Part shown: piece by piece, positions 1 to 64,000 of the stretch
How the letters are laid out: every line of letters starts with the position of its first letter
Position numbering within the stretch: the first letter of the stretch is position 1
Assembly (NCBI GenBank): GCA_013360395.1
Contig: JABWBQ010000002.1
Location: 16,703 to 80,702 of the forward strand
Source: Flavobacteriales bacterium
Lineage (GTDB): Bacteria > Bacteroidota > Bacteroidia > Flavobacteriales_F > PHOS-HE28
DNA: 64,000 nucleotides
Reading direction: 5' to 3'
Program-made: the position numbers and the translations under genes
The notes under the pieces: model-generated
Database searches by the model: none
The model's input: the letters and a program-made list of their open reading frames with translations, nothing else
What the model was told of the DNA's origin: nothing

Positions 1-5
1 CGTAC

Positions 6-353
6 ATGGACGAAGCCACGCGCTGCGATCGCATCGCACTGATCCAGGAGGGCCGCATCCTGCAGGTGGACACGCCAGCGGCGATCACGGCGGCCTATCC
101 GGACCGGCTCTTCCAGGTGAAGGGCGGCAGCATGTCGGCCACCCTGCGTGCCTTGAACAAGCTGGACGGGATCATCCGCTGCTACGGCTCCGGCGAGTTC
201 GCGCATGTGGCCGTGCCTGCCACGGCAACCCACATGGAGCAACGGATCAAGGATCACCTGCTCGCACAGGGACTCACGGACGTGGTGGTGCGCCCCGCGA
301 TACCGACCATCGAGGATGTGTTCATCAAGTTCACGCTGGAGAAGAAGGCATGA
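6..353 (+). CDS. ABC transporter ATP-binding protein, C-terminal part (5' end lies outside the window)
   Basis: Open to the window edge. The C-terminal ABC-ATPase-like tail ends 4 nt into the next ATPase gene (350-353 overlap), which is the usual tandem-ATPase arrangement upstream of ABC-2 permeases. Confidence 0.55.
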   Translation: MDEATRCDRIALIQEGRILQVDTPAAITAAYPDRLFQVKGGSMSATLRALNKLDGIIRCYGSGEFAHVAVPATATHMEQRIKDHLLAQGLTDVVVRPAIPTIEDVFIKFTLEKKA

Positions 354-1105
354 GCACCACCGCAACCCCGCATTCGATCGTGGCCGATGGCCTCACCAAG
401 CGCTTCGGCGATTTCGTGGCGGTGGATGCCGTGAGCTTCCGCGTGAACAAGGGCGAGATCTTCGGTTTCCTGGGCGCGAACGGGGCGGGCAAGACCACGG
501 CTATTCGGATGCTCTGCGGGCTGTCCATCCCCACCTCCGGCAAGGGCACGGTGGCGGGCTTCGATGTGTACACGCAGACCGAGCGGATCAAGCGGAACAT
601 CGGTTACATGAGCCAGAAGTTCTCGCTGTACGAGGACCTTTCCGTGACGGAGAACATCGAGTTCTTCGCCGGGATCTACGGGCTGTCGCGCGACCGGATC
701 CGCACCAAGCGCGAGGAGCTCATCGCCAAGCTGGGCCTGGTGCAGGAGGCGGACAAGCTCGTGGGCGCCCTGCCGCTGGGCTGGAAACAGAAGCTCGCCT
801 TCTCCGTGGCCGTGTTCCACCAGCCGCAGATCGTCTTCCTGGATGAGCCCACGGGCGGCGTGGACCCCGTGACGCGGCGCCAGTTCTGGGACCTGATCTA
901 CGAGGCGGCCGACGCGGGCATCACCGTGTTCGTGACCACGCACTACCTGGACGAGGCCGAGTACTGCGACCGCGTGTCGATCATGGTGGACGGGCGGATC
1001 GCCGCCCTGGACACGCCGACGGAACTGAAGAAGCAGTTCGGCACCGGCACCATGGACTCGGTCTTCTACGAACTGGCCCGCGGGGCGAAACGAGGCGGAG
1101 CATAG
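350..1105 (+). CDS. ABC transporter ATP-binding protein
   Basis: Walker A GANGAGKTT. ABC signature region (LSGGWKQKL-like) and Walker B ...IVFLDEPTGGVD. Confidence 0.85.
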   Translation: MSTTATPHSIVADGLTKRFGDFVAVDAVSFRVNKGEIFGFLGANGAGKTTAIRMLCGLSIPTSGKGTVAGFDVYTQTERIKRNIGYMSQKFSLYEDLSVTENIEFFAGIYGLSRDRIRTKREELIAKLGLVQEADKLVGALPLGWKQKLAFSVAVFHQPQIVFLDEPTGGVDPVTRRQFWDLIYEAADAGITVFVTTHYLDEAEYCDRVSIMVDGRIAALDTPTELKKQFGTGTMDSVFYELARGAKRGGA

Positions 1106-1111
1106 CGCACC

Positions 1112-2254
1112 ATGGCAACGCAAGGGAAGAAGAAGCGGTCCGCTCACCTGAGCCACCTCCTGAGCTTCGTGCGCAAGGAGTTCCGCCACATGCTGCGCGA
1201 CCGCAAGACGCTGCTGATCCTCTTCGGCATGCCCGTGGTGCAGGTGCTGTTGTTCGGCTTCGTGCTCAGCAATGAGGTGAAGGAAACACGCATCATCGTG
1301 GTGGACCAGGCGAAGGATGCCGTGTCGCAGGCGCTGATCGAAAAGATCGAGGCCAGCAGCTACTTCACCGTGCTGACCGACTCCCTGCCGCCTACGGGGA
1401 TCACCGATGCGTTCCGCTCGGGGCGGATCAAGGCGGCACTGGTACTGCCCGCGGATCTCCAACGCGACCTGCTGCACGATGGCCGGAACACCGTGCAGAT
1501 CCTCACCGACGCCACGGACATCAACCTGGCCCAGACCATCGAGGGATACCTCACGGCCATCATCACCGACTTCTCCCTCGCCGATGGCATGGCCGCGCCG
1601 TACGTGATCGTGCCGGAGACGCGCATGCTCTACAACCCGGAGCTGCGGGGCGCGCCCAACTTCGTGCCCGGCGTGATGGCCATGGTGCTGCTGCTGGTGT
1701 GCGTGATGATGACCGCCGTGGCCATCGTGAAGGAGAAGGAACTGGGCACCATGGAGGTGCTGCTGGTCTCGCCGATGCGTCCCGCGCTGGTGATCATTTC
1801 GAAAGCGATCCCCTACCTGATCCTCTCCTTCATCAACCTGCTGGCCATCCTGCTGCTGAGCGTTACCGTGCTGGACCTGCCGATCAGGGGCAGCCTGCCG
1901 CTGCTGCTCGCCGAGAGCACGCTCTTCATCACCACCTGCCTCACGCTCGGCATCCTCATCTCCATCGTCACGGCCAGCCAGCAAGCGGCGATGTTCGCCT
2001 CGCTGATCGGGCTGCTGCTGCCCACCATGATGCTGAGCGGCTTCATGTTCCCGATCGAGAACATGCCCCTGCCCTTGCAGGTGCTCTCCAATGCGGCGCC
2101 CTCGCGCTGGTACTATGTGATCGTGAAGGACATCATGATCAAGGGCGCGGGTTTCTCCAGCATCTGGAAAGAAACCGCGGTGCTCTCGGGGATGACGCTG
2201 TTCCTGTTCGCGGTGTGCCTGAAGAAGTTCAACATCAGACTTTCCGAGCGATGA
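1112..2254 (+). CDS. ABC-2 family transporter permease
   Basis: 380 aa. N-terminal cytoplasmic segment, then a large periplasmic loop and a C-terminal cluster of 5-6 TM helices typical of the ABC-2 family. Follows the ATPase genes directly. Confidence 0.8.
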   Translation: MATQGKKKRSAHLSHLLSFVRKEFRHMLRDRKTLLILFGMPVVQVLLFGFVLSNEVKETRIIVVDQAKDAVSQALIEKIEASSYFTVLTDSLPPTGITDAFRSGRIKAALVLPADLQRDLLHDGRNTVQILTDATDINLAQTIEGYLTAIITDFSLADGMAAPYVIVPETRMLYNPELRGAPNFVPGVMAMVLLLVCVMMTAVAIVKEKELGTMEVLLVSPMRPALVIISKAIPYLILSFINLLAILLLSVTVLDLPIRGSLPLLLAESTLFITTCLTLGILISIVTASQQAAMFASLIGLLLPTMMLSGFMFPIENMPLPLQVLSNAAPSRWYYVIVKDIMIKGAGFSSIWKETAVLSGMTLFLFAVCLKKFNIRLSER

Positions 2255-3360
2255 GCGTGTTGCCCGTACTGCTGCGGAAGGAGTTCCGCCAGATATTTAG
2301 GAACAAGTCGATCCTGACCATCTCGCTGGCCGCGCCGATCATGCAGTTCATCGTGCTGCCACTGGCCGCGAACTACGAGTTCAAGAACATCGACCTCGCG
2401 GTGGTGGATAACGATCGCTCCGACCTGTCGCGGCAGATGATCGACCGCATCACGGGCTCGGGCTACTTCCGCCTGGTGGATCACTCCGCCTCGTACGCCC
2501 AGGCGTATGCGTTGATCGAATCCGATGAGGCCGACCTGATCCTGCAGATCCCATCAGGCTTCGAGCGGGACCTCGTTCGTGAAGGCCGAGAAAAAGTGTT
2601 CGTGGCCGTGAACGCGATCAATGGCCTGAAGGCCGGGGTTGGAGGCGCGTACCTCACGGCCATCATCGCCGGGTTCAACCGCTCGGTGGTGCTGGACCTC
2701 ATGCCCACGGCCGCGCCGGCCGGCATCGCGGTGACCTCCTCAGGACTCTTCAATCCCCGGTGGAACTACCAGATCGCCCTCATCCCGGGCATCCTCGCGA
2801 TCCTCGTCACCATGATCGGCGGCATGTTGAGCGCCTTGAACATCGTGAAGGAGAAGGAGACGGGAACGATCGAGCAGATCAACGTCACGCCCATCCGCAA
2901 GCGGGATTTCATCCTGGCCAAATTGATCCCCTTCTGGCTGCTGGCGAACGTGGTCTTCACCATCGGCCTGGTGGTGGCCTACCTGATATACGGCATCGTT
3001 CCTCAGGGCAGTTTGCTGCTGCTGTACGGCTTCATCGGCGTGTACCTGCTGGCGGTGCTGGGCTTCGGGCTGCTGGTCTCCACGTATTGCACCACGCAGC
3101 AGCAGGCGGTGTTCGTGATCTTCTTCTTCCTCATGATCTTCATCCTCATGGGCGGCCTGTTCACGCCGCTGGACAGCATGCCGGACTGGGCGCGTACCGC
3201 CACACGATTCAACCCGCTGACCCACATGATCGAGGTGATGCGGTTGGTGATCCTGAAGGCGAGCACCTTCCGCGACATCCTGCCGAACCTGCTGGCGGTG
3301 GCGGCCATGGCCGTGGTGCTGAACGTGTGGGCCGTGCTGAACTACCGGAAGACGAGTTGA
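2251..3360 (+). CDS. ABC-2 family transporter permease (second copy)
   Basis: In-frame ATG at 2251 forms an ATGA overlap with the stop of the upstream permease (MSVLPVLLRKEFRQIFRNKS...). Same architecture as the 1112-2254 paralog. The ORF-track extension back to 1699 is an artefact. Confidence 0.75.
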   Translation: MSVLPVLLRKEFRQIFRNKSILTISLAAPIMQFIVLPLAANYEFKNIDLAVVDNDRSDLSRQMIDRITGSGYFRLVDHSASYAQAYALIESDEADLILQIPSGFERDLVREGREKVFVAVNAINGLKAGVGGAYLTAIIAGFNRSVVLDLMPTAAPAGIAVTSSGLFNPRWNYQIALIPGILAILVTMIGGMLSALNIVKEKETGTIEQINVTPIRKRDFILAKLIPFWLLANVVFTIGLVVAYLIYGIVPQGSLLLLYGFIGVYLLAVLGFGLLVSTYCTTQQQAVFVIFFFLMIFILMGGLFTPLDSMPDWARTATRFNPLTHMIEVMRLVILKASTFRDILPNLLAVAAMAVVLNVWAVLNYRKTS

Positions 3361-3396
3361 TGAACGGTCGGCGCACCTGCTGACCGGCGGGCGCGG

Positions 3397-3999
3397 ATGA
3401 AAGCGCCGACCGATCTTCGCGCTGCCATGAGCAACAAGGCGGCCAAGAGCAAGGCGGTGGAACTGCTGGGCTTCGGCATACCCAAGCAGCAGGTGTTCGA
3501 CAACCTGCGGATGGAGTTCCCCGAGGTGAAGCCGGGGAAGCTGGCCGAATGGCTGCGTTACATGCCCACCTCGTATGCACGTGAGAAGTACCGCACCTTG
3601 CACCTCGCCCTGCTGGCGATCATCGTGCTCTCCGCCGTACTGCGTATCCTGCGGCAGGTCTTCAGCAGCGGGGTCCACCTGGATCAAGCGACGGCCTACC
3701 TGAGCCTGATCCCCATTGCCACATTGCTCATGGGGTGGAGCCTCTACCGCTGGCAGGGGCAGGTGTTCGAGTGGGTGGGCTGGGGCAACGTAGTGGGCGT
3801 GTTCGGGTTGATGCGCGATCTGAGCCTTTTCGTGAAGGATGGCGGCGATCCGTGGACCATATCCGGTAGGCTCTTGAGCATTTCCACTGGAGCGATCGCG
3901 CTGTACCTGGCGCACAAGGTCTTCGCCAAACCGAAAGTGGATAAGGACCCGATGACCGGGGAGAAGCGCTACGTGTTCCGGGATGAGGCGCTGGTCTAA
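3397..3999 (+). CDS. hypothetical membrane protein
   Basis: 200 aa with a positively charged N-terminus, then 3-4 hydrophobic helices. No recognisable motif. Confidence 0.4.
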   Translation: MKAPTDLRAAMSNKAAKSKAVELLGFGIPKQQVFDNLRMEFPEVKPGKLAEWLRYMPTSYAREKYRTLHLALLAIIVLSAVLRILRQVFSSGVHLDQATAYLSLIPIATLLMGWSLYRWQGQVFEWVGWGNVVGVFGLMRDLSLFVKDGGDPWTISGRLLSISTGAIALYLAHKVFAKPKVDKDPMTGEKRYVFRDEALV

Positions 4000-4120
4000 C
4001 GGGAACTTGGAACCAAGGGAAGGACATGGCTTCGAGGCCACGGCAGCCCCCGACAGAGCAGTCAGCATGACAGAAAACGCCGTAGTGCGGCGATTAAACC
4101 CGATACGGAAGTCCCACCGC

Positions 4121-5365
4121 TCAATGCGGTAGAAAGAAGCCCCAGTATGCGCACCCGGCCAGTGCGGGAAGCAAGAGGGCCAGCGCCGGCAGTAGCGGCC
4201 AGCGCTTGCTCCGATACCGATGCGCTCGAAGGATCAGTACCACCGCCACCACGAGCAGGAAATACGGCAGCGAGGCCAGCGCGGGATGCACATCGCCCAG
4301 GCCGAAGTAGAAGACCTTTTCCAGCGTGAGTAGCACGGCCACCAGCCCCACCAAGGTCACCAGCCCGAGACCGGCCACCACCAACGGCCAACTCGTACGC
4401 ACCGGCAGCCTACGGATCCGACGCAGCCCGTTCATGAGCACCCACACGCCGAGGATGAGGCCCCACAGCACAGCCGCCACGCCACAGGCCATCAACCCTT
4501 GGAACAGCCAGCGTTGGTGGAAGGGCGTGCGGTACGCCTGCAGCGCTTGGTAGGCCTTGTTCGGGGGGAAGAGTGCAGGCAGGTCCAGCGTGTGCGCGCC
4601 CTTTCGCAGCTCCGCGTGCAGATCGAAGGTGATCCGGTGTTCGTAGTCGTGATAGAAAGCCAGGTGCACGAGGCCGCTGTCAGGTTCGAAGAGCGTGCTG
4701 AAGAAGGTGCCGTTCCCCAGGAACTTCCGGCAGGACTTCATGCCTTCCAACACGGACCACGCGCCGTCCACCGTAGGCGCAACACCCGCCTCGAGGAGCG
4801 TACGACCTTGTTGCAGGCGCGGAATGGGAATGGCGTCCATGTCCGTATCGCGTGCCAGCCGCCAGTTGCCCACCGCGAAGTACGGCTCGTCGCCCAGCAG
4901 GATGGTGTCGTTCTGCACCACCGCGTAACGGCCCTGCGCATCTGCCAGGAAGATCATGCTCTGATGCAGGAGGATCCGGTCATGTTTCCGCAGGAAGGCC
5001 ACCGCTTCCGGAACGTCGTGGCACTGCTCCAGCATGCGGTTGGTCAGCGCATTGAACTCAAGCGGCGGCTTGCCCGGCGAAGGCGCTACGTCCATCGGCT
5101 GGACCGTGAGCCCGTCGAACACGAGTCCGACCTCGTTCATGCCCAGTTGGTCCGTCCAGGGCAGGTATGGATGCCCCCGCCAACTGCTGAAGTACACTGC
5201 GCCGAGCCGGCCAGCCTCGCCGGGCACGAAGCGCACGCGGCCTTCCACACACCACGAGTCCTCGTTGTTGCCCACGAAGGTCCGCCCCCCATTGTGGAGG
5301 ATGAAGGCGGTGCAGGCCGGGGCCCACAACGGAAGCAGCATGGCGAGGAAGGCGAACAGGCGCAT
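4121..5365 (-). CDS. choloylglycine hydrolase / linear amide C-N hydrolase family (Ntn hydrolase) with a C-terminal polytopic membrane extension
   Basis: Signal peptide MRLFAFLAMLLPLWAPA followed by CTAFILHNGGRTFVGNNED (N-terminal Cys nucleophile plus Thr, typical of the bile salt hydrolase/penicillin V acylase family). The last ~130 aa form several hydrophobic helices. The start is set at the internal Met (ORF track starts at 5413). Confidence 0.55.
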   Translation of the reverse strand: MRLFAFLAMLLPLWAPACTAFILHNGGRTFVGNNEDSWCVEGRVRFVPGEAGRLGAVYFSSWRGHPYLPWTDQLGMNEVGLVFDGLTVQPMDVAPSPGKPPLEFNALTNRMLEQCHDVPEAVAFLRKHDRILLHQSMIFLADAQGRYAVVQNDTILLGDEPYFAVGNWRLARDTDMDAIPIPRLQQGRTLLEAGVAPTVDGAWSVLEGMKSCRKFLGNGTFFSTLFEPDSGLVHLAFYHDYEHRITFDLHAELRKGAHTLDLPALFPPNKAYQALQAYRTPFHQRWLFQGLMACGVAAVLWGLILGVWVLMNGLRRIRRLPVRTSWPLVVAGLGLVTLVGLVAVLLTLEKVFYFGLGDVHPALASLPYFLLVVAVVLILRAHRYRSKRWPLLPALALLLPALAGCAYWGFFLPH

Positions 5366-5452
5366 ACCGAATGAATGTGATGAAGAGCGAACGTAACGCT
5401 GAACCGACCCCATGCGATCGGGGCTTCTGATCCGGCATGTGATCGCGCCGTG

Positions 5453-6304
5453 CTACTCCTTCACCCACGTTGTGCCGGTCAACCTGCCGGAACCATCGCG
5501 GACGCTGATGCGGTACAGCCCGGCCGGAAGTGCTTCCGTGGATACCAACGGGCGGGGATCGGTGGTGCGCTGTTGAAGCACCACGCGGCAGGTGGCATCG
5601 AGGAGGGTGATGGTGTGCGGGCCGGGCGGGAGGGAAAGCGAGAAGTGGGTGGTGCCGGGGTTGGGGAAGACATGGATGCGTGTGGAGGGATCCTGCTCTC
5701 CCACACCGGTCGATCCGGAGAACGCGAGATCGTCCACCTTGACAAAGCTGCCGGGCACGGGCGCTAGGAAGTTGGTGCTGGAGACGATCTGGATGAAGGC
5801 GGTGTCCGGGATGCCGGTGCCGAGGTAGTCGAGGGGAACGGAGAATGCCTGCCAGGTGGCCAGTGTACCCGTCACTTCCAATGAGCCGAATGCGATGAGG
5901 TCGGTACTGGACGTTACGCTGTTCCACTTGCTGAGCGCCACCTGGACCTGGGCGGTGTCGAAGGGTTGGATGCCGTATTGCCACTGGCCGGTGAGCATGG
6001 CGGGGCGTTGGGCATAGGGGAAGCCGGCATGGCTGGAGGATGTGCCGACCGAGAGCCAACCTTGGATCGCCATGACGCCGCCCGGGGATTGGCGCGTGGT
6101 GATCACGGCATGGAAGCCGCCGGGGTGGCCCGGTGTGCCTTGTTCCACCGTGGGGCCACCGACCGTGGGGATCTCGTTGTAGGTGAGCCAGCCCATCGGG
6201 TCCAGGTATGATCCTTGATCCACCCACGTTTCGAAGCCACCGTTGGGGATCTGAGCGGTGGCCAGCAGGGGGAGCAAGGCCAGGGGGAGGAGGGCTGTGC
6301 GCAT
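5453..6304 (-). CDS. secreted protein with T9SS C-terminal sorting domain
   Basis: Signal peptide MRTALLPLALLPLLATAQ. The C-terminus ...VFPNPGTTHFSLSLP...ITLLDATCRVV...LPAGLYRISV...TTWVKE fits the type-A Por/T9SS CTD. Confidence 0.65.
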   Translation of the reverse strand: MRTALLPLALLPLLATAQIPNGGFETWVDQGSYLDPMGWLTYNEIPTVGGPTVEQGTPGHPGGFHAVITTRQSPGGVMAIQGWLSVGTSSSHAGFPYAQRPAMLTGQWQYGIQPFDTAQVQVALSKWNSVTSSTDLIAFGSLEVTGTLATWQAFSVPLDYLGTGIPDTAFIQIVSSTNFLAPVPGSFVKVDDLAFSGSTGVGEQDPSTRIHVFPNPGTTHFSLSLPPGPHTITLLDATCRVVLQQRTTDPRPLVSTEALPAGLYRISVRDGSGRLTGTTWVKE

Positions 6305-6421
6305 GATGAACGAATGTACGGGCCGGACGCGGATGAGGGGATGCTACCTTGGCCAACTCGATGAACGTAAGCCTCATGTTCCTCGTTCCGCAGTGGTCCG
6401 TCGGTTCCGTAACTTTCGACC

Positions 6422-6649
6422 ATGGCATCAAAGACCAAAACGGCCCGCAATCCTCGTAAGGCAGCCAAAGCGCCGCTCACGAGCAAGACCCTGCGTCGCG
6501 TGTCTACCACAGCCACCAAGTCCGCGAGCCGTTCTGCTTTCGATCACGTGGATGAACTGCTGGTGGTGAAGGAAGGCTGGCTGGTGAAGGTGGACAAGTC
6601 CGGCAAGGTGACCAAGCGGGTGAAGCGGATCAAGCTTCCTGCTGCCTGA
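6422..6649 (+). CDS. small Lys/Arg-rich hypothetical protein (candidate partner/antitoxin of the downstream P-loop kinase)
   Basis: 75 aa ending 7 bp before the zeta-like kinase gene. Basic N-terminus. No recognisable domain. Confidence 0.3.
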   Translation: MASKTKTARNPRKAAKAPLTSKTLRRVSTTATKSASRSAFDHVDELLVVKEGWLVKVDKSGKVTKRVKRIKLPAA

Positions 6650-6655
6650 ACGGCC

Positions 6656-7483
6656 ATGGCGCGATCGCTGCGCTTGCGGATGTTCGCTGGGCCGAACGGG
6701 TCCGGAAAGACGACCATCATCAATGCGGTACGCAAGGCCCGGGTGAACGGCCGTCCCGTGGATCTGGGTGCGTACATCAACGCGGATGACATTGCGAAGG
6801 CCCTCGGCAAGGGCTACGACCTTGCGCCCTTCGAGCTTGAACTTGATGCCGAACGCTTCCTGGCCTTTGCGGCCGCTTCCGGTCTGTTGGACAAGGAGTT
6901 CATGCTGAAGGACCTGGAGCATGGCGTGGTCTGGACCAGCGATCGCGTACGTTCCAAACCTTCACTGCCAAAGGACCGTGTGGCCCAGCTGATCGCGCAG
7001 TTCCTGTACGATGAGCTGCTCACTGCGAAGCGCAAGTTCTCGCTCGAGACGGTGTTCAGTCACCCGAACAAGTTGGAACTGATGAAGCGGGCCAAAGCAA
7101 TGGGCTACAAGGTGTACCTCTACTTCATTTCCACGGAAGATCCTGCGATCAACGTCCAACGGGTGAAGGATATCCGCGTGAAACAGGGTGGCCATGATGT
7201 GCCGAAGGACAAGATCATCAGCCGCTACCATCGGACCATGGCGAATCTGCCGGAAGCGCTATCGATCGCCTACCATGCCTACCTATGGGACAACTCGAAG
7301 CACGGTTCTGCCCAGTTGTTCTGCGAGATGAAGCGGACGGATGACGGTACGCTCTGGGACATCGATCCCACGTTGGTGCCGATCTGGTTCCTGCCCTACT
7401 TGTTGGAGCTCCCGGAGGCGGGAGATCTTTCTCATGTGTATTGGAAGGCGATGGAGCGATTCAGGGATCCTTCAGGGGAGTGA
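6656..7483 (+). CDS. zeta-toxin-like P-loop kinase / AAA family ATPase
   Basis: N-terminal Walker A FAGPNGSGKTTI, size ~275 aa, with acidic residues placed as in zeta/PezT-type UNAG kinases. GC is lower than the flanks. Confidence 0.5.
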   Translation: MARSLRLRMFAGPNGSGKTTIINAVRKARVNGRPVDLGAYINADDIAKALGKGYDLAPFELELDAERFLAFAAASGLLDKEFMLKDLEHGVVWTSDRVRSKPSLPKDRVAQLIAQFLYDELLTAKRKFSLETVFSHPNKLELMKRAKAMGYKVYLYFISTEDPAINVQRVKDIRVKQGGHDVPKDKIISRYHRTMANLPEALSIAYHAYLWDNSKHGSAQLFCEMKRTDDGTLWDIDPTLVPIWFLPYLLELPEAGDLSHVYWKAMERFRDPSGE

Positions 7484-7881
7484 GCGTTCCATACGGGATC
7501 TCCGCCAGGGATGGCAGCGGCAGCCCGGTGAAGGACCGGGCCAACAGCACCGTGGAGCGAGCAGGCCCGACGGTAGGAGGGACCCCGCAGCCCCGGTGAC
7601 GCCGGCCCGGGCCAGGCCACCACAGCGGACAGCCCGCCCGGGCGGCCTGATCAACTCATACTTTCATTCGCTCGCCATTGGATCCCCTACCTTGTACGAG
7701 ACGGAGATCCTGGAAGTGACCGGCATGGGGCCGGTAACGAACTCCTTGCAGGGTCGTGGGGAAGGCGTGGCATGAGCCGTGGAGGACGGGATCGTGAGGC
7801 GGTGCTCACCATAGTGCAACGGATCGGACTTTGCGCGTGGACGAGCGTGATGTCCTGCGAACTTGCTGATCGAACGACGAT

Positions 7882-9405
7882 ATGAACAACTCGGATGGAA
7901 TGAGAATGCTCTTGGTGTTCATGACCGCTTCAGCGCTGGTGGTCCAGGCCCAACCCGAACTGCCGTTGCTTTGGGAGCACCGCTTCCCCGAGCCTACATT
8001 CATGACCGGCTACGGTGACGTGGCCGTGGGCATGGCGGTGCGGAATGACAGTTTGCTGGTGGGCCACAGCTGGGAGAACATTTCCCAGAGCAGCCTGATC
8101 CACGCCGCAACAGGCGATCCGGTCTGGTCCCTATCGTCGGGCGATACCGTGTACCACCAGGGCGGGCGGAGTTTTTTCGGGAATGCGATGATCGGTGCCG
8201 AGCGTGTGGCATCCGGCGCTGGGATCGGTGTCCGCACGCGGTTGTACGACCTGGATGGCACGGTGCCTTGGACCGTGGATGCCGGGCTGCAGAACGTGGC
8301 ACGGATGTGCGGTCCGCTGGTCAATGGCGCGGGCGACTCCGCCTTCGTGCTGGCCTACCAGAATGGAACACTGCACGGCTTCCGCTACGATCACGCGGGT
8401 GGCACGGGGAGCTGGCAGCTCCCCACCGGCCATCCTTGGCGCGAATTCTCCGCCAACTTCAACGCAGCGGGCCATCTGTTGGTCACGGCCATGGTGGACC
8501 ATCCCGGAGCGTTCACGGACGTGCCTCGGCTTGTCGTTCTCAACAGCGTGGATGGCAGCGTGGAATGGTCTGCCTACCTGGAGGATACCACCGGCTTCGT
8601 GGTCAATTCGCCCGCCATGACCGTACCATGGGCCGGCGATACCATGCTCACGGTGCATACCACTTATGCGGGCAAGGTGCTGATGCGGATGACCGAGGCC
8701 ACCACCGGGCAGAGCGTGTGGTCCTTCGAGGACAGCCTGAGCCTTTCGCCATACCTGGCCTCCGTGGCCGTGGTACCGTCCCAGGGCAGCATTTTGGTGG
8801 CGTTGGACCGCGGTTCCGTGATCGCCTACTCCAGGAGCAACGGGCGCGTTTGGATGGACACGCTGAACCTGACGTCCGCGTACCCGAACACGCGGATCCT
8901 GGCGAATGAGGACCATGTGGTGCTGGTATCGCCAGCAGACCGCCACCTCGACCAAGGCCAGGATGTGATGATCCGTGCGCTGGACCCGACCACCGGCACA
9001 GTGCTCGGGGAGGCTTGGGTGAACGACATCGCGGATACGCACGATATGCCGGAGGATGCGCTGCTGAACGGAAGCATGCTCCACCTGATCTCGGCGGCCA
9101 CACACGACACGTTGAACATCCTCTTCGAGAGCACCACCCTCCTGGTCTCCACCTTCGATCTCTCCGTTACGACGGGTGTTCACGGGCATGCGGAAGTGCC
9201 GGCACTCGTGCAAGGGATCATCTCGGCCGGCAGCATCCAGGATCGACTGGGTACGCACGTGAAGCACTGGAAGGCCTTCGACAGGCACGGGCGGCTGTTG
9301 GCCACGGGCGATGGCGGGCGGATGGATGCCTGGTACACCACGGCTGCTTCGGGCATGTATACGTTGGTGGCGGGAAAGGAACGGTTGGTCTTCCTGAAAC
9401 CCTGA
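7882..9405 (+). CDS. secreted hypothetical protein (probable beta-propeller); paralog of 48403-49938
   Basis: Signal peptide MRMLLVFMTASALVVQAQ. Shares motifs with the second copy: LQWQHRF / GHSWEN / GGRSFFGN / LLDPATG / WVND..THD / C-terminal ..DAWY.....Y.L.AG...L.F..P. Confidence 0.6.
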   Translation: MNNSDGMRMLLVFMTASALVVQAQPELPLLWEHRFPEPTFMTGYGDVAVGMAVRNDSLLVGHSWENISQSSLIHAATGDPVWSLSSGDTVYHQGGRSFFGNAMIGAERVASGAGIGVRTRLYDLDGTVPWTVDAGLQNVARMCGPLVNGAGDSAFVLAYQNGTLHGFRYDHAGGTGSWQLPTGHPWREFSANFNAAGHLLVTAMVDHPGAFTDVPRLVVLNSVDGSVEWSAYLEDTTGFVVNSPAMTVPWAGDTMLTVHTTYAGKVLMRMTEATTGQSVWSFEDSLSLSPYLASVAVVPSQGSILVALDRGSVIAYSRSNGRVWMDTLNLTSAYPNTRILANEDHVVLVSPADRHLDQGQDVMIRALDPTTGTVLGEAWVNDIADTHDMPEDALLNGSMLHLISAATHDTLNILFESTTLLVSTFDLSVTTGVHGHAEVPALVQGIISAGSIQDRLGTHVKHWKAFDRHGRLLATGDGGRMDAWYTTAASGMYTLVAGKERLVFLKP

Positions 9406-9882
9406 TCCCAATTCGCACTAAGACGTAGGCCGAACTACTCGGTCTCTTTCCGCATGACTTCTCCGTCGTGATCGTTCCGCAGCCCATGCTATGCAACGCC
9501 CCCGCCGTATCGTCCTGTGTAGTGATCCCTTCGTATCTCTAGCCTACGCCTTCGTGCGAAATGGGATAAGCGGATACGGGTTGAACGGGACGGCCGCGTT
9601 CAGGGCGGCAGCCATGTTCCGCGCCGGGTGTGGTGTGGTTGGTGCACCGAAGTGTAAGGGTGGAGCACTGAACCCGCGTGACGGATCGCAGCGGCACCCC
9701 GCACCCCGAGGGCCCAGAGCGTAGCGCAGCGGAGTCGAAGGGTGCGAGGGGGAGGAGTACAGCGAAGAGCCGGACCCCGAGAACCCTGAGCGGAGGCTCT
9801 GCGAAGTCGAAGGGTGCGAGGGGGCACGCCCAAACCCACCTTCCATTTCACGCTTTCGACCGCGCACCGGTATTTTCGCGGC

Positions 9883-12800
9883 ATGTCAACAGCCGTAGCC
9901 CCTCCATACGTCCCCAAGCACAAGATCCGCGTGGTCACCGCCGCCTCGTTGTTCGATGGTCACGATGCCGCCATCAACATCATGCGGCGGATCATCCAGA
10001 GCACCGGCGCCGAGGTGATCCACCTGGGGCACGACCGCAGCGTGGAGGATGTGGTGAACACCGCGATCCAGGAGGATGCCCACGCCATTGCCATGACCAG
10101 CTACCAGGGCGGGCACGTGGAGTACTTCAAGTACATGCACGACCTGCTGAAGGAGAAGGGCGCGGGGCACATCAAGATCTTCGGCGGCGGCGGGGGTACC
10201 ATCCTGCCCAGCGAGATCGAGGAGTTGCACGCCTACGGCATCACGCGGCTGTACCACCCGGACGATGGCCGCGCCATGGGCCTGCAGGGCATGATCAACG
10301 ACATGCTGGAGCAGGCCGACTACGACCTGAGCGACCAGGTGAACGGTGAGGCGAAGAAGCTGACCCCGCAGAACTGGACGGCCATCGCCAAGCTGATCAG
10401 CACGGCGGAGAACCACCCGCAGGTGTTCGAGAAGATCGCCGACGAGGTCCACAAGAAGGCCGCGGCCAGCAAGGCGCCGGTGCTGGGCATCACGGGCACG
10501 GGCGGTGCGGGCAAGAGCAGCATGGTGGATGAGCTGATCCGTCGTTTCGTGCTGGACCAGCCCGGCAAGACCATCGGCGTGATCAGCGTGGACCCCAGCA
10601 AGCGCAAGACCGGCGGCGCGTTGCTGGGCGACCGCATCCGCATGAACAGCATCCGCGGCGAGCGGGTGTACATGCGCAGTCTCGCTACGCGGCAGAGCAA
10701 CCTCGCGCTCAGCAAGCACGTGAAGGAAGCCGTGGCCATCCTGAAGGCAGCGGGCTTCGACCTGGTGGTGCTGGAGACCAGCGGCATCGGCCAGAGCGAC
10801 ACCGAGATCCTGGATCACAGTGATGTTTCGCTCTACATCATGACGCCCGAGTTCGGTGCGGCCACGCAGCTGGAGAAGATCGACATGCTCGACTTCGCCG
10901 ACGTGGTGGCCATCAACAAGTTCGACAAGCGCGGCGCCCTCGATGCCCTGCGCGACGTGAAGAAGCAGTACAAGCGCAACCACCAACTGTGGGACGCCAA
11001 GGACGAGGACCTGCCCGTGGTGGGCACCATCGCCAGCCAGTTCAACGACCCCGGCACCAACGCCCTCTACGCGCGGCTGATGCGCAAGATCAAGGAGAAG
11101 ACCGGCATCGAGCTCGATAGCAGCTTCCACGCGCACGACGAGATGAGCGAGAAGGTGTGGATCATCCCGCCCGCCAAGAGCCGCTATCTGAGCGAGATCA
11201 GCGAGAGCAATCGGAGGTATGATGGCAAGGTGCGCAAGCAGGCGGAGATCGCGGACAAGCTGTACGGGTTGTATTCGGCTGTACTCACCTTCGGTGGCAC
11301 TGACCTTTTGGAGTCGGAAGTCCCGAGGCCCCTGAGTCACGAGTCGGGCGCGAAAGCGACTCACGACTCACGACTTACGGACTCAGTCGACTTCCTCATT
11401 CAAAGGTTCGAAGAACTGAAGAAAGACCTGGATCCCCACCTCTGGTCCATGCTCCAGAACTGGAAGGCCGAGGAGGAACGCTACTCCGGCGAGTTCTACA
11501 CCTACACCGTGCGAGGCAAGGAGATCAAGGTGCCGAACCACAGCGAGAGCCTCAGTCACCTGAAGATCCCGAAAGTCGCGCTGCCGAAGTTCCGCAGCTG
11601 GGGCGACAAGGTGCGTTGGGCCATGCAGGAGAACACGCCCGGCTTCTTCCCCTACACCGCGGGCATCTACCCGTTCAAGCGCACCGGCGAGGACCCCGCG
11701 CGGATGTTCGCCGGCGAGGGCGGCCCCGAGCGCACCAACAAGCGCTTCCACTACGTGAGCCAGGGCATGCCCGCCAAGCGCCTCAGCACCGCCTTCGACA
11801 GCGTGACGCTCTATGGCAACGACCCCGGCCGTCGTCCCGACATCTACGGCAAGGTGGGCAACAGCGGCGTGAGCATCTGCTGCCTCGACGATGCCAAGAA
11901 GCTCTACAGCGGCTTTGACCTCAGCGACCCGAAGACCTCGGTGTCCATGACCATCAACGGTCCCGCGCCCATGCTGCTCGGCTTCTTCATGAACGCGGCG
12001 ATCGACCAGAACTGTGAGAAGTACATACGGGAGCACGGGTTGGAGAAGGAGGTGGAGAAGAAGATCAAGGAGCGCTGGGAGAAGTTGGAGAAGGCGAATG
12101 GCGAATGGTCAATGGCGAATGGAGGGCGCGGCTTTTCCCATTCACCAACTCCCATTCACCATTCACCTCGACCTCGCTACCACGGAGACATACCTGCGGG
12201 GAACGATGGTCTGGGCTTGCTCCTCCTCGGCATCACCGGCGACCAGGTCCTCCCGAAAGACGTCTACGAGAAGATCAAGGCCGAAACGCTGCAACAGGTC
12301 CGCGGCACCGTGCAGGCCGACATCCTGAAGGAAGACCAGGCGCAGAACACCTGCATCTTCAGCACCGAGTTCGCGCTGCGGCTCATGGGCGACGTGCAGC
12401 AGTACTTCATCGACAAGAAAGTCCGCAACTTTTACAGCGTCAGCATCAGCGGCTACCACATCGCGGAGGCCGGCGCCAACCCCATCAGCCAGCTCGCCTT
12501 CACGCTGGCCAACGGCTTCACCTACGTGGAGTACTACCTGAGCCGCGGCATGGACATCAACGCTTTCGCGCCGAACCTCAGCTTCTTCTTCAGCAACGGC
12601 ATGGACCCCGAGTACGCCGTGATGGGCCGCGTGGCGCGCCGCCTCTGGGCCAAGGCGCTCAAGCACCGCTACGGCGCCGACGAGCGCAGCCAGATGCTGA
12701 AGTACCACATCCAGACCAGCGGCCGCAGCCTCCACGCGCAGGAGATCGACTTCAACGACATCCGCACCACGCTCCAGGCGCTGTACGCCATCTACGACAA

Positions 12801-13401
12801 CTGCAATTCGCTCCACACCAACGCCTACGACGAGGCCATCACCACGCCCACCGAGGAAAGCGTGCGCCGCGCCATGGCCATCCAGCTCATCATCAACAAG
12901 GAGCTCGGCTTGGCCAAGAACGAGAACCCGCTGCAGGGGTCATTCATCATTGAAGAGTTGACAGACCTCGTTGAGGAAGCGGTCTTGACGGAGTTCGACC
13001 GCATCACCGAGCGTGGCGGCGTGCTGGGCGCCATGGAGACCATGTACCAGCGCGGCAAGATCCAGGAGGAAAGTCTCTACTACGAAACGCTGAAGCACAC
13101 CGGCGAATACCCGATCATCGGGGTGAACACCTTCCTCAGCAGTAAAGGATCACCGACGATCCTGCCGAAGGAAGTGATCCGTGCCACGGAAGAGGAGAAG
13201 GAGGCGCAGATCGCAACGGTGGAGAACCTCAAGGCCGCCTACGCCCCCGAAGCCGCCAAGGCCCTGAAGGACCTGCAACAAGCGGCGGTCCACAACGAGA
13301 ATATGTTCGAGGTGCTGATGGAGGCGTGTAAGTATTGCTCGCTGGGGCAGCTGACTGCGGCGATGTTTGAGGTGGGGGGGCAGTACAGGAGGAATATGTA
13401 G
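9883..13401 (+). CDS. icmF: fused isobutyryl-CoA mutase (B12-binding domain + MeaB-like G-protein chaperone + mutase catalytic domain)
   Basis: N-terminal [12 protein letters not shown] (DxHxxG B12-binding motif). Central [13 protein letters not shown]-loop, [21 protein letters not shown] and the NKFD motif of MeaB/ArgK GTPases. C-terminal [20 protein letters not shown]... and [10 protein letters not shown]... of methylmalonyl-CoA-mutase-type TIM barrels. Start taken at ATG 9883 (ORF track begins at GTG 9814). Confidence 0.85.
11321..11395 (+). repeat. in-frame nested palindromic insertion inside icmF (codes [28 protein letters not shown])
   Basis: Outer arms cggaagtc/gacttcc. Inner arms gagtcacgagtcg / cgactcacgactc around gggcgcgaaagc. 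It lies in the linker after the GTPase domain and is absent from the expected mutase consensus. Confidence 0.5.
12093..12168 (+). repeat. in-frame hairpin insertion with tandem 9-mers inside icmF (codes ...[25 protein letters not shown]...)
   Basis: Left arm ggcgaatggcgaatggtcaatggcgaatggag. Right arm ctcccattcaccaactcccattcaccattcacc is its imperfect reverse complement, with loop ggcgcggcttttc. Confidence 0.55.
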
Positions 13402-13430
13402 CAGTAGCGTGGGAGGTTAACTTTGAGGAA

Positions 13431-13736
13431 ATGCCCAAGCTGTACGAGTACTTCGGTCTCATCTTTCTGTTCTACAGCGACGATCATGACCCCATGCATC
13501 TTCATGTGCGGCATGGCGACCGCGAGGGTATCGTCATGCTCATCATCGTGGAGGGCAATCTGGTTGAACTGCGTTGGCGGGCTAAACGCGGGGCGGCCAT
13601 GCTGAATGAAAAGGAACAGCGCGAGGCCGAGGCGTTCGTACGGGCCATGAAGAGCGACATCGTCGCCAAGTGGACCGCCTTCTACGTCGAACACAAGCGC
13701 ATCAAGCCTGAGCGCATAACCCGCCGGATCAAATGA
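13431..13736 (+). CDS. DUF4160 domain protein
   Basis: MPKLYEYFGLIFLFYSDDHDPMHLHVRHGD... matches the DUF4160 N-terminal signature (MP..F.G..I.FY.DH.PPH H). Begins 30 bp after the icmF stop. Confidence 0.75.
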   Translation: MPKLYEYFGLIFLFYSDDHDPMHLHVRHGDREGIVMLIIVEGNLVELRWRAKRGAAMLNEKEQREAEAFVRAMKSDIVAKWTAFYVEHKRIKPERITRRIK

Positions 13737-14050
13737 AGATCGCTGAGGACGTCCGTATCAAGAAGGCCACCTATATGGGTGACTACATCATTCGATTCGC
13801 CTTCACCGATGGCCATGTGAGCGAGATAGACTTCCATCCCTTCCTCAGCGCGGCCGGGCAAAATCCCATGAACAGCCAGTATTTGGATGTCCTGCGCTTC
13901 CGGGAGTTCAAGCTGCACCGCAATGTGGATGTGTACTGGGATGATTGGGAGATGTGCTTCCGGTTCGAGACGCTCTACGCGGGGAAGCTGCCGAAGATGC
14001 CAGCACCGCAACGGCGATCGGTTCGACGAAAGGTGACGGCCAACGCGTGA
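13733..14050 (+). CDS. DUF2442 domain protein
   Basis: ATGA overlap with DUF4160. ...YIIRFAFTDGHVSEIDFHPFL... is typical of DUF2442, the usual partner of DUF4160. Confidence 0.7.
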   Translation: MKIAEDVRIKKATYMGDYIIRFAFTDGHVSEIDFHPFLSAAGQNPMNSQYLDVLRFREFKLHRNVDVYWDDWEMCFRFETLYAGKLPKMPAPQRRSVRRKVTANA

Positions 14051-14058
14051 AGAACGCC

Positions 14059-14355
14059 ATGGTCATCGGCGTGAACACCTTCCTCCGCAGCAAAGGCTCA
14101 CCGACGATCCTGTCCGCCGTACGGCGGATGATCCGTGCCACGGAAGAAGAGAAAGAAGCGCAGATCGCGACGGTGGAGAACCTGAAAGCCGCCTACGCCC
14201 CCGAAGCCGCCAAAGCCCTGAAAGACCTGCAACAGGCGGCGGTGCGGAACGAGAATATGTCCGCGGTGCTGATGGAGGCGTGCAAGTACTGCTCGCTGGG
14301 TCAGCTTACGGCGGCGATGTTCGAAGTGGGGGGGCAGTATAGGAGGAACATGTGA
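14059..14355 (+). pseudogene. duplicated, ~10% diverged 3' fragment of icmF (last ~98 codons incl. stop; first reiteration)
   Basis: ...[17 protein letters not shown]...[73 protein letters not shown] against icmF residues ...[17 protein letters not shown]...[10 protein letters not shown]. Confidence 0.75.
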
Positions 14356-14374
14356 TGATGAGGATGCTGAGCGG

Positions 14375-14412
14375 GATTTGAGGTGGGGGGCAGTACAGAA
14401 GGAATATGTGAC
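14375..14412 (+). repeat. short reiteration of the icmF 3' terminus (gatttgaggtggggggcagtacagaaggaatatgtga)
   Basis: Matches icmF 13365-13401 (gtttgaggtgggggggcagtacaggaggaatatgtag). Third copy of the terminus. Confidence 0.7.
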
Positions 14413-14443
14413 TGGGTACCCGGCTCTGTCTTAACTTCGTGTC

Positions 14444-14659
14444 ATGGCCTCGGCGCACAACTACATCCAACTGTCGTCCCTTCCGGAGGATGTTCGCCAG
14501 CAGGTGCTCGACTTCATCGAGTTCCTGATGCGGCGCCGTCAGGGCAACGAGCCGAAGGAGAAGCGCAAGACACCGGTGCCCGGCCTGGCCAAAGGCATGG
14601 TCACCGTGCCAGCAGACTTCGATGCACCCTTGGATGACTTCAAGGAGTACATGGAATGA
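14444..14659 (+). CDS. DUF2281-like antitoxin (VapB-type partner of the PIN toxin)
   Basis: 71 aa. ...LPEDVRQQVLDFIEFLMRR... and the C-terminal DFDAPLDDFKEYME are characteristic of DUF2281 antitoxins. ATGA overlap with the PIN gene. Confidence 0.6.
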   Translation: MASAHNYIQLSSLPEDVRQQVLDFIEFLMRRRQGNEPKEKRKTPVPGLAKGMVTVPADFDAPLDDFKEYME

Positions 14660-15042
14660 AGCTGTTGCTTGACACGCACGTCCTGCTTTGGTTCCAGGCG
14701 GGCGACCAAGCATTGCCGAAAGCGGCCGAGCAGGCCATCCGATCCGAGGCCAATGAAGCGTTCGTCAGCATGGTCTCCTTCTGGGAGATCGGACTGAAGC
14801 ATAGCATTGGCAAGCTGCCCTTACGTAAGCCGCTGGATGTATTCCTCAGCACGATCACTGAGGCAGCATTCCAGATACTCCCGCTGGACATCCCACACAT
14901 TGTTGCTTCTTCGGCACTGCCGCTGCACCACCGAGACCCGTTCGACCGGATGCTGATCGGGCAGGCGAAGCATGAAGGCATGCACCTGATCACCGTGGAT
15001 GCGCAGTTCCGGGCATACGATGTGCCACTGATCGGTTTGTGA
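14656..15042 (+). CDS. vapC: PIN domain toxin (VapC family)
   Basis: 128 aa. N-terminal LLDTHVLLW and the conserved acidic residue positions of the PIN fold. Translationally coupled to the upstream small gene. Confidence 0.75.
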   Translation: MKLLLDTHVLLWFQAGDQALPKAAEQAIRSEANEAFVSMVSFWEIGLKHSIGKLPLRKPLDVFLSTITEAAFQILPLDIPHIVASSALPLHHRDPFDRMLIGQAKHEGMHLITVDAQFRAYDVPLIGL

Positions 15043-15118
15043 TGACCATCATGCTGAGCGAAGCGAAGTCCCGCCGTAGCGACCGTGGCCGAGGAACGAG
15101 GCGTACGGACGCTGGAGC

Positions 15119-15158
15119 GGGATTCGAGGTGGGGGGGCAGTACAGAAGGAACATGTAG
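15119..15158 (+). repeat. short reiteration of the icmF 3' terminus (gggattcgaggtgggggggcagtacagaaggaacatgtag)
   Basis: Fourth copy of the icmF terminus. Lies between the PIN gene and the Fic gene. Confidence 0.7.
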
Positions 15159-15186
15159 TGCTGTTCAGCATCACCAAGATGAACAC

Positions 15187-15969
15187 ATGCCTGTGGCCCT
15201 GCTAGTCAACACATACCTGCCAGCATATCGCGCACAGCTGAACCTGCCGCTCGCTGAGCTTATCGCCACGCTCGCCGAGGAGCGCAACGGTGGCGGCGCT
15301 GACCTGCTCAACCTGTATGAGAGCGCCGTGGCCAGCAGCCAGATCGAGGGCAGCAAGGTCACCCTCGACCTTTTCAAACGCACCATGGAGGCCGCTGGGA
15401 GCGGGCCCAGACCGCGCGATGTGCAGGAAGTGGCCGATCTGGTGAGCGCCTACCGCTTCGCTCAAGTGAACCCGCTCAACATCGCCAACCTGCTCGAAGC
15501 GCACCGCATCGCATCAGCATTGCTCGTCAACGCCAACGATCGTGGCGCCTGGCGCACAAAGGGCGTTAAGGTGGGCAATGCCATCACCACCGTGTACATG
15601 GCCCCGCATCAGAGCCTGGTGCCATCGCTCATGGACCAGCTGATGGAGGAGACCGGTACGCTCTTGGATCAGAAGCTCACAATCGAAGAGGCGTTCTATT
15701 TCGCCGCGCTCCTGCACCTCGTCTTCGTCAAGGTGCATCCTTTCATCGACGGCAATGGACGCACCGGCCGTCTATTGGAGAAGTGGTTCCTCGAGAGCCA
15801 CATCGGCCCGATCGCATGGAGCATCCGCAGCGAACGCTACCTGATCCGCAACCTCGACGATTACTACGATACACTTGCCGCTGTCGGACCGGATTGGGGT
15901 AGCTTGCAATGGGACCGCTGTCTGCCCTTCATGCTGCTGTTGCCGCAGGCGCTTACCATGAAACGATAG
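15187..15969 (+). CDS. Fic family protein (Fic/Doc AMPylase-type)
   Basis: Canonical Fic motif HPFIDGNGRTGR. Start taken at ATG 15187; the ORF-track extension to 15085 runs through the repeat copy. Confidence 0.8.
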   Translation: MPVALLVNTYLPAYRAQLNLPLAELIATLAEERNGGGADLLNLYESAVASSQIEGSKVTLDLFKRTMEAAGSGPRPRDVQEVADLVSAYRFAQVNPLNIANLLEAHRIASALLVNANDRGAWRTKGVKVGNAITTVYMAPHQSLVPSLMDQLMEETGTLLDQKLTIEEAFYFAALLHLVFVKVHPFIDGNGRTGRLLEKWFLESHIGPIAWSIRSERYLIRNLDDYYDTLAAVGPDWGSLQWDRCLPFMLLLPQALTMKR

Positions 15970-16060
15970 CATTGCGAGGAAGTGATCCGTGCCACCGAGG
16001 AAGAGAAGGAGCCGCAGATCGCGACGGTGGAGAACCTGAAATCCGCCTACGCCCCCGAGG
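15966..16060 (+). repeat. partial internal copy of the icmF tail (corresponds to icmF ~13170-13262: ...[25 protein letters not shown]...)
   Basis: gaagtgatccgtgccaccgaggaagagaaggagccgcagatcgcgacggtggagaacctgaaatccgcctacgcccccgag matches the icmF coding sequence and then diverges. Confidence 0.6.
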
Positions 16061-16129
16061 GGCCAAGGAACGCTTCACCTCCGGGAACGAGTGGCCGGAC
16101 TTTGGGTCGCTTACACACCGCCGTGCGGA

Positions 16130-17173
16130 TCAAGGGAAACAGAATCCGCCGGGGATGATGCCCGCTAGGAAGCTGCCGAGCTCCGTTCCGCCGGGGCTGT
16201 ACCGAAGGACCACACCGTGTTGCACGTAATCGACCGCATCGGAGACGTAGATGGTACCATTGTCCGGATCCACGCCGAGGCCGTAGAAGTTGCGGTTGTC
16301 GGCGGGGATGAAGGCATTGGTCGGCAGGACGCTGTCGTGGATGGCCATGCGGTACACCCCGCCGTCGAGGAAGTACAGCACATCGTGTGCGTCGTTGATG
16401 GTGAGCCGCCACGGTGATGCGGAAGCGGGAAAGGCGAAGCTGGCCTCCACCGCGAGCGTGGCGGGATCGAAGCGATGCAGTGCCGGGGCGATGCCGCCGC
16501 CCATGGACCCGCCGCAGAGGACCCAGAGCCTGCCGTTGGCATCCTGCCGGATGCTGCTGCCCCCGATGGAGACGGGGATGCTGTCGATGAGCTGGTCCGT
16601 CGCGGTGTCGATCACCAGCACCTGGTCGCCTTCCGGTGCGGTGACGAAGGCTTTTCCGTAGGCGAGCGCCAACTCCTCCGTCCGCCCGGGCACGGGGATG
16701 CTGCCGGTGATGGTGTTGGTGACCAGGTCCACCACGGCGATGGCATCCGCGAACAGGTCGGTCACGTAGGCCTTGCCATTGCTCACGGGCAGCAGGTAGC
16801 GCGGCGAACTGAACCCGGTGATGGTCGCGGTGGCGACGAAGGTCTGCGGGTCCACCACCACCACCTTGCCGGAGTTGTTCACGACCAGGTAGCCGCGGTC
16901 GTTGAACAGCGTCATGCTCTGGCACACATCCCCCAGCGCGCTGCCGTTCGCGGGCGCGTAGAGGTCCTCCACGGTGGTGCCGTTCGTCCTGTCGTGGTAG
17001 CTCACCGTCGCGTTGCCCCATCCGAAGTTGCCCTCGTTGGTGATGTACACCCCGTCAGAGCCGACCACGACCGGCGTGTCGTCCGGTGGTCCCGGTCGGT
17101 CCTTGCGGCAGGACGACGATCCCAGGGCGAGCAATGCGAGGCAGAGGAGCAGGAGCTTAGTACGCATGGGCAA
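16130..17173 (-). CDS. YncE-like beta-propeller lipoprotein (DUF5074-like), B12-uptake-locus associated
   Basis: Lipoprotein signal ...LALGSSSC. Repeated YVTD/IYVSD-type propeller motifs. Last gene of the riboswitch-controlled operon. Confidence 0.55.
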   Translation of the reverse strand: MPMRTKLLLLCLALLALGSSSCRKDRPGPPDDTPVVVGSDGVYITNEGNFGWGNATVSYHDRTNGTTVEDLYAPANGSALGDVCQSMTLFNDRGYLVVNNSGKVVVVDPQTFVATATITGFSSPRYLLPVSNGKAYVTDLFADAIAVVDLVTNTITGSIPVPGRTEELALAYGKAFVTAPEGDQVLVIDTATDQLIDSIPVSIGGSSIRQDANGRLWVLCGGSMGGGIAPALHRFDPATLAVEASFAFPASASPWRLTINDAHDVLYFLDGGVYRMAIHDSVLPTNAFIPADNRNFYGLGVDPDNGTIYVSDAVDYVQHGVVLRYSPGGTELGSFLAGIIPGGFCFP

Positions 17174-18143
17174 CGATGAGCGGGTGTGTGATGCGCTTGC
17201 CGGGCATCAGGACCTCCAGGAAATACGCGCCTGGGCGCAGTCCGTTGAGGTCCAGGTCGAGGATGTGCATGCCGACCGCCGGCCAGGTCCGCACCGGGCG
17301 GCCCTGGACATCGACGAGGATGATGGTGGTGGCCGTGGGCTCCGGGAGGCTCAACCGGGTGCTGCCGCAGGCGGGGACGGGGTAGAGGTGCGGCACGGCC
17401 TCCGGCGGGCCGTCCATGCCGACCGGTCCCTGGTGGATGACGCCCACGGCATCCAGGTCGAATCCGCCGGAGGCGAAGGGCGTGCTCCACGGGTCGTTGA
17501 TCTTTTGGCCCAGATGGTCGTGCGTGGCGTAGGCCTCCTGGATGCAACCGACCACATCCACGATCCGCACGTGGGTGATGGCGGTCACGTCCAGGCCGGG
17601 AGCGCCGGCGAGCTGGTCCAGGTCGAAGGGGGTGCCGAAGCCGCCGCGGTATTTCCCCGCGAGGTTGTCGACCTGGGTCGCATCCACCGCGCCGAACCCT
17701 TCCACCTGGGTGGTGGTCTGGGTGTTGCTGGTGGCCGGGAAGCGCACGAAGGTGGTGCCGTCGCTGCTCACCTCCACGAAGGCGAGCTCCAGGTAAGTGT
17801 CGCTGAAACTGTTCTCGAACACGGCGAAGTCCCAGCCGGGGCCGTTGGTGAGGGGCTGGGCGAAGGTGAGCGTGGCGGTGCCGCCATCGCCCAGGCTCAC
17901 CACCCCGTTGGTGCCCGCTGCGCCGGTGCCCAGGGAGTCGGCGCCCGTGCTGGCGGGGCCAAGGCCCGGGTCGGTGATGTCCATCGGACCGCGTTGCACG
18001 GTGCAGCCGGTGGCCCAGGCGATGAGGATCGTGCTGTCCTGCGCGATGGCGGTGGTGCCGGGCTGTCCCGCGGGTGGCGGGAACTGCGCACGGGCGGGGA
18101 GCACGGCGAGCAGCAAGGCGGCGCAGAGGGAGGGATGTTTCAT
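17157..18143 (-). CDS. cell-surface protein (DUF4465-like) with T9SS C-terminal domain
   Basis: True start at internal MKHPSLCAALLLAVLPARAQ (signal peptide). The ORF-track N-terminal 168 aa are a low-complexity artefact. C-terminal ...TTIILVDVQGRPV....PGAYFLEV... is CTD-like. Overlaps btuB-like by 4 nt. Confidence 0.5.
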   Translation of the reverse strand: MKHPSLCAALLLAVLPARAQFPPPAGQPGTTAIAQDSTILIAWATGCTVQRGPMDITDPGLGPASTGADSLGTGAAGTNGVVSLGDGGTATLTFAQPLTNGPGWDFAVFENSFSDTYLELAFVEVSSDGTTFVRFPATSNTQTTTQVEGFGAVDATQVDNLAGKYRGGFGTPFDLDQLAGAPGLDVTAITHVRIVDVVGCIQEAYATHDHLGQKINDPWSTPFASGGFDLDAVGVIHQGPVGMDGPPEAVPHLYPVPACGSTRLSLPEPTATTIILVDVQGRPVRTWPAVGMHILDLDLNGLRPGAYFLEVLMPGKRITHPLIVAHAY

Positions 18144-20050
18144 GGTTTCGACGGCCGGTGGAACTGCATGCTCACCCCGAGCTGGTAGTTGCGCATGGGC
18201 ATGGGCCGGTTGAGCATGGCTTCGTAGACCGTGTTGAGGATGTTGTTGCACCGGGCCTCGATGCTGAAGGTGCAGCGCTTCAGCGGGGGCGGCCGGTAGG
18301 CGAACCGCACGTTGGCCAGCCAGTAGGGCTCCAGGTAGGCCCGGTTGTCCGTGCTCGTGTACCGGTAGCCGGTGTAGCTCAGGGTGCCGGTGAGGGAGTA
18401 CCCCTGGTAGTTGAGGCCGAGCCGTCCCCGGCCGCTGTACATCGGCACATAGATCAGCTGTTTGTCCACCGAGGCGTCGTTGGCGCTGGTGCGGATCCGG
18501 TTGGTGGAGACGACGTGGTCGGTGAGCACCGCGAGCTGCACGCCCAGACGGCCCAGGTGGAAGTTCGCGGTGGTGTTCGTTTCCACCCCGCGGCTCCAGA
18601 CCTGCATCAGGTTGCGCGGGCTCCAGTAGGCGGGACCGGGCGTCCACTGGATCCAGTCGTCGATGAGCCGGTTGAACCAGGTGACCTCGCTGCGCACGGT
18701 GAGGCTTCTCCAGGTGCGGTGAAGCACTGCGCCCAGGTCGCCGCTGTAGCCTTGTTCGGAACGCAGGTCCGGGTTGCCGCCGGGCTGCCAGTGGAGGTCG
18801 TTGAACGAGGGCGTCCTGTACACTTTGGAGGCCTGCGCCTTCAGGGTCAACCAGCGCAGCACGACCTGCTCGGCGCCGAGGGAGAAGGTGAACGGCACGG
18901 CATGGCCATCGAGCACTTCCTGCCGCGCGGAGGCGCTGGCCACGAGGTGTTCGTTCCCGCTGGTGTACCGATAGGCGGCGAAGAGGGCGATGCGGTCCTG
19001 CCGGGGCTCCTGGGGGTATCCGTCCGCGGCGGCCCGCGCGTAGGTGCCGTTGAGGCCCAGGTGAACGTGGTGGCGTCGGGCGGGCTGCAAGCGCGTTTCC
19101 GCCTCGGCGATCAAGGTGCGCGAGCGGTTCAAGGCGGGCGCGGCGCCATCGGCGGCGTACCAGTCCAGGCGCTCGTCGAACCAGGCGACGCGTGCGCTGG
19201 TGGTCGCCCGATCCCCGGTGCGCTGCCAGTCCGCCGTGAGCCGCAGGCTTTGGTCGAGCTGCCGTGCGCTGCCTGGCGGTTCCACGGTGGTGGGGGGGAT
19301 GCGCCTGTCGCTTTCCTGGTACCAGGCGTGCGTACCGAGGCGCTGCCGGTCGGTCAGGCGCACATGCACATCGCCCAGGAGGCCGCGTTGCAGGAATGCG
19401 GCATCGGCGCGGTGCTGGTCCGGTCCGTCGCCGGCGGTGTTCCGGGGCAGGGTGAGGTCATTGTCGGCGGTGGCGTTGTACGCGGCAAGGCCCACGCTGA
19501 GCCTTCTTCCGGACCGTTGCACGCGCACCCGTTGCCGCAGGTCGGCGAAGCTGCCGATGGAAAGCCCGGCATCCACGCGCAGGCCGTCGTTGAAGAAGGG
19601 CAGGGCGTGGAGCAGGACCGCACCGCCGACCGCCCCGCTGCCCCAGAGGGCCGTGCTGCCGCCGTATTGCACGGCGATGCTGTTGGCCACCTGCACGGGC
19701 AGGAGCGACAGGTCAAGCTGGCCGTTCATGGGGCTGCCGATGTTGAACCCGTTCCAGAGCACGGCGGTGTGGAAGGCGCTTCCGCCGCGGAACGCGGCGG
19801 TGGCCAGCCCGCCGGGCCCGTAGCTCTTCACGAAGACGGGGGTCTCCTCGGTCAGCAGGCGGCCCAGGTCGGAGAAGCCGTGGTGCGCCAGTGCGGCGCT
19901 GTCCATCACGACGAGTTTCGTTCCGGGCGTCGCGGTGATGCGCGGCGCCACCACTTCCACGGCCCGGAGCAGCACCGTGTCCGTGAGCGACTGGCCGCAG
20001 AGGAGCGACCCCGCGACACAGGCACCGATGGACAGGAGCGGTCGCCGCAT
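18140..20050 (-). CDS. btuB: TonB-dependent outer-membrane receptor, BtuB-like (vitamin B12)
   Basis: 636 aa. N-terminal plug (DTVLLRAVEVVA... TonB-box-like). Beta-barrel with C-terminal ...LGVSMQFHRPSKP ending in an aromatic-rich motif. Sits in a cobalamin-riboswitch operon. Confidence 0.75.
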   Translation of the reverse strand: MRRPLLSIGACVAGSLLCGQSLTDTVLLRAVEVVAPRITATPGTKLVVMDSAALAHHGFSDLGRLLTEETPVFVKSYGPGGLATAAFRGGSAFHTAVLWNGFNIGSPMNGQLDLSLLPVQVANSIAVQYGGSTALWGSGAVGGAVLLHALPFFNDGLRVDAGLSIGSFADLRQRVRVQRSGRRLSVGLAAYNATADNDLTLPRNTAGDGPDQHRADAAFLQRGLLGDVHVRLTDRQRLGTHAWYQESDRRIPPTTVEPPGSARQLDQSLRLTADWQRTGDRATTSARVAWFDERLDWYAADGAAPALNRSRTLIAEAETRLQPARRHHVHLGLNGTYARAAADGYPQEPRQDRIALFAAYRYTSGNEHLVASASARQEVLDGHAVPFTFSLGAEQVVLRWLTLKAQASKVYRTPSFNDLHWQPGGNPDLRSEQGYSGDLGAVLHRTWRSLTVRSEVTWFNRLIDDWIQWTPGPAYWSPRNLMQVWSRGVETNTTANFHLGRLGVQLAVLTDHVVSTNRIRTSANDASVDKQLIYVPMYSGRGRLGLNYQGYSLTGTLSYTGYRYTSTDNRAYLEPYWLANVRFAYRPPPLKRCTFSIEARCNNILNTVYEAMLNRPMPMRNYQLGVSMQFHRPSKP

Positions 20051-20056
20051 GCCCTC

Positions 20057-21169
20057 CTACTGCACGACGATCGTACGCTTCGCGGTGCCGGTGTGCACCA
20101 CGTAGGCCCCGGCCGGCCAGGTGCTCACATCAACGCTGCGCACGCCGGTGCCCACGGGCAGCCGGGCCATGTGCCTGCCGGTGATGTCGTACACCGTGAT
20201 GGCCTGTGCGGCGTGGCCGGTGTTCAGGTGGAGCAGGTCGGTGGCCGGCTGGGGGTAGGCCTGCAGGAGCTCCTGGCTGGTCTCGGGAAGGCTTGTCGGG
20301 CCGGAGGCTGCCACGGGAAGGTCGGGCCGCAGGGCCGGTGCGAAGTCGGTGTACGAACAGCCGAAGAGCTCGCCGTTCGTAACCGTGTCGCTCACGCCCA
20401 TGTTCATGCTCCAATTGCCCAGGTTGGTCGCGCTCCAGGTGCTCCAGAAGGCGGGGGAGCCGCCGATGCCGGCGTGGGTGCCGTAGGTGATGTCGTTCAG
20501 GAAGCCGCCCACGATCACCACCTCGAGGAGCGGGTCGGCCGCGGCGATGGCGTTCATCATCGTCTGGCCGTCGGTGGTCCCGTCGAACCGGTAGCCCCAC
20601 GCATACGAATCCGTTCCGCTGCCATCCTGGAAGTCGATGACCAGCACGGCGCTGTTCGTCCCCGTGCCGACCCAGTAGGTGACGTCGCTGGCGGTGAACT
20701 GGAAGGGGGCGAAGGCGGCGAACGGTTCGGTCGGCGCCAGCGCCGGTGCGAAGTCCGTGTACGAGCAGCCGAACCACTCCCCGTTGGAAAGTACCTCGCC
20801 GATCCCGCTGTTCATGGCCATCGTGGCGATGTCGGTACCGGTCCAGGTGCTCCAGTAGTCGGGTGCGCCACCGATGCCGGCATGCACCCCGTAGGTGATG
20901 TCGTTGAGGAAGCCCCCCACGATGGCCACGTCGAGGTTCGTGTCCGCGGCGGCCACGTCGTTGAGCATGGTCCCGGCCGTGGCGGTCCCGTCGTGCAGGT
21001 AGCCCCAGGCGAAGCTCTGGCCGTCGAAGCTGCCGTCCTGGAAGTCGATCACCAGCACCGACGAATCGGTGCCCGAGCCGACCCAGTACTGCACGTCCTG
21101 GAGGGAGAATTGGGCTTGTGCGCTGGCCGGGGCCAGCAGCAGGGCGAGGGGGAGTATGCGTGTGTTCAT
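20057..21169 (-). CDS. secreted tandem-repeat protein with T9SS C-terminal sorting domain (first gene after the cobalamin riboswitch)
   Basis: Start at internal MNTRILPLALLLAPASAQAQ. Two ~140-aa internal repeats (...VQYWVGSGTDSSVLVIDFQDGS...GGFLNDITYGVHAGIGG... and ...VTYWVGTGTNSAVLVIDFQDGS...GGFLNDITYGTHAGIGG...). CTD ...ITVYDITGRHMARLPVG...GAYVVHTGTAKRTIVVQ. Confidence 0.6.
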   Translation of the reverse strand: MNTRILPLALLLAPASAQAQFSLQDVQYWVGSGTDSSVLVIDFQDGSFDGQSFAWGYLHDGTATAGTMLNDVAAADTNLDVAIVGGFLNDITYGVHAGIGGAPDYWSTWTGTDIATMAMNSGIGEVLSNGEWFGCSYTDFAPALAPTEPFAAFAPFQFTASDVTYWVGTGTNSAVLVIDFQDGSGTDSYAWGYRFDGTTDGQTMMNAIAAADPLLEVVIVGGFLNDITYGTHAGIGGSPAFWSTWSATNLGNWSMNMGVSDTVTNGELFGCSYTDFAPALRPDLPVAASGPTSLPETSQELLQAYPQPATDLLHLNTGHAAQAITVYDITGRHMARLPVGTGVRSVDVSTWPAGAYVVHTGTAKRTIVVQ

Positions 21170-21288
21170 CCGGTGGGGGTGTGTGGTTGCCTTGTTCAAG
21201 CTCCCAGGATGAAGTGCCGTGGAGATGCGCGAAGCGGCGCACGTTCCGGGCTTGCTCCTTTTCCTGGAAGCAAATGCCGTTCGTGCTG

Positions 21289-21445
21289 GCGACAGGTCTT
21301 CTGGCTTGCCCGCCTTCCGGTGCCTTCCCATCCACCTTGCGGTGGGCAGTGGCCTCTTGCCGGTCGGCTGCTTCGGGCTTACAGCTTCAGGTAAAGCCCA
21401 GGATTCGCACCTGGTTCCCTTTTCACCCCGGTGTGACCCGGGGAT
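21289..21445 (-). ncRNA. cobalamin (AdoCbl) riboswitch
   Basis: Minus-strand sequence ...GGGUGAAAAGGGAACCAGGUGCGAAUCCUGG...GGCCACUGCCCACCGCAAGGUGGAUGGGAAGGCACCGG...GCCAGAAGACCUGUCGCC contains the AAxxGGGAA / GGUG.AAUCC core, the GCCACUG B12 box, GGGAAGGC and the GCCAG.AGACCUG 3' element. ~120 nt upstream of the operon's first start codon. Confidence 0.8.
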
Positions 21446-21605
21446 CGACAGCGCGGCGAATGTAGGCGATCGAGGCCGCCGGCCAACAGGGAACGGTCAG
21501 GAACGGGAGAATGGCCCGGGGCCGGAGCGCCGACCGTGCTACGGGGGTGCGGCCGCGGCACTGCGGGGATCGTCAAATAAAAGTAAATAAATACCGGTAT
21601 ATGCT

Positions 21606-23081
21606 TTGAGCGGCTACCTTTGTGCCGGACCGAAAGCAACGACCATGGGAACGACCACAGGGATGATCCTCGACGTGACACGGCTGGCGCCGATGGAGAA
21701 GCACAGCACCATCTTCAACCGCATCGCACGATTGCAGGAGGGGGAGAGCCTGATCATCCACAACGATCACGACCCGGCCCCGTTGCGCTACCAGCTGGCG
21801 CACACCCACCAGGACACCGTGGCGTGGGAGTACCTGGAGCAGGGCCCGCAGTGGTGGAAGGTGAAGCTCACGCGCCGTGCGCCACGCAACGAGAAGGGGC
21901 GCAACATCCTGGATGTGACGCAGCTGGCGCCACACGAGAAGCACGCCACCATCTTCGCCCGCATCGCCCGTCTGCAGGGCGGGGAGAGCCTCACCCTCCA
22001 CAACGACCACGACCCGGTGCCGCTCCGCTACCACCTGGAGGCCGAGCACGGCGATGCCTACGGCTGGGAATACCTGGAGCAGGGGCCCGCATGGTGGAAG
22101 GTGAGGATCACCCGGCGGATCACCGGCGCCGGCGCGGACGGTGCGAATGAGCTGGATGTCACCAAGCTGGCCCCGCGCGAGAAGCATCCCACCATCTTCA
22201 GCCGTTACCACGCCCTGAAAGGCGGCGAGAGCCTCATCATCCACAACGATCACGATCCAAGGCCGCTGTACTACCAGATGCAGGGCGAAATGGGCGATGT
22301 GTTCACCTGGGAATACTTGGAGGAGGGCCCGCGGTGGTGGCGGGTGCGGATCACCAAAAGGTCGGCGGGCAACAGCGGCGAGCGGCTGGGTGAGATGGTG
22401 GTCCGGGACATGCGCAAGGCGGACGTGCTCAAGCGCAACGGCCTGGACTTCTGCTGCCACGGCGACATGACCTTGAACGAGGCCTGTGCGGCCCGGGGCA
22501 TCGACGTGGTGCGCGTGGAACAGGAGCTGCGCGAAGTGGAGAAGGACCAGGGCCGGTCGGCCCTGCCGTACGGCGAATGGGAGATCGACTTCCTGGCGGA
22601 CTTCATCGTCAACATGCACCATCGCTTCCTGCGCAACAACCTGCAGGACATCCGGACCTATGCCGCCAAGGTGGAGCAGGTGCACGGGGACAGCCATCCC
22701 GAGCTCCACCGCGTGAACGACCTGGTGCAGGCGTTGTGCGACGAGCTGACGGCCCACGTGGAGGACGAGGAGAAGACCCTGTTCCCCTACATCCGGCAGA
22801 TGGTGGCCGCCAGGAACGCGGGGCGAACGAGGCCGGCCAGCGCCATGGGCCCGCTGAACGAGAAGGTGGACAAGCTGGTGCTGGAGCATACCGAGGTCGG
22901 CGGCATGATCGACGAGCTGCACGACGTCACCGGCGGGTACGCCCCGCCTGCGGACGCCTGCGCCAGCTACACGCTGCTGTACCGCAAGCTGCAGGAACTG
23001 GAGGACGATACACACATCCACATCGCCCTGGAGAACCACCTCCTGTTCCGCAAGGCGGCGGAGATGGAGCTGATTGTCTGA
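21606..23081 (+). CDS. fusion of three DUF2249 repeats with a RIC/ScdA-type (repair of iron centres) di-iron hemerythrin-like protein
   Basis: Three ~90-aa repeats (LDVT.LAP.EKH.TIF.RIARLQ.GESL..HNDHDP.PLRYQL...W.V.ITRR). Then ScdA_N-like ...KRNGLDFCCHGDMTLNEACAARGID... and hemerythrin-like His/Glu-rich helices. Confidence 0.6.
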   Translation: MSGYLCAGPKATTMGTTTGMILDVTRLAPMEKHSTIFNRIARLQEGESLIIHNDHDPAPLRYQLAHTHQDTVAWEYLEQGPQWWKVKLTRRAPRNEKGRNILDVTQLAPHEKHATIFARIARLQGGESLTLHNDHDPVPLRYHLEAEHGDAYGWEYLEQGPAWWKVRITRRITGAGADGANELDVTKLAPREKHPTIFSRYHALKGGESLIIHNDHDPRPLYYQMQGEMGDVFTWEYLEEGPRWWRVRITKRSAGNSGERLGEMVVRDMRKADVLKRNGLDFCCHGDMTLNEACAARGIDVVRVEQELREVEKDQGRSALPYGEWEIDFLADFIVNMHHRFLRNNLQDIRTYAAKVEQVHGDSHPELHRVNDLVQALCDELTAHVEDEEKTLFPYIRQMVAARNAGRTRPASAMGPLNEKVDKLVLEHTEVGGMIDELHDVTGGYAPPADACASYTLLYRKLQELEDDTHIHIALENHLLFRKAAEMELIV

Positions 23082-23184
23082 TCCGAGCAACGGGCCGTGG
23101 AGGGGATAGTGGACTTCGTGTGAAGGGTGTGCCGGGTGGTGTACTTTTATTGGTGAGCAGGGGGAGGGCGTGGGGGAGAATGTG

Positions 23185-23295
23185 CGTGTGGAGAGGGGGT
23201 GAGAAAGGTGAGGATGGAGAGGGAGTGGGAATGGTGAGAAAGTGAAAAGGAGAGAAGGGAGAGAAGGGAGAGAAAGGAGAGAAGAGGAAGGCGTG
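23185..23295 (+). repeat. polypurine (GA-rich) low-complexity tract
   Basis: gagagggggtgagaaaggtgaggatggagagggagtgggaatggtgagaaagtgaaaaggagagaagggagagaagggagagaaaggagagaagagg... Almost exclusively G/A on the plus strand. Intergenic. Confidence 0.6.
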
Positions 23296-23377
23296 ATCGG
23301 GTGAAGCGGGACGGGCGAATGGGTGCAGGTCCGGAGTTGATGGAGGATAGGGGTGGTTCACGACGAACAACGGGTGG

Positions 23378-24199
23378 ATGGAAATGGGCAAACTGACGAT
23401 AGACGCCAACACGAAGATCGCGGCGCTGCTGCGGGAGAACCCGGAGGCGCTGGAGGCCATCGTTTCGATCTCGCCGAAGTTCACCAAGCTGCGCAACCCG
23501 TTGCTGCGCAAGTTGATGGCCTCGCGCACCACCATCGCCATGGCCAGCCGGATCGGCGGATGCCGGCCGGAGGACTTTTTCGCCAAGCTGCAGCCCCTGG
23601 GCTTTCGGATCGGCAGCGATGCCGTGGGTGAGGCCCCGGCACAGGCCGCGCCGATGCCGGCCTTCATGAAGCAGCTGAAACCTTCCGATGTCGTGGACCT
23701 GGACGTGCGCCCCATCCTCGCCGGCGGTGAGGACCCCTTCAACCTGATCCTGAAGAAGGTGGGTGAGCTGCAAGCGGGACAGGCGCTGCGGATCATCAAC
23801 GACTTCGACCCCGTGCCCCTGGTGCAGCTGCTGGGCAAACGCGGCTTCGAGACCTACGGCGAGGTGCTCCAAGGCGGGGTGTTCCACACCTATTTCTTCA
23901 AGGGCGGCGCCGTGCGGATGGGCGCCACGGAGGCCGGGAAGCGCAGTGCGGACTGGGCGGAGGTGCTCCAGCGATACGAGGGAAGGATGAAGGAGATCGA
24001 CGTGCGTGACCTGGAGATGCCGCTGCCCATGCTGTCCATCCTGGAAGCGCTGGACCAGCTGCCCGCCGACCAAGCGCTGTACGTCAACCACAAGCGCATC
24101 CCCATGTTCCTGCTGCCCGAGCTGGAGGACCGGCGGTTCGACCACCGGAGCTGGGAGGTCGGGGAGGGGGACGTGAAGATGCTGATCTTCAAGGCGTAG
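23378..24199 (+). CDS. DUF1858 + DUF2249 domain protein
   Basis: N-terminal ...KIAALLRENPEALEAIVSI... (DUF1858-like). Two DUF2249-like segments (VDLDVRPILAGGEDPFNLILKKV... and IDVRDLEMPLPMLSILEAL...). Confidence 0.5.
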   Translation: MEMGKLTIDANTKIAALLRENPEALEAIVSISPKFTKLRNPLLRKLMASRTTIAMASRIGGCRPEDFFAKLQPLGFRIGSDAVGEAPAQAAPMPAFMKQLKPSDVVDLDVRPILAGGEDPFNLILKKVGELQAGQALRIINDFDPVPLVQLLGKRGFETYGEVLQGGVFHTYFFKGGAVRMGATEAGKRSADWAEVLQRYEGRMKEIDVRDLEMPLPMLSILEALDQLPADQALYVNHKRIPMFLLPELEDRRFDHRSWEVGEGDVKMLIFKA

Positions 24200-25489
24200 A
24201 TGACCGGCTCCCCGCTCGGCAACGTGGCGCGCACCACATCCCACAGGGTGGTGATCCCCTTCTACGTGTACGGCGCGGCCGCACTGCTGGTCGCCACGGT
24301 GATGCTCCTTGTCTCCCACCGGTCGTTCACGGGCCACTACTTCCAGCCGCACCTCCTGGCCATCACGCACACCATGGCGCTGGGCTGGGCCACCATGATC
24401 ATCCTGGGCGCCGGCCATCAGCTGTTCCCGGTGCTGGTGGAGACCGACCTGTACAGCGAGGGGCTGGCGCGTGCCTCGTTCCTTCTGGCGGCCGTGGGCA
24501 TACCGCTGCTCGTGTACGGTTTCCACAGCTTCGACCTGGGGCTGCCGGCCCGCCTGGGCGGAACGCTGGTGCTCGGGGCGGTGCTGGCCTTCATGGCGAA
24601 CATCGGCATGGGGCTGGTGCGCAGCAAGAGGGAGAACGTCCACGCCGTCTTCGTGTTCACCTCCACGGCCTGGCTGCTGCTCACCGCGGCGCTCGGCCTG
24701 GCGCTGCTGTTCAACTTCACCCGGTCGCTGCTGCCGCACGATTCGGTGCATTACCTCGGCCTGCACGCGCACCTGGGCATCGTGGGGTGGTTCCTGCTGC
24801 TGGTGCTGGGGGTCGGCTCCCGGTTGGTGCCCATGTTCCTCATCTCCAAATACACCGCGCCGCGGCTGCTCTGGGCGGTGTTCATCCTGGTGAACACGGC
24901 GCTGCTGGGCCACACGGTGTTCTTTCTCGTGGACATGCCCGCGTGGTCGGACTACGTGCCCGTGACCATGGTGGCCGCGGCATTGCTGCTCTTCGCCCAC
25001 TACTGCCGCCAGGCCTACAGGCAGCGCATCCGCCGCAAGGTGGACGCCCAGATGCGCGTGACCCTGCTGGCGGTGGCCCTGATGCTGCTGCCCACGGCGG
25101 TGCTGCTGGTCCTCCTCACCTCCATCGCGCTCGGGGGCGGCGCGCAGGTCCGGGTGGCGCTGCTCTACGGTTTCACCATCTTCTTCGGCTGGCTCACGGC
25201 CATCATCCTGGGGATGACCTTCAAGACCCTGCCCTTCATCGTCTGGAACAAGGTGTACCGGCCGCGTGCCACCCTGGGCAGGATGCCCGGGCCCAAGGAC
25301 CTGTTCAGCGACCGCCTCTTCCTGGCGACGGTGGCGGCCTACCTGGCGGGGTTCACCCTCTTCGGCTGGGGCATCGCCCAGGCATCGGTCGTATTGTTGA
25401 AGATCGGTGCCGTGGCCCTGCTGGCCACGGCCTTGCTGTACAACTGGAGCATCGGCAGGATGGTGTTCATCAAGCAACTCGGACCATGA
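24200..25489 (+). CDS. polytopic membrane protein, possibly NnrS-like/heme-copper-type
   Basis: 429 aa with ~12 TM helices and conserved His inside helices (HTMALGW, GAGHQLFP, HLGIVGWF, LGHTVFF). Sits in a DUF2249/RIC/Rrf2 context. The family assignment is inferred only. Confidence 0.35.
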   Translation: MTGSPLGNVARTTSHRVVIPFYVYGAAALLVATVMLLVSHRSFTGHYFQPHLLAITHTMALGWATMIILGAGHQLFPVLVETDLYSEGLARASFLLAAVGIPLLVYGFHSFDLGLPARLGGTLVLGAVLAFMANIGMGLVRSKRENVHAVFVFTSTAWLLLTAALGLALLFNFTRSLLPHDSVHYLGLHAHLGIVGWFLLLVLGVGSRLVPMFLISKYTAPRLLWAVFILVNTALLGHTVFFLVDMPAWSDYVPVTMVAAALLLFAHYCRQAYRQRIRRKVDAQMRVTLLAVALMLLPTAVLLVLLTSIALGGGAQVRVALLYGFTIFFGWLTAIILGMTFKTLPFIVWNKVYRPRATLGRMPGPKDLFSDRLFLATVAAYLAGFTLFGWGIAQASVVLLKIGAVALLATALLYNWSIGRMVFIKQLGP

Positions 25490-25806
25490 GCGCACCCGGA
25501 CAGGACGAATTGATCGACAAGGCACTGGATGCCCTGCGGACCGTGGACGACCCCGAGGTGGGCCTCAACGTGGTGGACCTCGGGCTGATCTACGAGATCG
25601 AGATCGGTCCGGACGCGCGGGAAGTGGACTGCCTGATGACCTTCACCACGGAGTTCTGCCCCATGGGAGCATCGATCCAGGCGGGCGTGACCGAAGCGCT
25701 GAAGATGACCTTCCCCGAGGCGGCGGTGCAGGTGCGCATCACCTTCGACCCGCCCTGGAGCCAGTCCATGATCTCCGAGGCGGGCCGGATGTTCCTTGGC
25801 GGATAG
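25486..25806 (+). CDS. DUF59 / Fe-S cluster assembly (SufT/MIP18-like) protein
   Basis: ~106 aa. ...DPEVGLNVVDLGLIYEIEI... with the conserved Cys (FTTEFCPMG) of the DUF59 family. ATGA overlap with the upstream gene. Confidence 0.65.
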   Translation: MSAPGQDELIDKALDALRTVDDPEVGLNVVDLGLIYEIEIGPDAREVDCLMTFTTEFCPMGASIQAGVTEALKMTFPEAAVQVRITFDPPWSQSMISEAGRMFLGG

Positions 25807-26242
25807 GACCATGCTGAGCCTGACGTGCAAGGCCGCCATCAAGGCCGTGACCTTCCTGGGGTCGCGGCTCGCCTCCGGCGAACGCTCGAGCCTGAAGGAG
25901 GTGGCAGCGTTCATCGACGAGAACGAGCACACCGTGGGCAAGCTGCTGCAACGGCTGGTGAAGGCCGGGGCCATCAAGAGCGCCAAGGGACCCAACGGCG
26001 GCTTCTACATGACGCCCCGCCAGGTGGAACAGCGGGTGATGCGCATCGTGGAGGCGATCGACGGCAAGGCGGTCTTCCAGGAGTGCGGCCTGGGCTTGCG
26101 CCGGTGCAGCGATGCGCGTCCGTGCCCCTTCCATGAACGCTACAAGCCCATCCGCGACCAGTTCCGGCAGCTGTGCGAGCACCAGCGTGTGAAGGACCTG
26201 TATGAAGAGGTCAACAGCGGGTCGGCGTACCTGGTGGGTTGA
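25796..26242 (+). CDS. Rrf2 family transcriptional regulator (NsrR/IscR-like, 3-Cys cluster-binding)
   Basis: N-terminal wHTH (...AIKAVTFLGSR...SLKEVAAFIDENEHTVGKLLQRLVKAGAIKSAKGPNGGF). Cys triad C-x7-C-x5-C (CGLGLRRCSDARPC). Confidence 0.75.
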   Translation: MADRTMLSLTCKAAIKAVTFLGSRLASGERSSLKEVAAFIDENEHTVGKLLQRLVKAGAIKSAKGPNGGFYMTPRQVEQRVMRIVEAIDGKAVFQECGLGLRRCSDARPCPFHERYKPIRDQFRQLCEHQRVKDLYEEVNSGSAYLVG

Positions 26243-26408
26243 AGGCGGCGCGGCACCGCATGTGGCCGGGTGCGAGGTGCGACGGCCCGGATCGCGCGGT
26301 GGCCGTCACCCTGGCCGCCTCCCTGACGACGGAGACCCTGGAGCCAGGGAGTGATCCGGCCAGAACCGGGAATGCTCCCGTATGTTTGAGGAAAGCAAAT
26401 GACCGACC

Positions 26409-27482
26409 ATGCCCCGTTTGCACACCACGCTGTCCACCGCGCTGTTGACCGCCCTTTTGCCCGCCGCGACGTGCGCACAGTTCGATTGCGGTACCGGCGT
26501 CTTCTACGGCCTGGGCTCGGATGGCAACGTCCACACGCTCATCATGTCCGGCGGCACCATCGCCCTGGGCCCGATCGTGAACAGTCAGGGCACCGGGCTC
26601 TTCGGCCTCGCCATGGCCGACTTCGGAGACGGGCTCACCCTTTATTCCGCAGCGAATCCCGGGGAAGTGAAGAAGCTCAATGGCGGGACATGGCAGACGG
26701 TGCAGACCGACACGCTTTACCGCATCAACGCCGGTGGGCGCGGCGATCACGTGTACTATCAGGTGGGCCGGCTGTTCAATCCCAACCCGTTGTTCCCCAA
26801 CCGCATCGAGCATTTCGACGGGACCGCCACCACCACCGTCTGGGACGACCAGACGGTTTACCAACCGGTGGCCGACGTGGCCGTGGACGGCGATGGCAAC
26901 GCCTACTTCTTCACCGGCCCCACCGCCTTCGATGTCACGGCCCTGAACGTGATGTCGCCCGCCGGCGTGGTACTGAGCACGATCCCCGTCGCCTTCGACG
27001 GGTTCAACGCCTTCGGCAGCTTCCTCATGGACGACAAGCTCTACGTCGGCTTCGGTGCGTCCAGCAACAACTGGCCCAACCAGCTCCTGCCCATCACCAT
27101 CAGCGGGAACAGCGCCACCCTCGGCACGCCCATCGACCTTCCCGTACCGGTGATCGGCATCGGACCCAATGGCCCGGTCTATCTCAGTTTCACGGACCTG
27201 GAGAGCTGTGCGGCCGAGACCATCGACCTCGCGACCGGTCTTCAGGCCATGGCATCACCGATGCCGGTACAAGTGATCACGGAGAACGGCGCGATACTCG
27301 TTGCGAGCGATCAGCGGCCCACCTGGATCCTAGTGACCGATGCCCTGGGCCGACGTATCCATGCGGAAGCACATCCCGACAACCGCACCCGGATCCCCAC
27401 GGCCGGCTGGCTGGATGGCCTCTACATCGTGGTGACGGAAGTGGCGGGGCAACGTTTCGTGGAGCGGATGGTGGTGCGGTGA
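26409..27482 (+). CDS. secreted hypothetical protein with T9SS-CTD-like C-terminus
   Basis: Signal peptide MPRLHTTLSTALLTALLPAATCAQ. C-terminal ...ILVTDALGRRIH....GLYIVVTEVAGQRFVERMVVR. Confidence 0.5.
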   Translation: MPRLHTTLSTALLTALLPAATCAQFDCGTGVFYGLGSDGNVHTLIMSGGTIALGPIVNSQGTGLFGLAMADFGDGLTLYSAANPGEVKKLNGGTWQTVQTDTLYRINAGGRGDHVYYQVGRLFNPNPLFPNRIEHFDGTATTTVWDDQTVYQPVADVAVDGDGNAYFFTGPTAFDVTALNVMSPAGVVLSTIPVAFDGFNAFGSFLMDDKLYVGFGASSNNWPNQLLPITISGNSATLGTPIDLPVPVIGIGPNGPVYLSFTDLESCAAETIDLATGLQAMASPMPVQVITENGAILVASDQRPTWILVTDALGRRIHAEAHPDNRTRIPTAGWLDGLYIVVTEVAGQRFVERMVVR

Positions 27483-27529
27483 GGGCGGGTCTCGCTCACA
27501 TGGATGGCCCACGGATCCGATCGCAGGGA

Positions 27530-28042
27530 TCAGGGCATCGGTAGTCTCACCTCCGAAAGGCCGAGCGCCATGAGATGATCCAATAACGGCATGGCAGGCC
27601 CGCCCCCGCGTTGTGCGTGATGCAGCAGCGTAAGCCCATGCGGTCCCTTCGAGCGTAGCAGGTTCGGGAAGGCTGCGAGCAGCGCCTTCACTTCCACCGT
27701 GCGGCCGAGCATGGTGAGGACAAAGATGTTCGCCCGCGCGCCTTGACCGATCAGGTATTCCGCGACCGCACGGTCACCCACATGGCCGGCGCCTTCCAGT
27801 GCTGTTTCGAAATCGCCACCGCCCCAGTCGTGGGAGGTATTCAACAAACCGGGGTGTTCCTTCAGCAGGCGCTGTACCGTATCCAGTTCACCATGGCCCG
27901 CTCGGACGAACTCCTGCACCAGGTCGAGCGGTAACCGCGGTGGCTTGGCCTCGCCCGTAAGTTGTCGTTGCGCACGGAAGGATGCGAGGCCGAGCATGGG
28001 AAGTCCAAGGGCGATGGTGGAAAGGAAGTGGCGGCGGTGCAT
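27530..28042 (-). CDS. ankyrin-repeat protein with Tat-type signal
   Basis: MHRRHFLSTIALGLPMLGLAS (RRxFL). Ankyrin-like ...GHGELDTVQRLLKEHPGLLN...ALEGAGHVGDRAVAEYLIGQGA... Confidence 0.6.
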   Translation of the reverse strand: MHRRHFLSTIALGLPMLGLASFRAQRQLTGEAKPPRLPLDLVQEFVRAGHGELDTVQRLLKEHPGLLNTSHDWGGGDFETALEGAGHVGDRAVAEYLIGQGARANIFVLTMLGRTVEVKALLAAFPNLLRSKGPHGLTLLHHAQRGGGPAMPLLDHLMALGLSEVRLPMP

Positions 28043-28044
28043 GC

Positions 28045-28240
28045 TACTGGGATTATTCGTGCCTCAACGCCCTTACCGGATCGGTCTGCGCCGCCCTGGT
28101 CGCCCGGAAGCTCACGGTGAAGGTGGCGATCAACAGCACGACCAGTCCCGCGCCGGGGAATACCAGCGGCTCGATGGTGGTGCGGAAGGCGAAGTTCTCC
28201 AGCCAGCGGCCCACGCCGAACCAGGCCAAGGGTCTCGACC
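28045..28240 (-). pseudogene. orphan 3' fragment of an FtsX-family permease gene (~190 bp, ~90% identical to the 3' end of 36608-39016)
   Basis: Encodes ...NFAFRTTIEPLVFPGAGLVVLLIATFTVSFRATRAAQTDPVRALRHE*, matching ...NFAFRTTIEPLVFLGAGLVVLLIATFTVSFRAIRAAQTDPVRALRCE* of the intact gene. No 5' part is present. Confidence 0.75.
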
Positions 28241-28536
28241 TCGGCATCCTCGTTGTTCCCGGAATGGCTGTGCCATTGTTGATCGTCCGGCCATGGAGTA
28301 TGTGGATTCCTATGCTCGAAGATCGGGTGCGTGACCACCGCGTCCAGTTCAGCAGTGACCGAACATCCCGCAGTGGGCTGTCCACGCTGCTCGCGACTAC
28401 GACCGCTGTCTGTTCAATGTTCATCCTTGGGGGTGGACCTGAAAGGAGGGCGCACTACCCGCATTGTGACCAACGGTTGCGAATGGCGCGGAACGGGCAG
28501 TGCCTCCGGGACGGACGGGGATAGTTTTGGGAAACC

Positions 28537-29463
28537 ATGCGATGCCCCTATTGCGAGAGCACGAAGTCACTACTTGTGGGCCATGTCTTTTGTTCCCGGC
28601 ATGCCCATGCGGACATGAATGCATTGCGCAGCGGGACGCTTTACATCAAAACGAAAAGGCTCGAGGAAACGGCCGACCATGTTTCGCGGCTTTCCATCCG
28701 CTTGATGCTCAATGGTCGTCAATGGTACAAGGTGGATGGTGGTGATCGGCTGGTCCATCGGGACAATTTCCTGGTGATCGATCAGGGCCAGCACTACCGT
28801 ACCGCATTCAGTGGGGAGCGGGACCTGGAAATGCTCATGGTCGGTTTCCGGCCCGGATCGGCGCAGGAGGTGGCTCGAAGCCTGACCCTGGGACATGAAC
28901 AACTGCTTGACGAGCCTTGTCGGGATACGGAGGGGCCCGTGTTCGCCGCGCAGACATATACCATGGATCCCGTGATCCGCGCACTATTCTCCCAGCTCCA
29001 CGTCTTGGTTCAAACCGGGGTGGAAGACCACGCGAGCGACGATATCGAAGTGATCCATGATCGTTTGATGGAAAGGTTGATCGGGTTGCAGTCCGGTGTC
29101 CGCTTGAACATGGAACGCTTGGACCTGGTGCGACGCGCCACGCGCGTGGAGATCTGGAAACGCCTGACCATTGCACGGGAATACGCGGAAGCTCACCACG
29201 CGCATGCACTCTCCGTTGCCGACCTTGCCCGGGTGGCCTGCCTCTCTCCGCACCACTTCAAGCGGTTGTTCCGCGAAGTGTACGGGGTGCCACCGCACCG
29301 ATTCCTGCGCCAGGTGCGGTTGATGCACGCCCGCCACCTGTTGTCCGATGGTGACCGACCGGTACATGAAGTGGCCCTGGCCGTTGGGTTCAAGGATGCG
29401 AGCGCGTTCAGCCGGGTCTACCGGCAGGTCATGGGTCGAGCCCCGAGGGACGAGGAGCACTAA
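28537..29463 (+). CDS. AraC family transcriptional regulator
   Basis: C-terminal double HTH (...LSVADLARVACLSPHHFKRLFREVYGVPPHRFLRQVRLMHARHLL...VGFKDASAFSRVYRQVMG). Cupin-like N-terminal half. Confidence 0.8.
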   Translation: MRCPYCESTKSLLVGHVFCSRHAHADMNALRSGTLYIKTKRLEETADHVSRLSIRLMLNGRQWYKVDGGDRLVHRDNFLVIDQGQHYRTAFSGERDLEMLMVGFRPGSAQEVARSLTLGHEQLLDEPCRDTEGPVFAAQTYTMDPVIRALFSQLHVLVQTGVEDHASDDIEVIHDRLMERLIGLQSGVRLNMERLDLVRRATRVEIWKRLTIAREYAEAHHAHALSVADLARVACLSPHHFKRLFREVYGVPPHRFLRQVRLMHARHLLSDGDRPVHEVALAVGFKDASAFSRVYRQVMGRAPRDEEH

Positions 29464-29501
29464 GGAACGCACTTCTGAAAATAGCCCGTTCCGCACATGG
29501 G

Positions 29502-30590
29502 ATGAATGCGTCGGCGACAAACCTTGCCAAGGTCCACATCCCGTTCCCATTCGGGGTGGTAACACAGGCCATGATCCCCTTCCGCACGACCCTTGCCCTT
29601 TGCTTCGGTTGCCTTCCTTTCACCGATCAGGCACAAGTCCTAACCGCACTTGATGTTCTTCCCCTGCTTGGGGATACTTTCCGCTACTACGGCGTGGAGG
29701 ACGATGAACTCTTCGATCCGGGGGAAGCTGGTTCCGGCGTGGTCTGGGACCATGAAGATCTGGTGGTCGAATTGGGGAGCTATACGCAGATCCGGCCGAT
29801 CGAACCCTCGACCGCACCCGGCATATCGACCTATCCAGCCAGCGACCTGGTGCTCGAGCGCACCATCAGTATGACGGCCGACCTGGAAAGGACCTACTTC
29901 GACCTCGACACCACGGGTTTGCGCGAGCTGGGTTCCACCGGCGATCCGTTGAGCTACGTGTTCGATGTGCCTGAGCGGGTGCAACCGATCCCGATGGTGT
30001 TCGACTCGGTATACACTGGATCGTACTGTCACAATTCCAGCGGTTTTGGCCCGTCGTACCATACCTGCGGTGAGACTTCCCATGTACTCGACGGCATCGG
30101 CACGCTGATCATGCCGTACGGTACCTTCAACGGTGTGCGGCGGACCACCTACTACAGGTATCATGTCAACGACGACTCACCGACGGATACCTCCCATGTC
30201 ACCTATCACCGTTGGTGGATCCCCGGGCTACGGCGCCCTGTTCTGGAGCTTTCCCGGTTCACAGGATCGAACGGTGTGGTGCTCTCCAACGCCAGGACCC
30301 TGACGCCATCCAGTGTATTGGGCGTTCCGGAGCTCGGAGCGAGGATGATCAGTGTGAGCCCCAACCCATTTGTGGACCGGGTCGAGGTGGTCCTGGCGGA
30401 ACCCATCCGGAAGGAGGGTACGGTCCGTGTTCTCGCCGCCGATGGTCGCGGCCTATATGACGGGAGGATCACGACCGGTACTTCACGGATCCTTGTGGAC
30501 CTGGGCAACCTTCCTTGCGGAATGCTCCTGATGGAGCTTGAACTGGACAGTGGCCGCAGGACATACAAACTGATACATCAGCAACAATGA
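29502..30590 (+). CDS. secreted hypothetical protein with T9SS C-terminal sorting domain
   Basis: Internal signal peptide MIPFRTTLALCFGCLPFTDQAQ. CTD ...ISVSPNPFVDRVEVVL....GLYDGRI.... Confidence 0.55.
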   Translation: MNASATNLAKVHIPFPFGVVTQAMIPFRTTLALCFGCLPFTDQAQVLTALDVLPLLGDTFRYYGVEDDELFDPGEAGSGVVWDHEDLVVELGSYTQIRPIEPSTAPGISTYPASDLVLERTISMTADLERTYFDLDTTGLRELGSTGDPLSYVFDVPERVQPIPMVFDSVYTGSYCHNSSGFGPSYHTCGETSHVLDGIGTLIMPYGTFNGVRRTTYYRYHVNDDSPTDTSHVTYHRWWIPGLRRPVLELSRFTGSNGVVLSNARTLTPSSVLGVPELGARMISVSPNPFVDRVEVVLAEPIRKEGTVRVLAADGRGLYDGRITTGTSRILVDLGNLPCGMLLMELELDSGRRTYKLIHQQQ

Positions 30591-31930
30591 TCAATTCAAG
30601 GATCCCCTGTCGGTTCACGGTCGTCGCTTGGGCGATGGTCCTTAACACATTCATGGCGTGTGCTCAGGAGCAACTTCCCCGGCGTGTCTTTCTTGGGGTC
30701 CGCATGGAGAACGTCACCGATGACATGCGGCGGATCATGGGCGTGGGTGACTGGCCGGCCGTGCTGCTGAGCGAAATACTACCGGGTGGATCCGCGGAAA
30801 AGACGGGCTGGCGGAAAGGGGACCTGCTGACGACCCTGAACGGGATCCAAGTAGGGACCACGGTGGAGGTCATCGCGGAACTGGCGAACCATCAGTCGGG
30901 CAGCTCCATCACCTACCGCATACTGCGCGACAAGAAACCGGTGACCGGCAAACTGAAGTTGATCGCTTGGCCCGGGGAGAGCTACCCCGACCTCAGCGTG
31001 GAGTACACCACACATCGGACCGTCAATGGGCTGCAACGTGCCATCCTGACGCAGCAGCGGAAGAAGGGATCCGGGCGGCTCCCGTTAGTGGTCTTCATCG
31101 GTGGCATCGGCTGCTATGCCCTCGACTCGCCTCTGGATACCGCACGCAGTGAAACTCAACTGTTGAACGGATTGAGCCGGAAAGGCTTTGCCTGTGCGCG
31201 GCTGGAGAAACCGGGAATGGGGGATGCCGCACGCAGCAGCACGGGGTGTGGCGAGGTGAGCTTCATGAACGAGATGACGGGCTATGCGGAAATGATCCGG
31301 CAATTGAAGCAACGCCCAGACATCGACAGCTCGGACGTGACCATCATCGGCCACAGCATGGGGGGCGTGTTCGCGCCGATGATCGCGCAGCGCACCCCGG
31401 TCCAACGGATCATCGCCTACGGCACGATCGGGAGCAGTTTCGTGGAGTATCTGGCCAAAACACGCCGCACCATCGCAGAAGCATACGGTTGGGACGCAGC
31501 ACGCACGGACGCGTTCATCAAGGACTTTTGCGAGTGCGCCGTGTGGTACTTCGCGGACAAGCTCACCACGGCACAGGCGGCCGAGAAAAAGCCGGCCTGC
31601 GGGGAGTATGTGGGCATCTTCGACCTGCGCTCGCGAGCATACAATGAAGAGCTCTATGCCTTGAACATCCCCACGGCATGGCAGGATTTCAAAGGACGCG
31701 CGCTCCTGCTGTGGGGCAAGGCCGATTATATCGCTGCGCGGCATGACCATGAGATCCTGCGCGACATGATCCAACGGGCGAACCCCGGATCCGTCACGTT
31801 CAAGGAGATCCCTGACGCGGACCATGGCATGAACCAGGCCAACGACTTCCAAGCTGCGGTGGCGGGCAGCGGACCCTACCAGCCGGGCGTCGGGCGCGTG
31901 GTCGCGGATTGGTTGAGCACGGGACCATGA
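30587..31930 (+). CDS. PDZ domain-containing alpha/beta hydrolase
   Basis: PDZ-like segment (..VLLSEILPGGSAEKTGWRKGDLLTTLNGIQV..). Nucleophile elbow GHSMGG with downstream Asp/His candidates. Confidence 0.65.
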   Translation: MINSRIPCRFTVVAWAMVLNTFMACAQEQLPRRVFLGVRMENVTDDMRRIMGVGDWPAVLLSEILPGGSAEKTGWRKGDLLTTLNGIQVGTTVEVIAELANHQSGSSITYRILRDKKPVTGKLKLIAWPGESYPDLSVEYTTHRTVNGLQRAILTQQRKKGSGRLPLVVFIGGIGCYALDSPLDTARSETQLLNGLSRKGFACARLEKPGMGDAARSSTGCGEVSFMNEMTGYAEMIRQLKQRPDIDSSDVTIIGHSMGGVFAPMIAQRTPVQRIIAYGTIGSSFVEYLAKTRRTIAEAYGWDAARTDAFIKDFCECAVWYFADKLTTAQAAEKKPACGEYVGIFDLRSRAYNEELYALNIPTAWQDFKGRALLLWGKADYIAARHDHEILRDMIQRANPGSVTFKEIPDADHGMNQANDFQAAVAGSGPYQPGVGRVVADWLSTGP

Positions 31931-33246
31931 TCGCATCTGCGACATACCGGTTACCGGTGATCGCCTCGGCCCTGCTGATCTCCGGAACATGCACAGCGCA
32001 ACATCCTTCCGTCCAGGATGTCCTGAGCGCGTTCACGGCGGGCTATGCGGAACTGGATCCGGAGCCGTTCTCCCTGGACTTCCGCGAACGACTGGCGGCC
32101 GTGCCTTCCGAGGAGGTGCTGGCTCGACAAGCGGCCTTCTTCCAGGATCAACGTCAGCGTCTGACGAACGTCGACACGACCCGTGCTTCAGCGGATCAGG
32201 TGTTGTTGCTGGACCTTGCCCTGTACGAGGTGAACTACCAAACGGACCGGATCGCACTGGAGCGTCGTTGGATCCAGGCTGGACGCCCGATGCCGACGCC
32301 CAGTGTCCATACCCTTCCGGATCATGAGGCCTGGTACGACCTGCTGGTACGGCGGTTCACGGGCTATGAGCGCACACCTGCCGACCTGATGGCCTTCGGC
32401 GAAGCAGAGGTGGCGCGTTGCCACCAGGAGATCCGACGGCTTCGGGACGAACGAGCGGGCCGGGTGGACGCCGAGGCCTGGATCACGGACAAGGCCGAAC
32501 TGCTGCGCCGGTTCGCGGTGATCGACAGCACGGTGCGGGCGCACCTGATCGGGTTCGTTGCCGCAGTGGACGTTCCGGTCGTACAGGCGATGGAATGGCC
32601 GGACGCCGGTCCATACACGCCGCCCGGGATCTACTTGTCCAAGGATGACAATGCTTACGGTACTGCCGTTTTCCTGTTCAACTTCTTTGAGCAACGGTTC
32701 GATGCACGGGCCTTGGACTGGATCTACCTGCATGAAGCCATACCCGGCCACCATCTGCAATGGAGTTTGCGGCATACCCGCCCGGCTGAGGACCTTCGCG
32801 CACACCTGCTCTACCCCGGCAACTTCGAAGGATGGGCTTGCTATGTGGAGTACCAAGGCAGGGCGCTCGGTCTGTACACCGACCCCTTGCAGGAACTCGG
32901 CAAGTGGGAATGGGACCTGGTGCGTTCGGTGCGGGTGGTGCTCGATGCCGGCATTCACGGTCTTGGATGGTCGCGGGAGCAGGCCCTGGCCTACTGGGAG
33001 AAGCACATTCCAGGCAAGCCCGCCCTGGCCGATCGCGAGGTGACGCGGGTGACCAACTGGCCCGCCCAGGCCTTGAGCTACAAGGTGGGCGCCGACGGCA
33101 TCCAGCGGCTGCGTGACCGCCTCGCGGAAGCGCACGGCCCACGGTTCAATGCGGCCCGCTTCCATCGCGCCTTCCTGGACCTGGGCATGGTGCCGCTGCC
33201 CATCGCGGAGGATCAATTGGCACAACGATTAACCTGCGCACCATGA
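31909..33246 (+). CDS. DUF885 family protein
   Basis: LHEAIPGHHLQ (the HExxPGHH motif diagnostic of DUF885) plus the family's C-terminal helical region. Confidence 0.75.
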   Translation: MVEHGTMIASATYRLPVIASALLISGTCTAQHPSVQDVLSAFTAGYAELDPEPFSLDFRERLAAVPSEEVLARQAAFFQDQRQRLTNVDTTRASADQVLLLDLALYEVNYQTDRIALERRWIQAGRPMPTPSVHTLPDHEAWYDLLVRRFTGYERTPADLMAFGEAEVARCHQEIRRLRDERAGRVDAEAWITDKAELLRRFAVIDSTVRAHLIGFVAAVDVPVVQAMEWPDAGPYTPPGIYLSKDDNAYGTAVFLFNFFEQRFDARALDWIYLHEAIPGHHLQWSLRHTRPAEDLRAHLLYPGNFEGWACYVEYQGRALGLYTDPLQELGKWEWDLVRSVRVVLDAGIHGLGWSREQALAYWEKHIPGKPALADREVTRVTNWPAQALSYKVGADGIQRLRDRLAEAHGPRFNAARFHRAFLDLGMVPLPIAEDQLAQRLTCAP

Positions 33247-34661
33247 GGAATCTGATCCTGCCATTCACCGCGACCTGCCTGTGCTCCCTGTCCCAGGCGC
33301 AGGCACCGAGCATCGATTCCTTGATGCAGGTGATCGTGGAACGCACCGAGTTCAGCGGTACCGTGCTGGTGGCCGACCAGGGCGAGATCCTTTACCACGA
33401 AGCCTTCGGTCTTGCGAACCGCGAGTGGAACGTGCCCAACACGACCGATTCCCGCTACAAGCTTGCGTCGCTCGGGAAACAGTTCACGGCCTTGCTCATT
33501 CTTCAACTCGCGGATGAGGGCAAACTGTCCATCGATGATCCGCTGGTGAAATACATCCCGGAGTACAAGGTGAAGAACGCGGACCGGATCCTGCTCCGCC
33601 ATGTGTTGTCGCACTCATCGGGGATCCCGAACTACCATGCGATCCCGGATTTTGACAGTACGGTCGCCAAACTACCCCGTACACTTGAGGAGTTCGTAGG
33701 GCTCTTTCTCGAGTTACCTCTTCTCTTCGAGCCCGGCAGCGCCACGCAATACTCGAACCTGGGCTACTCCGAGCTGGCGTTGGTGGCGCAGCGCGTGGAC
33801 GGACGATCCTTCAGCGAACAACTGCGCGCAAGGATCTTCTCGCCGGCGGGCATGGTGGACTCCTTCACGGAGGACGATCTCCGCGTGAAACCCCACATGG
33901 CGAACGGGTACGTGAACACATGGACCGGCTACGATCGGGAAGTCTATCGCGACCCTTCATCCGTGATCGGCTCGGGCAATGTGGTCAGCACCACCATGGA
34001 CCTCTTGCGTTACGACCGGGCCCTCCGCAGCGGCAAACTGCTCTCTGAACAAGGGCGACGCGCATGGACCACGATGGTGCGGGGGGATTTCGGCCTGGGC
34101 TGGATGATCATGCGTTATCCCGTTCCCGGGAAGGACAGTGTGACCGTGGCCTTCCACGATGGCGGGAACAGGGGCTACACTACGGTGATGTACCGCTTCC
34201 TGGAGAACGACCGCTGCATCATCGTGCTGTCGAACTCAAGCCAGTACGACGTGTACGGTGTGGCCGGCCGCATCGCGCGCATCCTGCATGGTCGGAAGGT
34301 GCCATACGTCCGGTGGCCGCTCGTGGCCGCGTTCGCACGGGTACTGGAGAAGCAAGGCCCCGAGCAGGCCCGTACGTTCTTCCGGGAGCACCGCAACGAC
34401 CCGGAGTATCTTTTGGACGGCGAAGCCGCCAACTCCCTGGGCTACCAACTGATGGGCAAAGGCCGGTTGGATGACGCTGTTTGTGTGTTCGAGTTGAACG
34501 TTGAGGCCTTTTCGGAGGTGGCCAATGCCTACGACAGTCTCGCAGAAGGCTATATGAAGCAGGGGCGGCGCCAACTGGCGATCAATAACTATGAACGGTC
34601 CTTGGAATTGGACCCGAACAACAGCAACGCCAAGGTGATGCTCGAAAAACTGCGCGGATAA
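33243..34661 (+). CDS. serine hydrolase of the beta-lactamase/PBP family with C-terminal TPR repeats
   Basis: SxxK motif in ASLGKQFTA and a class-C-like YxN region. The C-terminal ~110 aa are TPR-like (..AYDSLAEGYMKQGRRQLAINNYERSLELDPNNSNA..). Confidence 0.7.
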   Translation: MRNLILPFTATCLCSLSQAQAPSIDSLMQVIVERTEFSGTVLVADQGEILYHEAFGLANREWNVPNTTDSRYKLASLGKQFTALLILQLADEGKLSIDDPLVKYIPEYKVKNADRILLRHVLSHSSGIPNYHAIPDFDSTVAKLPRTLEEFVGLFLELPLLFEPGSATQYSNLGYSELALVAQRVDGRSFSEQLRARIFSPAGMVDSFTEDDLRVKPHMANGYVNTWTGYDREVYRDPSSVIGSGNVVSTTMDLLRYDRALRSGKLLSEQGRRAWTTMVRGDFGLGWMIMRYPVPGKDSVTVAFHDGGNRGYTTVMYRFLENDRCIIVLSNSSQYDVYGVAGRIARILHGRKVPYVRWPLVAAFARVLEKQGPEQARTFFREHRNDPEYLLDGEAANSLGYQLMGKGRLDDAVCVFELNVEAFSEVANAYDSLAEGYMKQGRRQLAINNYERSLELDPNNSNAKVMLEKLRG

Positions 34662-35569
34662 TGATGGATCCCATGGTGCGACCAAGCAATCTCCTACCGG
34701 TGCTCCTACTGTGCGGCATGGGCCTGCACGCACAGACCACACCGATCGCTGAGGCTCGGCAGATCACCCGATCCTTCAACTTCGACATGACCCCTTCGCC
34801 GGACGACCGGCATTTGCTGATGGTGACCATTGTGGCCGGGCACGCCCAGATCTTCGTGGGCGCTGCGGACGGCTCACGCTGGGAGCAGGTCACCACCGGT
34901 GCCTACGACCACGAGGATCCCGCCTGGTCGCCCGATGCGGCCCACATTGCCTACGTCCGAACCGATGGGACCACGCGGGTGGTGCATGTCATGGACCGCT
35001 CCGGTGGGAACGACCGCGCCGTGACCCCCCCGCAGGTGCGGGCCATACATCCGAGTTGGACCCCGGACGGAACGGCCATCCTGTTCAGCACCGACGATGA
35101 CCTGCGCCCACCGGCGAAGAACGAATCGGAGATCTACAAATTGCAACTTTCCACCGGTGGCCTCGACACCTTGGTGACCGGGGGGGTGAACACCTTTCCC
35201 GTGCTCTCGCCCGATGGACGGCAATTGGCTTATCGGAAGATCATCGGGGAGATGAACTCCGAGGTCTTCCTGGCCGACCCGGACGGCTCGCGACCACGGA
35301 ACATCACCGACCATCCGGCCTATGAAGGCTGGCCGTCCTGGTCGCCTGATGGCAAGCTGTTGGCCTTCGCGGGCAATCGCAACGGCAAGGACTATCAGAT
35401 CTTCCTACTGCGGCTCGCGGATGGTCACATGGACCTCCTGGCCGATACGCACGGGCGCGCCACCTCGCCCAAATGGGCCCCGGACGGGCGTTCCATCTAC
35501 TTCACCAACTGCCTGCCGCCGGAGAACGGGGGTGGTTGTGAGATCATGTTCGTCATGCTCAATCCTTGA
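34661..35569 (+). CDS. TolB-like PD40 beta-propeller protein
   Basis: Repeated ..PSWSPDG / PAWSPDA / LSPDGRQLAY WD40-like (PD40) motifs. N-terminal signal peptide. Confidence 0.7.
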   Translation: MMDPMVRPSNLLPVLLLCGMGLHAQTTPIAEARQITRSFNFDMTPSPDDRHLLMVTIVAGHAQIFVGAADGSRWEQVTTGAYDHEDPAWSPDAAHIAYVRTDGTTRVVHVMDRSGGNDRAVTPPQVRAIHPSWTPDGTAILFSTDDDLRPPAKNESEIYKLQLSTGGLDTLVTGGVNTFPVLSPDGRQLAYRKIIGEMNSEVFLADPDGSRPRNITDHPAYEGWPSWSPDGKLLAFAGNRNGKDYQIFLLRLADGHMDLLADTHGRATSPKWAPDGRSIYFTNCLPPENGGGCEIMFVMLNP

Positions 35570-35575
35570 TCGCCC

Positions 35576-36508
35576 ATGCCGTTGCACATCACGATATGCG
35601 CATTCCGACCGGAACTGTTGGTCATGGTCCCCTTGGTCCTGGCTTGCAACGGCTTGAGTGAGATGCGTGTGGATCAACAAGGTGCCACGGTTGTGCCGGT
35701 TGACACGGTGATCCTTCATGAGCCCGGCGTGGAGAACGCCTACCCGCGTCTTTCCACCGACGGTAAGCGTATCCTCTACCAGAGCGACCGCACCGGCAAG
35801 TGGCAACTGTTCATCATGGACATCGCCACCGGTACACAGCAGCGCATCACCCACGATGCGCACAACAACAACTTCGTGGACTGGAGCCCGGACAATGAAT
35901 GGATCGCCTTCGTAAGCGATCGTGACGGTAACGAAGAGATCTACCGGATGCGCACGGACGGGAGCGCCTTGGAGCGCCTGACGGATCATCCGGATCGCGA
36001 CATTCATCCCTACTTCAGCCCGGATGGGAAGTACCTGCTTTTCAACAGCACGCGCGCCAATGGCTCGCTGGACATATTCCGCTTGGACCTCGCCACCAAG
36101 GAGCTGATGCACCTGGCGAACAGCATGCAAGAGGAAACCTGTGCGCGCTATTCACCGGACATGAAGCACATCGTCTTCCTGCGCAACGATGTGGCCAGCG
36201 ATGACGTGGCCATCCTCGACCTTTCAACCGGTCTGACCGAGAACCTCACGAGAACGCCCCAGGTGATCGACGGCTGGCCGATGTACAGCCCGGATGGAAC
36301 ATGGATCTACTACAGCACCATGGCCAGTGGCCAACACAGCATCCACCGTGTGCATCCGGATGGGACCGGGGATGAGACCATCACCCGGGCGGCGCCTGGC
36401 GAGGAGGACGGACGCGCCTTCATCGGTCGTGACGGACGGACCTTGATCTACAACAAGCGGGCCAACGGTGCGATCGATATTCGATTGTTGATGATCGACG
36501 AACTCTGA
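35576..36508 (+). CDS. TolB-like PD40 beta-propeller protein (second)
   Basis: ..VDWSPDNEWIAF.., ..YFSPDGKYLLF.., ..YSPDGTWIYY.. repeats. Confidence 0.7.
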   Translation: MPLHITICAFRPELLVMVPLVLACNGLSEMRVDQQGATVVPVDTVILHEPGVENAYPRLSTDGKRILYQSDRTGKWQLFIMDIATGTQQRITHDAHNNNFVDWSPDNEWIAFVSDRDGNEEIYRMRTDGSALERLTDHPDRDIHPYFSPDGKYLLFNSTRANGSLDIFRLDLATKELMHLANSMQEETCARYSPDMKHIVFLRNDVASDDVAILDLSTGLTENLTRTPQVIDGWPMYSPDGTWIYYSTMASGQHSIHRVHPDGTGDETITRAAPGEEDGRAFIGRDGRTLIYNKRANGAIDIRLLMIDEL

Positions 36509-36607
36509 TGGAACCTGAATTTGTGGTGGGGTTTCATGCGCACAACATCCAATTCCGTGGGTGTCAGCATGCACTTGGCCTCGTTCTACACTTCTCACAC
36601 GCTCCCC

Positions 36608-39016
36608 CTACTCACACCTCAACGCCCTTACCGGATCCGTCTGCGCCGCCCGGATTGCCCTGAAGCTCACGGTGAAGGTGGCGATCAACAGCACGACCAG
36701 TCCCGCGCCGAGGAAGACAAGCGGTTCGATGGTGGTGCGGAAGGCGAAGTTCTCCAGCCAGCGCCCCACGCCGAACCAGGCCAAGGGCATGGCCACCAAA
36801 GCACCCACGAGCACCAACAGGAGGAAGTCGCGGGTGACCACCCAGGTGATGCACAGCGTATCTGCCCCCATCACCTTGCGGATGCCGATCTCGCGGGTGC
36901 GCTTCTCGGCGGTCCAGCTGGCGAGCGCGAAGAGACCCAGACAGGCGATGATGACCGCGAGCAGGGAGAAAATGCCGACGAGCTTCGCCAGGCGGCCCTG
37001 CGCTTCGTACTGGGAGTCCAGCTGGTCGTCGAGGAATTGGTACTCGAACGGGAAGTTGGTGGTGCGGCTGTTCCACTCCTTGCGCGCAGCCTCGATCACG
37101 GGTGTGGGATCGCCGGCCTCGGTGCGGATGTAGATGTAGCGCAGCCATTGCGTGATGTCGTCCTTGCCGCATAGGTCGAACACGAAGGGCTGTACGGCCT
37201 TGAACAAGGGGTCGAAGGCGAAGTCCTTGGCCACGCCGATCACGCGCTCGCTGCCATGCGGTGTGTGCATGCGGTCGCCGACGGCCTTGGCGGGATCATC
37301 GGGATGCAGCTGTTTCGCGAAGGTCTCGTTGATCACCACACTGAGCGAATCATCGCCGGGAAAGTCGCGGCTGAACCAGCGCCCCGCAGTGAGTCGGATG
37401 TCCATGGCCTCCTGGAATTCGGGATTCACATACAGCGATGGCAGGTAGGTCCACTGGCCCTGTGCCATGTCGCCCCAGTTGAACTCGTGCGTGTTGTGCT
37501 TCTTGCCGAGGATATCGTTGCTCCAACTCACCGCCTTCACGCCGCTGATCTTCTTCAACTCGGGATAGACCGCCAGGTACACATTGGCCATGGGCGCACG
37601 AACGGGGATCAGCACCACGTGCTCCTTGTTGAAGCCGAGCTCAACGCTCCGCAGGTGGTCGTGCTGTTTCTTCACGAACACGGTGCCGATGATGAGCACC
37701 AGGGCGATGGCGAATTGCACCACCACCAGCGCCTTCCGCAAGGCCTGCCCGCGCGAGGTGCCGCCACTGTTGCCCTTCAGCACCACGGCCGGCTGGAAAC
37801 TGCTGAGGAAGAAGGCCGGGTAGATGCCGCTGAGCAGGCCGAGCACCACGGCCATGCCCAGCACGCCGGGTATCAGTAGCGATGGTAGCGGGATCGTTTC
37901 GCCCGCCAGCGTATTGAACGCGGGCATCAGCAGCTTGATCAGCACCAGCGCGATCACTGCCGCAAGCAGGCTCATCAGCACGCTTTCCAGCAAGAACTGG
38001 CCGATCAACTGTCCTCGCGCCGCGCCCGCCGCCTTGCGCACGCCCACCTCGCGCGCCCGGTACGCACTGCGCGCCGTGGCGAGGTTCATGAAGTTCACCG
38101 CGGCCAGCACCAGGATGAAAAAGCCGATCGCCCAAAGGATGTTCACACTTCCCTTGTCGCCGTTCTGGTGCATCTCGAAATCGAGCTTGCTGGTGAGGTG
38201 GATGTCGGCGAGCGGCTGCAACTCGTGGCCGATCTGATCCTTGAGGAAGTCGGGGTAGTATTTGTGGATGAAGTCCGGAAATACGCGCTCCACCTCGGCC
38301 TTCGTGACGCCTTCCTTCAGCCGCACGTAGGTCCAGCAGGGGTTCCACACCCAGTTGTTGCGCTCGATGTTCTTCCAGAATTGCAGGATGGTGCCCATGC
38401 TCACCAGCCCCTCGAAGCGGATGTGCGAGTTGCGCGGGATCTCGCCCAGGATGCCCGTGACCTGCACGTCCATGGCGTTGTCCCACTTCATCAGCTGACC
38501 CATGGGGTCGGCATCGCCGAAGTACTTCTTCGCCAGTTCCTGCGAGAGCACGATGCTGCCCGGCTTGGCCAGCGCGGTCTTGGGATCACCGGCGATCAGC
38601 GGGTAGTTGAAGAGGTCGAACACGGTGCTGTCCACCAGGTAGAGGCCGCTCTCGGTGAACATGCGGTCGGTGCTGAGGCTGTCGCCCACCTTCAGCGTGT
38701 GCTGCGGGTCCTGGAAGTCGAACCAGCGGCAGTAGCGCTCGATCAGTTCCGGGTGGTCGTGGTAGAGCGTGGGGCCCAGGCCGAAGACCATGCTGCTGCT
38801 GTGCTCCCCTTGGCCCTCCATCTCGATCTCGCCCACCACGCGGCACACACGTTCGGTGTGCGGCACGAAACGGTCGAAGCTGCGCTGGTACCGCACGTAC
38901 AGCCCGATGAGCACGAAGCACGCGATGCCCGTGGCCAGGCCCAGCAGGTTGATGAGGGTGTAGAGCTTCTGCTTCCAGAGGTTGCGGAAGCCGGTGAGGA
39001 GGAGGTTCTTCAGCAT
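36608..39016 (-). CDS. ABC transporter permease, FtsX/MacB family (double FtsX domain)
   Basis: 802 aa. N-terminal TM helix plus MacB-type periplasmic domain, then two FtsX 4-helix bundles. Its C-terminus is the source of the 28045-28240 duplicate. Confidence 0.85.
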   Translation of the reverse strand: MLKNLLLTGFRNLWKQKLYTLINLLGLATGIACFVLIGLYVRYQRSFDRFVPHTERVCRVVGEIEMEGQGEHSSSMVFGLGPTLYHDHPELIERYCRWFDFQDPQHTLKVGDSLSTDRMFTESGLYLVDSTVFDLFNYPLIAGDPKTALAKPGSIVLSQELAKKYFGDADPMGQLMKWDNAMDVQVTGILGEIPRNSHIRFEGLVSMGTILQFWKNIERNNWVWNPCWTYVRLKEGVTKAEVERVFPDFIHKYYPDFLKDQIGHELQPLADIHLTSKLDFEMHQNGDKGSVNILWAIGFFILVLAAVNFMNLATARSAYRAREVGVRKAAGAARGQLIGQFLLESVLMSLLAAVIALVLIKLLMPAFNTLAGETIPLPSLLIPGVLGMAVVLGLLSGIYPAFFLSSFQPAVVLKGNSGGTSRGQALRKALVVVQFAIALVLIIGTVFVKKQHDHLRSVELGFNKEHVVLIPVRAPMANVYLAVYPELKKISGVKAVSWSNDILGKKHNTHEFNWGDMAQGQWTYLPSLYVNPEFQEAMDIRLTAGRWFSRDFPGDDSLSVVINETFAKQLHPDDPAKAVGDRMHTPHGSERVIGVAKDFAFDPLFKAVQPFVFDLCGKDDITQWLRYIYIRTEAGDPTPVIEAARKEWNSRTTNFPFEYQFLDDQLDSQYEAQGRLAKLVGIFSLLAVIIACLGLFALASWTAEKRTREIGIRKVMGADTLCITWVVTRDFLLLVLVGALVAMPLAWFGVGRWLENFAFRTTIEPLVFLGAGLVVLLIATFTVSFRAIRAAQTDPVRALRCE

Positions 39017-39019
39017 GGC

Positions 39020-41455
39020 TTACTCGTATCGCAGGGCCTTCACCGGATCCGCCATCGCCGCTCGGTACGCCTGCACCGATACCGTGAAAACGGTAACGAG
39101 CAGGGTGATCAGCAGGGCCGCGGCGTAGAGCAGGGGTGAGATGCTGGTGTGGTAGGCGAAGGTCTCCAGCCAACGGCCGATGGCGTAGTAGGCCAGCGGG
39201 AAGGCCAGCAGCAGCGCCAGGCCCAGCAGCACCACGAATTCCTTGTTCAGCCGCCGCACGATGTCGAACAGTGGCGCACCCATCACGCGGCGGATGCCGA
39301 TCTCGCGGGTGCGCTGTCTGGTGGTGAAGAACGCCAGCCCGTAGAGACCCATCACCGTGAGCACGATGGTGAGCACGGCGAAGGCGGTGAATACGCGGTA
39401 GAGCTTGTCCTCGGCCTGGTACAGTTGCGCGATACTGTCCGTGAGGAAGGTGGCGTCCCACTCCGCGTTGGGGAACAGCTTCTTCCACTCGGCCTGCAAC
39501 GTGGCCAACTGGGTGGCGACATCACCGGGTTCCAGCCGCAATACCAGGTTCTGCGCACCATAACGCTGGTCGCTCTGGAACATCACCAGCGGCTCAATGG
39601 GCGTGTGCAAGCTGGTGTAGTGGAAGTCCTTCAGCACACCGATCACCGTGAGCTCCTGGTCGGGCTGCGGCGGACTGGCCTGCGCATCGCCAGGGATGAA
39701 GATCTTCTCGCTCAACGGATCCTTCCAACCGAAGGCCTTCACCGCGCTCTCGTTCACCACCACGGCGTTCACGCGGTCGCTGGGGATGGCGGGGTCGAAG
39801 TAGCGTCCTGCCGCCAGTTCCACGCCGAGCAATGCGGGGAAGTCGGCATCGGTGCTCATGGTGGGCATGGGCTTGTCGATGCGCCCCTCCGGCGTGTTCA
39901 CCTTCAGCACCCAGCGGCCGCTGCCCTGGCCGGGCAGGTTCTGCGTGAAGGCCGCACCGGTGACGAAGCTCTGCCGCATCAGCTCATCCTTCACGGGCCG
40001 CAGCTTGTCCCACGCCAGCGTATCCGGCCCGGGCGGCAAGGGCATGGTGATGCTCAGCAGGTTCTCCTTGCGGAAGCCCATGTCCGTGGTGCGCAGCCAG
40101 TGCAGTTGTGCGAACACCGCGAGCGTGCCCACCACCATGAAGAGGGCGATGGCGAACTGCGCGCCCATGAGCACCTTGCGTACACGCTGCTTCCCGGCAC
40201 CGCTGGCAATGCCTTCCTTCAGCAACAGTTGCGGTGAGAAGCGGGAAAGGAAGAAGGCGGGATAACTGCCCGCCACCACGCCGATGGCGAGTACGATGAG
40301 CAGGACGACGACCACGAAACTCCCGCGCATCAGGTAGCCCATGCCGATCTCCTTCTCCGTGATGCTGTTGAACGCAGGCAACGCGAGCCACAGCAGGGCC
40401 AGCGCCACGCCGATGCCGATCACCGCGATCATCACGCTGCCGCCGATGAACTGCGCCACGAGCTGCCTGCGCTGCGCCCCGCTCACCTTGCGCAGGGCCA
40501 CCTCCTTCGCGCGGCGCGTGGCATCGGCCGTGCTCATGTTGATGTAGTTGATGCAGGCGATGGCGAGCACCAGCACGGCCACCAGGGCGAAGAGCGTCAC
40601 GTAGGCCTTGTTGCCCTTCTTCGGCGTGTCGTAGATCAGGTCGTTGTTGAAGTGCACCGCGCGCAGCGGTTCCAGGTTGAAGCGGATGCTTCCTTGGAAC
40701 TGGTCGCCGCCCCATTGTGGGATGATGTACTTCGTGACGAAGGCGTCCATCTTGCCTTGGAAGGCGTGCTCATCCACACCCGGCGCGAGCACCAGGTAGT
40801 TGAAGCAGCTGTTGTTGCCCCACGACTGGTCGAGCTGGGCCTTGGCCTGTGGCGGCATGCCCAGGCGGCTCATGAAGACACCCATCGGGATGTGCGTGTT
40901 CTCCGCCTTGCCGTCGATCACACCGGCCACCTTCAGCGTGCGACCATTGCGGATGACGAGCTTGCCGATGGGGTCCTCCGCGCCGAACATGCGCGTGGCC
41001 ATGTCCTGCATGATCACGATGTTGTCCGGCTCGTCGAGCGCCTCGGGGCCACCGTGCGTGAAGGTGAAATCGAAGGTGCGGAAGGTGCTGGTGTCGGCGT
41101 TGTAGCCGTACTGGGCCAGGTACTTTTGCCCGTTGTATTCCAGTGTGGTCTGCCCGAGCTGGAAGAGCGAGGCACCGGCCTCGATGTCCGGATACTCCTT
41201 CAGCAGAGCCTCCATGATCGGGAAGGGCGTGATGCCGAAGTCGTCCCTGGTGTCGCCGAATTGGTAGTGGGCCTGGATGCGGTAAATGCGGTCGGCCTTC
41301 GCATGGTGGGCATCGAAGCTCAGCTCGTCCTGCACGTAGATGTAGATGAGCATGCAGGCCGTGATGCCGATGGCCAGGCCCAGGATGTTCAGCGCCGCGA
41401 AGAGCTTGTCGCGCTTCAGGCTGCGCCACGCGATGAGGAGGTAGTTCTTCCACAT
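39020..41455 (-). CDS. ABC transporter permease, FtsX/MacB family
   Basis: 811 aa. Same architecture as its neighbour. C-terminal ...DPVKALRYE. Confidence 0.85.
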   Translation of the reverse strand: MWKNYLLIAWRSLKRDKLFAALNILGLAIGITACMLIYIYVQDELSFDAHHAKADRIYRIQAHYQFGDTRDDFGITPFPIMEALLKEYPDIEAGASLFQLGQTTLEYNGQKYLAQYGYNADTSTFRTFDFTFTHGGPEALDEPDNIVIMQDMATRMFGAEDPIGKLVIRNGRTLKVAGVIDGKAENTHIPMGVFMSRLGMPPQAKAQLDQSWGNNSCFNYLVLAPGVDEHAFQGKMDAFVTKYIIPQWGGDQFQGSIRFNLEPLRAVHFNNDLIYDTPKKGNKAYVTLFALVAVLVLAIACINYINMSTADATRRAKEVALRKVSGAQRRQLVAQFIGGSVMIAVIGIGVALALLWLALPAFNSITEKEIGMGYLMRGSFVVVVLLIVLAIGVVAGSYPAFFLSRFSPQLLLKEGIASGAGKQRVRKVLMGAQFAIALFMVVGTLAVFAQLHWLRTTDMGFRKENLLSITMPLPPGPDTLAWDKLRPVKDELMRQSFVTGAAFTQNLPGQGSGRWVLKVNTPEGRIDKPMPTMSTDADFPALLGVELAAGRYFDPAIPSDRVNAVVVNESAVKAFGWKDPLSEKIFIPGDAQASPPQPDQELTVIGVLKDFHYTSLHTPIEPLVMFQSDQRYGAQNLVLRLEPGDVATQLATLQAEWKKLFPNAEWDATFLTDSIAQLYQAEDKLYRVFTAFAVLTIVLTVMGLYGLAFFTTRQRTREIGIRRVMGAPLFDIVRRLNKEFVVLLGLALLLAFPLAYYAIGRWLETFAYHTSISPLLYAAALLITLLVTVFTVSVQAYRAAMADPVKALRYE

Positions 41456-41466
41456 GGGGCCCTCAT

Positions 41467-42162
41467 TTACAGGCGTTCCCCTTCGGCCACCGCTGCGTCG
41501 ATCACCTTGCCATCGAGCAGGTTGATGGTGCGACGTGCGTAGCCGGCGTCGCGCAGGCTGTGGGTCACGATGATGATCGTGGTCCCGGCCTTGTTGAGCT
41601 CGGAAAGCAGGCTCATCACCTCCTCGCCCATGGTGCTGTCCAGGTTGCCGGTGGGCTCGTCGGCCAGGACGAGGCGCGGTGTGTTCACCACCGCACGAGC
41701 AATGGCAACACGCTGCTGCTGGCCGCCGCTGAGTTGTTGGGGGAAGTGCTTGGCGCGATGGCCGATGCCCATGCGTTCCATCGCCTCTTGCACACGTTGC
41801 ATGCGTTCGCCTTTGCCCATGGACGTGTAGATCAGAGGGAGCTCGATGTTCTCGGCGACGGTCAATTCATCGATCAGGTTGAAGCTCTGGAACACGAAGC
41901 CGATGGTGTTCTTGCGCAGCTCCGCGCGCTTACGCTCATTGTAGTTGCTCAGATCCTCGCCGTTCACCAGGTATTGGCCGCTGGTCGGCGCATCAAGCAG
42001 GCCCAGGATGTTCAGCAGGGTGGATTTCCCGCAACCGCTGGGCCCCATGATGGCCACGAATTCACCGGATGCCACTTCGATGTCCACCGCGTTGAGGGCG
42101 GTGGTCTCCACCGTATCGGTGCGGTAGACCTTGGAGAGTTGCAGGGTTCTCAGGAGGCTCAT
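41467..42162 (-). CDS. ABC transporter ATP-binding protein (MacB/LolD-type)
   Basis: Walker A GPSGCGKST, Q-loop, signature LSGGQQQRVAIARA, Walker B LVLADEPTGNLD. Confidence 0.9.
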   Translation of the reverse strand: MSLLRTLQLSKVYRTDTVETTALNAVDIEVASGEFVAIMGPSGCGKSTLLNILGLLDAPTSGQYLVNGEDLSNYNERKRAELRKNTIGFVFQSFNLIDELTVAENIELPLIYTSMGKGERMQRVQEAMERMGIGHRAKHFPQQLSGGQQQRVAIARAVVNTPRLVLADEPTGNLDSTMGEEVMSLLSELNKAGTTIIIVTHSLRDAGYARRTINLLDGKVIDAAVAEGERL

Positions 42163-42252
42163 GTCGGAGGGGGATTGTGTGTTGTGCGTCGCTTGTTGGC
42201 CGAACCCGCAACACGCAGTGCATGACCCGTGGCGGGTGCGGGCGGGAAGGGG

Positions 42253-43509
42253 TTATTCGATCACGAGTTCATCGGCGTCGTTGAAGGCACCATAGCGGCT
42301 GGTGACCACGCGCTCCCCGGGTTCCAGCCCTTCCAACACCTCATACATGTCCGGGTTCTGGCGGCCCAGCTTCACATTGCGCCGGGTGGCGGTCCCGCCC
42401 GCATCCACCACGTACACCCACAGGCCGCCCGTATCCTGGAAGAACGGACCGCGTGCCAGCATCACCGCTTCTTGGGGCTCACCGAGCTGCAGGCGCACCT
42501 GGAACGTCTGGCCTCGGCGCACCTCCGGCGCTTCGGCCACGAAGCGGAGGTCCACGTCGAACTCGCCATTGCTCACCTCCGGATAGATCTTGAACACCTC
42601 GATCGCCACTTCGCGGCCGCCATGGGTGAAACCGCCCCGCAGGCCGATGGAGATCCGGTTCACATAGTGCTCCGGAATGCGGGCGCGTACCTTGAAACCG
42701 TCCAGCACATCGATCTGCGCGATACGCTCCCCGCGTTGCTTGGTCTGGCCCAGCTCGGCGTTCAACCCGCTCAGCTGACCGTCGATGGGCGCCTTGATCA
42801 CCAGGTCCTGCAAGTTTTCCCGCAGGAAGGTGAGGTTCTGATCGATCAAGGAAAGGTTGTTGGTGATGGAGCCGAGTTGGCTGAGGCGGAAGAGCGAATC
42901 ACGCCGAAGGTTCGAGGCCAACAACTTGCGTTTCTCCCGCATGTACGCCAGGTTCTCCGCGTTGTTGAGGAAGCTGTTCCGGGCCAACAAGGAGTCCCGC
43001 ACCAATCGTTCATCGATCCGGCCATCACGTTCCAGCCGCTTCAGGTCCTTGTCCAGGTTGAGCAGTTCGTCTTGCAGGCGCGTGGTCTGCTGGTCCATGG
43101 CCAGGCGCGTGTTGCGCAGGTTGTTCTGCTGGTCCAGCAACTGCGCTTCGCGGTTGATGGCGTCCATGCGCAGAACAGGGTCATCCAGCTCGATGATAGG
43201 CTGGCCGGCCTGCACCATGTGGCCATCTTCCACGAAGCGCCTTTTCACGGTGCCGCCCTGAAGCGCATCCAGGAAGACGGTCTGGATGGGCTGAACGGTG
43301 CCGGTCACGGGGATGAACTCCTTGAACTGCCCCTTCCCGACCGTGGAAATGGTGATCTTGGCCCCTTCCACACGGGTCCGTTTGGTGGAAAGCGACCCTG
43401 CCCAAACCCCTCCCGCCAAGAGTGCTGCACCACCGCCAATGGCGATGGCGAGGAGGCGTTTTCGACGTGTCGGCCGGGGGTCGATGGCGCGGTCCATGGG
43501 TAGAACCAA
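42253..43509 (-). CDS. efflux transporter periplasmic adaptor (HlyD/MacA-type membrane fusion protein)
   Basis: N-terminal TM anchor, long coiled-coil region, beta-barrel/lipoyl-like C-terminal part. First gene of the MFP-ATPase-permease-permease operon. Confidence 0.8.
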   Translation of the reverse strand: MVLPMDRAIDPRPTRRKRLLAIAIGGGAALLAGGVWAGSLSTKRTRVEGAKITISTVGKGQFKEFIPVTGTVQPIQTVFLDALQGGTVKRRFVEDGHMVQAGQPIIELDDPVLRMDAINREAQLLDQQNNLRNTRLAMDQQTTRLQDELLNLDKDLKRLERDGRIDERLVRDSLLARNSFLNNAENLAYMREKRKLLASNLRRDSLFRLSQLGSITNNLSLIDQNLTFLRENLQDLVIKAPIDGQLSGLNAELGQTKQRGERIAQIDVLDGFKVRARIPEHYVNRISIGLRGGFTHGGREVAIEVFKIYPEVSNGEFDVDLRFVAEAPEVRRGQTFQVRLQLGEPQEAVMLARGPFFQDTGGLWVYVVDAGGTATRRNVKLGRQNPDMYEVLEGLEPGERVVTSRYGAFNDADELVIE

Positions 43510-43724
43510 AGGTCAACGGATCGATCGCACGGAGGTCGTGGATCGTGGCCGCTGGATGAGGGTGTGATGAGCGGTGACCTCCGCCGGACCGGATGGAACG
43601 GGGCCGGGCGCATGTGACGGCGGTCAGGAGGTCGCGCACATCGGTGCGCAACACCGGAACGGAATGCTCCGGACCACCCGTACGTAATAGTGCTTGCCGG
43701 CTTTACGCCTGGATCACACGGGCC

Positions 43725-43904
43725 TCAGCGGCCCTTGGCACAGCCGCCACAGGTGCTGCAGGGCCCGCAGCCCGTGGTCGTGCCGGCATCGGACAGCAGG
43801 GCGCGTTCGCGCAGGAACAGCGCACGCCACCGCGCGGGCATCCACAGCCAGGCGAGGTAAGCCACGGCGGCCAGCACGATCAGCACGGTGAGCACGGTCT
43901 GCAT
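43725..43904 (-). CDS. FeoB-associated Cys-rich small membrane protein
   Basis: 59 aa with one TM helix, then GCGPCSTCGGCAKGR. Start overlaps the feoB stop. Confidence 0.55.
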   Translation of the reverse strand: MQTVLTVLIVLAAVAYLAWLWMPARWRALFLRERALLSDAGTTTGCGPCSTCGGCAKGR

Positions 43905-45745
43905 CAGGGCGCGGTGAGGAGCGTGGTGAGCTGGTAGGTGACGAGGCTTGCAAGGTACGCCAGCGCGAAGAGGTATCCGCCCATGATCCACATCTGCCGC
44001 CACGATCCCGTTTCGCGTTTCACCACCACGAAGGTGCTGATGCACTGCGGGGCGAACACCATCCACAGGAGCAGGGAGAGCCGGGTGGCGAGCGACCATT
44101 CCCGGGCGATGCGTTCCGTGAGCCGTCCGCTCACCTCGTCCTCGTCGCCTTCCATGGCGTACGCCGTGCCCAAGGCGCTCACCACCACCTCGCGCGCGGC
44201 CATGCCCGGCACCAGGGCGATGGCGATGTGCTCGTTGAAGCCGATGGGGGCGAAGACGTGCTGCAGGCCGCGCCCCAGTTCGCCCGCCAGGCTGCGTTCG
44301 AGGGGTGTGGCCGTGCGGTCGGCCCACGGGGAGGGAGTGGAGTAGAGGGCCCACATCACGATGGTGAGCGCCAGGATGATGGTGCCCACGCGGCGCAGGA
44401 AGATCACGGCGCGCTCCCACAGGCCGATCGCCAGGCTGCGCAGGTCGGGCCACTGATAGCTGGGCAGTTCCATCAGCAGCGGGACGTGGTCGTGGCGGTG
44501 CCGGCGTTTGATCACCCAGGCCACGGCCATGGCGCTCACCACACCCAGGGCGTAGAGGCCGGACATCATCAGGGCGGCGGTGAGGGGCTCGCCTGGGAAG
44601 AGCGCGGCGATCAGCAGGGTGTACACGGGTATGCGTGCCGAGCAGGCCATCAGCGGCGCGATGAGGATGGTGGTGAGGCGGTCGCGCTGGTCGGTGATGG
44701 TGCGCGTGGCCATGATGCCGGGGATGGCGCAGGCGAAGCTCGAGAGCAGCGGGATGAAGGATCGCCCCGACAGGCCGGCGCCGCTCATGGGTTTGTCCAG
44801 CAGAAAGGCGGCGCGCGGCAGGTAGCCGCTGCTCTCCAAGGCCAGGATGAACAGGAAGAGGATCAGGATCTGCGGCAGGAAGACGAGCACGCCGCCCACC
44901 CCGCCGATGATGCCCTCCACCAGCAGGCCGCGCAGGGGGCCGTCGGCCATGGTGCGCCCCACGGCCTCGCCGAGCCAGGCGAAGCCCTCATCGACGAAAC
45001 CGGCGAGCAGGTCGCCCAGGGAGAACACCGCGATGAAGGTGGTGAACAGCACCAGGGCCAGGATCAGCAGGCCCCACAACGGGTGCATGATCACGCGGTC
45101 GATGCGGTCGCTGGGGTCGGCGTCCACCGCGGGTTCCTGCACCACCGCTTCCACGATGCGGTGAGAGCGTTGCTGGGTGGCCAGCACCTCGGCCACATCC
45201 GGTGCTTTCCAGGTCGGGGCGGTGCGCGGCGGCACGGGTCGGTCCAGCTGTTCGAGCAGCGCCTGGGCGCCGTGGGCCTGCACACCCACCGTGCGCACCA
45301 CGGGCACACCGAGCTCCCGGGCGAGCCGGTCGGCGTCCACGACGATGCCGAGCTGTTCGGCGCGGTCGCTCTTGTTGAGGGCCACCACCAGGGGCAGCCC
45401 CAGCGCACGGGCCTCCAGCACCAGGCGCAGGTGCATGCGCAGGTTGGTGGCGTCGGCCACGCACACCAGCAGGTCGGGGAGCGTGTCGCGGTGGCCGGTG
45501 ACCACGTCGCGCGTCACCGCCTCGTCCGCCGAAACGGCGTTGAGGCTGTACGCGCCGGGCAGGTCCAGCACCTGCACGCGGCGGCCTGCGGGCGTGCGCA
45601 GCCAGCCTTCCTTGCGCTCCACGGTGACGCCGGGGTAGTTGGCCACCTTCTGGTGGCTGCCCGTGAGCAGGTTGAACAGGGCCGTCTTGCCGCAGTTGGG
45701 GTTGCCCAGCAGGGCGATGCGGACGGGAGGTGCGGCGGCGGTCAT
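43904..45745 (-). CDS. feoB: ferrous iron transporter FeoB
   Basis: N-terminal G-domain (IALLGNPNCGKTALFN G1, DLPG G3, NKSD G4), then a polytopic permease domain. Confidence 0.9.
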   Translation of the reverse strand: MTAAAPPVRIALLGNPNCGKTALFNLLTGSHQKVANYPGVTVERKEGWLRTPAGRRVQVLDLPGAYSLNAVSADEAVTRDVVTGHRDTLPDLLVCVADATNLRMHLRLVLEARALGLPLVVALNKSDRAEQLGIVVDADRLARELGVPVVRTVGVQAHGAQALLEQLDRPVPPRTAPTWKAPDVAEVLATQQRSHRIVEAVVQEPAVDADPSDRIDRVIMHPLWGLLILALVLFTTFIAVFSLGDLLAGFVDEGFAWLGEAVGRTMADGPLRGLLVEGIIGGVGGVLVFLPQILILFLFILALESSGYLPRAAFLLDKPMSGAGLSGRSFIPLLSSFACAIPGIMATRTITDQRDRLTTILIAPLMACSARIPVYTLLIAALFPGEPLTAALMMSGLYALGVVSAMAVAWVIKRRHRHDHVPLLMELPSYQWPDLRSLAIGLWERAVIFLRRVGTIILALTIVMWALYSTPSPWADRTATPLERSLAGELGRGLQHVFAPIGFNEHIAIALVPGMAAREVVVSALGTAYAMEGDEDEVSGRLTERIAREWSLATRLSLLLWMVFAPQCISTFVVVKRETGSWRQMWIMGGYLFALAYLASLVTYQLTTLLTAP

Positions 45746-45746
45746 C

Positions 45747-46010
45747 TCAGGGGTGGACGTTCACCAGGATGAGCGCGGCTTCGTGGTGGCGCAGGGCGAA
45801 GGTGCTGCGGCCCACGCGCACGGCCAACGGATCGCGGCGGCCCAGGCCCTCGGCCACGATGCGCACGCGCTCGCCAGGCACGAAACCCAGTTCCATGAGG
45901 CGCAGCACCAGGTCGTGGTCCGCACGATCTTGGGGCACGGGGATGTCGGCCACCGTGGCCCATTGCCCGTCGGGGAGCTCGGCCAGGGGAATGGGGGAGG
46001 CGCTGGACAT
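45747..46010 (-). CDS. feoA: FeoA family protein
   Basis: ~87-aa SH3-like domain directly upstream of feoB. The ORF-track extension to 47090 is antisense overlap with the methyltransferase gene and was rejected. Confidence 0.65.
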   Translation of the reverse strand: MSSASPIPLAELPDGQWATVADIPVPQDRADHDLVLRLMELGFVPGERVRIVAEGLGRRDPLAVRVGRSTFALRHHEAALILVNVHP

Positions 46011-46078
46011 GCGGGCGCTAAGGTCCGGCCCGGCGACGCCGATCGACATACCCCGATCAGGGTATGCCGCTTCCGGGA

Positions 46079-47356
46079 TCAACGGCGGCGGGCTTTGGAG
46101 CGACGTGCGGCGAGCACGGCCGCGGCGCGCTCGATGATGCCCACCACCAGGGCATTGCCCATCAGGAACGCGCGGCGTGTGTCCGGGACCCCGGCCGTGT
46201 GGCCGTCGGGGAACATGTTCAGCCGTTCGAGCTCCACGGGGGTCAGCCGCCGCAGTTCGCCGGTCCCCGTGCGCACCACGTGCTTGAAGCGCGAGGCGGA
46301 GGCACCGCCCTCGGCGGTGATGATGGTGCGCGAGGGCTTGTCCAGCGCGTCGGGGAAGGCCATGCCGCCTTCGGCATAGCGGTAGGTGTGACCCGTGCTC
46401 CGGCTGGTGCGCTCCACCTTCTTGGCCCCCTTGGCGAACTCCCAGCGGGGAAGGTCGCGCGGCGCCAGATAGAACGAACGCGGCACCTGGTCGTCCGGCA
46501 GCAGTACATCGCCCAGCGTAGTGCGCGGTCCGCGGTGGTCGGGCGCCGTCCGGATGGTCCACACCCGGCGGCCTGCCATGACGCCGGCATCGGCGAAGGG
46601 GCTGCGTGCGGTCGAGGGTCCGGCGTTGAAGCTTTCGGTGAGCTCGGCCAGGTCGCCCTGCAACGCGAAGCTGCGGAAGGCGCGCTCGGCGGCCTGGACC
46701 GGAAAGGCCTCGGCCAGGATGCCGTCGTGCAGCACCCAGTCCTCCAACCCGCGGCCGGCAAGGAGCCGGCGGCCGATCGGGGTGCTGCGGTGGTGGCCCA
46801 GGAAGAACACGCGGCGGCGGCGTTGGGGCATGCCGTGGTCGGCCGCGTTGATCACCCGCCATTCCACGGCGTAACCCAGGTCGGCCAGCGAGGCCAGCAT
46901 CACGGCGAAATCGCGGCCGCGTTGCCCGGCGGGCGACTTCAGCAGGCGGTCCACGTTCTCCAGCAGCAGATGGTCCGGCTTGTGGCGCTTGTCGCGGAGG
47001 ATGCGATGGATGTCCCACCAGAGCACGCCCTTGCGGCCCTGCAGGCCGGCGGCCCCGTTCAGGCTGCGGGCCACCGAATAGTCCTGGCATGGAAAACCGC
47101 CCACCAGCAGGTCATGGTCGGGAATAGCGGCGGCGTCCACCGTGGCGATGTCGGCATTGCAGTGGCCCTTCGCACCGAACCGCGCGACGTAGATGTCCGA
47201 GGCGTCCTGCTTGCGCGTGGCGGGCTCCCACTGGTTGCTCCACACCACGCGATAGACCTTGGAGGCACGCTCCAGGCCCACCCGGAATCCGCCCACGCCG
47301 GCGAACAGCTCGACCACCCGTACGGGCTCCGGACTTTTCCTGGGCATGGCGCGCAA
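46079..47356 (-). CDS. DNA (cytosine-5)-methyltransferase
   Basis: Motif I FAGVGG, motif IV GFPCQ (catalytic Cys), motif VI ENV, a target-recognition region, and C-terminal motifs IX/X. Confidence 0.85.
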   Translation of the reverse strand: MRAMPRKSPEPVRVVELFAGVGGFRVGLERASKVYRVVWSNQWEPATRKQDASDIYVARFGAKGHCNADIATVDAAAIPDHDLLVGGFPCQDYSVARSLNGAAGLQGRKGVLWWDIHRILRDKRHKPDHLLLENVDRLLKSPAGQRGRDFAVMLASLADLGYAVEWRVINAADHGMPQRRRRVFFLGHHRSTPIGRRLLAGRGLEDWVLHDGILAEAFPVQAAERAFRSFALQGDLAELTESFNAGPSTARSPFADAGVMAGRRVWTIRTAPDHRGPRTTLGDVLLPDDQVPRSFYLAPRDLPRWEFAKGAKKVERTSRSTGHTYRYAEGGMAFPDALDKPSRTIITAEGGASASRFKHVVRTGTGELRRLTPVELERLNMFPDGHTAGVPDTRRAFLMGNALVVGIIERAAAVLAARRSKARRR

Positions 47357-47454
47357 AACTATCGTAACCCTGCGGCCGGCCGAACCACCACCTTACGCTG
47401 TGGATGCCCGGCCCGCGCCAGGGGCGGTGCCGGGCTCCGCCGTTCCTTTGCCCC

Positions 47455-48147
47455 ATGTGCTACTCCACCACCCTGGACCGCGAACTGGCGGTACTGGAGA
47501 AGCGGCTGAACCGCAGGCTGATCGACGCGCTGCGGCCTCCGGCCGGGTCCGGCCACGACGTCGAGCTCCTGCTGCCCCTGGCGCGGACCAGCGCCTTTGC
47601 GCGACCGTTGTGGCCGGTGGTCTCGAGCAAGGCGATGCAGCGGATCAGCGTGCAACGCTGGGGCCTGCTGCCGAAGTTCATCCGCACCGAGGAGGAGGCG
47701 AAGGACTTCCTGCGGAAGGCGCCCACCTTCAACGCGATCAGTGAGGAGGTGGGGACCAAGCGCACCTTCAAACACGCTTTCGAGAACGGGCAGCGGTGCC
47801 TGGTGCCGGTGACGAGCTTCTACGAATGGCGGCACGAGGGGAAGAAGAAGATCCCGTACCGCATCGGAATGAAAGGAGGCGATGTATTCTGCCTCGGCGG
47901 CCTGTGGGAGGAGAACGCAGGCGTGGACACCTACACCATCCTCACCACGCGCGCCAACCCGCTGATGGCGCACATCCACAACACCAAGCAGCGCATGCCG
48001 GTGATCATCCCCGAGGTCCAATGGGACGCCTGGCTCTCGCCCGATCTGCCCCCCGCGGAGGTGATGCGGTTGTGCGAGCCGCTGCCCGAGGAGGCGATGG
48101 AGGCCGTGCTGGACGCACCGGGGCCGACCCAGGGGGCGTTGTTCTGA
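47455..48147 (+). CDS. SOS response-associated peptidase (SRAP/YedK-like, abasic-site processing)
   Basis: Start at internal MCYST... (Cys2 nucleophile typical of SRAP). Conserved ...VPVTSFYEW... and the C-terminal His region. Confidence 0.7.
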   Translation: MCYSTTLDRELAVLEKRLNRRLIDALRPPAGSGHDVELLLPLARTSAFARPLWPVVSSKAMQRISVQRWGLLPKFIRTEEEAKDFLRKAPTFNAISEEVGTKRTFKHAFENGQRCLVPVTSFYEWRHEGKKKIPYRIGMKGGDVFCLGGLWEENAGVDTYTILTTRANPLMAHIHNTKQRMPVIIPEVQWDAWLSPDLPPAEVMRLCEPLPEEAMEAVLDAPGPTQGALF

Positions 48148-48272
48148 GGGGAGGGCGCGAGGGTGGGGTCTCGAACGCATGAGGGTATCCGGGGGGGAAG
48201 GGTGGGATGCCGGCCACCGTGGAAAGTGCCTTACGGAGGCGGCAACAAAGAAGCGGTCTGTTCCGCTCGGTA

Positions 48273-48340
48273 GTGAGGAAGTGAAGAAGCGAGTAAGCCA
48301 CGACCATGCTCACTTCTTCACTTTTTCACTTTTTCACTAC
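48273..48340 (+). terminator. long imperfect hairpin followed by T-runs (possible intrinsic terminator downstream of the SRAP gene)
   Basis: gtgaggaagtgaagaagcgag...gctcacttcttcactttttcactttttcac. The arms are built from tandem gtgaa(g/a)aag units, then TTTTT. Confidence 0.4.
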
Positions 48341-48402
48341 TTTCCTTCTTCGCCACCCGGATCCGCCCGTGCAGAAAGCGATCCTTTCTCACCGACTGAG
48401 TA

Positions 48403-49938
48403 ATGGCCGATGTGTGCGGCTGTTACTTTTGGACGATGCGCTTCCTCTCCGTCGTGACTTGTCTTGGTGTGCTGGCCGCACATGCCCAGGTGCAACTGCA
48501 ATGGCAACACCGCTTTGATGCTCCCAACGAGCTTACTGGTTTCGGTGACGTGGGCCTCGGGCTCGACCGCCGGGGCGATAGCCTGATGGTGGGTCACAGC
48601 TGGGAGAACTTCGCGCAGACCACCCTCTTCGCAGCCGATGACGGCCAGGTGCTGTGGACGATGGGCACCGCGGACACCGTGTACCACCTGGGTGGCCGTA
48701 GCTTCTTCGGGAACACGATCGTCAGCGGTGAACGCACGGCCTCCGGGAACGGGATCAGTGCACGCAGCTCGCTGATCGGGCTGGATGGCGTGCTCCACTG
48801 GACCGTGGACGCTGGCCTGATGAATGTGCAGCGGTTGCGGGGCCCCTTGGTGAACGCGGCAGAGGACACGGCGCACGTGCTGGCCTACGGCAGTGGGGTG
48901 CTCCACGACCTGCGCGTGGATCACATCGGAAGCGCGGGTGGTTGGTCGTACACACCGGCACATCCATGGCCAGGGTTCGAGACCTGTCTCGCCGCCGATG
49001 GGTCCGTGATCATCACGGCCATGGTCGATCTGCCCGGTGCCTTCAGCGATGTGCCGCGGCTGATGCGCTTCGATGCGGCGGGCGCGCCCACCTGGTCCAC
49101 CTGGCTGGCGGACACCACCGGCTTCGTGGTGAGCGCACCGGCCCGCACCGTGCATTGGAACGCCGACACCCTGCTCTCGGTGCACACCACCTGGCAGGGG
49201 CTCGTGCAGCTGCGCATGACCGATGCCGACGACGGCAGCGTGCTGTGGTCCTTCACCGACAGCCTCGGCCTGGTGCTGGAACTCGCCTCACTGGCCGTGG
49301 TGCCCGAGGCGCAGCGCATCCACGTGGGCTTGCACGGCGGAACGTCGATCGCCTATGCCCCCGGGGCGGGACGGCTGTGGACGGACAGCGTGAACGCGCA
49401 GGCGAACTACATGGAAGTGGCCGTGCTGGCGAACAGCGCCCACGCAGTGAGCATCGTCACCGACGACCGGCACATCGGCCAGGGCCAGGACCTGCACATC
49501 CGCCTGCTCGATCCGGCCACGGGTGCCCTGGTCGATACCGCATGGGTGAACGACACCATCGGCACGCACGACCTGTTCGAGAACGCCCTGTTGTGGGGCG
49601 ATGAACTCCATCTGCTGACCGCCGCGACCTTCGACACGGTGAGCATCCTGAACGAAAGCACCACGCTGCTGCTCTCCACCTTCAACCTCGCCACGCCCAC
49701 CGCGCTGCCCGGTCCCAAGCCATCCGCTTCCCCGCGCACGGCCGTGGTCACCCGTGGGAGCATCGAGGCCTTCCTCGCTCCGCTCCTCGCCCCGTGGACC
49801 GCGTTGGATGCCGCTGGGCGCGTGCATGCGGTGGGAAGCCCGGCGGACCTTGATGCGTGGTATGGCACGGCGCCACCGGGCACCTACCAGGTGCTGGGGG
49901 CGGGTGGCCGGTCCCGGCTGATGTTCATCCGTCCTTGA
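48403..49938 (+). CDS. secreted hypothetical protein (probable beta-propeller); paralog of 7882-9405
   Basis: Signal peptide. Shares motif order and C-terminal ...DAWYGTAPPGTYQVLGAGGRSRLMFIRP with the 7882-9405 protein. Confidence 0.6.
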   Translation: MADVCGCYFWTMRFLSVVTCLGVLAAHAQVQLQWQHRFDAPNELTGFGDVGLGLDRRGDSLMVGHSWENFAQTTLFAADDGQVLWTMGTADTVYHLGGRSFFGNTIVSGERTASGNGISARSSLIGLDGVLHWTVDAGLMNVQRLRGPLVNAAEDTAHVLAYGSGVLHDLRVDHIGSAGGWSYTPAHPWPGFETCLAADGSVIITAMVDLPGAFSDVPRLMRFDAAGAPTWSTWLADTTGFVVSAPARTVHWNADTLLSVHTTWQGLVQLRMTDADDGSVLWSFTDSLGLVLELASLAVVPEAQRIHVGLHGGTSIAYAPGAGRLWTDSVNAQANYMEVAVLANSAHAVSIVTDDRHIGQGQDLHIRLLDPATGALVDTAWVNDTIGTHDLFENALLWGDELHLLTAATFDTVSILNESTTLLLSTFNLATPTALPGPKPSASPRTAVVTRGSIEAFLAPLLAPWTALDAAGRVHAVGSPADLDAWYGTAPPGTYQVLGAGGRSRLMFIRP

Positions 49939-49962
49939 TCGAAGGCCCGCGCGGCCCGTGGC

Positions 49963-50649
49963 TCAGCGCCGCGCGGCCACCATCACTAGGCTCCGGGGGC
50001 TGTACTTCCGGCCTTCGTACTCGGCCTCGGGCTCCTTCAGCACCACGGTGCGCAGGGGACGGAAGCCGTTCGCACGCAGCACCCGCTCCCAGTCGGCCTG
50101 CTCGTACATGGTGAAGCCGAAGGACGCGAAGGGCAGCCGTTCCATGGACGACCGGGCCCGCAGCACGGCGGTGAAGGTGCCGTCGGGCTTCAGCACGCGG
50201 TGCAGCTCGCGCAGGTGCGCGGAAGGGTCGTCCCAGAAGTACACCACGTTGATGCAGAAGATGCGGTCGAAGAAGGCCTCGGCATAGGGCATCCGATCGC
50301 TGGCCCCGTTCACCAGGGACAGTGCCCCCGTGCCGATGAGGCTCGCGTGGTGCGTCGAGGCTTCCTGCACCATCGCCGCACTGAGGTCCAGGCCGTGCAG
50401 CTCGAGGTTGTTCGCCTGCCGGGCAAGCTCGCCGAGGAACTGTCCGTTGCCGAAGCCGATCTCCAGCACGCGCATCCCGTCGCGCAGTTCCAGGGCCGGC
50501 CAGGTGTTGGTGTAGAGGAAGCGGTTCGCGGCGTTCATGCGCTCGCCCACCTTGCGGGCCATGAAGCCGTGCGGCCGGCGCAGTTGCGCGGCCATCTCCT
50601 TCGGCGTGGGGCCTTTCAGCAGCAGGCGGAGCGACGCCAGCAGACTCAT
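49963..50649 (-). CDS. class I SAM-dependent methyltransferase
   Basis: Motif I VLEIGFGNGQF, motif II ..GALSLVNGASDRMPY.., motif III ..LKPDG... Start at internal MSLLASL. Confidence 0.7.
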   Translation of the reverse strand: MSLLASLRLLLKGPTPKEMAAQLRRPHGFMARKVGERMNAANRFLYTNTWPALELRDGMRVLEIGFGNGQFLGELARQANNLELHGLDLSAAMVQEASTHHASLIGTGALSLVNGASDRMPYAEAFFDRIFCINVVYFWDDPSAHLRELHRVLKPDGTFTAVLRARSSMERLPFASFGFTMYEQADWERVLRANGFRPLRTVVLKEPEAEYEGRKYSPRSLVMVAARR

Positions 50650-50692
50650 GCCGTAAAGATGCGGAAGGCCCCGGACCAGCCGGCCCGGCGGT

Positions 50693-51469
50693 TCATTGGC
50701 GCACGAACCGGCCGAACGACCAGGTGCCATCGGCGTGCTCGATGCGCACCACGTACACCCCGGCCACTGCGGGTGCCGGGATCTCCCGCACCCCCGGGCC
50801 GTAGCGTGCGACGGTCCTTCCGGCCGCATCGCACACCGCCATCCGGTGCGCCCCCTCCACCCCGATCCGCACCGGACCGCCGTGGGTCACCGTGGGCACG
50901 ATCGCAACGGGGCGGTCCGCGCCGGGCCCGTCCACGGCCGTGGACATGCAGAGCGAGAGCGCCCGGTGCACGTGCAGCGTGGGCACGGTGGCCATCAGGT
51001 CGAAGGAGAGCAGGATCCAGCCGGTGAGCGCACCCTGGCGGATGGCGATGTACTGGCTGTCCACCACCTCCGGCCCGATCATCCCGAAGCCTCCGTGGTC
51101 GCCCAGGGTGTTGACGTTGGCGCTCTGCCAGCTGAACGTACCGGTGCAGGCGAGCGGTTCGCCGAAGGCGTAGTAGTGCGGCCGTTCGGCGTCCCGGCAC
51201 AGCTCCAGGTCGTCGTCCAGCGTGCGCAGCATCACAAGGTTCGGGAGGTCGAGCGCGGGCATGCCGTGCACGAGCGCGATGGAGAGGTCGAAGGAATCGT
51301 CGCAGTCCGTCTCCAGCAGCACGCTGTCCTCGGTGTAGGCGTTGGGGAGCGCGATCAATTCGTCGATCTCGATGGCGATGGCCCCGGGGGGCACTTCGCC
51401 GGCGAGCAGCTGGGCGTGCAGCGGCAGGGCGGCCAGGTAGGCCATGGCGAGGAGAACGGGCAGGCGCAT
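50693..51469 (-). CDS. secreted hypothetical protein with T9SS C-terminal sorting domain
   Basis: Start at internal MRLPVLLAMAYLAALPLHAQ. CTD ...PVRIGVEGAHRMAVCDAAGRTV....AGVYVVRIEHADGTWSFGRFVRQ. The long upstream in-frame extension is a low-complexity artefact. Confidence 0.55.
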   Translation of the reverse strand: MRLPVLLAMAYLAALPLHAQLLAGEVPPGAIAIEIDELIALPNAYTEDSVLLETDCDDSFDLSIALVHGMPALDLPNLVMLRTLDDDLELCRDAERPHYYAFGEPLACTGTFSWQSANVNTLGDHGGFGMIGPEVVDSQYIAIRQGALTGWILLSFDLMATVPTLHVHRALSLCMSTAVDGPGADRPVAIVPTVTHGGPVRIGVEGAHRMAVCDAAGRTVARYGPGVREIPAPAVAGVYVVRIEHADGTWSFGRFVRQ

Positions 51470-51570
51470 GGTGGGGCGGCCCATCAGGTGGGGCCGTAAC
51501 AAGGACGCACCGGGGGGCCTTGGCGCTGCCTGGCGAGAGACAGGGTGCGACCGGGCGGCACGCGGGCCCT

Positions 51571-51903
51571 TCATTGCCGCAGCGCCTCCAGGCAACTCGG
51601 GTAGGTGATGGCCAGGTGCGAGGCCGACCAGAGACAGCGGCCACCGCGCACCACCAGCACCTGCGGCGAGGCGTGCCGCACACCGTAACGGTCGGCGATG
51701 GCGTTGGACACGTCGCGATGGCGCAGCAGGTCCAGCAGGAACACCTCGCCATCCCCATCCTGCCACGAACGCTGCAGACGGCCCAGCGCAGCCTTGCTGA
51801 TCGAGCAACGAGTGCTGTGCTTGAATAGCAGGAACGTCCGTCCTTCGGGATCGGCGTCCACGGCGTCCAGTTGTTCGAGGGCGGAGAGGGTGTGCCAGGC
51901 CAT
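51571..51903 (-). CDS. YtxJ-like thioredoxin-fold protein (DUF2847, bacillithiol system type)
   Basis: TRCSIS motif (TxCxxS) in a ~110-aa thioredoxin-like frame. Confidence 0.55.
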   Translation of the reverse strand: MAWHTLSALEQLDAVDADPEGRTFLLFKHSTRCSISKAALGRLQRSWQDGDGEVFLLDLLRHRDVSNAIADRYGVRHASPQVLVVRGGRCLWSASHLAITYPSCLEALRQ

Positions 51904-52034
51904 GGCTGCGAAGGTCACGTGCAAGGGCACGATGCGGGGTGACGGCGATCACCTGCCGCGCCGTATTTTGCGGACAGCCGGATGACGGCGTATCCGTCAG
52001 TGACGACCGGCGCCGGACAGAACGACCCGCATGG

Positions 52035-54404
52035 ATGACCTTTCCGACCGAAGCACGCAGTTCCGACGTTGATGCACGGGACCCGGGCCTGGCAGGGCAC
52101 GGGGATGTGCATGTGGAGACCGAGATGGCCGCACTGGCGGCGAGCTTCATCAACAGCACCGACCGCCACGTCTTCCTCACGGGCAAGGCCGGCACGGGCA
52201 AGACCACCTTCCTGCACCGCCTGGCCGCCGCCACGCACAAGCGTTTCGTGGTCCTGGCCCCCACGGGCATCGCGGCCCTCAACGCGAAGGGCGTCACCAT
52301 CCACAGCCAGTTCCTGCTGCCCTTCGGCGCCTTCCTGCCCGAGAAGAACCGCCCGCTGGACATCCCCGAGGGCGCCTTCCACGACCAGGACACCCTCACG
52401 CGGCGCCATCCGCTCAACGCCGCCCGCCGCAACGTGCTGCGCGAGGTGGACCTGCTGATCATCGACGAGGTGAGCATGCTGCGCGCCGACGTGCTCGATG
52501 CCATCGATCACCGCATGCGCGCCGTGCGGCAGCGCCGCGACCTGCCCTTCGGCGGCGCCCAGGTGCTGCTGATCGGCGACCTCTACCAGCTGCCGCCCGT
52601 GGTGAAGGACGACGAGTGGCGCGTGCTGCAACGCTACTACGCCAGCATGCACTTCTTCGAGAGCCGGGTGCTGCGGCAGAGCGGCTACGCCCACATCGAG
52701 CTGGACCGCATCTTCCGCCAGCACGACGACCGCTTCATCCGCATCCTGAACAACCTGCGCAACAACACGGTGCAGGCGGAGGATGTGGCGGAACTGAACG
52801 CCAGGCACCGCCCCGCCATCGACGCCGGGGAGAGCGACGGCGTGATCACCCTCACCACCCACAACCACAAGGCCGACGCCATCAACCAGCGCGAGCTGGA
52901 GAAACTGCCCGGCGCACTGCACGCCTTCGAGGCCGACATCGAAGGCGACTTCCCGCAGAGCATGTACCCGGTGCTCGAACGCATCGAGCTGAAGGTGGGC
53001 GCCCAGGTGATGTTCGTGAAGAACGACCCGGACCGCATGTACTTCAACGGCAAGCTGGCCCGCGTGGAGGAGCTCGACGCCGGGGGCATCACCGTGCGCA
53101 TGTACGAAGGCGTGGGCGACCGGCCCTCGGACACCACCTTCCGGCTCAAGCGCGAGACCTGGGAGAACAAGCGTTACGTGCTGAACGCCGCCACCCGCGA
53201 ACAGGAGGAGGAGCTCATCGGCACCTTCGCGCAATACCCCATCCGGCTGGCGTGGGCCATCACCGTCCACAAGAGCCAGGGCCTCACCTTCGGCAGGGCC
53301 ATCATCGATGTGGGCCAGGCCTTCGCGCCGGGGCAGGTGTACGTGGCGCTCTCCCGCCTGCGCTCGCTCGACGGGCTCATCCTCCGCACCCCGATCGACC
53401 CCGCGGTGGTGAGCACCGACCCCGAGGTGGTGGCCTTCACGCGCCGGGGCGAACAACAGGAGCCGCTGCCCGACCAGTTGCGGACCCATCAACGCAGCTA
53501 TGTGCAGCAGCTGCTCCTCACGGCCTTCGACCTGGGCGACGTGCAGCGCAAGGTGGAGTGGACCCTGAAGGACCATCCGGGCACCGCCCAGTTCGAGAGC
53601 GAGGAGATGCGCACCGCGCTGGACGTGCTGCGCGACACCCTGCAGCGCGAGGAGGGCAACACGCGGAAGTTCCGCGACCAGCTGTTGCGGCTGCTGCAGG
53701 AAGGACGGCGGCAGGAGCTGCAGGAACGCATCGCCAGGGGCGCGGCCTACTACGGCGACCTGCTGCAGGAACGCATGAAGGCCCTGGTGTTGCACATCGC
53801 GCAGGCCGAACTGCTGGCCCGCACCAAGGAGTACACCGCCGCGCTGAAGGAGATCGACGGCATGCTGGTCAAGCGCATCGCCACCATCGCCACCGTGGGC
53901 CACATCACCGGCTGCATCCTGGCCGGCGGGGAGGTGGTGCGACCCAAGGACACCGAGCAGGGGCTGGCCGCCAGGCGCGCGGCCCTGGTGGGCGAGGCGC
54001 GTGCATGGGCCGAGGAGAACCGCCCGAAGGGCCGCACCGGCAAGCGTCGCAAGCAGCAACGGGCCGATGGCGAGGCCCAGGCCGACGGCGCCGCCGCACG
54101 GCCGCCCAAGGGAGCCACATACGCCACCACCTACGCCTTGTTGCAGGAGGGGCTGTCCGTGGAGCAGATCGCCCGGAAGCGCCAGATGGCGCGGACCACC
54201 ATCGAGGGGCACCTGGCCCGCGGCATCGGCGAAGGCGTGGTGGGGATCGAGGGCCTGATGCCCGAGGCCGAACGCGACCTCATCGCCGACTGGATGCGCG
54301 AGAACCCCGGCCAGGGGCTCAACGAAGCCGCCGGCCACTTCGACGGGCGCTTCAGCTACGGCCAGTTGCGCATGGTGCAGGCCTGGGTGCGTAGGGAAAG
54401 CTGA
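52035..54404 (+). CDS. Pif1-family ATP-dependent DNA helicase with C-terminal HTH domain
   Basis: Walker A GKAGTGKTT, motif II LLIIDEVSML, Pif1 signature region, SF1 motifs through ...TVHKSQGLTF.. The C-terminal ~80 aa (..LSVEQIARKRQMARTTIEGHL..) form the HTH typical of Bacteroidota Pif1 proteins. Confidence 0.8.
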   Translation: MTFPTEARSSDVDARDPGLAGHGDVHVETEMAALAASFINSTDRHVFLTGKAGTGKTTFLHRLAAATHKRFVVLAPTGIAALNAKGVTIHSQFLLPFGAFLPEKNRPLDIPEGAFHDQDTLTRRHPLNAARRNVLREVDLLIIDEVSMLRADVLDAIDHRMRAVRQRRDLPFGGAQVLLIGDLYQLPPVVKDDEWRVLQRYYASMHFFESRVLRQSGYAHIELDRIFRQHDDRFIRILNNLRNNTVQAEDVAELNARHRPAIDAGESDGVITLTTHNHKADAINQRELEKLPGALHAFEADIEGDFPQSMYPVLERIELKVGAQVMFVKNDPDRMYFNGKLARVEELDAGGITVRMYEGVGDRPSDTTFRLKRETWENKRYVLNAATREQEEELIGTFAQYPIRLAWAITVHKSQGLTFGRAIIDVGQAFAPGQVYVALSRLRSLDGLILRTPIDPAVVSTDPEVVAFTRRGEQQEPLPDQLRTHQRSYVQQLLLTAFDLGDVQRKVEWTLKDHPGTAQFESEEMRTALDVLRDTLQREEGNTRKFRDQLLRLLQEGRRQELQERIARGAAYYGDLLQERMKALVLHIAQAELLARTKEYTAALKEIDGMLVKRIATIATVGHITGCILAGGEVVRPKDTEQGLAARRAALVGEARAWAEENRPKGRTGKRRKQQRADGEAQADGAAARPPKGATYATTYALLQEGLSVEQIARKRQMARTTIEGHLARGIGEGVVGIEGLMPEAERDLIADWMRENPGQGLNEAAGHFDGRFSYGQLRMVQAWVRRES

Positions 54405-54442
54405 GCCGCCAACATCGGGCCGCGGATCCGTACCTTCCCGCC

Positions 54443-55267
54443 ATGTCGCGATCCATGCACAGCCCGGATGCCATGGGCTTCATCCCCTTCATCCACAACT
54501 ACTGCGACCGGCGCTGCGAACGCTGCCGTTTCGTGCGGCAATGCCGCGTGGGCGCCGTGGACGTGGACGACGTGGGCGAGGCCGAGGGCGGCACCTTCCC
54601 GGACACACCCGAGGACCTGCACCAACACCTGCTCAAGCTCATGGGCATCACCCAGGAGGAACTGGACGCCCTGGAAACCGAACAGCGACTGGTCCCCAAC
54701 CCGCCCTCGCCCGAGGATCAGGCGCGCGCACAGGCCCGCAGGGACGCGTGGGAACAGCGCCGCAAGGCCCTCGAACGCCGGGTGCATGCGCACCCCCTCT
54801 GCCGCATGGGCGAGACCTACCTCGACCTGGTGGACGCGTGGATCGAGAAGCGCGAAGAGGCCCTGAAGGCCCGGGGTGTGCAGCTGCATGCCCGCACGGA
54901 CATGGACATACCCGCCGAGCTGCGCACGCCCGACATGCTCGTGCTGGGCGAGGCCCTGCAGGAGGTGCTGTGGTTCCACACCCTCATCCCCGCCAAGCTG
55001 CATCGCGCCCTGATGGGCCGATCGGATGGGGAGCAGGACGATGACCCGGTGCAGAACGACTGGAACGGAACGGCCAAGGTGTGCGTGGATGCCGTGGATC
55101 GCTCGCTCACCGGCTGGAACACCGTGGTGGAACTGCTCCCCGAGGAAGCCGATGACGCCCTGCCCATGCAGGAGCTCCTGCGGCGCATCCGCCAGGAGCT
55201 CAACACCGAGTTCCCGGATGCGGACCGTTTCATCCGCCCGGGCTTCGACGCGCACCTGGGCGGCTGA
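54443..55267 (+). CDS. hypothetical protein with N-terminal 4-Cys cluster
   Basis: CDRRCERCRFVRQC near the N-terminus. No other recognisable domain. Confidence 0.4.
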   Translation: MSRSMHSPDAMGFIPFIHNYCDRRCERCRFVRQCRVGAVDVDDVGEAEGGTFPDTPEDLHQHLLKLMGITQEELDALETEQRLVPNPPSPEDQARAQARRDAWEQRRKALERRVHAHPLCRMGETYLDLVDAWIEKREEALKARGVQLHARTDMDIPAELRTPDMLVLGEALQEVLWFHTLIPAKLHRALMGRSDGEQDDDPVQNDWNGTAKVCVDAVDRSLTGWNTVVELLPEEADDALPMQELLRRIRQELNTEFPDADRFIRPGFDAHLGG

Positions 55268-55321
55268 GGTCTGCGACCGCTGCCGGGGATCCCTGGCCCC
55301 ACGACCGACAACGCCATACCG

Positions 55322-57613
55322 ATGATCAGACCGACAGCCCTTCTCGCGTTCACGATCCTCTTCGGCGCGCCGGCCACCGCCCAGTTCGGCCCGCGGAACG
55401 ACCTGCACACCGGCACCTCGTACTGGGACCCGCTGATCCTGGACGTGGACCAGGACGGGGACAACGACATCGTGCTGAAGGACTTCGCCCAGGGCATCGG
55501 CATGCTGGAGAACCTGGACGGGCTGGGGAGCTTCGGACCGTTGCAGGTCCTGGACACCACCACCGCGATCTCGTGGCTGCAGGCCAGCGACCTGGACGGC
55601 GACCTGGACCTGGACCTCGTGGCTAACCGCGGCAGCCTCGACCAACTGCTTTGGTTCGCGAACGATGGTGCGGGCGTCTTCGCGCCGGGCACGGTGCTGC
55701 CGGGCGAGGGCGGACACAGGGCGCTTTGTGCGGACCTGACCGGCAGTCCCCTGGACGAGATCCTGTTCTCCAACGATTCGGCGGTGTACTGGTTCGCGAA
55801 CGACGGAGGCACCTTCACCACGATGGACTCGCTGCCCTTCGGGGCGTGGGTGAAGCTCTTCGATGTGGGGGATATCGATCTGGACGGCGACATCGACTTC
55901 GCGGTGCACACCCCGGACCAGGTGCTGTTCGGGCTCAACCCGGGCAGCGGCGGAGCGTGGTCCATCCTGGCGGTCCCGGGTTTTTTGGCCACCGGCCATA
56001 CGTACGGCAAGAAGCTCACCGACTGCGATGGCGATGGCGACCTCGACCTGGTGGATGCCGGCTGGACCGTCCGGTGGGTGGAGAACCTTGCCGTGGACAG
56101 CGGCTACCTCGCCTTCGCACCGGAACGCTACGTGGACCACTTCGCCCCGAACGAGGGCGCCGGATGGGCGGCACCGCTGGGCTGCGGGCCGGGCGCCAGC
56201 ATCCTGTGGTGCCACTGGGTCTATGTAGGGCCGGTGTACTGGGCGCACTACCACACGACCCTGGGCGGCTTTTCGGCACCCACCATGACCAACCTGCGCA
56301 GCGCGGGCGATGGCCGGATGGTGATCGGCGACCTGAACGGCGATGAACGCCAGGATGTGGTGATCACCCACCACGACACGGTCTCCTGGTATGCGAACGA
56401 GCTGCCCGACGCCGGGGGCTCCCTGGCCACCGTGCCGGCGCTGGATACGCTCTGTACCGGGTGCGGTGCCTACCCGTTGCCCGAAGGGAACCCCCCGAAC
56501 GGATGGTGGAGCGGGTCCTATGTCGAACAGGGGAGCTTCTTCGACCCCACCGCGTTCGGCCAGGGTGCCGGTGTCCATCCCCTGGGCTACGGCGTGGTCG
56601 ATGCACAAGGCTGCATCGCCAGCGCATCCACCAGCATCCGGGTGATCAACGAGCCCAACATCCAGATCCTGGACCCGGATCCCCAATGTCCGGACGGCGA
56701 GCTACAGCTCGTTGGTTCGCCCGCTGCGGGGACGTGGAGCGCACCGGCCGACGCGCTGGGACGGGTGAACACCACCTGTGCCGTGCGTCCCATCTTCACC
56801 GATGTGTCGTACACCTACACCGACGTCACCGGCCATGCGTGCCCGGGCGAGGCCAACGTTACGCTGGACATCCTGCCCTGCACCCCGGTGGCCCTCGGGC
56901 CGATCGCCCCCTTCTGCGTGGACGCCCCGCCGCAGCCTGTTCAGCTTGCCGTGCCGGCCATGGGCATTTCCTACTTCCTCCTGGGCGTCGACTCGAGCAC
57001 GTACAACGGTGGTCCGTTCGTCACCGGCTGGCTCTCCGGCGCACAGGGCCCCGGCACCTGGCCGGTGGTGGCCGCCGCGTGGGGCCAGGGTGAATGCCCC
57101 TTCCCGGACACGGTGATGGTGGAGGTGTGGCCCCTGCCCGCCGTCACCTTCGAGCTGGGTGTGGACACGCTCACGGCGTGCGATGTGCCGTTGCCGCTCG
57201 GTCCGGGCGCACCGGTGGGCGGCACGTACAGCATCAACGGTGCCGACAGCGCCTACACGGTCTTCGAGGTGGCCACCTGGGGGCCGGGGACGCACACGGT
57301 GACCTACACCTACACCGACGGCAACGGCTGCACGGGCTCCGCGACGGACACCCTGGTGGTCGATTGCAGCACCGGCCTCCGCGGAACGACACCGGCGGTG
57401 CTGCGGGTGTGGCCTTCCCCCGCGCACGACCGCCTGTTCGTGGCCTTCGGCGACGCACCGTGCAACGCCGTGCTGACCGATGCGATGGGGCGTGCGGTGG
57501 CGCGCTGGCACCTCCAGGACGCACCGGCCGTGCTGGATGTGTCGCGGCTGGGGAGCGGTACCTATCTGCTGCGGCTGGACGACGGGCGCACGCGGCGGGT
57601 GTTGCTGCGGTAG
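55322..57613 (+). CDS. FG-GAP/VCBS-repeat secreted protein with T9SS C-terminal sorting domain
   Basis: Signal peptide. Repeated D.DGDGD.D calcium-binding FG-GAP-like loops. CTD ...VLRVWPSPAHDRLFVAF.....GTYLLRLDDGRTRRVLLR. Confidence 0.65.
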   Translation: MIRPTALLAFTILFGAPATAQFGPRNDLHTGTSYWDPLILDVDQDGDNDIVLKDFAQGIGMLENLDGLGSFGPLQVLDTTTAISWLQASDLDGDLDLDLVANRGSLDQLLWFANDGAGVFAPGTVLPGEGGHRALCADLTGSPLDEILFSNDSAVYWFANDGGTFTTMDSLPFGAWVKLFDVGDIDLDGDIDFAVHTPDQVLFGLNPGSGGAWSILAVPGFLATGHTYGKKLTDCDGDGDLDLVDAGWTVRWVENLAVDSGYLAFAPERYVDHFAPNEGAGWAAPLGCGPGASILWCHWVYVGPVYWAHYHTTLGGFSAPTMTNLRSAGDGRMVIGDLNGDERQDVVITHHDTVSWYANELPDAGGSLATVPALDTLCTGCGAYPLPEGNPPNGWWSGSYVEQGSFFDPTAFGQGAGVHPLGYGVVDAQGCIASASTSIRVINEPNIQILDPDPQCPDGELQLVGSPAAGTWSAPADALGRVNTTCAVRPIFTDVSYTYTDVTGHACPGEANVTLDILPCTPVALGPIAPFCVDAPPQPVQLAVPAMGISYFLLGVDSSTYNGGPFVTGWLSGAQGPGTWPVVAAAWGQGECPFPDTVMVEVWPLPAVTFELGVDTLTACDVPLPLGPGAPVGGTYSINGADSAYTVFEVATWGPGTHTVTYTYTDGNGCTGSATDTLVVDCSTGLRGTTPAVLRVWPSPAHDRLFVAFGDAPCNAVLTDAMGRAVARWHLQDAPAVLDVSRLGSGTYLLRLDDGRTRRVLLR

Positions 57614-57623
57614 CGCGCGGCCC

Positions 57624-59021
57624 TCAGCGCAGCACGGTGACATGGCCCTGGGCCAGGCGCCGCTGCGGCGATCCCGCCTCGGCGGCTTCCACCCGGTAGG
57701 CGTAACATCCCACGGGCACCTCCGTCGGGTCCCAGGCCGCCGCAGGCTCCTGCGTGGCGAACACCGTGCGGCCCCAGCGGTCGAACACCTGCACGTGCCA
57801 GTGGGTGATGCGCTCCGCCTGCCAGACGGGCCTCCAGGTGTCGTTGATGCCGTCGGCGTTCGGGCTCACGGCGCTCGGCACGAACAGGGGCCGCACGCAC
57901 GCGTCCACCACCTGCACCTGGGCCGATGCCGGGCACAGGCCGGGTGCTTCCACCTGCACGGACAGGGTGCCGGAGGCGGTCGCGGTGCACTGCGGGCCGG
58001 CCATGCCGTTGCTCCAGAGCACGGTCGCCCCCGGCGGCAGCGGGCCGATGTCGAACGTCACGCCGGGCACCACGCACAGGTCCACCAGCGTGTCGACCGG
58101 CAGGGTGAGGGCGGGGCGTGCGCCCATGGTCACCACGACCGTGTCGGACAGCGGGCAGTCCGGGTGCTGTGCGGTGACGATGTAGGTGCCCGTGCTGTCC
58201 ACCTGCACACCGGTCCCGACCTGGCCCGTGTTCCACCCGTAGGAAAGGCCGGGTTGTGGGTCGATCACCTGGAGCATCACCGGTCCGCAGGACGTGGTGT
58301 CCGGTCCCGCATCGGGGGCCTGCACCGGGCGGACGCTCACATCATCGACGTAGTAGTAGCTCCAGCTCACCAGCGGGAAGTCCGTGGGCACCTGCAGGAA
58401 GGCCGTGCCCGCCCCGTGGAAATTGCCGATCGTGAGGGTGGTGTAAGCGCTGTCGGCCGTGAAGCAGCCGGCAATGCGGGTCCAGCCCGCCTTGTCCGCG
58501 AGCCAGCCTGCGGTGCCGGAGCTCACCTGCGGCGCGCGGGCGATGGCCAGGTCGTCCGTGCGCACCGGCGGCGCCATGCTGAGCAGCGCGCCCAGGTCGT
58601 TCACCGCGAACTTGGACACATCGGCCAGGCTCACATGGAAGGACACGGCATACGTGGTGCCCACCACCAGCGGCGGGTCCAGCGCGTGGGTGATGTACTC
58701 CCGGTAGCCGTCGGGCTGTTGCGTGTTGGGGTCGAAGCTGCTGAAGGCATAGAGCCCGGTGTAACCGTTGCCCGAGTGTGCCGTCTGCCCGCCCATCTGG
58801 TTGTCGGGCACGCTCATGCTGAAGGGTACGCCGAGGCAGGCATGGAAGTAGTCGCTGGTGCCTTCCGTGGGCCGGCTCCAACCCACGCACCGGTCGATCT
58901 GGCTCACGTAGTCCGGGCACAGGCTGTATTGCTCCATGTCGCCGTTGGTCACGTGATCCTGGGCATCGGTGGCGGCGACCAGGAGGAGCAGGGCGGGGAG
59001 GAGCGTTCCGAAGCGGCGCAT
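57624..59021 (-). CDS. secreted protein with type-B T9SS sorting domain (gliding-motility-associated C-terminal domain)
   Basis: C-terminal ...LFVPSAVSPNADGINDTWRPVW...WHVQVFDRWGRTVF... matches the CHU_C/type-B CTD. Start at internal MRRFGTLLPALLLLVAATDAQ. Confidence 0.65.
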   Translation of the reverse strand: MRRFGTLLPALLLLVAATDAQDHVTNGDMEQYSLCPDYVSQIDRCVGWSRPTEGTSDYFHACLGVPFSMSVPDNQMGGQTAHSGNGYTGLYAFSSFDPNTQQPDGYREYITHALDPPLVVGTTYAVSFHVSLADVSKFAVNDLGALLSMAPPVRTDDLAIARAPQVSSGTAGWLADKAGWTRIAGCFTADSAYTTLTIGNFHGAGTAFLQVPTDFPLVSWSYYYVDDVSVRPVQAPDAGPDTTSCGPVMLQVIDPQPGLSYGWNTGQVGTGVQVDSTGTYIVTAQHPDCPLSDTVVVTMGARPALTLPVDTLVDLCVVPGVTFDIGPLPPGATVLWSNGMAGPQCTATASGTLSVQVEAPGLCPASAQVQVVDACVRPLFVPSAVSPNADGINDTWRPVWQAERITHWHVQVFDRWGRTVFATQEPAAAWDPTEVPVGCYAYRVEAAEAGSPQRRLAQGHVTVLR

Positions 59022-59124
59022 GCCCCAGGGACGCTTCCGCGGGCGTGCGCGCTGCATGCCTCACCACCGGTGGTTGGGACCGGGATGGGCGGGTGGATCG
59101 GACGGCCGTGAAGGCGCGTGGCCC

Positions 59125-60717
59125 TCAGCGCACCTTCAGCAGGTCCTTCACCTGCTGGCGTCGGCCGTTCTGCAGGCGGCAATGGTACACGCCCGGGGGC
59201 AGCTCCTCCAGGTCCACGTCCACCGTGTGGGTGCCGGCGGGCATGTCCTGGTTGCGCACCAGCCGCACGGCGCGGCCCTGCTCGTCGAAGATGTGGATGG
59301 CCACGCGTCCGCCCTCGCTGGTGAAACGCACGTTGGTGCGGGTGGTGAAGGGATTGGGCCACACCTCGAGCAGGCTGGTGCCCGTGCCCTGGTTGGCCTC
59401 GTGGATGCCGATGCCCAGGCATCCGTCGGGATCCACCACGGCCAGCGGCTGGTAGGTGTTCAGCAGCACGGTGTCCACGTCCAGCTGGTCCATGCAGAAC
59501 CAGTCGCGCAGGATGCTGGCGTACACGCTGCGGAAATCGTACTGCATGGGCAGGTTGGTGGTCACGTTGGTGTTGGGGCTGATGGTGGGGTTGCTGCCCA
59601 GCAGGCCCGGCATCACCTGGGTGCCGAACAGGAACATGGGGGCGGCGGCACCATGGTCGGTGCCGGTGGACCCGTTGCTCATCACGCGGCGGCCGAACTC
59701 GCTGAAGGTCATCCCCAGCACGCGGTCCTCCAGGCCCAGCAGCTGCAGGTCGTCCTGGAAGGCGCGGATGGCGTCGCTCACCCCCTGCAGCAGGTCGGCA
59801 TGGGTGCCGGCGGTGGTGTCGTTGGTGAGGGTCTGCTGGGCGTGGGTGTCGAAGCCCTGGTCGCTCACCCAGTAGATCTTGGTCTTGAGGCCGCCGCAGA
59901 TCAGTTGAGCCACGATCTTCAGGGCCTGCGCAAGGCGCGCACCGGGCTGCCCGGCGGTGGGGTACATCGTGCTCTGGTTGCAGCCGGCCTGCGCCGCGTC
60001 GTGGATCACGTCGCCGTAGAGGTCGGTCTGGCGCTGCACGGTGCGCACGAAGTCCAGCTTGCCGCCCTTGCAGTCGGCGGTCACCGGGTCGTTGTAGATG
60101 TTGTTGGTGAGGTTGAGCGGGTCGTCGGTGTTGAAGATGGCGGCGCCCATGCTCACGCCCAGGTGCTGGAGGCCCGGGCCGATGGGCCCGCCCACGCGGA
60201 TGGCCAGCGGGTCGGGCATGTCGGTGTTGGGGAAGCCCACCGGGTAGTTGGGGTACTCGAAGTGCAGGAAACGCCCGGCCCATCCGCTGTCCAGCAGCTG
60301 GTTCGCATCGGAGCCGGTCTCCCAGATGTCCGTGCTGCGGAAGTGGCTGAAGTTGGGGTCGGGGTAGCCCACGCTCTGGATGATGGCGAGCTTGCCGTCG
60401 TTCCACAGGTCCTGCATGCCGGTCATGCGCGGGTGCAGGCCGGTGGCGCCGTTGGTGCCTGTGAGGGCGAGCACGCTGGCCTCGGGCACCAGCACGTTGC
60501 TGCGGAACTGGCTCAGCAGGGCATACTGGTCCAGGGGGATCACGGTGTTGAGGCCGTCGTTGCCGCCATAGAGCTGCACCACCACCAGCACCCGGTCCTC
60601 GCCCACGCCGTTGAGCAGGGGCGCCAGCATGGGGTTGGAGAAGCCGCGCACGGTGAGGCCGCCCACGGTGGCCATGGACATCGAGCGGAGGAAGGTCCTT
60701 CGTTGCATGGTTCGCAC
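59125..60717 (-). CDS. DUF1501 domain protein with Tat signal and T9SS-CTD-like C-terminus
   Basis: Tat motif MQRRTFLRSMSMATVGG. Sulfatase-fold DUF1501 core (..GGNDGLNTVIP.., ..GTDHG..). C-terminal ...LLEVWPNPFTTRTNVRF....GVYHCRLQNG... Confidence 0.7.
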   Translation of the reverse strand: MRTMQRRTFLRSMSMATVGGLTVRGFSNPMLAPLLNGVGEDRVLVVVQLYGGNDGLNTVIPLDQYALLSQFRSNVLVPEASVLALTGTNGATGLHPRMTGMQDLWNDGKLAIIQSVGYPDPNFSHFRSTDIWETGSDANQLLDSGWAGRFLHFEYPNYPVGFPNTDMPDPLAIRVGGPIGPGLQHLGVSMGAAIFNTDDPLNLTNNIYNDPVTADCKGGKLDFVRTVQRQTDLYGDVIHDAAQAGCNQSTMYPTAGQPGARLAQALKIVAQLICGGLKTKIYWVSDQGFDTHAQQTLTNDTTAGTHADLLQGVSDAIRAFQDDLQLLGLEDRVLGMTFSEFGRRVMSNGSTGTDHGAAAPMFLFGTQVMPGLLGSNPTISPNTNVTTNLPMQYDFRSVYASILRDWFCMDQLDVDTVLLNTYQPLAVVDPDGCLGIGIHEANQGTGTSLLEVWPNPFTTRTNVRFTSEGGRVAIHIFDEQGRAVRLVRNQDMPAGTHTVDVDLEELPPGVYHCRLQNGRRQQVKDLLKVR

Positions 60718-60721
60718 GGGT

Positions 60722-62434
60722 TCAGTGGATGTGGTGTTCGGCGGCGCCCAGCATGTCCACGGTGAGCCACAACAGGATGGTGGGCACCAGCTGGGCGGTC
60801 ATGTCCTGCGTGTTCGGGTCGGCCACATAGGTGGCGTAGGCGAAGGTCCAGTAGTAGTCCTGGGTCTGGCCCAGCAGCAGGATGCTGGTCTTGAGCTGGT
60901 CGCGCACGGCCTGGCTCACCGGCGTGCCGTAGTACAGCTCGGCCATGTCGGCCAGCAGCTGGTCGGGGTCGCCGGGGTTGCTCAACTGCTCGCAGAAGGC
61001 CACCAGGTCCACCTTGAACTCCAGGTTCTGGCTCTGGGGCTGGTAGAGGTTGGCGGGCGTGGAGAAGCCCGCATACACGATGCCCTGGAGGCTGTAGTTG
61101 CGCGCCGGGAAGGTGGCGGTGTCCACCCAGATGTCGTCGTACTGCGGATACTGGTAGTAGGCGGGCCAGCCGGCCACGTTGGGCACATTGCCGATCTCCT
61201 GCCCGCAATAGGCCACCAGGTAGTACACGTCCATCCACACGCGGTACTGCGCCTCGAACTGCGTGGCGTCGGGCATGGGCATGTTGAACATGCGCAGGGC
61301 GCCCAGCACCAGATCGGCCGGGCTCTTGATCATGCAGCCGCGCAGGTCGGCGGTGAAGAAGTGGTCGCTGGTGAGCAGGGCGTGCATCACGATGCGCAGC
61401 TGGTCGGGGGCGCCCGCGTTGTTGCGGAAGAGCTCGGCGAGCGGCACGATCACGTCGGCCTCCGCGGTGGCGTCGATGGCCCCGTGCACGAACCAGCGGT
61501 AGATCTCGCGGCAGATGAAGAGGCTCACCTCCTCCTTGCTGAAGATCATGTCCAGCAGGGCGTTGAGCTCGGCGGCCCCGCCGTTGGCGCCGGTCTGGCC
61601 CTGGATCACCGTGTTGTTGAAGAAGGGGCTGAACTGCTTGTCGGTGATGGCGTGCAGGAAGGGCAGGAAGATGGTCTGCGGCACGATGGGCTGGCCGCCG
61701 CTCTGCAACTGCACGGTCCAGCCGGTGAGCACCTGGGCGGCGGCCTGCACGTCGCTCTCGGTGTACCCGCTGCCCTGCCCCAGGGTGAAGAGCTCCATCA
61801 GCTCGCGGGCGTAGTTCTCATCGGGCGCGGTGGCGATGTTGAGGTAGCCGTTCAGGTAGATCAGCATCGCCGGCTCCAGCGTCACGTCGTACATCAGCTG
61901 GCGGAAGTTGCCCAGGCACTGGGTGCGCAGCAGTTGGTTCATGCTGTACAGCGCCTCGGGCATGAACACCTGCTGGGCCTGCACCGGCATGTGGTTGCTC
62001 CAGAAAAGGGTCATCTTCTCGCGCAGGTTGCGCTCCTGGCCCAGGTACAGGCCCATCTGCCAGGCGGCCAGGCTCTGGATGCGCGCGCCGCGCGGGTCGA
62101 TGGGCGCCTGCGGATCGCTGGCCGTGTTCACCCAGGTGCTGCCGAAGGGCACGTCCGGGTCGATCAGCGAGGGGTCCGGCTGGTTGTTGCCATCGGGCGC
62201 CGTGTAGGCCTTGATGGGCGGCGGCACGCTGGTGCCGAAGGTCAGCAGCGCGTCCACCACCTGCGTCAGGCTCATGCCCTGGAAGTGGTCCATGTCCGCC
62301 GGCGAAACGCCGAACAGCGTGCGACGGAGCAGGTGCAGCAGTTCCGGCCTGCCGAAGGGGCCGGTGTAGGGTTGAATGGCCATGGCTGCGATTCGGTTGC
62401 TGGGGTTCGACCGTCGGATGCGGGGAAGGTTCAA
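60722..62434 (-). CDS. DUF1800 family protein (partner of DUF1501)
   Basis: Characteristic DUF1800 helical protein (~550 aa) directly upstream of DUF1501. The true start may be the internal MAIQPYTG. Confidence 0.7.
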   Translation of the reverse strand: MNLPRIRRSNPSNRIAAMAIQPYTGPFGRPELLHLLRRTLFGVSPADMDHFQGMSLTQVVDALLTFGTSVPPPIKAYTAPDGNNQPDPSLIDPDVPFGSTWVNTASDPQAPIDPRGARIQSLAAWQMGLYLGQERNLREKMTLFWSNHMPVQAQQVFMPEALYSMNQLLRTQCLGNFRQLMYDVTLEPAMLIYLNGYLNIATAPDENYARELMELFTLGQGSGYTESDVQAAAQVLTGWTVQLQSGGQPIVPQTIFLPFLHAITDKQFSPFFNNTVIQGQTGANGGAAELNALLDMIFSKEEVSLFICREIYRWFVHGAIDATAEADVIVPLAELFRNNAGAPDQLRIVMHALLTSDHFFTADLRGCMIKSPADLVLGALRMFNMPMPDATQFEAQYRVWMDVYYLVAYCGQEIGNVPNVAGWPAYYQYPQYDDIWVDTATFPARNYSLQGIVYAGFSTPANLYQPQSQNLEFKVDLVAFCEQLSNPGDPDQLLADMAELYYGTPVSQAVRDQLKTSILLLGQTQDYYWTFAYATYVADPNTQDMTAQLVPTILLWLTVDMLGAAEHHIH

Positions 62435-62525
62435 CCAAGGTAGGGCGGTGAAAGGGCCGGGTCCAGGCGCCGGTCGATCTTTTCATCAACACGGTGCCTG
62501 CACGGCAGGACGGCCCCACGGTCGT

Positions 62526-63524
62526 CTAACGCTGCCCGGTTCGGCGTAGCATGCCGGCCCCGCGCATCCAGTCCAGGGTGTCGGCCAGGGTGTCCTCGAT
62601 GGGCCGCGGACGGAAGCCCAGCTCGGCCCGGGCCCGGTCGCTGCGGATGTCGGTGTGGCCCTCCAGCAGGGTGTTGAGGGCTTCCCGCGTCATCAGCGGG
62701 GGGCGGCCGGTGAGCCGGGCCTGCAGGCCGAACAGGGGCACCAGGCCGCGCAGCAACCACGGCGGTGCGGTGCGGGGTGCGCTGCGTCGGCCCGTCAGCC
62801 GGCCGATGGTCTCGGCGAGCGCGCGCAGGCTGAGGTACCGGCCGCTCAGCAGGTACTTGGTGCCCGCAGGGTTGGCGGTGACGGCCGTGGCCACCACGGC
62901 GGCCACATCGCGCACGTCCACGAAATTGAAACCGCCCGGGGGCAGCAGGGGCACGCGCCCGTCGTGCAGGTCGGCGATGGCGCGCCCCATCAGGGAGGGC
63001 CGGGGGTCCGGGGGGCCGATCACCGAGGTGGGGGCGAGGATCAGCGCGCTGAGGCCGTGCCCGGCGATGGCCTGCTGCACCACCGTGTCGGCCTCGGCCT
63101 TGCTGCGGTCGTACACCGCGGCGTCCGCACGGGCCGGGCCGCGCGTCTCGTTCAGAGGCAGGTGCAGGGGGCGGCTGTCGTAGCTGTGGATGCTGCTCAG
63201 GTGCACCATGCGCCGCACGCGGTGGCGCACGGCGGCCTCCACGAGGTGGCGCGTGCCGTCCACGTTCACCCGGCGCACCAGGGGGTCGTTGGCGCTGTCG
63301 ATGCTGATGCGCGCCGCCAGGTGCAGCACGGCGTCACAACCCGCCACCAGGCGGTCCACCGCACCGGCGTCGAGCAGGTCGCCCTGCACGTGCTCGACGC
63401 CCTCCTGCGCGAGGCCGTCGGTGCGCTGGTGCACGAGCAGCCGCAGTCGGTGGCCCTGCCCCAGCAACAGCGGGAGGAGCACCGTGCCGAGGTGGCCGCT
63501 GCCACCGGTGATCGCGAGGTGCAT
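62526..63524 (-). CDS. NAD-dependent epimerase/dehydratase family protein (extended SDR)
   Basis: Rossmann ITGGSGHLG, catalytic YxxxK (YDRSK), ~330 aa. Confidence 0.8.
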   Translation of the reverse strand: MHLAITGGSGHLGTVLLPLLLGQGHRLRLLVHQRTDGLAQEGVEHVQGDLLDAGAVDRLVAGCDAVLHLAARISIDSANDPLVRRVNVDGTRHLVEAAVRHRVRRMVHLSSIHSYDSRPLHLPLNETRGPARADAAVYDRSKAEADTVVQQAIAGHGLSALILAPTSVIGPPDPRPSLMGRAIADLHDGRVPLLPPGGFNFVDVRDVAAVVATAVTANPAGTKYLLSGRYLSLRALAETIGRLTGRRSAPRTAPPWLLRGLVPLFGLQARLTGRPPLMTREALNTLLEGHTDIRSDRARAELGFRPRPIEDTLADTLDWMRGAGMLRRTGQR

Positions 63525-63525
63525 G

Positions 63526-64000
63526 TCACCAAAGGAAGGGGATCACCGCCTTGCGACCGCGCGGGTAGTCCGGGAATCGCTCGCGGTACCAGGCGTGGTG
63601 GTTGCGTGCGCGCGGGGCCAGGTTGGCGAAGGTCCACAGCGCGAAGCTCAGCGCCGGCAGCGACCAGGCGGCCAGGGCGAAGCCGGCCCACTCCATGATC
63701 TCGCCGAAGTGGTTCGGGCAGCTGATGCGCTCGAACAGGCCGCCGCGGGGCACCTTGTAGCCGTCGCCGTTGGTCCGCAGGGCGATGAGCTTCTCGTCGG
63801 CGTGGTGGTTGATGCCCATGCCCGTCAGGAACAGCAGCAGGCCCGCCACGGCCGGCACGTCCGGCAGGGCGCGGTCCGGCGGGGCCAGGTGGCCCAGCCA
63901 CCAACCGTTGAGGCCGCCGTTCACCAGGTTGAAGAACACCCCGCTCAGCACGATCGCCACCGGCATGCGCTTGCCGCGGGTGCGCAGGCGGAAGGGGAAG
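63526..64000 (-). CDS. DUF1295 / steroid 5-alpha-reductase-like membrane protein (5' end beyond the window)
   Basis: Reading frame open to the window edge. C-terminal ...GLFERISCPNHFGEIMEWAGFAL... resembles the conserved C-terminus of the ICMT/5-alpha-reductase family. Confidence 0.5.
   Translation of the reverse strand, partial: FPFRLRTRGKRMPVAIVLSGVFFNLVNGGLNGWWLGHLAPPDRALPDVPAVAGLLLFLTGMGINHHADEKLIALRTNGDGYKVPRGGLFERISCPNHFGEIMEWAGFALAAWSLPALSFALWTFANLAPRARNHHAWYRERFPDYPRGRKAVIPFLW

Follow-up and report, generated by a model that had tools for sequence, protein, structure and literature searches.

Copies of the icmF 3' end between small cassettes in a Flavobacteriales genome: a possible homology-anchored hotspot

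How does a conserved gene come to be followed by several copies of its own 3' end, with small toxin-antitoxin (TA) and defence cassettes lying between them? The question is raised by the icmF gene in a 64,000-nt stretch of Flavobacteriales DNA (the window, meaning the whole stretch analysed), for which a sequence-only reading had proposed serial site-specific integrations into the 3' end of the gene.

The icmF gene, the repeat copies and the cassettes

With the start codon taken from public annotation, the product of icmF, the anchor gene of the array, has 1172 amino acids; the same annotation assigns it B12-binding, MeaB and MM_CoA_mutase domains. The C-terminal 399 residues are 82–92% identical across 80 Bacteroidota species. 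The name IcmF was also carried by a plasmid match; an identity as the secretion-system IcmF was rejected, the domains being those of a fused isobutyryl-CoA mutase. Downstream, the B12-uptake operon that had been named as the distal neighbour was confirmed by a cobalamin riboswitch and a TonB-dependent receptor gene (Table 1), and it also encodes proteins with T9SS sorting tails. The array had been described as visibly lower in GC than both flanks; a dip is present, but it is modest (0.55–0.62 in the array, 0.57–0.68 in icmF and 0.64–0.73 in the operon).

Proper alignment bore out the recurrence of the icmF terminus. The last 35–290 nt of the gene were found again at 14063–14355, 14375–14411 and 15119–15158. 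Positions 13175–13399 (225 nt) matched 14129–14353 with 90% identity, and gapped alignment extended this copy to 14063–14353 at 87.6% identity. The terminal 47 nt were repeated at 14309–14355 (85%), 14365–14411 and 15112–15158 (83%), and an internal piece of 82 nt (13169–13250) at 14123–14204 (87%) and 15977–16058 (90%). The last of these fragments, previously placed at 15966–16060, starts at 15977 and is the most distal displaced copy in the array. For the 30-nt core pattern the chance expectation from shuffles of the window was zero, and every full copy ends exactly with a stop codon (TAG or TGA). The copy of about 290 nt abuts DUF2442, replacing its last ~25 codons, and its mismatches are distributed 1/5/24 over codon positions 1/2/3. 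By comparison with 15051–15158 and with locus L144, the short copy at 14361–14411 is a hairpin mini-module with an internal deletion.

Table 1. Features of the icmF array, its flanks and a second gene-end duplication in the window.
Feature	Position	Strand	Description
icmF	9883..13401	+	ORF; fused isobutyryl-CoA mutase/MeaB GTPase; anchor gene of the array
12-nt motif ATGTTYGAGGTG, two copies	13293-13304 and 13363-13374	+	Each encodes MFEV; read from the sequence
Working icmF 3' terminus	13365..13401	+	Core and TAG stop; sequence reiterated downstream
Cassette 1	13402..14050	+	DUF4160 (13431-13736) and DUF2442 (13733-14050), Pfam
Displaced icmF 3' end, ~290 nt	14063..14355	+	87.6% identity; ends in TGA
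Short tail copy, ~37 nt	14361..14411	+	TGA end; ATGCTGAGCGG precedes the tail
Cassette 2	14412..15042	+	DUF2281 antitoxin (14444-14659) and PIN/VapC toxin (14656-15042), Pfam
Mini-module	15051..15158	+	Head ATGCTGAGCGAAGCGAAG, long hairpin ~15064-15126, 35-nt tail core ending in TAG
Cassette 3	15159..15969	+	Fic-domain gene (15187-15969), Pfam E = 1e-14
Internal icmF fragment	15977..16058	+	Equals 13169-13250; last ~115 nt lost
B12-uptake operon	16130..21464	-	Convergent; native distal flank of the array
DUF5074 protein	16130-17173	-	Member of the B12-uptake operon
TonB-dependent receptor	18140-20050	-	Pfam; B12-uptake operon, downstream of the cobalamin riboswitch
Cobalamin riboswitch	21274-21464	-	In the B12-uptake operon
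Permease-gene tail duplication	28053..36790	-	End of a MacB/FtsX permease gene (~180 nt, 36608-36790) duplicated at 28053-28232

The three cassettes that had been called between the repeats were supported by Pfam, with E-values of 3e-9 for DUF4160, 2e-19 for DUF2281 and 1e-17 for PIN; DUF2442 (1e-4) lay slightly below its curated cut-off. Cassette 1 contains a promoter-like box TAACTTTG at 13418–13425 and was found at other array positions in L007, L101, L110, L166 and L224. Cassette 2 was also present in L185, L144, L224, L229 and L232, preceded by tail copies of five different lengths. A Pfam scan of 39 distinct window ORFs turned up no recombinase or integrase family, consistent with the earlier statement that the window holds no integrase. 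A diversity-generating retroelement was rejected, since the window ORFs scanned included no reverse transcriptase gene and the mismatches follow codon position and involve all bases.

Arrays in related genomes and divergence of the copies

The comparison took in about 25 arrays, which together contain roughly 90 cassettes; most of the related loci are metagenome contigs or MAGs. The same kind of array was present in the scaffold-level RefSeq assembly of Hymenobacter terrenus strain MIMtkLc17, which is not labelled as a MAG. Arrays at icmF occurred in at least seven separate lineages, including Hymenobacter, with up to ten tail copies per array among the relatives, and the tail-copy signature was at least roughly ten times as frequent at icmF as at other genes. 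In the ~20 contigs of this species read from public assemblies the array was identical; being fixed within the species, it points to cassette events that are rare. Between related species the content varied, with other cargo or with the same cassettes reordered, in keeping with the cassette turnover that had been predicted for an icmF 3'-end hotspot. Neither of the outcomes named beforehand as refuting a hotspot was seen: the copies align well with the icmF terminus, and the array, although fixed in the species, is not the same in all relatives.

The cargo comprised TA pairs, nucleases, restriction-like systems, small membrane proteins and T9SS proteins, all of them self-sufficient modules of a selfish or defensive kind. 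The smallest cassettes measured 0.1–0.7 kb. Small cassettes nearly all had the orientation of icmF, and large cargo included genes on the opposite strand. In the about 25 arrays, judged by Pfam analysis of representative cargo and by gene annotation, no integrase or classical transposase was recognised; the single mobility-type annotation was a PDDEXK_2 "nuclease family transposase" in a Hymenobacter array.

The right end of the copies was always the stop codon, and the left ends ranged from about −25 nt to −1.5 kb. Their spread was uneven, the two commonest positions (~−100 and ~−37) coinciding with the two ATGTTYGAGGTG motifs. When 18 displaced copies were compared with the resident working ends, 81/51/249 mismatches were counted at codon positions 1/2/3. 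This third-position bias indicates that the copies diverged under selection for IcmF function, and it agrees with the earlier view of them as displaced old gene ends: they stem from icmF alleles, foreign or older, that were functional in the past. The copies were often nearest to working ends of other lineages, as exemplified by the L138 copy and the L152 working end (93% identity) and by the 1-kb copy in L101, which was 89% identical to L110 and only 80% identical to its own gene. L233 and L232, 99.2% identical over 9.7 kb, differed by a junction 1453 nt inside the displaced icmF copy. In L232 this junction adjoins a T9SS gene and a full-length icmF that has diverged. Sliding identity within icmF was 96–100% upstream and 82–86% in the last ~250 nt for L163 versus L110, and fell from 95–97% upstream to 67–83% for the window versus L007; recombination has thus made a mosaic of the gene's 3' part.

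The linkage between displaced ends and cargo was not uniform. For the PIN cassette and a 190-nt element the displaced end was linked to the downstream cargo: in five arrays the tail preceding the PIN cassette was cut at five positions, and the last 18 nt of the tails co-varied with the cassette leader. At its 3' side, the sites of the PIN cassette differed between the window and L185. In L101, L110 and L224 the DUF4160 cassette was unlinked to the preceding tail; its leader was 97–100% identical from the stop codon on and its coding sequence 91–94% identical, and the tails ahead were only 77–84% identical, differing even in the last 18 nt. The junction between DUF2442 and the tail copy was the same in L007, L101 and L166.

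The mini-module was common to five lineages; its head was conserved, four of its base pairs showed compensatory changes, and the loop GAGGAACGA did not vary. A search of 2.3 Mb gave five matches only, each ~100 nt ahead of a core end. In L042 and L128, two distant lineages, other hairpins lay immediately 5' of the core. Hairpin positions varied from −25 to −55, only some sites possessed a hairpin, and the working icmF tail folded no better than shuffles (z = −0.1).

Displacement, site-specific recombination and other origins

The origin that we favour, at about an even chance, makes the icmF 3' end a homology-anchored hotspot: sequential displacement would have built the array, and recombination between the copies left behind would later have reshuffled it. 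DNA of a related lineage would enter with its icmF allele and whatever followed that allele, and would recombine homologously within the highly conserved icmF; its far end would be joined further downstream, either illegitimately or via short tail homology. The incoming allele would take over as the working end, and the old end, cut variably, would be shifted downstream together with its own cargo. The retained tail fragments, as direct repeats, would provide portable homology through which cassettes could be swapped, reordered and deleted between arrays, and the leftover gene ends would constitute a record of repeated DNA swaps at icmF. We infer the route of DNA entry and an enzymology of RecA-type recombination combined with illegitimate joining. 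As in HFIR-type displacement, the anchor gene contains breakpoints and is mosaic, and former functional copies with variable distal junctions are present (the codon-position counts and the −1453 junction). The same architecture is found at an unrelated gene of the window, encoding a MacB/FtsX permease: the two tail copies, 94% identical and each ending at a stop codon, enclose an 8.4-kb island whose seven genes lie on the opposite strand and have a lower GC3. A small number of other genes elsewhere showed this signature as well. The strong enrichment of icmF over other genes means that displacement would require some special property of icmF, and its extreme conservation would presumably be the reason why it is favoured.

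Several observations count against homology-anchored displacement. Ordinary homologous crossovers should carry the adjacent tail along with the DUF4160 cassette, the hairpin modules beside the terminal core are left unexplained, and the left ends are clustered and the small cassettes co-oriented with icmF. These are accommodated by a system of integron or SCC type, the main rival, which we regard as a less likely, tentative possibility. The last ~30 nt of icmF and the copies would be recognised by a recombinase whose gene lies elsewhere and which may belong to the host, and cassettes, each with a tail-like site at its 3' end, would enter and leave with the stop codon as the precise junction. 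In the hairpin-plus-core mini-module one would see the minimal site or an empty cassette, and illegitimate events could still generate new cassettes. In favour of such a system are the sharp junction of the DUF4160 cassette at the stop codon behind unlinked tails, the constant DUF2442/tail junction, the conserved and covarying mini-module hairpin found solely beside the core, the hairpins of the distant lineages, the recurrence of arrays at icmF in at least seven lineages, the left ends at a repeated 12-nt motif, and the precedent of integron-like arrays in Bacteroidales, rAID-1 (10.1101/471110).

Against it, neither the arrays and their immediate surroundings nor the window yielded a recognisable recombinase, the copies vary in length from 25 nt to 1.5 kb and the hairpins in position, and the third-position bias is that of functional gene ends and not of long-lived non-coding sites. 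Moreover, the 3' sites of the PIN cassette differ and its 5' tails are cut five ways, a strain-level junction lies at −1453 nt, the unrelated permease gene shows the same signature, and strains of this species show no cassette turnover among themselves. Its fullest version, an undescribed Bacteroidota integron-like system, is rather unlikely in our estimation; in it the icmF stop-codon region would be the attachment site, hairpin plus ~30-nt terminus the cassette sites and the mini-module a minimal recombination site, with TA and defence cassettes mobilised by a trans-acting recombinase. Serial site-specific integration as originally proposed was not supported in view of the variable left ends, the −1453 junction, the icmF mosaic, the about 25 arrays in which no recombinase was found and the similarly duplicated permease tail, and a site-specific component besides homology-anchored recombination is possible.

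Direct repeats of a conserved gene 3' end around foreign DNA are the classic signature of ICEs and IMEs (in streptococci) and of SCC elements. This signature and the island-like cargo would also fit decayed integrative elements that had targeted the icmF 3' end, accreted in the manner of CIMEs and since lost their integrase genes throughout. Such an origin is improbable: no integrase remnant was recognisable among the roughly 90 cassettes of these about 25 arrays, which come from many lineages, some cassettes are as small as 0.1–0.7 kb, and the repeat lengths are inconstant. A metagenome assembly artefact or a meaningless in-situ tandem duplication, suggested by the prevalence of metagenome contigs and MAGs, is highly improbable and effectively refuted by existing data, since the copies diverge by 10–25% and have different left ends, the identical array was assembled independently from many samples, the H. 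terrenus assembly contains an array, and the third-position bias rules out recent in-situ duplication with neutral decay.

Comparison with described systems

The sequence-only reading could not map the array onto a described system, which was too strong a statement, as parallels exist in Vibrio cholerae, in integrase-less hotspots and in SCC islands. In staphylococci, SCC composite islands consist of tandem elements at the 3' end of rlmH (orfX), many without a recombinase of their own; their direct repeats, short and of fixed length, include the last codons and the stop codon of the gene, and Ccr serine recombinases are known and present in some SCC elements. In the icmF array, too, direct repeats of the target terminus including the stop codon bound each element; unlike in SCC, their length varies between 25 nt and 1.5 kb, and neither Ccr nor another recombinase was found.

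Tycheposons target tRNA genes, and intact elements with integrases are known. The tycheposon/tRNA-fragment arrays of Prochlorococcus (10.1101/2020.12.28.424599) likewise hold tandem cargo modules between partial target-gene copies, most without an integrase; the target of the icmF array, in contrast, is not a tRNA gene.

Orphan arrays of the V. cholerae T6SS auxiliary clusters arise through sequential displacement by homology-facilitated illegitimate recombination (PMC9711863). They share with the icmF array a homology anchor in a conserved upstream gene, the retention of older downstream genes and a record of past exchanges in which no recombinase is involved (PMC9711863). The icmF array differs in that the anchor is a housekeeping enzyme gene and not a secretion-system gene, what stays behind is the 3' end of the anchor itself, as a copy, and the cargo, in up to ten units, consists of TA and defence modules instead of effector-immunity pairs. 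Integrase-less hotspots of horizontal transfer are maintained via homologous recombination in flanking core genes (PMC5635113) and resemble the icmF array in their high turnover beside a core gene, recombinogenic flank and absence of recognisable mobile-element genes. That model relies on a core gene at either side and produces no repeats, whereas the icmF array has a single conserved flank, icmF, and partial gene-end copies as the second homology arm.

TA modules are also frequent cargo of chromosomal integrons, and integrons and rAID-1 share with the icmF array small, mostly co-oriented cassettes between repeated sites. Unlike integrons, the icmF array has no adjacent intI- or XerD-like recombinase, icmF being the gene at its head, and its sites, instead of being attC hairpins, reproduce the end of a protein-coding gene with third-position divergence. 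In further contrast to integrons, many of its cassettes have a promoter of their own, a box of Bacteroidetes type that closely follows the stop codon; the TAnnTT[TC]G box was present in 13 of 62 post-core regions, against a background of 3%.

The 3′ end of icmF and its displaced copies

The gene ending at 13401 was found to code for a fused isobutyryl-CoA mutase, IcmF, with B12-binding, MeaB GTPase and MM_CoA_mutase domains (1172 amino acid residues in the public assembly annotation, one database match carrying the name IcmF), and is distinct from the IcmF of secretion systems. The C-terminal 399 residues are 82–92% identical across the phylum. In nearly all of 78 Bacteroidota icmF genes (L007–L086) the last codons (…CAGTAYAGRAGRAAYATG) keep their nucleotide sequence, the rare AGG/AGA and AAT codons included even where GC3 is very high, and are therefore ancestral and uninformative; the terminal AGG AGG AAT ATG was dropped as a codon-usage anomaly, since it is conserved whatever the GC content of the gene. 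Downstream, a B12-uptake operon (TonB receptor/DUF5074) headed by a cobalamin riboswitch converges on the array and on icmF, which itself encodes a B12-dependent enzyme. A zeta-toxin-like P-loop gene is located about 2.4 kb upstream of icmF; together with the adjoining upstream small ORF (75 residues in the public annotation) it may represent a further toxin-antitoxin (TA)-type module on the other side of icmF.

The repeated icmF ends downstream of the gene proved to be genuine. Chance occurrence of the 30-nt pattern of the core (the last 30–35 nt of icmF) is not expected, and the DUF4160/DUF2442, DUF2281/PIN and Fic genes sit between the tail copies, all on the icmF strand. The lower GC content noticed in the sequence-only reading was also present, but as a modest dip only. 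The right boundary is the stop codon in every full copy, and the left boundary is variable, falling at about −25 to −48, −87 to −108 (a strong mode), −120 to −180 or about −290 to −330 nt from the stop codon, or at 1.0–1.5 kb. The two commonest left ends match a 12-nt motif, ATGTTYGAGGTG, present twice in the tail, and a deletion between its two copies in the ~100-nt class may have given rise to the short class; the related locus L138 has the mini-module junction in undeleted form. Two related loci, L232 and L233, are 99.2% identical over 9.7 kb, yet they differ in the cut of one displaced icmF copy that both carry: in L232 it is cut at −1453 nt, where it is adjoined by a T9SS gene and an entire but diverged icmF, and in L233 at least 905 nt more of it are retained. 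The displaced copy of L233 contains two insertions of ~190–260 nt.

Positions of the repeats and associated features (window positions unless the handle of a related public locus, L, precedes; strand in brackets)
Feature	Location	Remarks
Last icmF codons	13363-13401	stop codon at 13401
icmF tail, 225 nt	13175-13399; copy 14129-14353	90% identity; gapped copy 14063-14353
icmF terminal ~47 nt	14309-14355; 14365-14411; 15112-15158	
Internal icmF piece, 82 nt	15977-16058	
12-nt motif ATGTTYGAGGTG	13293-13304; 13363-13374	
Mini-module	15051-15158; 14361-14411; L101:11409-11525(-); L185:1953-2053; L144:1555-1663(-); L138:415-540	~105 nt
GC-rich element	L138:1605-1780; L097:7453-7625(-); L101:11238-11409(-); L163:187-358(-); L185:3546-3749; 7507-7644(-)	~175-190 nt; window copy weak
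-7 promoter box	13418-13425; 14432-14439; equivalent place in L007, L101, L110, L138, L178, L185	4-7 nt before cassette start codon
Insertions in displaced icmF copy of L233	about 1207-1470; about 1649-1840	
Zeta-toxin-like gene	6656-7483 (+)	
Cobalamin riboswitch	21274-21464 (-)	109 bits
MacB/FtsX permease gene end	36608-36790; copy 28053-28232	minus strand; last ~180 nt, 94% identity
L025 gene, 303 residues	L025:14016-14927 (case spans 12573-14927); copies 18833-18886, 19853-19942	primase-like by eye
T9SS-substrate gene arrays (L211-L220)	e.g. L212:397-6790	

Comparison of 18 copies with the resident working end gave 81, 51 and 249 mismatches on codon positions 1, 2 and 3, respectively, and the 290-nt copy of the window gave 1, 5 and 24. 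Since roughly equal counts are expected for neutral decay in situ or for long evolution as a non-coding site, the third-position bias indicates that the copies diverged while encoding IcmF. Target-site duplication and duplication in situ were excluded by the same bias. The tail copies are former working ends, whose divergence took place in other lineages or at earlier stages of the same one, and several of them are nearer to the working end of another lineage than to their own. In accord with this, icmF identity among members of the clade is mosaic: 96–100% in one stretch and 82–86% in the last ~250 nt between loci L163 and L110, and 95–97% falling to 67–83% between the window and its closest relative, L007.

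Distribution and content of the arrays

Within the species of the window the array is fixed, with the same gene order in all of about 20 contigs read; about 100 blocks of the public-assembly collection list cassette proteins that match exactly. In an unbiased Bacteroidota sample of 80 species, three were found to have additional icmF ends behind the gene, namely L007 (about ten copies), a low-GC Bacteroidia MAG (L042) and the Hymenobacter terrenus strain MIMtkLc17 genome assembly (L060). About 20 further arrays were obtained by a metagenome scan and context look-ups, the majority in the high-GC clade of the window and at least six in other lineages. The DUF4160/DUF2442 cassette, first in the window, is third in L007 and is found also in the arrays of L101, L110, L166 and L224; the DUF2281/PIN cassette is common to the window, L185, L144, L224, L229 and L232. 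Since the same cassettes occupy different positions in different arrays, cassette content and position differ between species, and the identical arrays everywhere that would speak against a hotspot are not seen above the species level. The genes flanking the array in the window are shared by none of about 195 related loci, hence there is no direct empty site to align.

The cargo of the arrays includes TA pairs (DUF4160/DUF2442, DUF2281/PIN, PIN_3 with a small partner ORF and, by eye, ParE- and HicAB-like pairs), PD-(D/E)XK nucleases, DndB-like and Bro-N proteins, a sacsin-like ATPase with an SF1 helicase, restriction-type systems (GmrSD and a Vsr/HNH/methylase set), small membrane proteins, lipoproteins and T9SS proteins. 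The DUF4160/DUF2442 pair is present in public contigs also at unrelated loci without gene-end repeats, so that the cargo as such is not peculiar to the hotspot; tracing of this pair in search of an intact recombinase-bearing element showed it to be simply a widespread TA module. In many TA cassettes a −7 promoter box of Bacteroidetes type (TAnnTTTG or TAnnTT[TC]G) lies 13–20 nt past the stop codon; it was detected in 13 of 62 post-core regions against a background of 3% (about 6.5-fold enrichment). The corresponding −33 position would coincide with the last codons of the icmF tail, and box-bearing cassettes are probably independent of read-through from icmF.

The mini-module is non-coding; its conserved head, ATGCTGAGCGAAGCGAAG, is followed by a long hairpin and the 35-nt icmF core. 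Across five lineages the hairpin has four compensatory base pairs, its loop, GAGGAACGA, is invariant, and the module was found only adjoining icmF cores; unrelated hairpins take the equivalent place in L042, L128, L151, L185 and L007. Its interpretation as a small ORF was rejected, the frame being kept in the window and L101 and lost in L185 and in the deleted copy. An Rfam search of the array, mini-module included, gave no match at E ≤ 1, the cobalamin riboswitch being the sole match across the whole window. No match to the mini-module was found in plasmid sequences and none to the core pattern in viral contigs, and matches of the icmF tail to plasmids were limited to one ordinary icmF and one short unannotated stretch. 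The core was also considered as a dif-like (Xer) site and dropped, dyad symmetry being absent by eye. In addition, a GC-rich non-coding element, 75–94% identical among five arrays and followed by different cargo in each, starts directly after the stop codon of a tail copy (TAG GGCGTATCCC...); possible identities are a small dispersed repeat and the ancestral icmF flank.

Homology-driven displacement as a proposed mechanism, and its alternatives

The arrays could be built by homology-driven displacement, a reading to which we give an even chance. Incoming DNA carrying an icmF allele with its downstream neighbours would cross over inside icmF, and its far end would be joined at a point further downstream, so that the old icmF end, cut at a variable point, would be pushed downstream along with its cargo. 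Repeated rounds would produce the array, and the retained direct repeats would permit exchange, reordering and loss of cassettes. This reading is supported by the third-position bias, the closeness of several copies to the working ends of other lineages, the icmF mosaic, the different cuts in L232 and L233, the MacB/FtsX case described below, the absence of recombinases, and the tail copies preceding the PIN cassette, which in five arrays are cut at five different places and in which covariation links the last 18 nt to the cassette leader. Precedents are seen in orphan arrays formed by homology-facilitated illegitimate recombination (PMC9711863) and in hotspots without integrase due to recombination in flanking core genes (PMC5635113). 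Among recombination hotspots of known kinds the icmF array is unusual in keeping a readable series of displaced gene ends.

Homology-driven displacement leaves four features unexplained, and these keep in play a rival reading in which a trans-acting recombinase works on the terminal core, comparable to integrons, rAID-1 (10.1101/471110) or SCC islands. The first is the DUF4160 cassette of L101, L110 and L224, in which the leader is 97–100% identical from the stop codon on and the coding sequence 91–94%; the preceding tails are only 77–84% identical and differ also in their last 18 nt. This cassette has changed place with respect to the tails, its junction lying no more than a few nt from the stop codon. 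The others are the covarying mini-module, the clustering of the left ends of the tail copies and the co-orientation of the small cassettes. Such an enzyme is rather unlikely. A hybrid is plausible, in which displacement would make the cassettes and some enzyme or other would subsequently rearrange them at the conserved core, and the structured mini-module leaves room for something more novel. Decayed integrase-bearing elements are improbable, and an artefact is hardly credible. None of the 39 ORFs scanned in the window matched a recombinase family, in agreement with the lack of an integrase noted earlier, and no integrase or classical transposase was recognised in the arrays; a single mobility-type annotation, PDDEXK_2 “nuclease family transposase”, is found in that of Hymenobacter.

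As regards the sequence-only reading, the hotspot at the icmF 3′ end with replacement and displacement of gene ends was borne out by the third-position bias and cassette turnover, but most of the evidence gives no support to the site-specific mechanism proposed with it.

The majority of hotspots of gene gain in bacterial chromosomes are without recognisable mobile-element genes, and ideas on their construction come largely from statistical inference. The literature searched gave no account of a hotspot linked to icmF. The icmF locus provides a physical record, in which each past exchange would have left behind the previous icmF end. Synonymous differences allow the displaced ends to be dated and sourced, so that one can read directly in which order and from where successive pieces were acquired and how they were joined, and homologous plus illegitimate recombination can be tested there against a hidden site-specific enzyme. 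In environmental Bacteroidota, TA and defence modules gather behind one of the most conserved genes of the phylum, and partial gene copies may serve as portable homology arms, spreading cassettes between species without mobile-element machinery.

Gene-end duplications at other loci

An end of a MacB/FtsX permease gene is also duplicated in the window. Both copies terminate at a stop codon, and the distal one is still joined, at a distance of 10 nt, to the next gene of the operon; the 8.4-kb island between them contains seven genes on the opposite strand, has lower GC3 and is without recombinase. This duplication repeats the signature of the icmF array at a gene unrelated to icmF. Further non-paralogous gene-end duplications were few, only a handful in 2.36 Mb of related loci, and with the MacB/FtsX case they indicate that the process is general. 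The icmF gene is strongly favoured, most of the clade of the window carrying arrays in addition to the species of the unbiased set, and we infer that this is because it is among the longest very conserved genes and hence a good homology anchor for the DNA of other species.

In the related loci L211–L220, co-oriented T9SS-substrate genes have C-terminal sorting-domain ends (~180–215 nt) that are 76–91% identical, with DUF4160/DUF2442 and PemK TA pairs lying between the genes; this is another setting with TA cassettes bracketed by repeated gene ends. In L025, a further related locus, the last ~55–90 nt of a gene 3 kb downstream of icmF are repeated twice further downstream (89–93% identity), and these repeats are possibly the end points of an integrated element.

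Follow-up and report, generated by a model that had tools for sequence, protein, structure and literature searches.

A two-gene cassette at 13431-14050 of the window (the whole 64-kb stretch of DNA analyzed here) forms the icmF-proximal layer of a stack of toxin-antitoxin (TA) and defense-type cassettes, comprising a DhiTA-like pair, a VapB-family antitoxin with a PIN-domain toxin, and a Fic-domain protein. Behind each of the three cassettes stands a fossil of the icmF 3' end. Homology and analogy with tested relatives support Cassette A, the pair itself, as a putative type II TA module of the DhiT/DhiA family, intact, expressed-looking and with the toxin gene first. This assignment, taken together with homology-anchored sequential growth of the stack, probably describes the locus correctly. 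The pair is ordinary in itself; the stack in which it sits is of greater interest.

Layout and conservation of the gene pair

ORF1 (13431-13736, forward strand) encodes a 101-aa putative toxin of the DUF4160/DhiT family. ORF2 (13733-14050, forward strand) encodes a 105-aa putative antitoxin that is DUF2442-like (DhiA-type) and divergent. The ORF2 start overlaps the ORF1 stop as ATGA at 13733-13736, exactly where a sequence-only reading of this DNA had located the coupling of a proposed two-gene module. The icmF stop codon lies at 13399-13401. The same reading was right to place the pair behind icmF but gave the gap as 30 bp, and the spacer was measured as 29 nt.

The ATGA overlap was retained in 15/15 close homologues. 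Relative to these, dN/dS ranged from 0.02 to 0.08 for ORF1 and from 0.03 to 0.09 for ORF2, with dS of 0.7-2.5 for both genes. By these substitution rates, ORF1 and ORF2 are real genes and both are under strong purifying selection. The same array was recovered in the independent assemblies GCA_021463405.1 and GCA_020848235.1 and in approximately 20 further contigs, and it is therefore not an assembly artefact.

Linkage in homologous contexts, which the sequence-only reading had put forward as a check on its module, was complete. An ORF2-type partner was located directly downstream of the toxin gene in all 75 of the testable loci, 5 further loci having been excluded because they were cut by contig ends. 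The pair behaves as a compact unit that is met in several unrelated neighborhoods, including some away from icmF altogether, and to this extent its description as an independent cassette stands. In icmF contexts, however, it is exchanged along with the adjacent 3' part of icmF, and Cassette A is only one layer of a larger stack, whose cassettes are set apart by fossil ends of icmF. It occupies position 1, 2 or 3 of icmF stacks in related Flavobacteriales genomes. Where the pair follows a decarboxylase gene, or lies between OMP and DUF3667 genes, no bracketing by a duplicated upstream gene end was seen.

Leader and candidate promoter

The 29-nt leader of the pair (13402-13430, forward strand) carries a TAnnTTTG box, TAACTTTG, at 13412-13419, ahead of the toxin ATG. 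In every homologous locus of Bacteroidota type, non-icmF contexts included, this box was located 5-6 nt ahead of the ATG. Only 7 TAnnTTTG octamers occur on both strands of the 64 kb. From the known Bacteroidota -7 consensus, the box may be interpreted as a Bacteroidota-type -7 promoter element, from which a leaderless or very short-leader transcript would be made. Its conservation across loci fits a promoter belonging to the pair.

The putative toxin

ORF1 scored 37.3 bits against PF13711 (DUF4160; Pfam), thus exceeding the gathering score of 23, with E = 3.2e-9 over residues 9-81. The DUF4160 identity previously claimed for the first protein is thus confirmed. The match to NF048015 (toxin_DhiT; NCBIfam) gave E = 8.5e-8 and 32.7 bits, against an equivalog cut-off of 100. 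By these profile scores ORF1 is a homologue of DhiT, as a distant relative and not as an equivalog. ORF1 was also compared with a toxin from a Thermus thermophilus SNM3-3 plasmid (Murakami, Niigata) whose partner is annotated DUF2442, giving 43% identity over 47 aa and an HHalign probability of 96.5%. This plasmid, pTthSNM3-3d (NZ_AP025612.1), is a likely example of the module described in PMC12724237, matched by origin and ORF sizes only.

Only the N-terminal half of ORF1 aligns with the tested toxins. It contains a conserved N-terminal MP....G and the motif (D/E)H-x-P-x-H-x-H, which aligns with DHDPPHFH of the Thermus plasmid toxin. Residues H19, P21, H23 and H25 were invariant in 52 homologues. 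The ORF1 subfamily additionally has a conserved helical C-terminal half and a basic KPERITRR.K tail. The AF2 model of ORF1 was confident (pLDDT 91.7) and returned no confident structural homologue. A sequence search of solved structures gave nothing significant for either ORF1 or ORF2. The invariant H19-x-P-x-H23-x-H25 cluster, together with E32, lies on a beta-hairpin, and from this our best guess for the toxin, offered as speculation, is a small enzyme that depends on metal and acts on nucleic acid, with RNA the most likely substrate. The histidine cluster and the confident model provide concrete targets for mutagenesis.

The putative antitoxin

The second protein had been assigned to DUF2442 by the sequence-only reading. 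Against PF10387 (DUF2442; Pfam), ORF2 itself scored 22.5 bits (E = 1.3e-4), just under the gathering score of 23.9. Of the two profiles that had been suggested for checking the pair, PF13711 was thus clearly matched and PF10387 was narrowly missed. Neither the profile searches nor the linkage of the two genes refutes the sequence-only reading. Many ORF2 homologues (70-94% identity) carry a precomputed PF10387 match and the NCBI name 'DUF2442 domain-containing protein'. No NCBIfam match was found for ORF2.

The predicted model of ORF2 was of moderate quality (pLDDT 70.7). Its top Foldseek matches were 2auw_A/B, with probability 1.00, E = 3e-3 and TM-scores of 0.47-0.55; 3k8r was rank 13 among the matches. 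We take 2auw and 3k8r to be solved DUF2442 representatives. From the PF10387 matches of its homologues and the predicted fold match to 2auw, ORF2 is supported as a divergent DUF2442-like protein. The earlier assignment accordingly survives through relatives and fold, and not through the protein's own Pfam score. No similarity to the Thermus plasmid DUF2442 protein was detected by BLASTP or HHalign. The C-terminal tail of ORF2, from approximately residue 90, is variable and disordered, and differs between contexts.

Assignment to a tested toxin-antitoxin family

The family to which the pair belongs has been tested in two settings. In Dickeya dadantii 3937, dhiTA is a type II TA system in which dhiT is toxic in two hosts and is rescued by dhiA; the DhiT/DhiA complex autorepresses in Dickeya, and dhiTA gave no plasmid stabilization in E. 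coli (PMC8198452). In the 'persistence-enhancing module' of a Thermus thermophilus plasmid, deletion of ORF2 of that module gave no transformants, the pair raised plasmid persistence, and an AF3 heterodimer was reported (PMC12724237). NsnC-like proteins of the Menshen anti-phage system also have DUF4160 as their effector domain (PMC12065111). The earlier description of the pair type as widely suspected to be TA-like is consequently too weak, since the family behaved as type II TA in PMC8198452 and PMC12724237. Its further statement that the pair type has no established mechanism is still right (PMC12065111).

The window pair shares with DhiT/DhiA of Dickeya the DUF4160/DUF2442 domain pair, the toxin-first order, overlapping genes and small proteins. 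It differs in that the window toxin belongs to a longer subfamily (101 aa) from another phylum and scores 32.7 bits relative to the equivalog cut-off of 100. With the Thermus module it shares the toxin N-terminal beta-hairpin carrying DH-x-P-x-H-x-H, the gene order and a DUF2442 partner. Unlike the window pair, the Thermus module is plasmid-borne and its genes are 10 nt apart and not overlapping; the two antitoxins have no detectable sequence similarity to each other. DUF4160 of the Menshen NsnC-like proteins, as in the window, is regarded as a toxic effector and lacks a confident structural homologue, but there it is fused into a larger defense protein, whereas the window encodes a stand-alone putative toxin with a dedicated partner.

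By extension from these tested relatives, the 101-aa toxin would cause growth arrest, the 105-aa partner would bind and neutralize it, and the complex of the two would repress its own promoter. Tests of this TA family have been confined to a gammaproteobacterium and Thermus, and the pair extends the family by a divergent subfamily from Bacteroidota.

Both ORFs have diverged from the tested examples and the antitoxin tail has been remodeled at its junction with a fossil unit, as might be expected of a non-toxic pair, either a domesticated regulator or a decaying remnant. We consider this very unlikely given the strong purifying selection, the intact frames, the retention of translational coupling and promoter box, the invariance of the predicted catalytic-looking residues, and the stability of the locus across many samples.

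A separate matter, compatible with the type II TA assignment, is the role of the pair. It might serve mainly as an anti-phage abortive-infection module and not in addiction or stabilization. The neighbors are of defense type, one being the PIN TA pair and the other a Fic protein with a match to PADLOC SoFic. In Menshen, DUF4160 acts as an effector domain (PMC12065111), and dhiTA did not stabilize an E. coli plasmid (PMC8198452). The Thermus module, in contrast, clearly raised plasmid persistence (PMC12724237), and neither ORF1 nor ORF2 matches any PADLOC model. On balance a mainly anti-phage role appears rather unlikely. A PHROGs search with the pair returned one weak match only, of unknown function, and no close relative of the toxin was found in viral contigs.

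The icmF gene and its fossil 3' ends

The conserved anchor gene of the array is icmF (9883-13401, forward strand), encoding a fused isobutyryl-CoA mutase/GTPase. Its product matched NF045497 (NCBIfam) at 1765 bits (cut-off 1500) and contains the Pfam domains B12-binding, MeaB and MM_CoA_mutase. The longest ORF begins at 9814; the true start is likely 9883, as called in the locus L120. The last 33-300 nt of icmF occur four more times downstream, separating the three cassettes. Four copies of the terminal motif were counted in the window, relative to 0 expected from shuffles. The functional copy of the repeated unit, R1, carries this motif at 13355-13401. All units and cassettes described below are on the forward strand.

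Directly behind Cassette A, R2 (14063-14355) is a fossil of the last ~290 nt of icmF that is ~90% identical to the live copy, with differences mostly at third codon positions. It carries a palindromic insertion, TCCGCCGTACGGCGGA, at approximately 14113-14128. R2 was no closer to the icmF ends of relatives than to the window's own R1. A simple picture of R2 as the native allele predicts otherwise, and this tells against the model of stack growth given below. R3 (14365-14411) is a short fossil of the terminal ~45 nt only, and is co-inherited with Cassette B in L079. Cassette B (14444-15042) comprises an ATGA-coupled VapB-family antitoxin (DUF2281) and PIN-domain toxin. It matched NF050009 at 80.4 bits (cut-off 60) and is present in L079 with different neighbors.

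R4 (15047-15158) comprises a stable stem-loop followed by the terminal motif; the DNA fold gave z = -3.5. It is 90.6% identical to the unit directly behind the icmF stop in L079, and no further copy of this hairpin unit was found in the window. Cassette C (15187-15969) encodes a SoFic-like Fic-domain protein (PADLOC SoFic, 101 bits). The array ends with R5 (15977-16058), a truncated fossil that corresponds to an internal piece of the icmF 3' region (13169-13250) and is without the terminal motif. Across 36 units examined, the left edges of the fossils ranged from approximately -40 to approximately -400 nt and the right edge was fixed at the stop codon. The fossils differ among themselves at synonymous sites. 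Rfam searches returned nothing in 13000-16400, nor in the in-gene insertions of L079.

The same architecture with other cargo was seen in L001, L079, L056, L131-L133, L136, L138, L143 and L152. A double motif in L077 was discarded as a scaffold-gap artefact. No report of icmF as an integration site was found in the literature.

Recombination breakpoints and growth of the stack

The window was compared with its close relatives over icmF and the pair. Relative to L135/L079, identity was ~95% up to 12879 and fell to ~85% over the remainder of icmF and across the TA pair. The last ~520 nt of icmF (12884-13401) are mosaic relative to close relatives. L135 and L079 share 99.8% identity upstream and 91.5% over the last 945 nt of icmF, after which their arrays are unrelated. 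By these identity profiles, recombination breakpoints are located inside icmF and the cargo downstream is co-transferred.

The breakpoints inside icmF, the variable left edges of the fossils and the failure to find a recombinase in the searches described below speak for homology-anchored sequential insertion rather than for a mechanism of integron or prophage type. New DNA would enter by recombination, with conserved icmF as the left homology arm. On the right, the join would be made at or next to the icmF end already present, or within an older fossil. The old icmF end, with all the DNA that follows it, would then be displaced downstream and not deleted. Resident TA pairs would favor such displacement over deletion, because recombinants that deleted them would be poisoned. 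Growth of this kind would resemble sequential displacement behind orphan-immunity arrays and not an integron.

Two units, the hairpin unit and the short unit before Cassette B, are shared between genomes with different following cassettes or different upstream neighbors. Extra recombination at the conserved ~33-40-nt core is therefore needed in addition to sequential insertion; a site-specific enzyme would also explain these units.

Site-specific recombination and mobile elements as alternatives

Recombinases were searched for at several levels. Pfam searches of window genes, which covered most but not all ORFs, with some in 36.6-41.5 kb and 51.9-57.6 kb outside the scan, turned up no recombinase, integrase or transposase family. 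This screen comprised the gene calls around the locus and Pfam searches of 20 further genes, several of which had no Pfam match. A crude regex screen of 119 genomes found no recombinase-like ORF behind icmF, and no recombinase was found among the ORFs beyond other arrays.

These results bear on an integron-like site-specific system, in which the ~33-40-nt icmF-end motif would act as an attI-/attC-like site, a recombinase encoded elsewhere in the genome would add and remove cassettes precisely at the icmF stop codon, and Cassette A would be one such mobile cassette. Such a system would account for several properties of the arrays. Each cassette-specific sequence starts 0-2 nt past a unit's stop codon, all cargo is tightly packed and co-oriented with icmF, and no unit has lost the terminal ~33-40 nt, including those whose remaining sequence has been replaced. 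The hairpin-bearing unit is common to genomes with different following cassettes, and the TA pair with its downstream unit R2 has one and the same junction, at the end of the antitoxin gene, in the window, L133 and L138. A fixed right edge is, however, expected in any case at the border between conserved coding sequence and lineage-specific DNA. The left edges of the units are variable with no conserved second boundary, ordinary units have no significant secondary structure (z = -0.16 and +0.18), and no GTTRRRY-type core is present in them. Exchange breakpoints lie 0.5-0.9 kb inside icmF, away from the motif. With no recombinase family among the window genes examined, and none behind icmF in the 119 genomes, an integron-like system is judged unlikely. 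The arrays share with integrons their compact co-oriented one- or two-gene units with a repeated element after each, an enrichment of TA modules, and differences among close relatives. They differ from them at icmF in that no IntI or other recombinase was found nearby and that the units have no conserved R''/R' core or structure.

Tandem direct repeats of a gene 3' end are the classic signature of accretion (PMC3146451, PMC5704250), and GC content across 13.3-16.0 kb is below that of the flanks. Both would follow if the icmF 3' end were the attB of a prophage, ICE or IME, with the cassettes as decayed CIME-like remnants and the repeats as attL/attR scars. The terminal motif was nonetheless absent from 2.9 M viral contigs, and no integrase was seen in any array or its flanks. 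The repeated units reach 300-400 nt with variable left ends and no fixed core, and the cassettes are 0.2-1.3 kb with one or two genes and no remnants of element backbone genes. Integration of such elements is accordingly a most improbable origin. Known cases of this type include the ssrA islands of Dehalococcoides, where integrative elements accrete in tandem at a gene 3' end (PMC3146451), CIME/IME accretion (reviewed in PMC5704250) and tycheposon islands (bioRxiv 10.1101/2020.12.28.424599). These systems and the icmF stack alike have a gene 3' end directly repeated in series, with intervening cargo that varies among strains. Their repeats, in contrast, are short fixed att cores generated by an element-encoded integrase, whereas the icmF repeats are long, variable and coding-derived, and no integrase was found.

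Other systems were rejected separately. A diversity-generating retroelement, suggested by the repeat at the 3' end of a gene, was rejected given the ordinary synonymous changes, the many copies and the lack of a reverse transcriptase. Tn7-like, IS200/IS605 and Xer/dif systems were rejected by inspection, there being no matching ends, inverted repeats or 28-nt dif-like sites.

Comparison with displacement arrays

A close parallel to homology-anchored sequential insertion is provided by the T6SS orphan-immunity arrays of V. cholerae. PMC9711863, citing Kirchberger et al. 2017, describes these as growing by sequential displacement via homology-facilitated illegitimate recombination. In both cases the left crossover would lie within a conserved gene upstream, and the junction on the right would be non-homologous. 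Earlier modules are displaced downstream without being lost, the displaced gene end leaves stubs, and the modules that are retained guard the cell against a toxin. The icmF stack differs in that it is anchored by a metabolic housekeeping gene with no relation to the cargo, the icmF end appears to be restored each time so that a full fossil series accumulates, and the cargo is a mix of TA, defense and membrane genes. CDI/Rhs orphan toxin-immunity modules also carry stubs of a conserved gene. The icmF stack is possibly a new variant of these known accretion/displacement arrays.

A more specific proposal is that, in a clade of Flavobacteriales, a recombinase-free, integron-like stack with a TA ratchet grows from the icmF stop codon, or else that a trans-acting site-specific enzyme recognizes the ~33-nt motif. 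This is put forward tentatively, with the balance leaning somewhat against it. In its recombinase-free form, each acquisition would restore the gene end, displace the previous end with its cargo downstream and so leave a chronological series of fossil ends. Exchange of cassettes could then draw on these ends as portable homology. The ratchet by which replacement is turned into accumulation would be provided by addictive TA pairs, Cassette A among them.

If growth is homology-anchored, the locus would represent a simple enzyme-independent route to integron-like arrays beside a conserved gene, and the order of past acquisitions would be naturally recorded in the stack. The stack would also permit a test of the idea that TA modules grow gene-flow hot spots by penalizing deletion. 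In L001, the stack comprises ~8 cassettes and up to ~9 fossil 3' ends in 5.7 kb. The L001 cargo is mostly not TA, which indicates that a TA ratchet is not the whole story.

The gene pair behind icmF

Two genes on the + strand, ORF1 (toxin gene; 13431-13736, 101 aa) and ORF2 (antitoxin gene; 13733-14050, 105 aa), follow icmF. The ORF1 stop overlaps the ORF2 start as ATGA at 13733-13736, so the ATGA-coupled two-gene layout claimed in the sequence-only reading is borne out by the gene coordinates. The claimed position also stands, with a spacer of 29 nt, not 30 bp, behind the icmF stop codon (TAG; 13399-13401, + strand). The icmF product was identified as a fused isobutyryl-CoA mutase/GTPase (NF045497, 1765 bits, cut-off 1500) with B12-binding, MeaB and MM_CoA_mutase domains by Pfam. 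The same gene order was found in GCA_021463405.1 and GCA_020848235.1, independent MAG assemblies of Flavobacteriales bacterium, and in approximately 20 further contigs, which rules out an assembly artefact.

Toxin

ORF1 matched PF13711 (DUF4160) at 37.3 bits (gathering score 23), confirming the family first proposed. The match to NCBIfam NF048015, "type II toxin-antitoxin system toxin DhiT" (E = 8.5e-8), reached 32.7 bits, far under the equivalog cut-off of 100, so ORF1 is related to DhiT without being its orthologue. The sole matches in a tblastn search of annotated plasmids were small Thermus thermophilus plasmids from Murakami, Niigata, in which a DUF4160 gene is followed by a DUF2442 gene. 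The plasmid toxin was 43% identical to ORF1 over the first 47 residues of ORF1 (HHalign probability 96.5%).

In an alignment of 52 toxin sequences, M1, P2, K3, L4, Y5, Y7, G9, H19, P21, H23, H25, L58 and I77 were invariant; E32 and C-terminal P93, E94, I96, T97, R98 and R99 were nearly so. The predicted toxin model was confident (pLDDT 91.7, pTM 0.85) and comprised a five-stranded sheet, two helices and a C-terminal strand. H23 and H25 alternate along one strand, with H19 in the loop before it and E32 at the start of the next strand. This predicted geometry suggests a possible metal site, from which our guess would be that the toxin is a small, metal-dependent enzyme with nucleic acid as its substrate.

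Antitoxin

ORF2 scored 22.5 bits against PF10387 (E = 1.3e-4), just below the gathering score of 23.9, and the DUF2442 identity proposed earlier falls narrowly short by profile. It agrees with the annotation of many homologues (70-94% identity), which carry a precomputed PF10387 match and the NCBI name "DUF2442 domain-containing protein", and with the predicted fold. The ORF2 AlphaFold model was of moderate quality (pLDDT 70.7); its sole meaningful match in a Foldseek search of the PDB was 2auw (NE0471; probability 1.00), 3k8r being weaker. No sequence similarity to the Thermus plasmid partner protein was detected. On these grounds ORF2 is called a divergent DUF2442-like protein.

Tested relatives of the pair

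The toxin-antitoxin (TA) reading was supported, although "widely suspected" was too weak, since pairs of this type have already been tested in Dickeya and Thermus. The dhiTA pair of Dickeya dadantii 3937 is a DUF4160/DUF2442 pair whose genes overlap, the toxin gene leading; DhiT inhibits growth of Dickeya and E. coli alike, an effect relieved when DhiA is co-expressed (PMC8198452). Its promoter is repressed by the antitoxin, and more strongly by the complex; a plasmid in E. coli gained no stability from the pair (PMC8198452). The pair made T. thermophilus plasmids more persistent, a plasmid that lacked the second ORF failed to establish, and AlphaFold 3 predicted a heterodimer (PMC12724237). 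DUF4160 is among the effector domains listed in a comparative study of the Menshen defence system, which places DUF2442 proteins behind most DUF4160 proteins and reports no confident structural homologue of DUF4160 (PMC12065111). The earlier statement that no mechanism is established remains accurate. The sole hint to toxin activity found in the literature is a Synechocystis DUF4160 protein that is a candidate RNA-associated protein by Grad-seq score (PMC8136920).

Selection, linkage and transcription

Comparison with 15 close homologues gave dN/dS values of 0.02-0.08 (ORF1) and 0.03-0.09 (ORF2, conserved 88 codons); dS ranged from 0.7 to 2.5. The ATGA overlap was kept in 15/15. The two genes were linked in homologous contexts: a DUF2442-like ORF lay directly 3' of the DUF4160 relative in 75 of 80 metagenomic loci, the other 5 ending at a contig edge. 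Across unrelated neighbourhoods, homology extended only from approximately 25 nt before the toxin ATG to just past the ORF2 conserved core. The data place the pair, divergent but intact, in the DhiT/DhiA type II TA family, which is not surprising in itself.

A TAnnTTTG octamer, the -7 element of Bacteroidota promoters, ended 5-6 nt before the toxin ATG in every Bacteroidota-type locus. In the window this box is TAACTTTG at 13412-13419, one of only 7 occurrences on both strands of the 64 kb. We infer that the pair is probably transcribed from a promoter of its own, as an mRNA with no leader or almost none. A sigma-70-type promoter scan found none for the pair, as expected. Read-through from icmF is also possible, since the scan showed nothing resembling a terminator on the + strand in the stretch from icmF to the cassettes.

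The stack behind icmF

Four copies of the terminal 47 nt of icmF (..GAGGTGGGGGGGCAGTACAGRAGGAAYATGTRR) are present in the window, at 13355, 14309, 14365 and 15112, where none is expected by chance; duplicated ends like those of icmF were found for no other gene of the window. Behind the pair lies R2 (14063-14355), an icmF-end copy of approximately 290 nt with approximately 90% identity to the live end (R1) and mainly third-codon-position differences, followed by R3 (14365-14411), a remnant of which only approximately 45 nt are left. Cassette B (14444-15042) is an ATGA-coupled VapB-family (DUF2281) antitoxin and PIN-domain toxin. R4 (15047-15158) is a unit bearing a hairpin (DNA fold z = -3.5). 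Cassette C (15187-15969) encodes a Fic-domain protein (PADLOC SoFic match, 101 bits) with no obvious partner gene present, and R5 (15977-16058), a truncated internal piece of icmF, lies directly behind it. GC content was 0.55-0.62 in the array and 0.64-0.70 in the flanks.

Non-coding fossil ends have gained GC-rich palindromic insertions of 16-45 nt (e.g. TCCGCCGTACGGCGGA, TCCCGGCTCGCAGGCCGGGA), seen at 14113-14128 and 15066-15110 in the window, at approximately 4925, 6195 and 7460 in comparison locus L001, and in the fossil unit of L133/L138. The functional icmF end lacks these small insertions.

The stack in other genomes

A scan of one genome per species for the conserved icmF-end motif gave a single copy, the natural icmF end, in most Bacteroidota and several copies in some Flavobacteriales and Crocinitomicaceae MAGs. 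In L001, icmF is followed within 5.7 kb by approximately 8 co-oriented cassettes and approximately 9 fossil ends, a homologue of the pair taking the third position. In L079, a hairpin unit lies immediately behind the icmF stop, followed by a PIN_3 pair; this array also holds the VapB and PIN cassette of the window, a ParE pair, a truncated DUF2442 start, and a further pair that is HicA/HicB-like by eye only, without a Pfam match. Loci with close toxin relatives (at least 85% identity) carried the pair at position 1 behind icmF (L133-L136, L138), deeper in the stack (L131, L132, L142, L143, L152), or away from icmF (at least 14 loci plus L122-L130). The icmF-end-punctuated cassette stack is a real, recurrent and strain-variable structure, of which no published description was found in the literature.

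The cassette B copy in L079 has approximately 86% DNA identity across the whole cassette, a frameshifted PIN gene and different neighbours. At least 119 genomes, most of them from diverse Bacteroidota families, carried the exact 25-nt motif at the end of icmF, a sample biased by its retrieval with the motif. The motif holds rare AGR AGG arginine and GGG GGG glycine codons, kept even in the high-GC genome of the window, where icmF GC3 is 0.89, which hints at a constraint on the icmF end beyond amino-acid sequence.

Growth of the stack

In 36 units, the right edge was always the stop codon, with cassette-specific sequence starting 0-2 nt further on; the left edge varied from approximately -40 to -400 nt. 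Units differ synonymously (e.g. GGG GGG, GGC GGA or GTT GGA for the two glycines) and are therefore relics of different functional icmF alleles. R2 was no closer to the icmF ends of relatives than to R1, and that it is the native allele is thus not demonstrated.

We regard the position of the exchange breakpoints as decisive. Up to position 12879 the window shared approximately 95% identity with L135 and L079; from 12884 through the stop codon the figure was 85-86%, the lower identity running on through the TA pair in one alignment with L135. L135 and L079 were 99.8% identical upstream and 91.5% in the last 945 nt of icmF, and their arrays were unrelated past the stop codon. These drops place the exchange breakpoints inside icmF, whose 3' part therefore travels with the cargo. 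The simplest model inferred from these alignments is homology-anchored insertion, in which icmF would serve as the left homology arm and the right junction would be illegitimate or lie within another fossil. That junction would land in or beside the resident icmF end, and the old end and all behind it would thereby be displaced downstream. The fixed right edge would then mark the boundary between conserved coding sequence and lineage-specific downstream DNA, and no special enzyme would be needed. Lineages such as L134 and L135, with the pair behind icmF and no fossil after it, look like the donor state. Resident TA pairs might bias events toward insertion because their deletion would be lethal; this cannot be the sole factor, as the cargo of L001 is mostly non-TA.

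A putative trans-acting site-specific enzyme, recombining at a conserved core of approximately 33-40 nt, was considered and appears unlikely. Further recombination at this core is needed, since the window and L079 share the hairpin unit yet differ in the cassettes after it, the short unit ahead of cassette B is shared with differing upstream sequence, and the junction of antitoxin gene and long fossil is one and the same in the window, L133 and L138. Such events could be homologous, although an enzyme would explain them equally. No recombinase, integrase or transposase families were present among the window genes checked, no recombinase-type genes were found behind icmF in 119 genomes by a crude screen or past other arrays, and the motif was absent from 2.9 million viral contigs.

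Homology-anchored insertion has a published analogue in the orphan-immunity arrays of V. cholerae T6SS clusters, where sequential displacement is attributed to homology-facilitated illegitimate recombination (PMC9711863). Among known arrays, the stack is most like those formed by displacement and accretion, of which it may represent a new variant.

Additional observations

A GC-rich element of approximately 194 nt, flanked GGTACC...GGTACC, lies inside icmF in L079 (1546-1740 and 1972-2166) and L135 (4259-4453), at sites corresponding to approximately 12645 and 12881 of the window, from which it is absent. The L079 copy at 1972-2166 is open in frame through icmF. Folding of the one copy tested gave a single long hairpin (RNA MFE -124.9 kcal/mol, z = -8.9), and an Rfam search of it returned no match; the element resembles the in-frame palindromic MITEs of Rickettsia. 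The icmF homology in these loci breaks off ahead of IcmF residue 844.

A Zeta-toxin-like protein (PF06414, 31 bits; 6656-7483) with a small ORF ahead (75 aa, called in L120) may form a further TA-like pair, at 2.4 kb upstream of icmF. Genes for a C-5 cytosine DNA methyltransferase and an SRAP (SOS-response-associated peptidase) protein adjoin each other divergently (46079-47356 and 47404-48147), with no restriction enzyme identified nearby. A 96-aa variant of the toxin (L126, 8001-8291; also L127-L129), with a 110-aa partner, starts approximately 22 nt past, or overlaps, the end of an Orn/Lys/Arg decarboxylase gene, of which no duplicated end was found. In L122 (6523-7093), a non-icmF context, four tandem copies of a repeat of approximately 148 nt lie directly upstream of a homologous TA pair.

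Follow-up and report, generated by a model that had tools for sequence, protein, structure and literature searches.

A predicted class II Fic gene in an array of small modules bounded by copies of the icmF 3' end

Organization of the icmF locus

The window analyzed here, a stretch of 64,000 nt from a Flavobacteriales bacterium (GCA_013360395.1, contig JABWBQ010000002.1, positions 16,703 to 80,702 of the forward strand), carries icmF followed by three small co-oriented modules, namely a DUF4160/DUF2442 gene pair, a VapBC pair and, as the third, a Fic gene (Table 1). The icmF product matches NF045497, the profile of the fused isobutyryl-CoA mutase/MeaB GTPase, with 1765 bits against a cut-off of 1500, which excludes a reading of this icmF as the type VI secretion gene. 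The modules are delimited throughout by copies of the final 36-290 nt of icmF; the insert lies between direct repeats of the icmF 3' end, and icmF itself stays intact. The cassette genes have a GC3 below that of the host genes.

Table 1. Features of the array behind icmF, with positions in the window
Feature	Position	Strand	Evidence or remark
icmF, fused isobutyryl-CoA mutase	9814-13401	+	NF045497; last ~290 nt (13115-13401) repeated downstream
Cassette A, DUF4160 (DhiT-like) and DUF2442 gene pair	13431-14050	+	Profile matches
Long icmF tail copy 1, ~290 nt, ~87-90% identity	14063-14355	+	Public annotation has a 98-aa ORF
Short tail copy 2, 1-nt deletion, without hairpin	14365-14411	+	Repeat search, BLAST
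Cassette B, DUF2281 antitoxin-like gene and PIN (VapC) toxin gene	14444-15042	+	Pfam, gene calls
35-codon ORF (MLSEAKSRR...), hairpin and IcmF C-terminal remnant	15051-15158	+	Open in window and L001, closed in L057
Imperfect hairpin, just upstream of and into short tail copy 3	15069-15122		Inverted-repeat search
Non-coding "N-terminal extension" of the mechanical ORF	15085-15186	+	No homologue counterpart, L001 stop and frame shift, GC3
Short tail copy 3, last ~36-47 nt of icmF, ends in TAG	15112-15158	+	Repeat search, BLAST
Fic coding sequence, 260 aa	15187-15969	+	PF02661 score, identical protein P0001, homologue collinearity, AF2, Foldseek
Inhibitory-helix motif S50-S-Q-I-E54-G55	15334-15351	+	Fits (S/T)xxxE(G/N)
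Catalytic loop H184-P-F-I-D-G-N-G-R-T-G-R195 (HPFIDGNGRTGR)	15736-15771	+	Direct sequence reading
Tail copy 4, truncated internal icmF-tail fragment, right edge of cassette and array	15977-16068	+	Repeat search, BLAST
Convergent flanking gene (DUF5074), closing the array	16130-17167	-	Gene calls

The original prediction placed a repeat of the icmF terminus ahead of the Fic gene, and this repeat is recovered as tail copy 3 by two methods, over its full length at 83% identity to 13355-13401 in the repeat search and over 15123-15158 at 92% in BLAST. Its last 12 codons hold three differences, all synonymous, and a 26-nt core of the tail (allowing at most three mismatches) occurs three times in the window as against 0.00 expected from shuffles. 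The same prediction had an internal piece of the icmF tail closing the cassette, as is indeed the case: tail copy 4 matches icmF 13169-13261 at 88-90% identity, and the final ~140 nt of the tail are missing. Its equivalent in the sister locus L001 is a complete copy of ~270 nt (1582-1853), and by comparison tail copy 4 reads as a shortened version of such a copy. The hairpin at tail copy 3 is the largest inverted repeat of the array, with 18-nt arms that are 78% complementary, and it is kept in L001, where three double-sided changes leave none of its 20 pairs broken.

A scan of the array for sigma-70-type promoters, whose consensus does not suit Bacteroidota, gave no matches, and a terminator scan returned two terminator-like sites, which is the chance level. 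From these scans and the co-orientation of the modules, we tentatively infer that the cassettes are transcribed from the icmF promoter. Rfam had no match in 13000-16400. The leader motif GCTGAGCGANGCGAAGTCCCGCC was found nowhere but at the Fic locus, ruling it out as a dispersed repeat. The tail copies end in AGGAGGAATATG, which was also considered as a conserved Shine-Dalgarno sequence or cargo start and rejected, as its Arg codons differ from genome to genome (CGC CGC, CGG CGG, AGA AGG) and it stands anywhere from 1 to 111 nt ahead of the cargo starts.

The Fic protein and its catalytic and inhibitory motifs

Judged by its sequence, the third module holds an ordinary, intact Fic (AMP-transferase) gene, and AMP-transfer activity is predicted for its product. 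A Fic/Doc enzyme had been proposed at this position, and Pfam, the AF2 model and Foldseek agree in putting the protein among solved Fic proteins. The Pfam profile PF02661 (Fic) matches residues 97-202 with 55.6 bits against a cut-off of 24, and the predicted structure (pLDDT 95.4, pTM 0.93) contains the all-helical Fic core fold, with all of the best 45 Foldseek matches in the PDB being Fic proteins; 4rgl, 7cb8, FICD and SoFic were matched at E values of 3e-10 to 1e-7, and phmmer against the PDB returned the same set. An identical 260-aa protein (P0001, 100%) is on record at NCBI, and homologues of 257-265 aa are collinear with it from end to end at 98-100% query coverage. Almost all of the matches listed in a metagenome scan with the Fic alignment are distant Fic proteins of at most 39% identity.

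The catalytic loop is intact and fits HxFx(D/E)GNGRxxR. A degenerate Fic motif had been raised as a possibility, and an alignment of 63 homologues shows H184, P185, D188, G189, N190, G191, R192 and R195 to be invariant and F186 to be nearly so. The Doc-type loop HxFx(D/N)(A/G)NKR is absent from the protein, in which the loop reads GNGR rather than NKR, and the Doc profile TIGR01550 reaches 17.7 bits against a cut-off of 38.65, ruling out an identity as Doc, the death-on-curing kinase.

Any inhibitory element had been expected to be intramolecular, and a search for an (S/T)xxxE(G/N) helix located S50-S-Q-I-E54-G55, in which S50, E54 and G55 are invariant across the 63 homologues. The motif is placed by the AF2 model at the end of a predicted helix (residues 38-53), ~130 residues N-terminal of the active-site loop in the same polypeptide, and phmmer against the PDB aligns E54 with the inhibitory Glu234 of FICD. 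Because the motif is conserved and aligned in this way, we assign the protein to the class II Fic proteins, with a putative intramolecular N-terminal inhibitory helix. The Fic_N profile PF13784 scores below its threshold (22.2 bits as against 26.7).

Comparison with known Fic systems

The Fic gene is a further example of an already known Fic type. Dde_2494 (4rgl), an uncharacterized bacterial Fic, ranks first in both the sequence and the structure search (phmmer E 3.8e-14; Foldseek E 3.4e-10, TM 0.75 normalized to the query). Its SLAIEN inhibitory motif aligns with that of the protein described here, but it is longer (325-343 aa), carries extra C-terminal parts and is 24% identical. Human FICD/HYPE and Fic-1 of C. 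elegans have the Fic core fold in common with the protein described here, and their inhibitory motif aligns residue for residue (SSQIEGS here, TVAIEGN with Glu234 there). Unlike the protein described here, FICD (~23% identity) resides in the ER membrane of eukaryotes, carries TPR domains and is bifunctional, both AMPylating and de-AMPylating BiP. The class I pairs VbhT/VbhA and FicT/FicA share the catalytic loop but carry the helix on a separate small antitoxin, whereas here it lies within the enzyme. In the work of Engel et al. of 2012 and Harms et al. of 2015, class I Fic proteins reportedly have the same catalytic loop and are inhibited by the same sort of Glu-bearing helix.

SoFic of Shewanella oneidensis (SO_4266; single-gene anti-phage system PDLC03963; PMC12249575) is also a class II Fic with the inhibitory helix and a canonical loop in one chain, and the Foldseek and phmmer matches include its structures 3eqx, 3zcn and 3zec. 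In contrast to SoFic (~361-372 aa, ~24% identity), the protein described here has only 260 aa and is missing the entire C-terminal domain, which has been reported to be necessary for EcSofic toxicity (PMC12249575), and no AS1-like downstream gene is conserved. The PADLOC SoFic model (PDLC03963) is the closest model of the defense library (E 1.7e-29, profile positions 58-256 of 361).

Start codon, antitoxin and function of the Fic gene

The mechanical ORF of 294 aa opens at GTG 15085 and closes at TAG 15969. Its first 34 codons cross the hairpin and the 47-nt tail copy 3, which lies in a frame other than that of this ORF. The original prediction set the start at ATG 15187 and described the annotated N-terminal extension as a repeat copy. 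The start and the repeat both hold, while the extension proved to be a feature of the mechanical ORF list rather than of public annotation, since the NCBI record of P0001 begins at ATG 15187. It is hardly credible that the long ORF is the real gene and the 34 repeat-derived residues a genuine N-terminal extension: an open frame does extend from the GTG at 15085, but that codon sits within an arm of the hairpin, the extension is found in no homologue, and 28 homologues start at most two codons from the position of ATG 15187. The in-frame upstream stretch of L001, moreover, has a stop 21 codons ahead of the ATG and a 1-nt indel that alters its frame relative to the window, and GC3 is 0.50 in the 34-codon extension as against 0.78 in the Fic gene. 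Taken together, the homologue N-termini, the L001 stop and indel, GC3 and the public record support ATG 15187 as the true start, with GTG 15193 as a possible alternative; a start at GTG 15085 is an artefact of a reading frame that crosses the hairpin and the tail copy. Only 28 nt separate the end of the tail copy from ATG 15187, so no ORF can fit between them, in keeping with the earlier claim that no separate antitoxin ORF lies between the repeat and the Fic gene. No adjacent class I antitoxin gene with the inhibitory motif was found beside Fic, and in eight other contexts of the family no small gene is conserved next to the Fic family members, the gaps to neighboring genes often being 2-45 nt. 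There are small ORFs on both sides of Fic, the 35-codon ORF upstream and a 58-codon ORF at 15982-16158 downstream, each with an open counterpart in L001, and Fic could then be the toxin of a two-gene module in which one of the two encodes an unrecognized antitoxin. The analogy would be to EcSofic, for which a 47-aa AS1 is encoded downstream, as a class II Fic can still require a small downstream antitoxin (PMC12249575). We consider such a module very unlikely, as both small ORFs are made up of icmF-tail remnants and the middle of the upstream one is a DNA hairpin with compensatory changes. A conserved upstream ORF had been named as evidence that would count against the original prediction; the 35-codon ORF is open in the window and L001, yet the equivalent frame is closed in L057, it has no (S/T)xxxE(G/N) motif and it has no counterpart beside other Fic family members. 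For these reasons it is probably not a gene, and we do not count it as an antitoxin.

With Fic read as a single-gene module, analogy to SoFic, FICD and further Fic proteins suggests a mode of action: Glu54 would hinder productive ATP binding and keep the enzyme normally latent, and once this block is relieved the enzyme would AMPylate a cellular target and bring about growth arrest, working as a toxin-like or abortive-infection defense module. Such a role is supported by its relatives at 62-78% identity, which mostly adjoin restriction-modification genes (these flank the homologues in L002, L166, L167, L169 and L177), and by SoFic, described in PMC12249575 as an abortive-infection toxin of the class II Fic type, being the closest defense-library model. 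As the C-terminal domain is absent and the SoFic equivalog NF046030 scores 46.9 bits against a cut-off of 550 (profile positions 60-256 of 361 covered), SoFic-like behavior is proposed by analogy only. Fic enzymes are chemically versatile, and a housekeeping regulator, or a transferase of UMP, CMP, phosphocholine or phosphate, would be compatible with the second-best structural match, 7cb8, a Fic solved with CDP, and with a protein that is without the SoFic C-terminal domain. This is nonetheless unlikely given a canonical AMPylation-type loop that is unlike the Doc or AnkX variants, TA modules as neighbors, relatives in restriction-modification-type operons, and a GC3 below that of the host core genes. 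We regard it as probable that the Fic coding sequence encodes a complete class II Fic that acts as a latent toxin-like or defense module, within an icmF-tail-bounded array formed by recombination. These data define a short (~260 aa) class II Fic subfamily that is without the C-terminal domain and mostly adjoins restriction-modification genes, which suggests a defense role distinct from that of full-length SoFic. They also provide a corrected gene model and a testable prediction, with E54G releasing toxicity and H184A abolishing it.

Related arrays and the history of the tail copies

Similar arrays are present in four of 80 Bacteroidota icmF loci. The same Fic cassette lies directly behind icmF in L001, and analogous cassettes follow icmF in L006, L057, L069 and L079, those of L057 and L069 being TA pairs. 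Between the window and L001 the Fic cassette is 86.7% and icmF 82.2% identical at the nucleotide level; since the cassette has diverged about as much as icmF, its presence in both may reflect vertical inheritance rather than recent mobility. No polymorphism of the array was seen among contigs with an identical DUF5074 flank protein, the A-B-C array being present in 22 of the 22 that were read.

In the window, L001 and L057, the long tail copies differ from the resident tails with pN/pS of 0.05-0.12 at pS of 0.24-0.67, the value for long tail copy 1 of the window being 0.05; a decayed copy in L069 has a pN/pS of 0.23. Because these differences are almost only synonymous, the long copies are former working gene ends from diverged genomes, and duplication of the tail in situ was rejected on the same pattern.

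Origin of the array

As the boundaries are former working ends from diverged relatives, we propose that the modules arrived by recombination within the icmF 3' end with incoming DNA that bore its own icmF end, with RecA, or a recombinase acting in trans, as a possible agent of insertion. No integrase or recombinase was found by Pfam among ~37 scanned ORFs of the window, nor an integrase among the gene calls for the 7 kb to each side of the array or around L003 and L170, and an XerD tblastn across all array loci matched only L037, a control with no tail copies. The cassettes hold the DUF4160/DUF2442, VapBC and Fic genes only and carry no integrase of their own. A non-exhaustive search by gene calls, Pfam and XerD tblastn found no intI beside the array. 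Literature searches for isobutyryl-CoA mutase as an integration site, or as linked to TA cassettes, returned nothing relevant.

Two kinds of known element resemble this arrangement. Integrative elements that duplicate gene 3' ends, such as e14 in icd and the islands in tRNA, tmRNA and trmE genes, also leave direct repeats and an intact anchor gene, with ends that are former working copies, but here no integrase was found in or beside the array and the units are TA/defense units of 0.6-1 kb, not multi-gene islands. The cassettes could be the addictive leftovers of such integrase-bearing islands, which would have integrated serially and site-specifically at the icmF 3' end before deletions eroded them. 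The hallmark of this kind of integration is a duplicated gene 3' end that once was a working copy, TA genes resist loss, and a large defense island (CBASS and others) lies just downstream in the sister strain L170. We view this account as possible but doubtful, in that no integrase or fragment of one is found in six array-bearing loci and all cargo with a family assignment points in the same direction as icmF. The cargo of at least six independent cassettes, moreover, begins 1-111 nt past the tail stop and ends 4-35 nt before the next copy, a tight packing that makes random deletion unlikely. Integron cassette arrays, the other comparison, likewise consist of small co-oriented units with no promoter found, stacked behind a fixed anchor, but the boundaries here are copies of coding sequence of variable length (27-290 nt) and not attC hairpins. 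As for attC-type hairpins, in both the window and L001 the tail copy preceding Fic has a conserved hairpin ahead of it; hairpins occur also in L057 and at three L006 copies, and are absent from the other boundaries. Tentatively, an integron-like, integrase-less platform may be anchored at the icmF 3' end in several Bacteroidota lineages; compact TA/defense cassettes without promoters of their own, the solo Fic included, would be inserted there serially through imported icmF ends, by RecA or a recombinase in trans and possibly guided by a hairpin plus short copy, and expressed by read-through from icmF.

Across lineages of 34% to 65% GC, the 3' end of a housekeeping gene has repeatedly captured tiny toxin or defense cassettes with no integrase visible. 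Were a dedicated mechanism behind this, it would constitute a second route to cassette arrays besides integrons and would give Bacteroidota a compact natural landing pad. Cassette A, together with an 88-nt tail, is collinear with positions 2818-3503 of L006.

Organization of the array behind icmF

The gene upstream of the Fic cassette (window 9814-13401) encodes the fused isobutyryl-CoA mutase/MeaB GTPase IcmF (NF045497, 1765 bits; cut-off 1500), which is distinct from the type VI secretion IcmF. The 3' part of icmF is repeated four times downstream of the gene, with three modules interspersed between these tail copies, and a 26-nt core of the tail occurs three times when up to 3 mismatches are allowed, against 0.00 expected from shuffles. 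This array bounded by icmF-tail copies is a more unusual feature than the Fic gene itself, and no prior description of such an arrangement was found in the literature searched.

Components of the array downstream of icmF
Feature	Window position	Strand	Description
Module A	13431-14050		DUF4160 (DhiT-like) + DUF2442 pair
Tail copy 1	14063-14355		~290 nt, 87-90% identity
Tail copy 2	14365-14411		short; 1-nt deletion
Module B	14444-15042		DUF2281/PIN VapBC pair
Tail copy 3	15112-15158		short; TAG at end
Module C	15187-15969	+	Fic gene
Tail copy 4	15977-16068		internal fragment, match to 13169-13261
DUF5074 gene	16130-17167	-	convergent, closes array

Within tail copy 1, 10 nt are replaced at 14113-14128 by a perfect 16-nt palindrome, TCCGCCGTACGGCGGA; as the net change is +6 nt, the pseudo-tail is still in frame.

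The Fic cassette had been noted to end in an internal fragment of the icmF tail, which is borne out, and the sister locus L001, with the same Fic cassette behind icmF, accounts for its form. There, Fic is followed by a complete tail copy of ~270 nt (1582-1853, with a 20-nt insertion) ending ATGTAG; the window homologue of this copy breaks off after '...GCCTACGCCCCCGA' and is followed by the end of the DUF5074 gene. Because the L001 counterpart is complete, copy 4 is a truncated full copy rather than an originally internal one. Past the right-hand tail copy, the flanks of the window and of the sister strain are unrelated: the icmF array of the latter is directly followed by an island rich in defence genes (L170:2055-10705), which has no part in common with the window flank and contains a type II CBASS (E2, CD-NTase, SAVED), HNH, DnaJ, HTH/M78 with DUF3368, MTES_1575, NOV_C, and ORF6N. 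The remnant of copy 4 (15967-16158) lies in the Fic frame with only TAG 15967-15969 between them, which is probably a coincidence, as it is not so in L001.

An imperfect hairpin lies directly upstream of short tail copies in the window (15069-15122), L001 (645-700), and L057 (8620-8647), an icmF locus with a tail array; hairpins also occur within three tail copies of a further such locus, L006 (near 4925, 6195, and 7460), and are absent from the remaining tail copies. The window and L001 hairpins differ by three double-sided changes that break none of 20 pairs.

Gene model and class of the Fic protein

The mechanical ORF list extends the Fic gene to a 294-codon frame (GTG 15085 to TAG 15969) whose translation includes HPFIDGNGRTGR, but five lines of evidence converge on ATG 15187, the start favored in the original prediction. 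Homologues begin no more than two codons away from this ATG, with no residue aligned to the 34 upstream codons (n = 28). In L001, where Fic is 88% identical, a stop interrupts the in-frame upstream stretch 21 codons ahead of the ATG, and a 1-nt indel between repeat and ATG changes the reading frame compared with the window. The extension has a GC3 of 0.50, compared to 0.78 in the Fic gene and ~0.89 in host genes, and GTG 15085 is located inside an arm of the array's strongest inverted repeat (15069-15086 paired with 15105-15122). Finally, a public 260-aa "Fic family protein" (P0001; Flavobacteriales MAG, JAJTXL010000005.1, GCA_021463405.1) is identical, so that public annotation already has the gene boundaries right. 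Since the majority of homologues begin two codons further in, GTG 15193 is a possible alternative start. Homologues of 257-265 aa cover 98-100% of the query, which indicates that the gene is full length.

The predicted Fic identity of the enzyme holds, with a Pfam Fic match of 55.6 bits, an AlphaFold model from 63 homologues (pLDDT 95.4) whose top Foldseek hits are exclusively Fic proteins (4rgl, 7cb8, FICD, SoFic, BT_2513, CdFic), and catalytic-loop residues H184, P185, D188, G189, N190, G191, R192, and R195 invariant in an alignment of 63 sequences. An inhibitory (S/T)xxxE(G/N) helix, looked for within the protein, was found as S50-S-Q-I-E54-G55, where predicted helix 38-53 ends. By our estimate this pattern alone matches by chance in ~1/5 proteins; the assignment is credible because S50, E54, and G55 are invariant in the same alignment and the segment aligns to known inhibitory helices, pairing by phmmer with FICD "TVAIEGN", where the inhibitory Glu234 lies. 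Thus, the protein appears to be a class II Fic with a built-in inhibitor, in line with the original prediction. Though uncharacterised, it is conventional for its known class and, being already delimited publicly, of modest interest on its own. One homologue, P0030 (GCA_016721685.1, L168:5001-5867), reads 'SSRSRGARSLFRCSRPP' across the inhibitory motif, after which the family sequence resumes; this points to a double frameshift or an error in the assembly, or else the inhibitory Glu has been lost naturally.

A minor alternative is a two-gene system in which Fic is paired with a small separate antitoxin. Its precedent is EcSofic, a class II Fic that is nevertheless reported to have a 47-aa antitoxin, AS1, encoded downstream (2025; PMC12249575). 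The claim that no antitoxin ORF lies between repeat and Fic stands, only 28 nt separating tail copy 3 from ATG 15187. Further upstream begins a 35-codon ORF (15051-15158) that spans hairpin and repeat and is open at equal length in L001. Several points argue against this ORF as an antitoxin: the IcmF C-terminus supplies its final 11 residues, the hairpin makes up its middle part, it lacks an inhibitory motif, and the analogous frame is closed in L057. The downstream 58-codon frame (15982-16158) is a remnant of tail copy 4. Given the position of AS1, the genes adjacent to Fic were checked for eight further family members; a conserved small gene is absent from both sides of Fic in these contexts, and gaps to the neighbour are often only 2-45 nt, which argues against the two-gene arrangement.

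The closest curated models to the protein are SoFic-type (PADLOC SoFic, E 1.7e-29), with the NCBIfam SoFic equivalog scoring 46.9 bits, far under its 550-bit cut-off. Both matches are confined to profile positions ~58-256 of 361; the C-terminal domain of SoFic, reported to be required for EcSofic toxicity (PMC12249575), is therefore missing from the window protein. Only the Fic copies 88-100% identical (window, L001) are located behind icmF. Most examined copies 62-78% identical adjoin restriction-modification genes, as helicase-Fic-methylase operons (L166, L177; Eco57I/N6 methylase type), beside HsdM and HsdS (L002), or near HsdR or HsdS pieces (L167, L169); L168 and L174/L175 had no R-M family in their flanks. 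PrrC/EcoprrI exemplifies toxins that reside within type I R-M loci. By analogy with SoFic and with such toxins, the window protein is most likely a latent toxin or abortive-infection enzyme.

Arrays at other loci and their possible origin

Extra copies of the locus's own icmF tail were present in 4 of 80 Bacteroidota icmF loci surveyed (one genome per species). The closest relative, L006 (IcmF 89% identical), carries about ten own-tail copies (27-137 nt each) across 5.7 kb (1830-7523), reaching the contig end. An ORF begins at or just past almost every copy, most of this cargo is without a Pfam family, and a DUF4160/DUF2442 cassette is collinear with module A of the window, yet third in order. 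Cargo elsewhere includes a PBECR2-like/DUF2283 pair (L057, 34% GC), a Phd/PIN pair (L069), and DUF6000 with a PD-(D/E)XK protein (L079). Wherever cargo could be assigned to a family, it runs in the same direction as icmF; the spacing is 1-111 nt from the preceding tail stop to the cargo and 4-35 nt from the cargo to the next copy.

Nearly all differences between long tail copies and the resident tail are synonymous (pN/pS 0.05-0.12, pS 0.24-0.67; window, L001, L057), which rules out neutrally decaying local duplications; a decayed L069 copy has a pN/pS of 0.23. This pattern indicates that each long copy was, for the greater part of the time in which it diverged, the functional end of icmF in another genome. 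Incoming DNA thus probably brought its own icmF end, and recombination inside the resident 3' end inserted the cassette, keeping the icmF gene and leaving the displaced or imported tail copy behind. Such insertion could possibly occur by a RecA-dependent Campbell or double-crossover event, or through a trans-acting recombinase that recognizes the conserved final ~30 nt of icmF; no recombinase was found near the array in six array-bearing loci. It is also possible that larger integrase-bearing islands have decayed down to addictive genes, although the tight packing and uniform orientation of the cargo argue against this. No array polymorphism was seen: the A-B-C array is the same in 22 of 22 population contigs that have the identical flank protein. 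Nucleotide identity between the window and L001 is 86.7% for the Fic cassette and 82.2% for icmF; having diverged about as much as icmF, the shared cassette may be an old one passed down vertically.

Similarity between genomes is 73-76% over the final 189 nt of icmF, compared to 84-89% over the 300 nt just upstream (window 13169-13401 against the L001 and L006 tails), and tail copies from a single genome resemble each other more closely (81-89%). This pattern is consistent with repeated replacement of the gene end.

Three features elsewhere in the window are unrelated to each other: a C-5 cytosine DNA methylase (46079-47356, minus strand), a weak Zeta_toxin-like ORF (6656-7483, plus strand), and, at 25300-36500, a gene block with GC3 (0.75-0.84) below the values of most other called genes in the window and with a PDZ-hydrolase, DUF885, PD40 repeat genes, and a beta-lactamase-family gene among its members.
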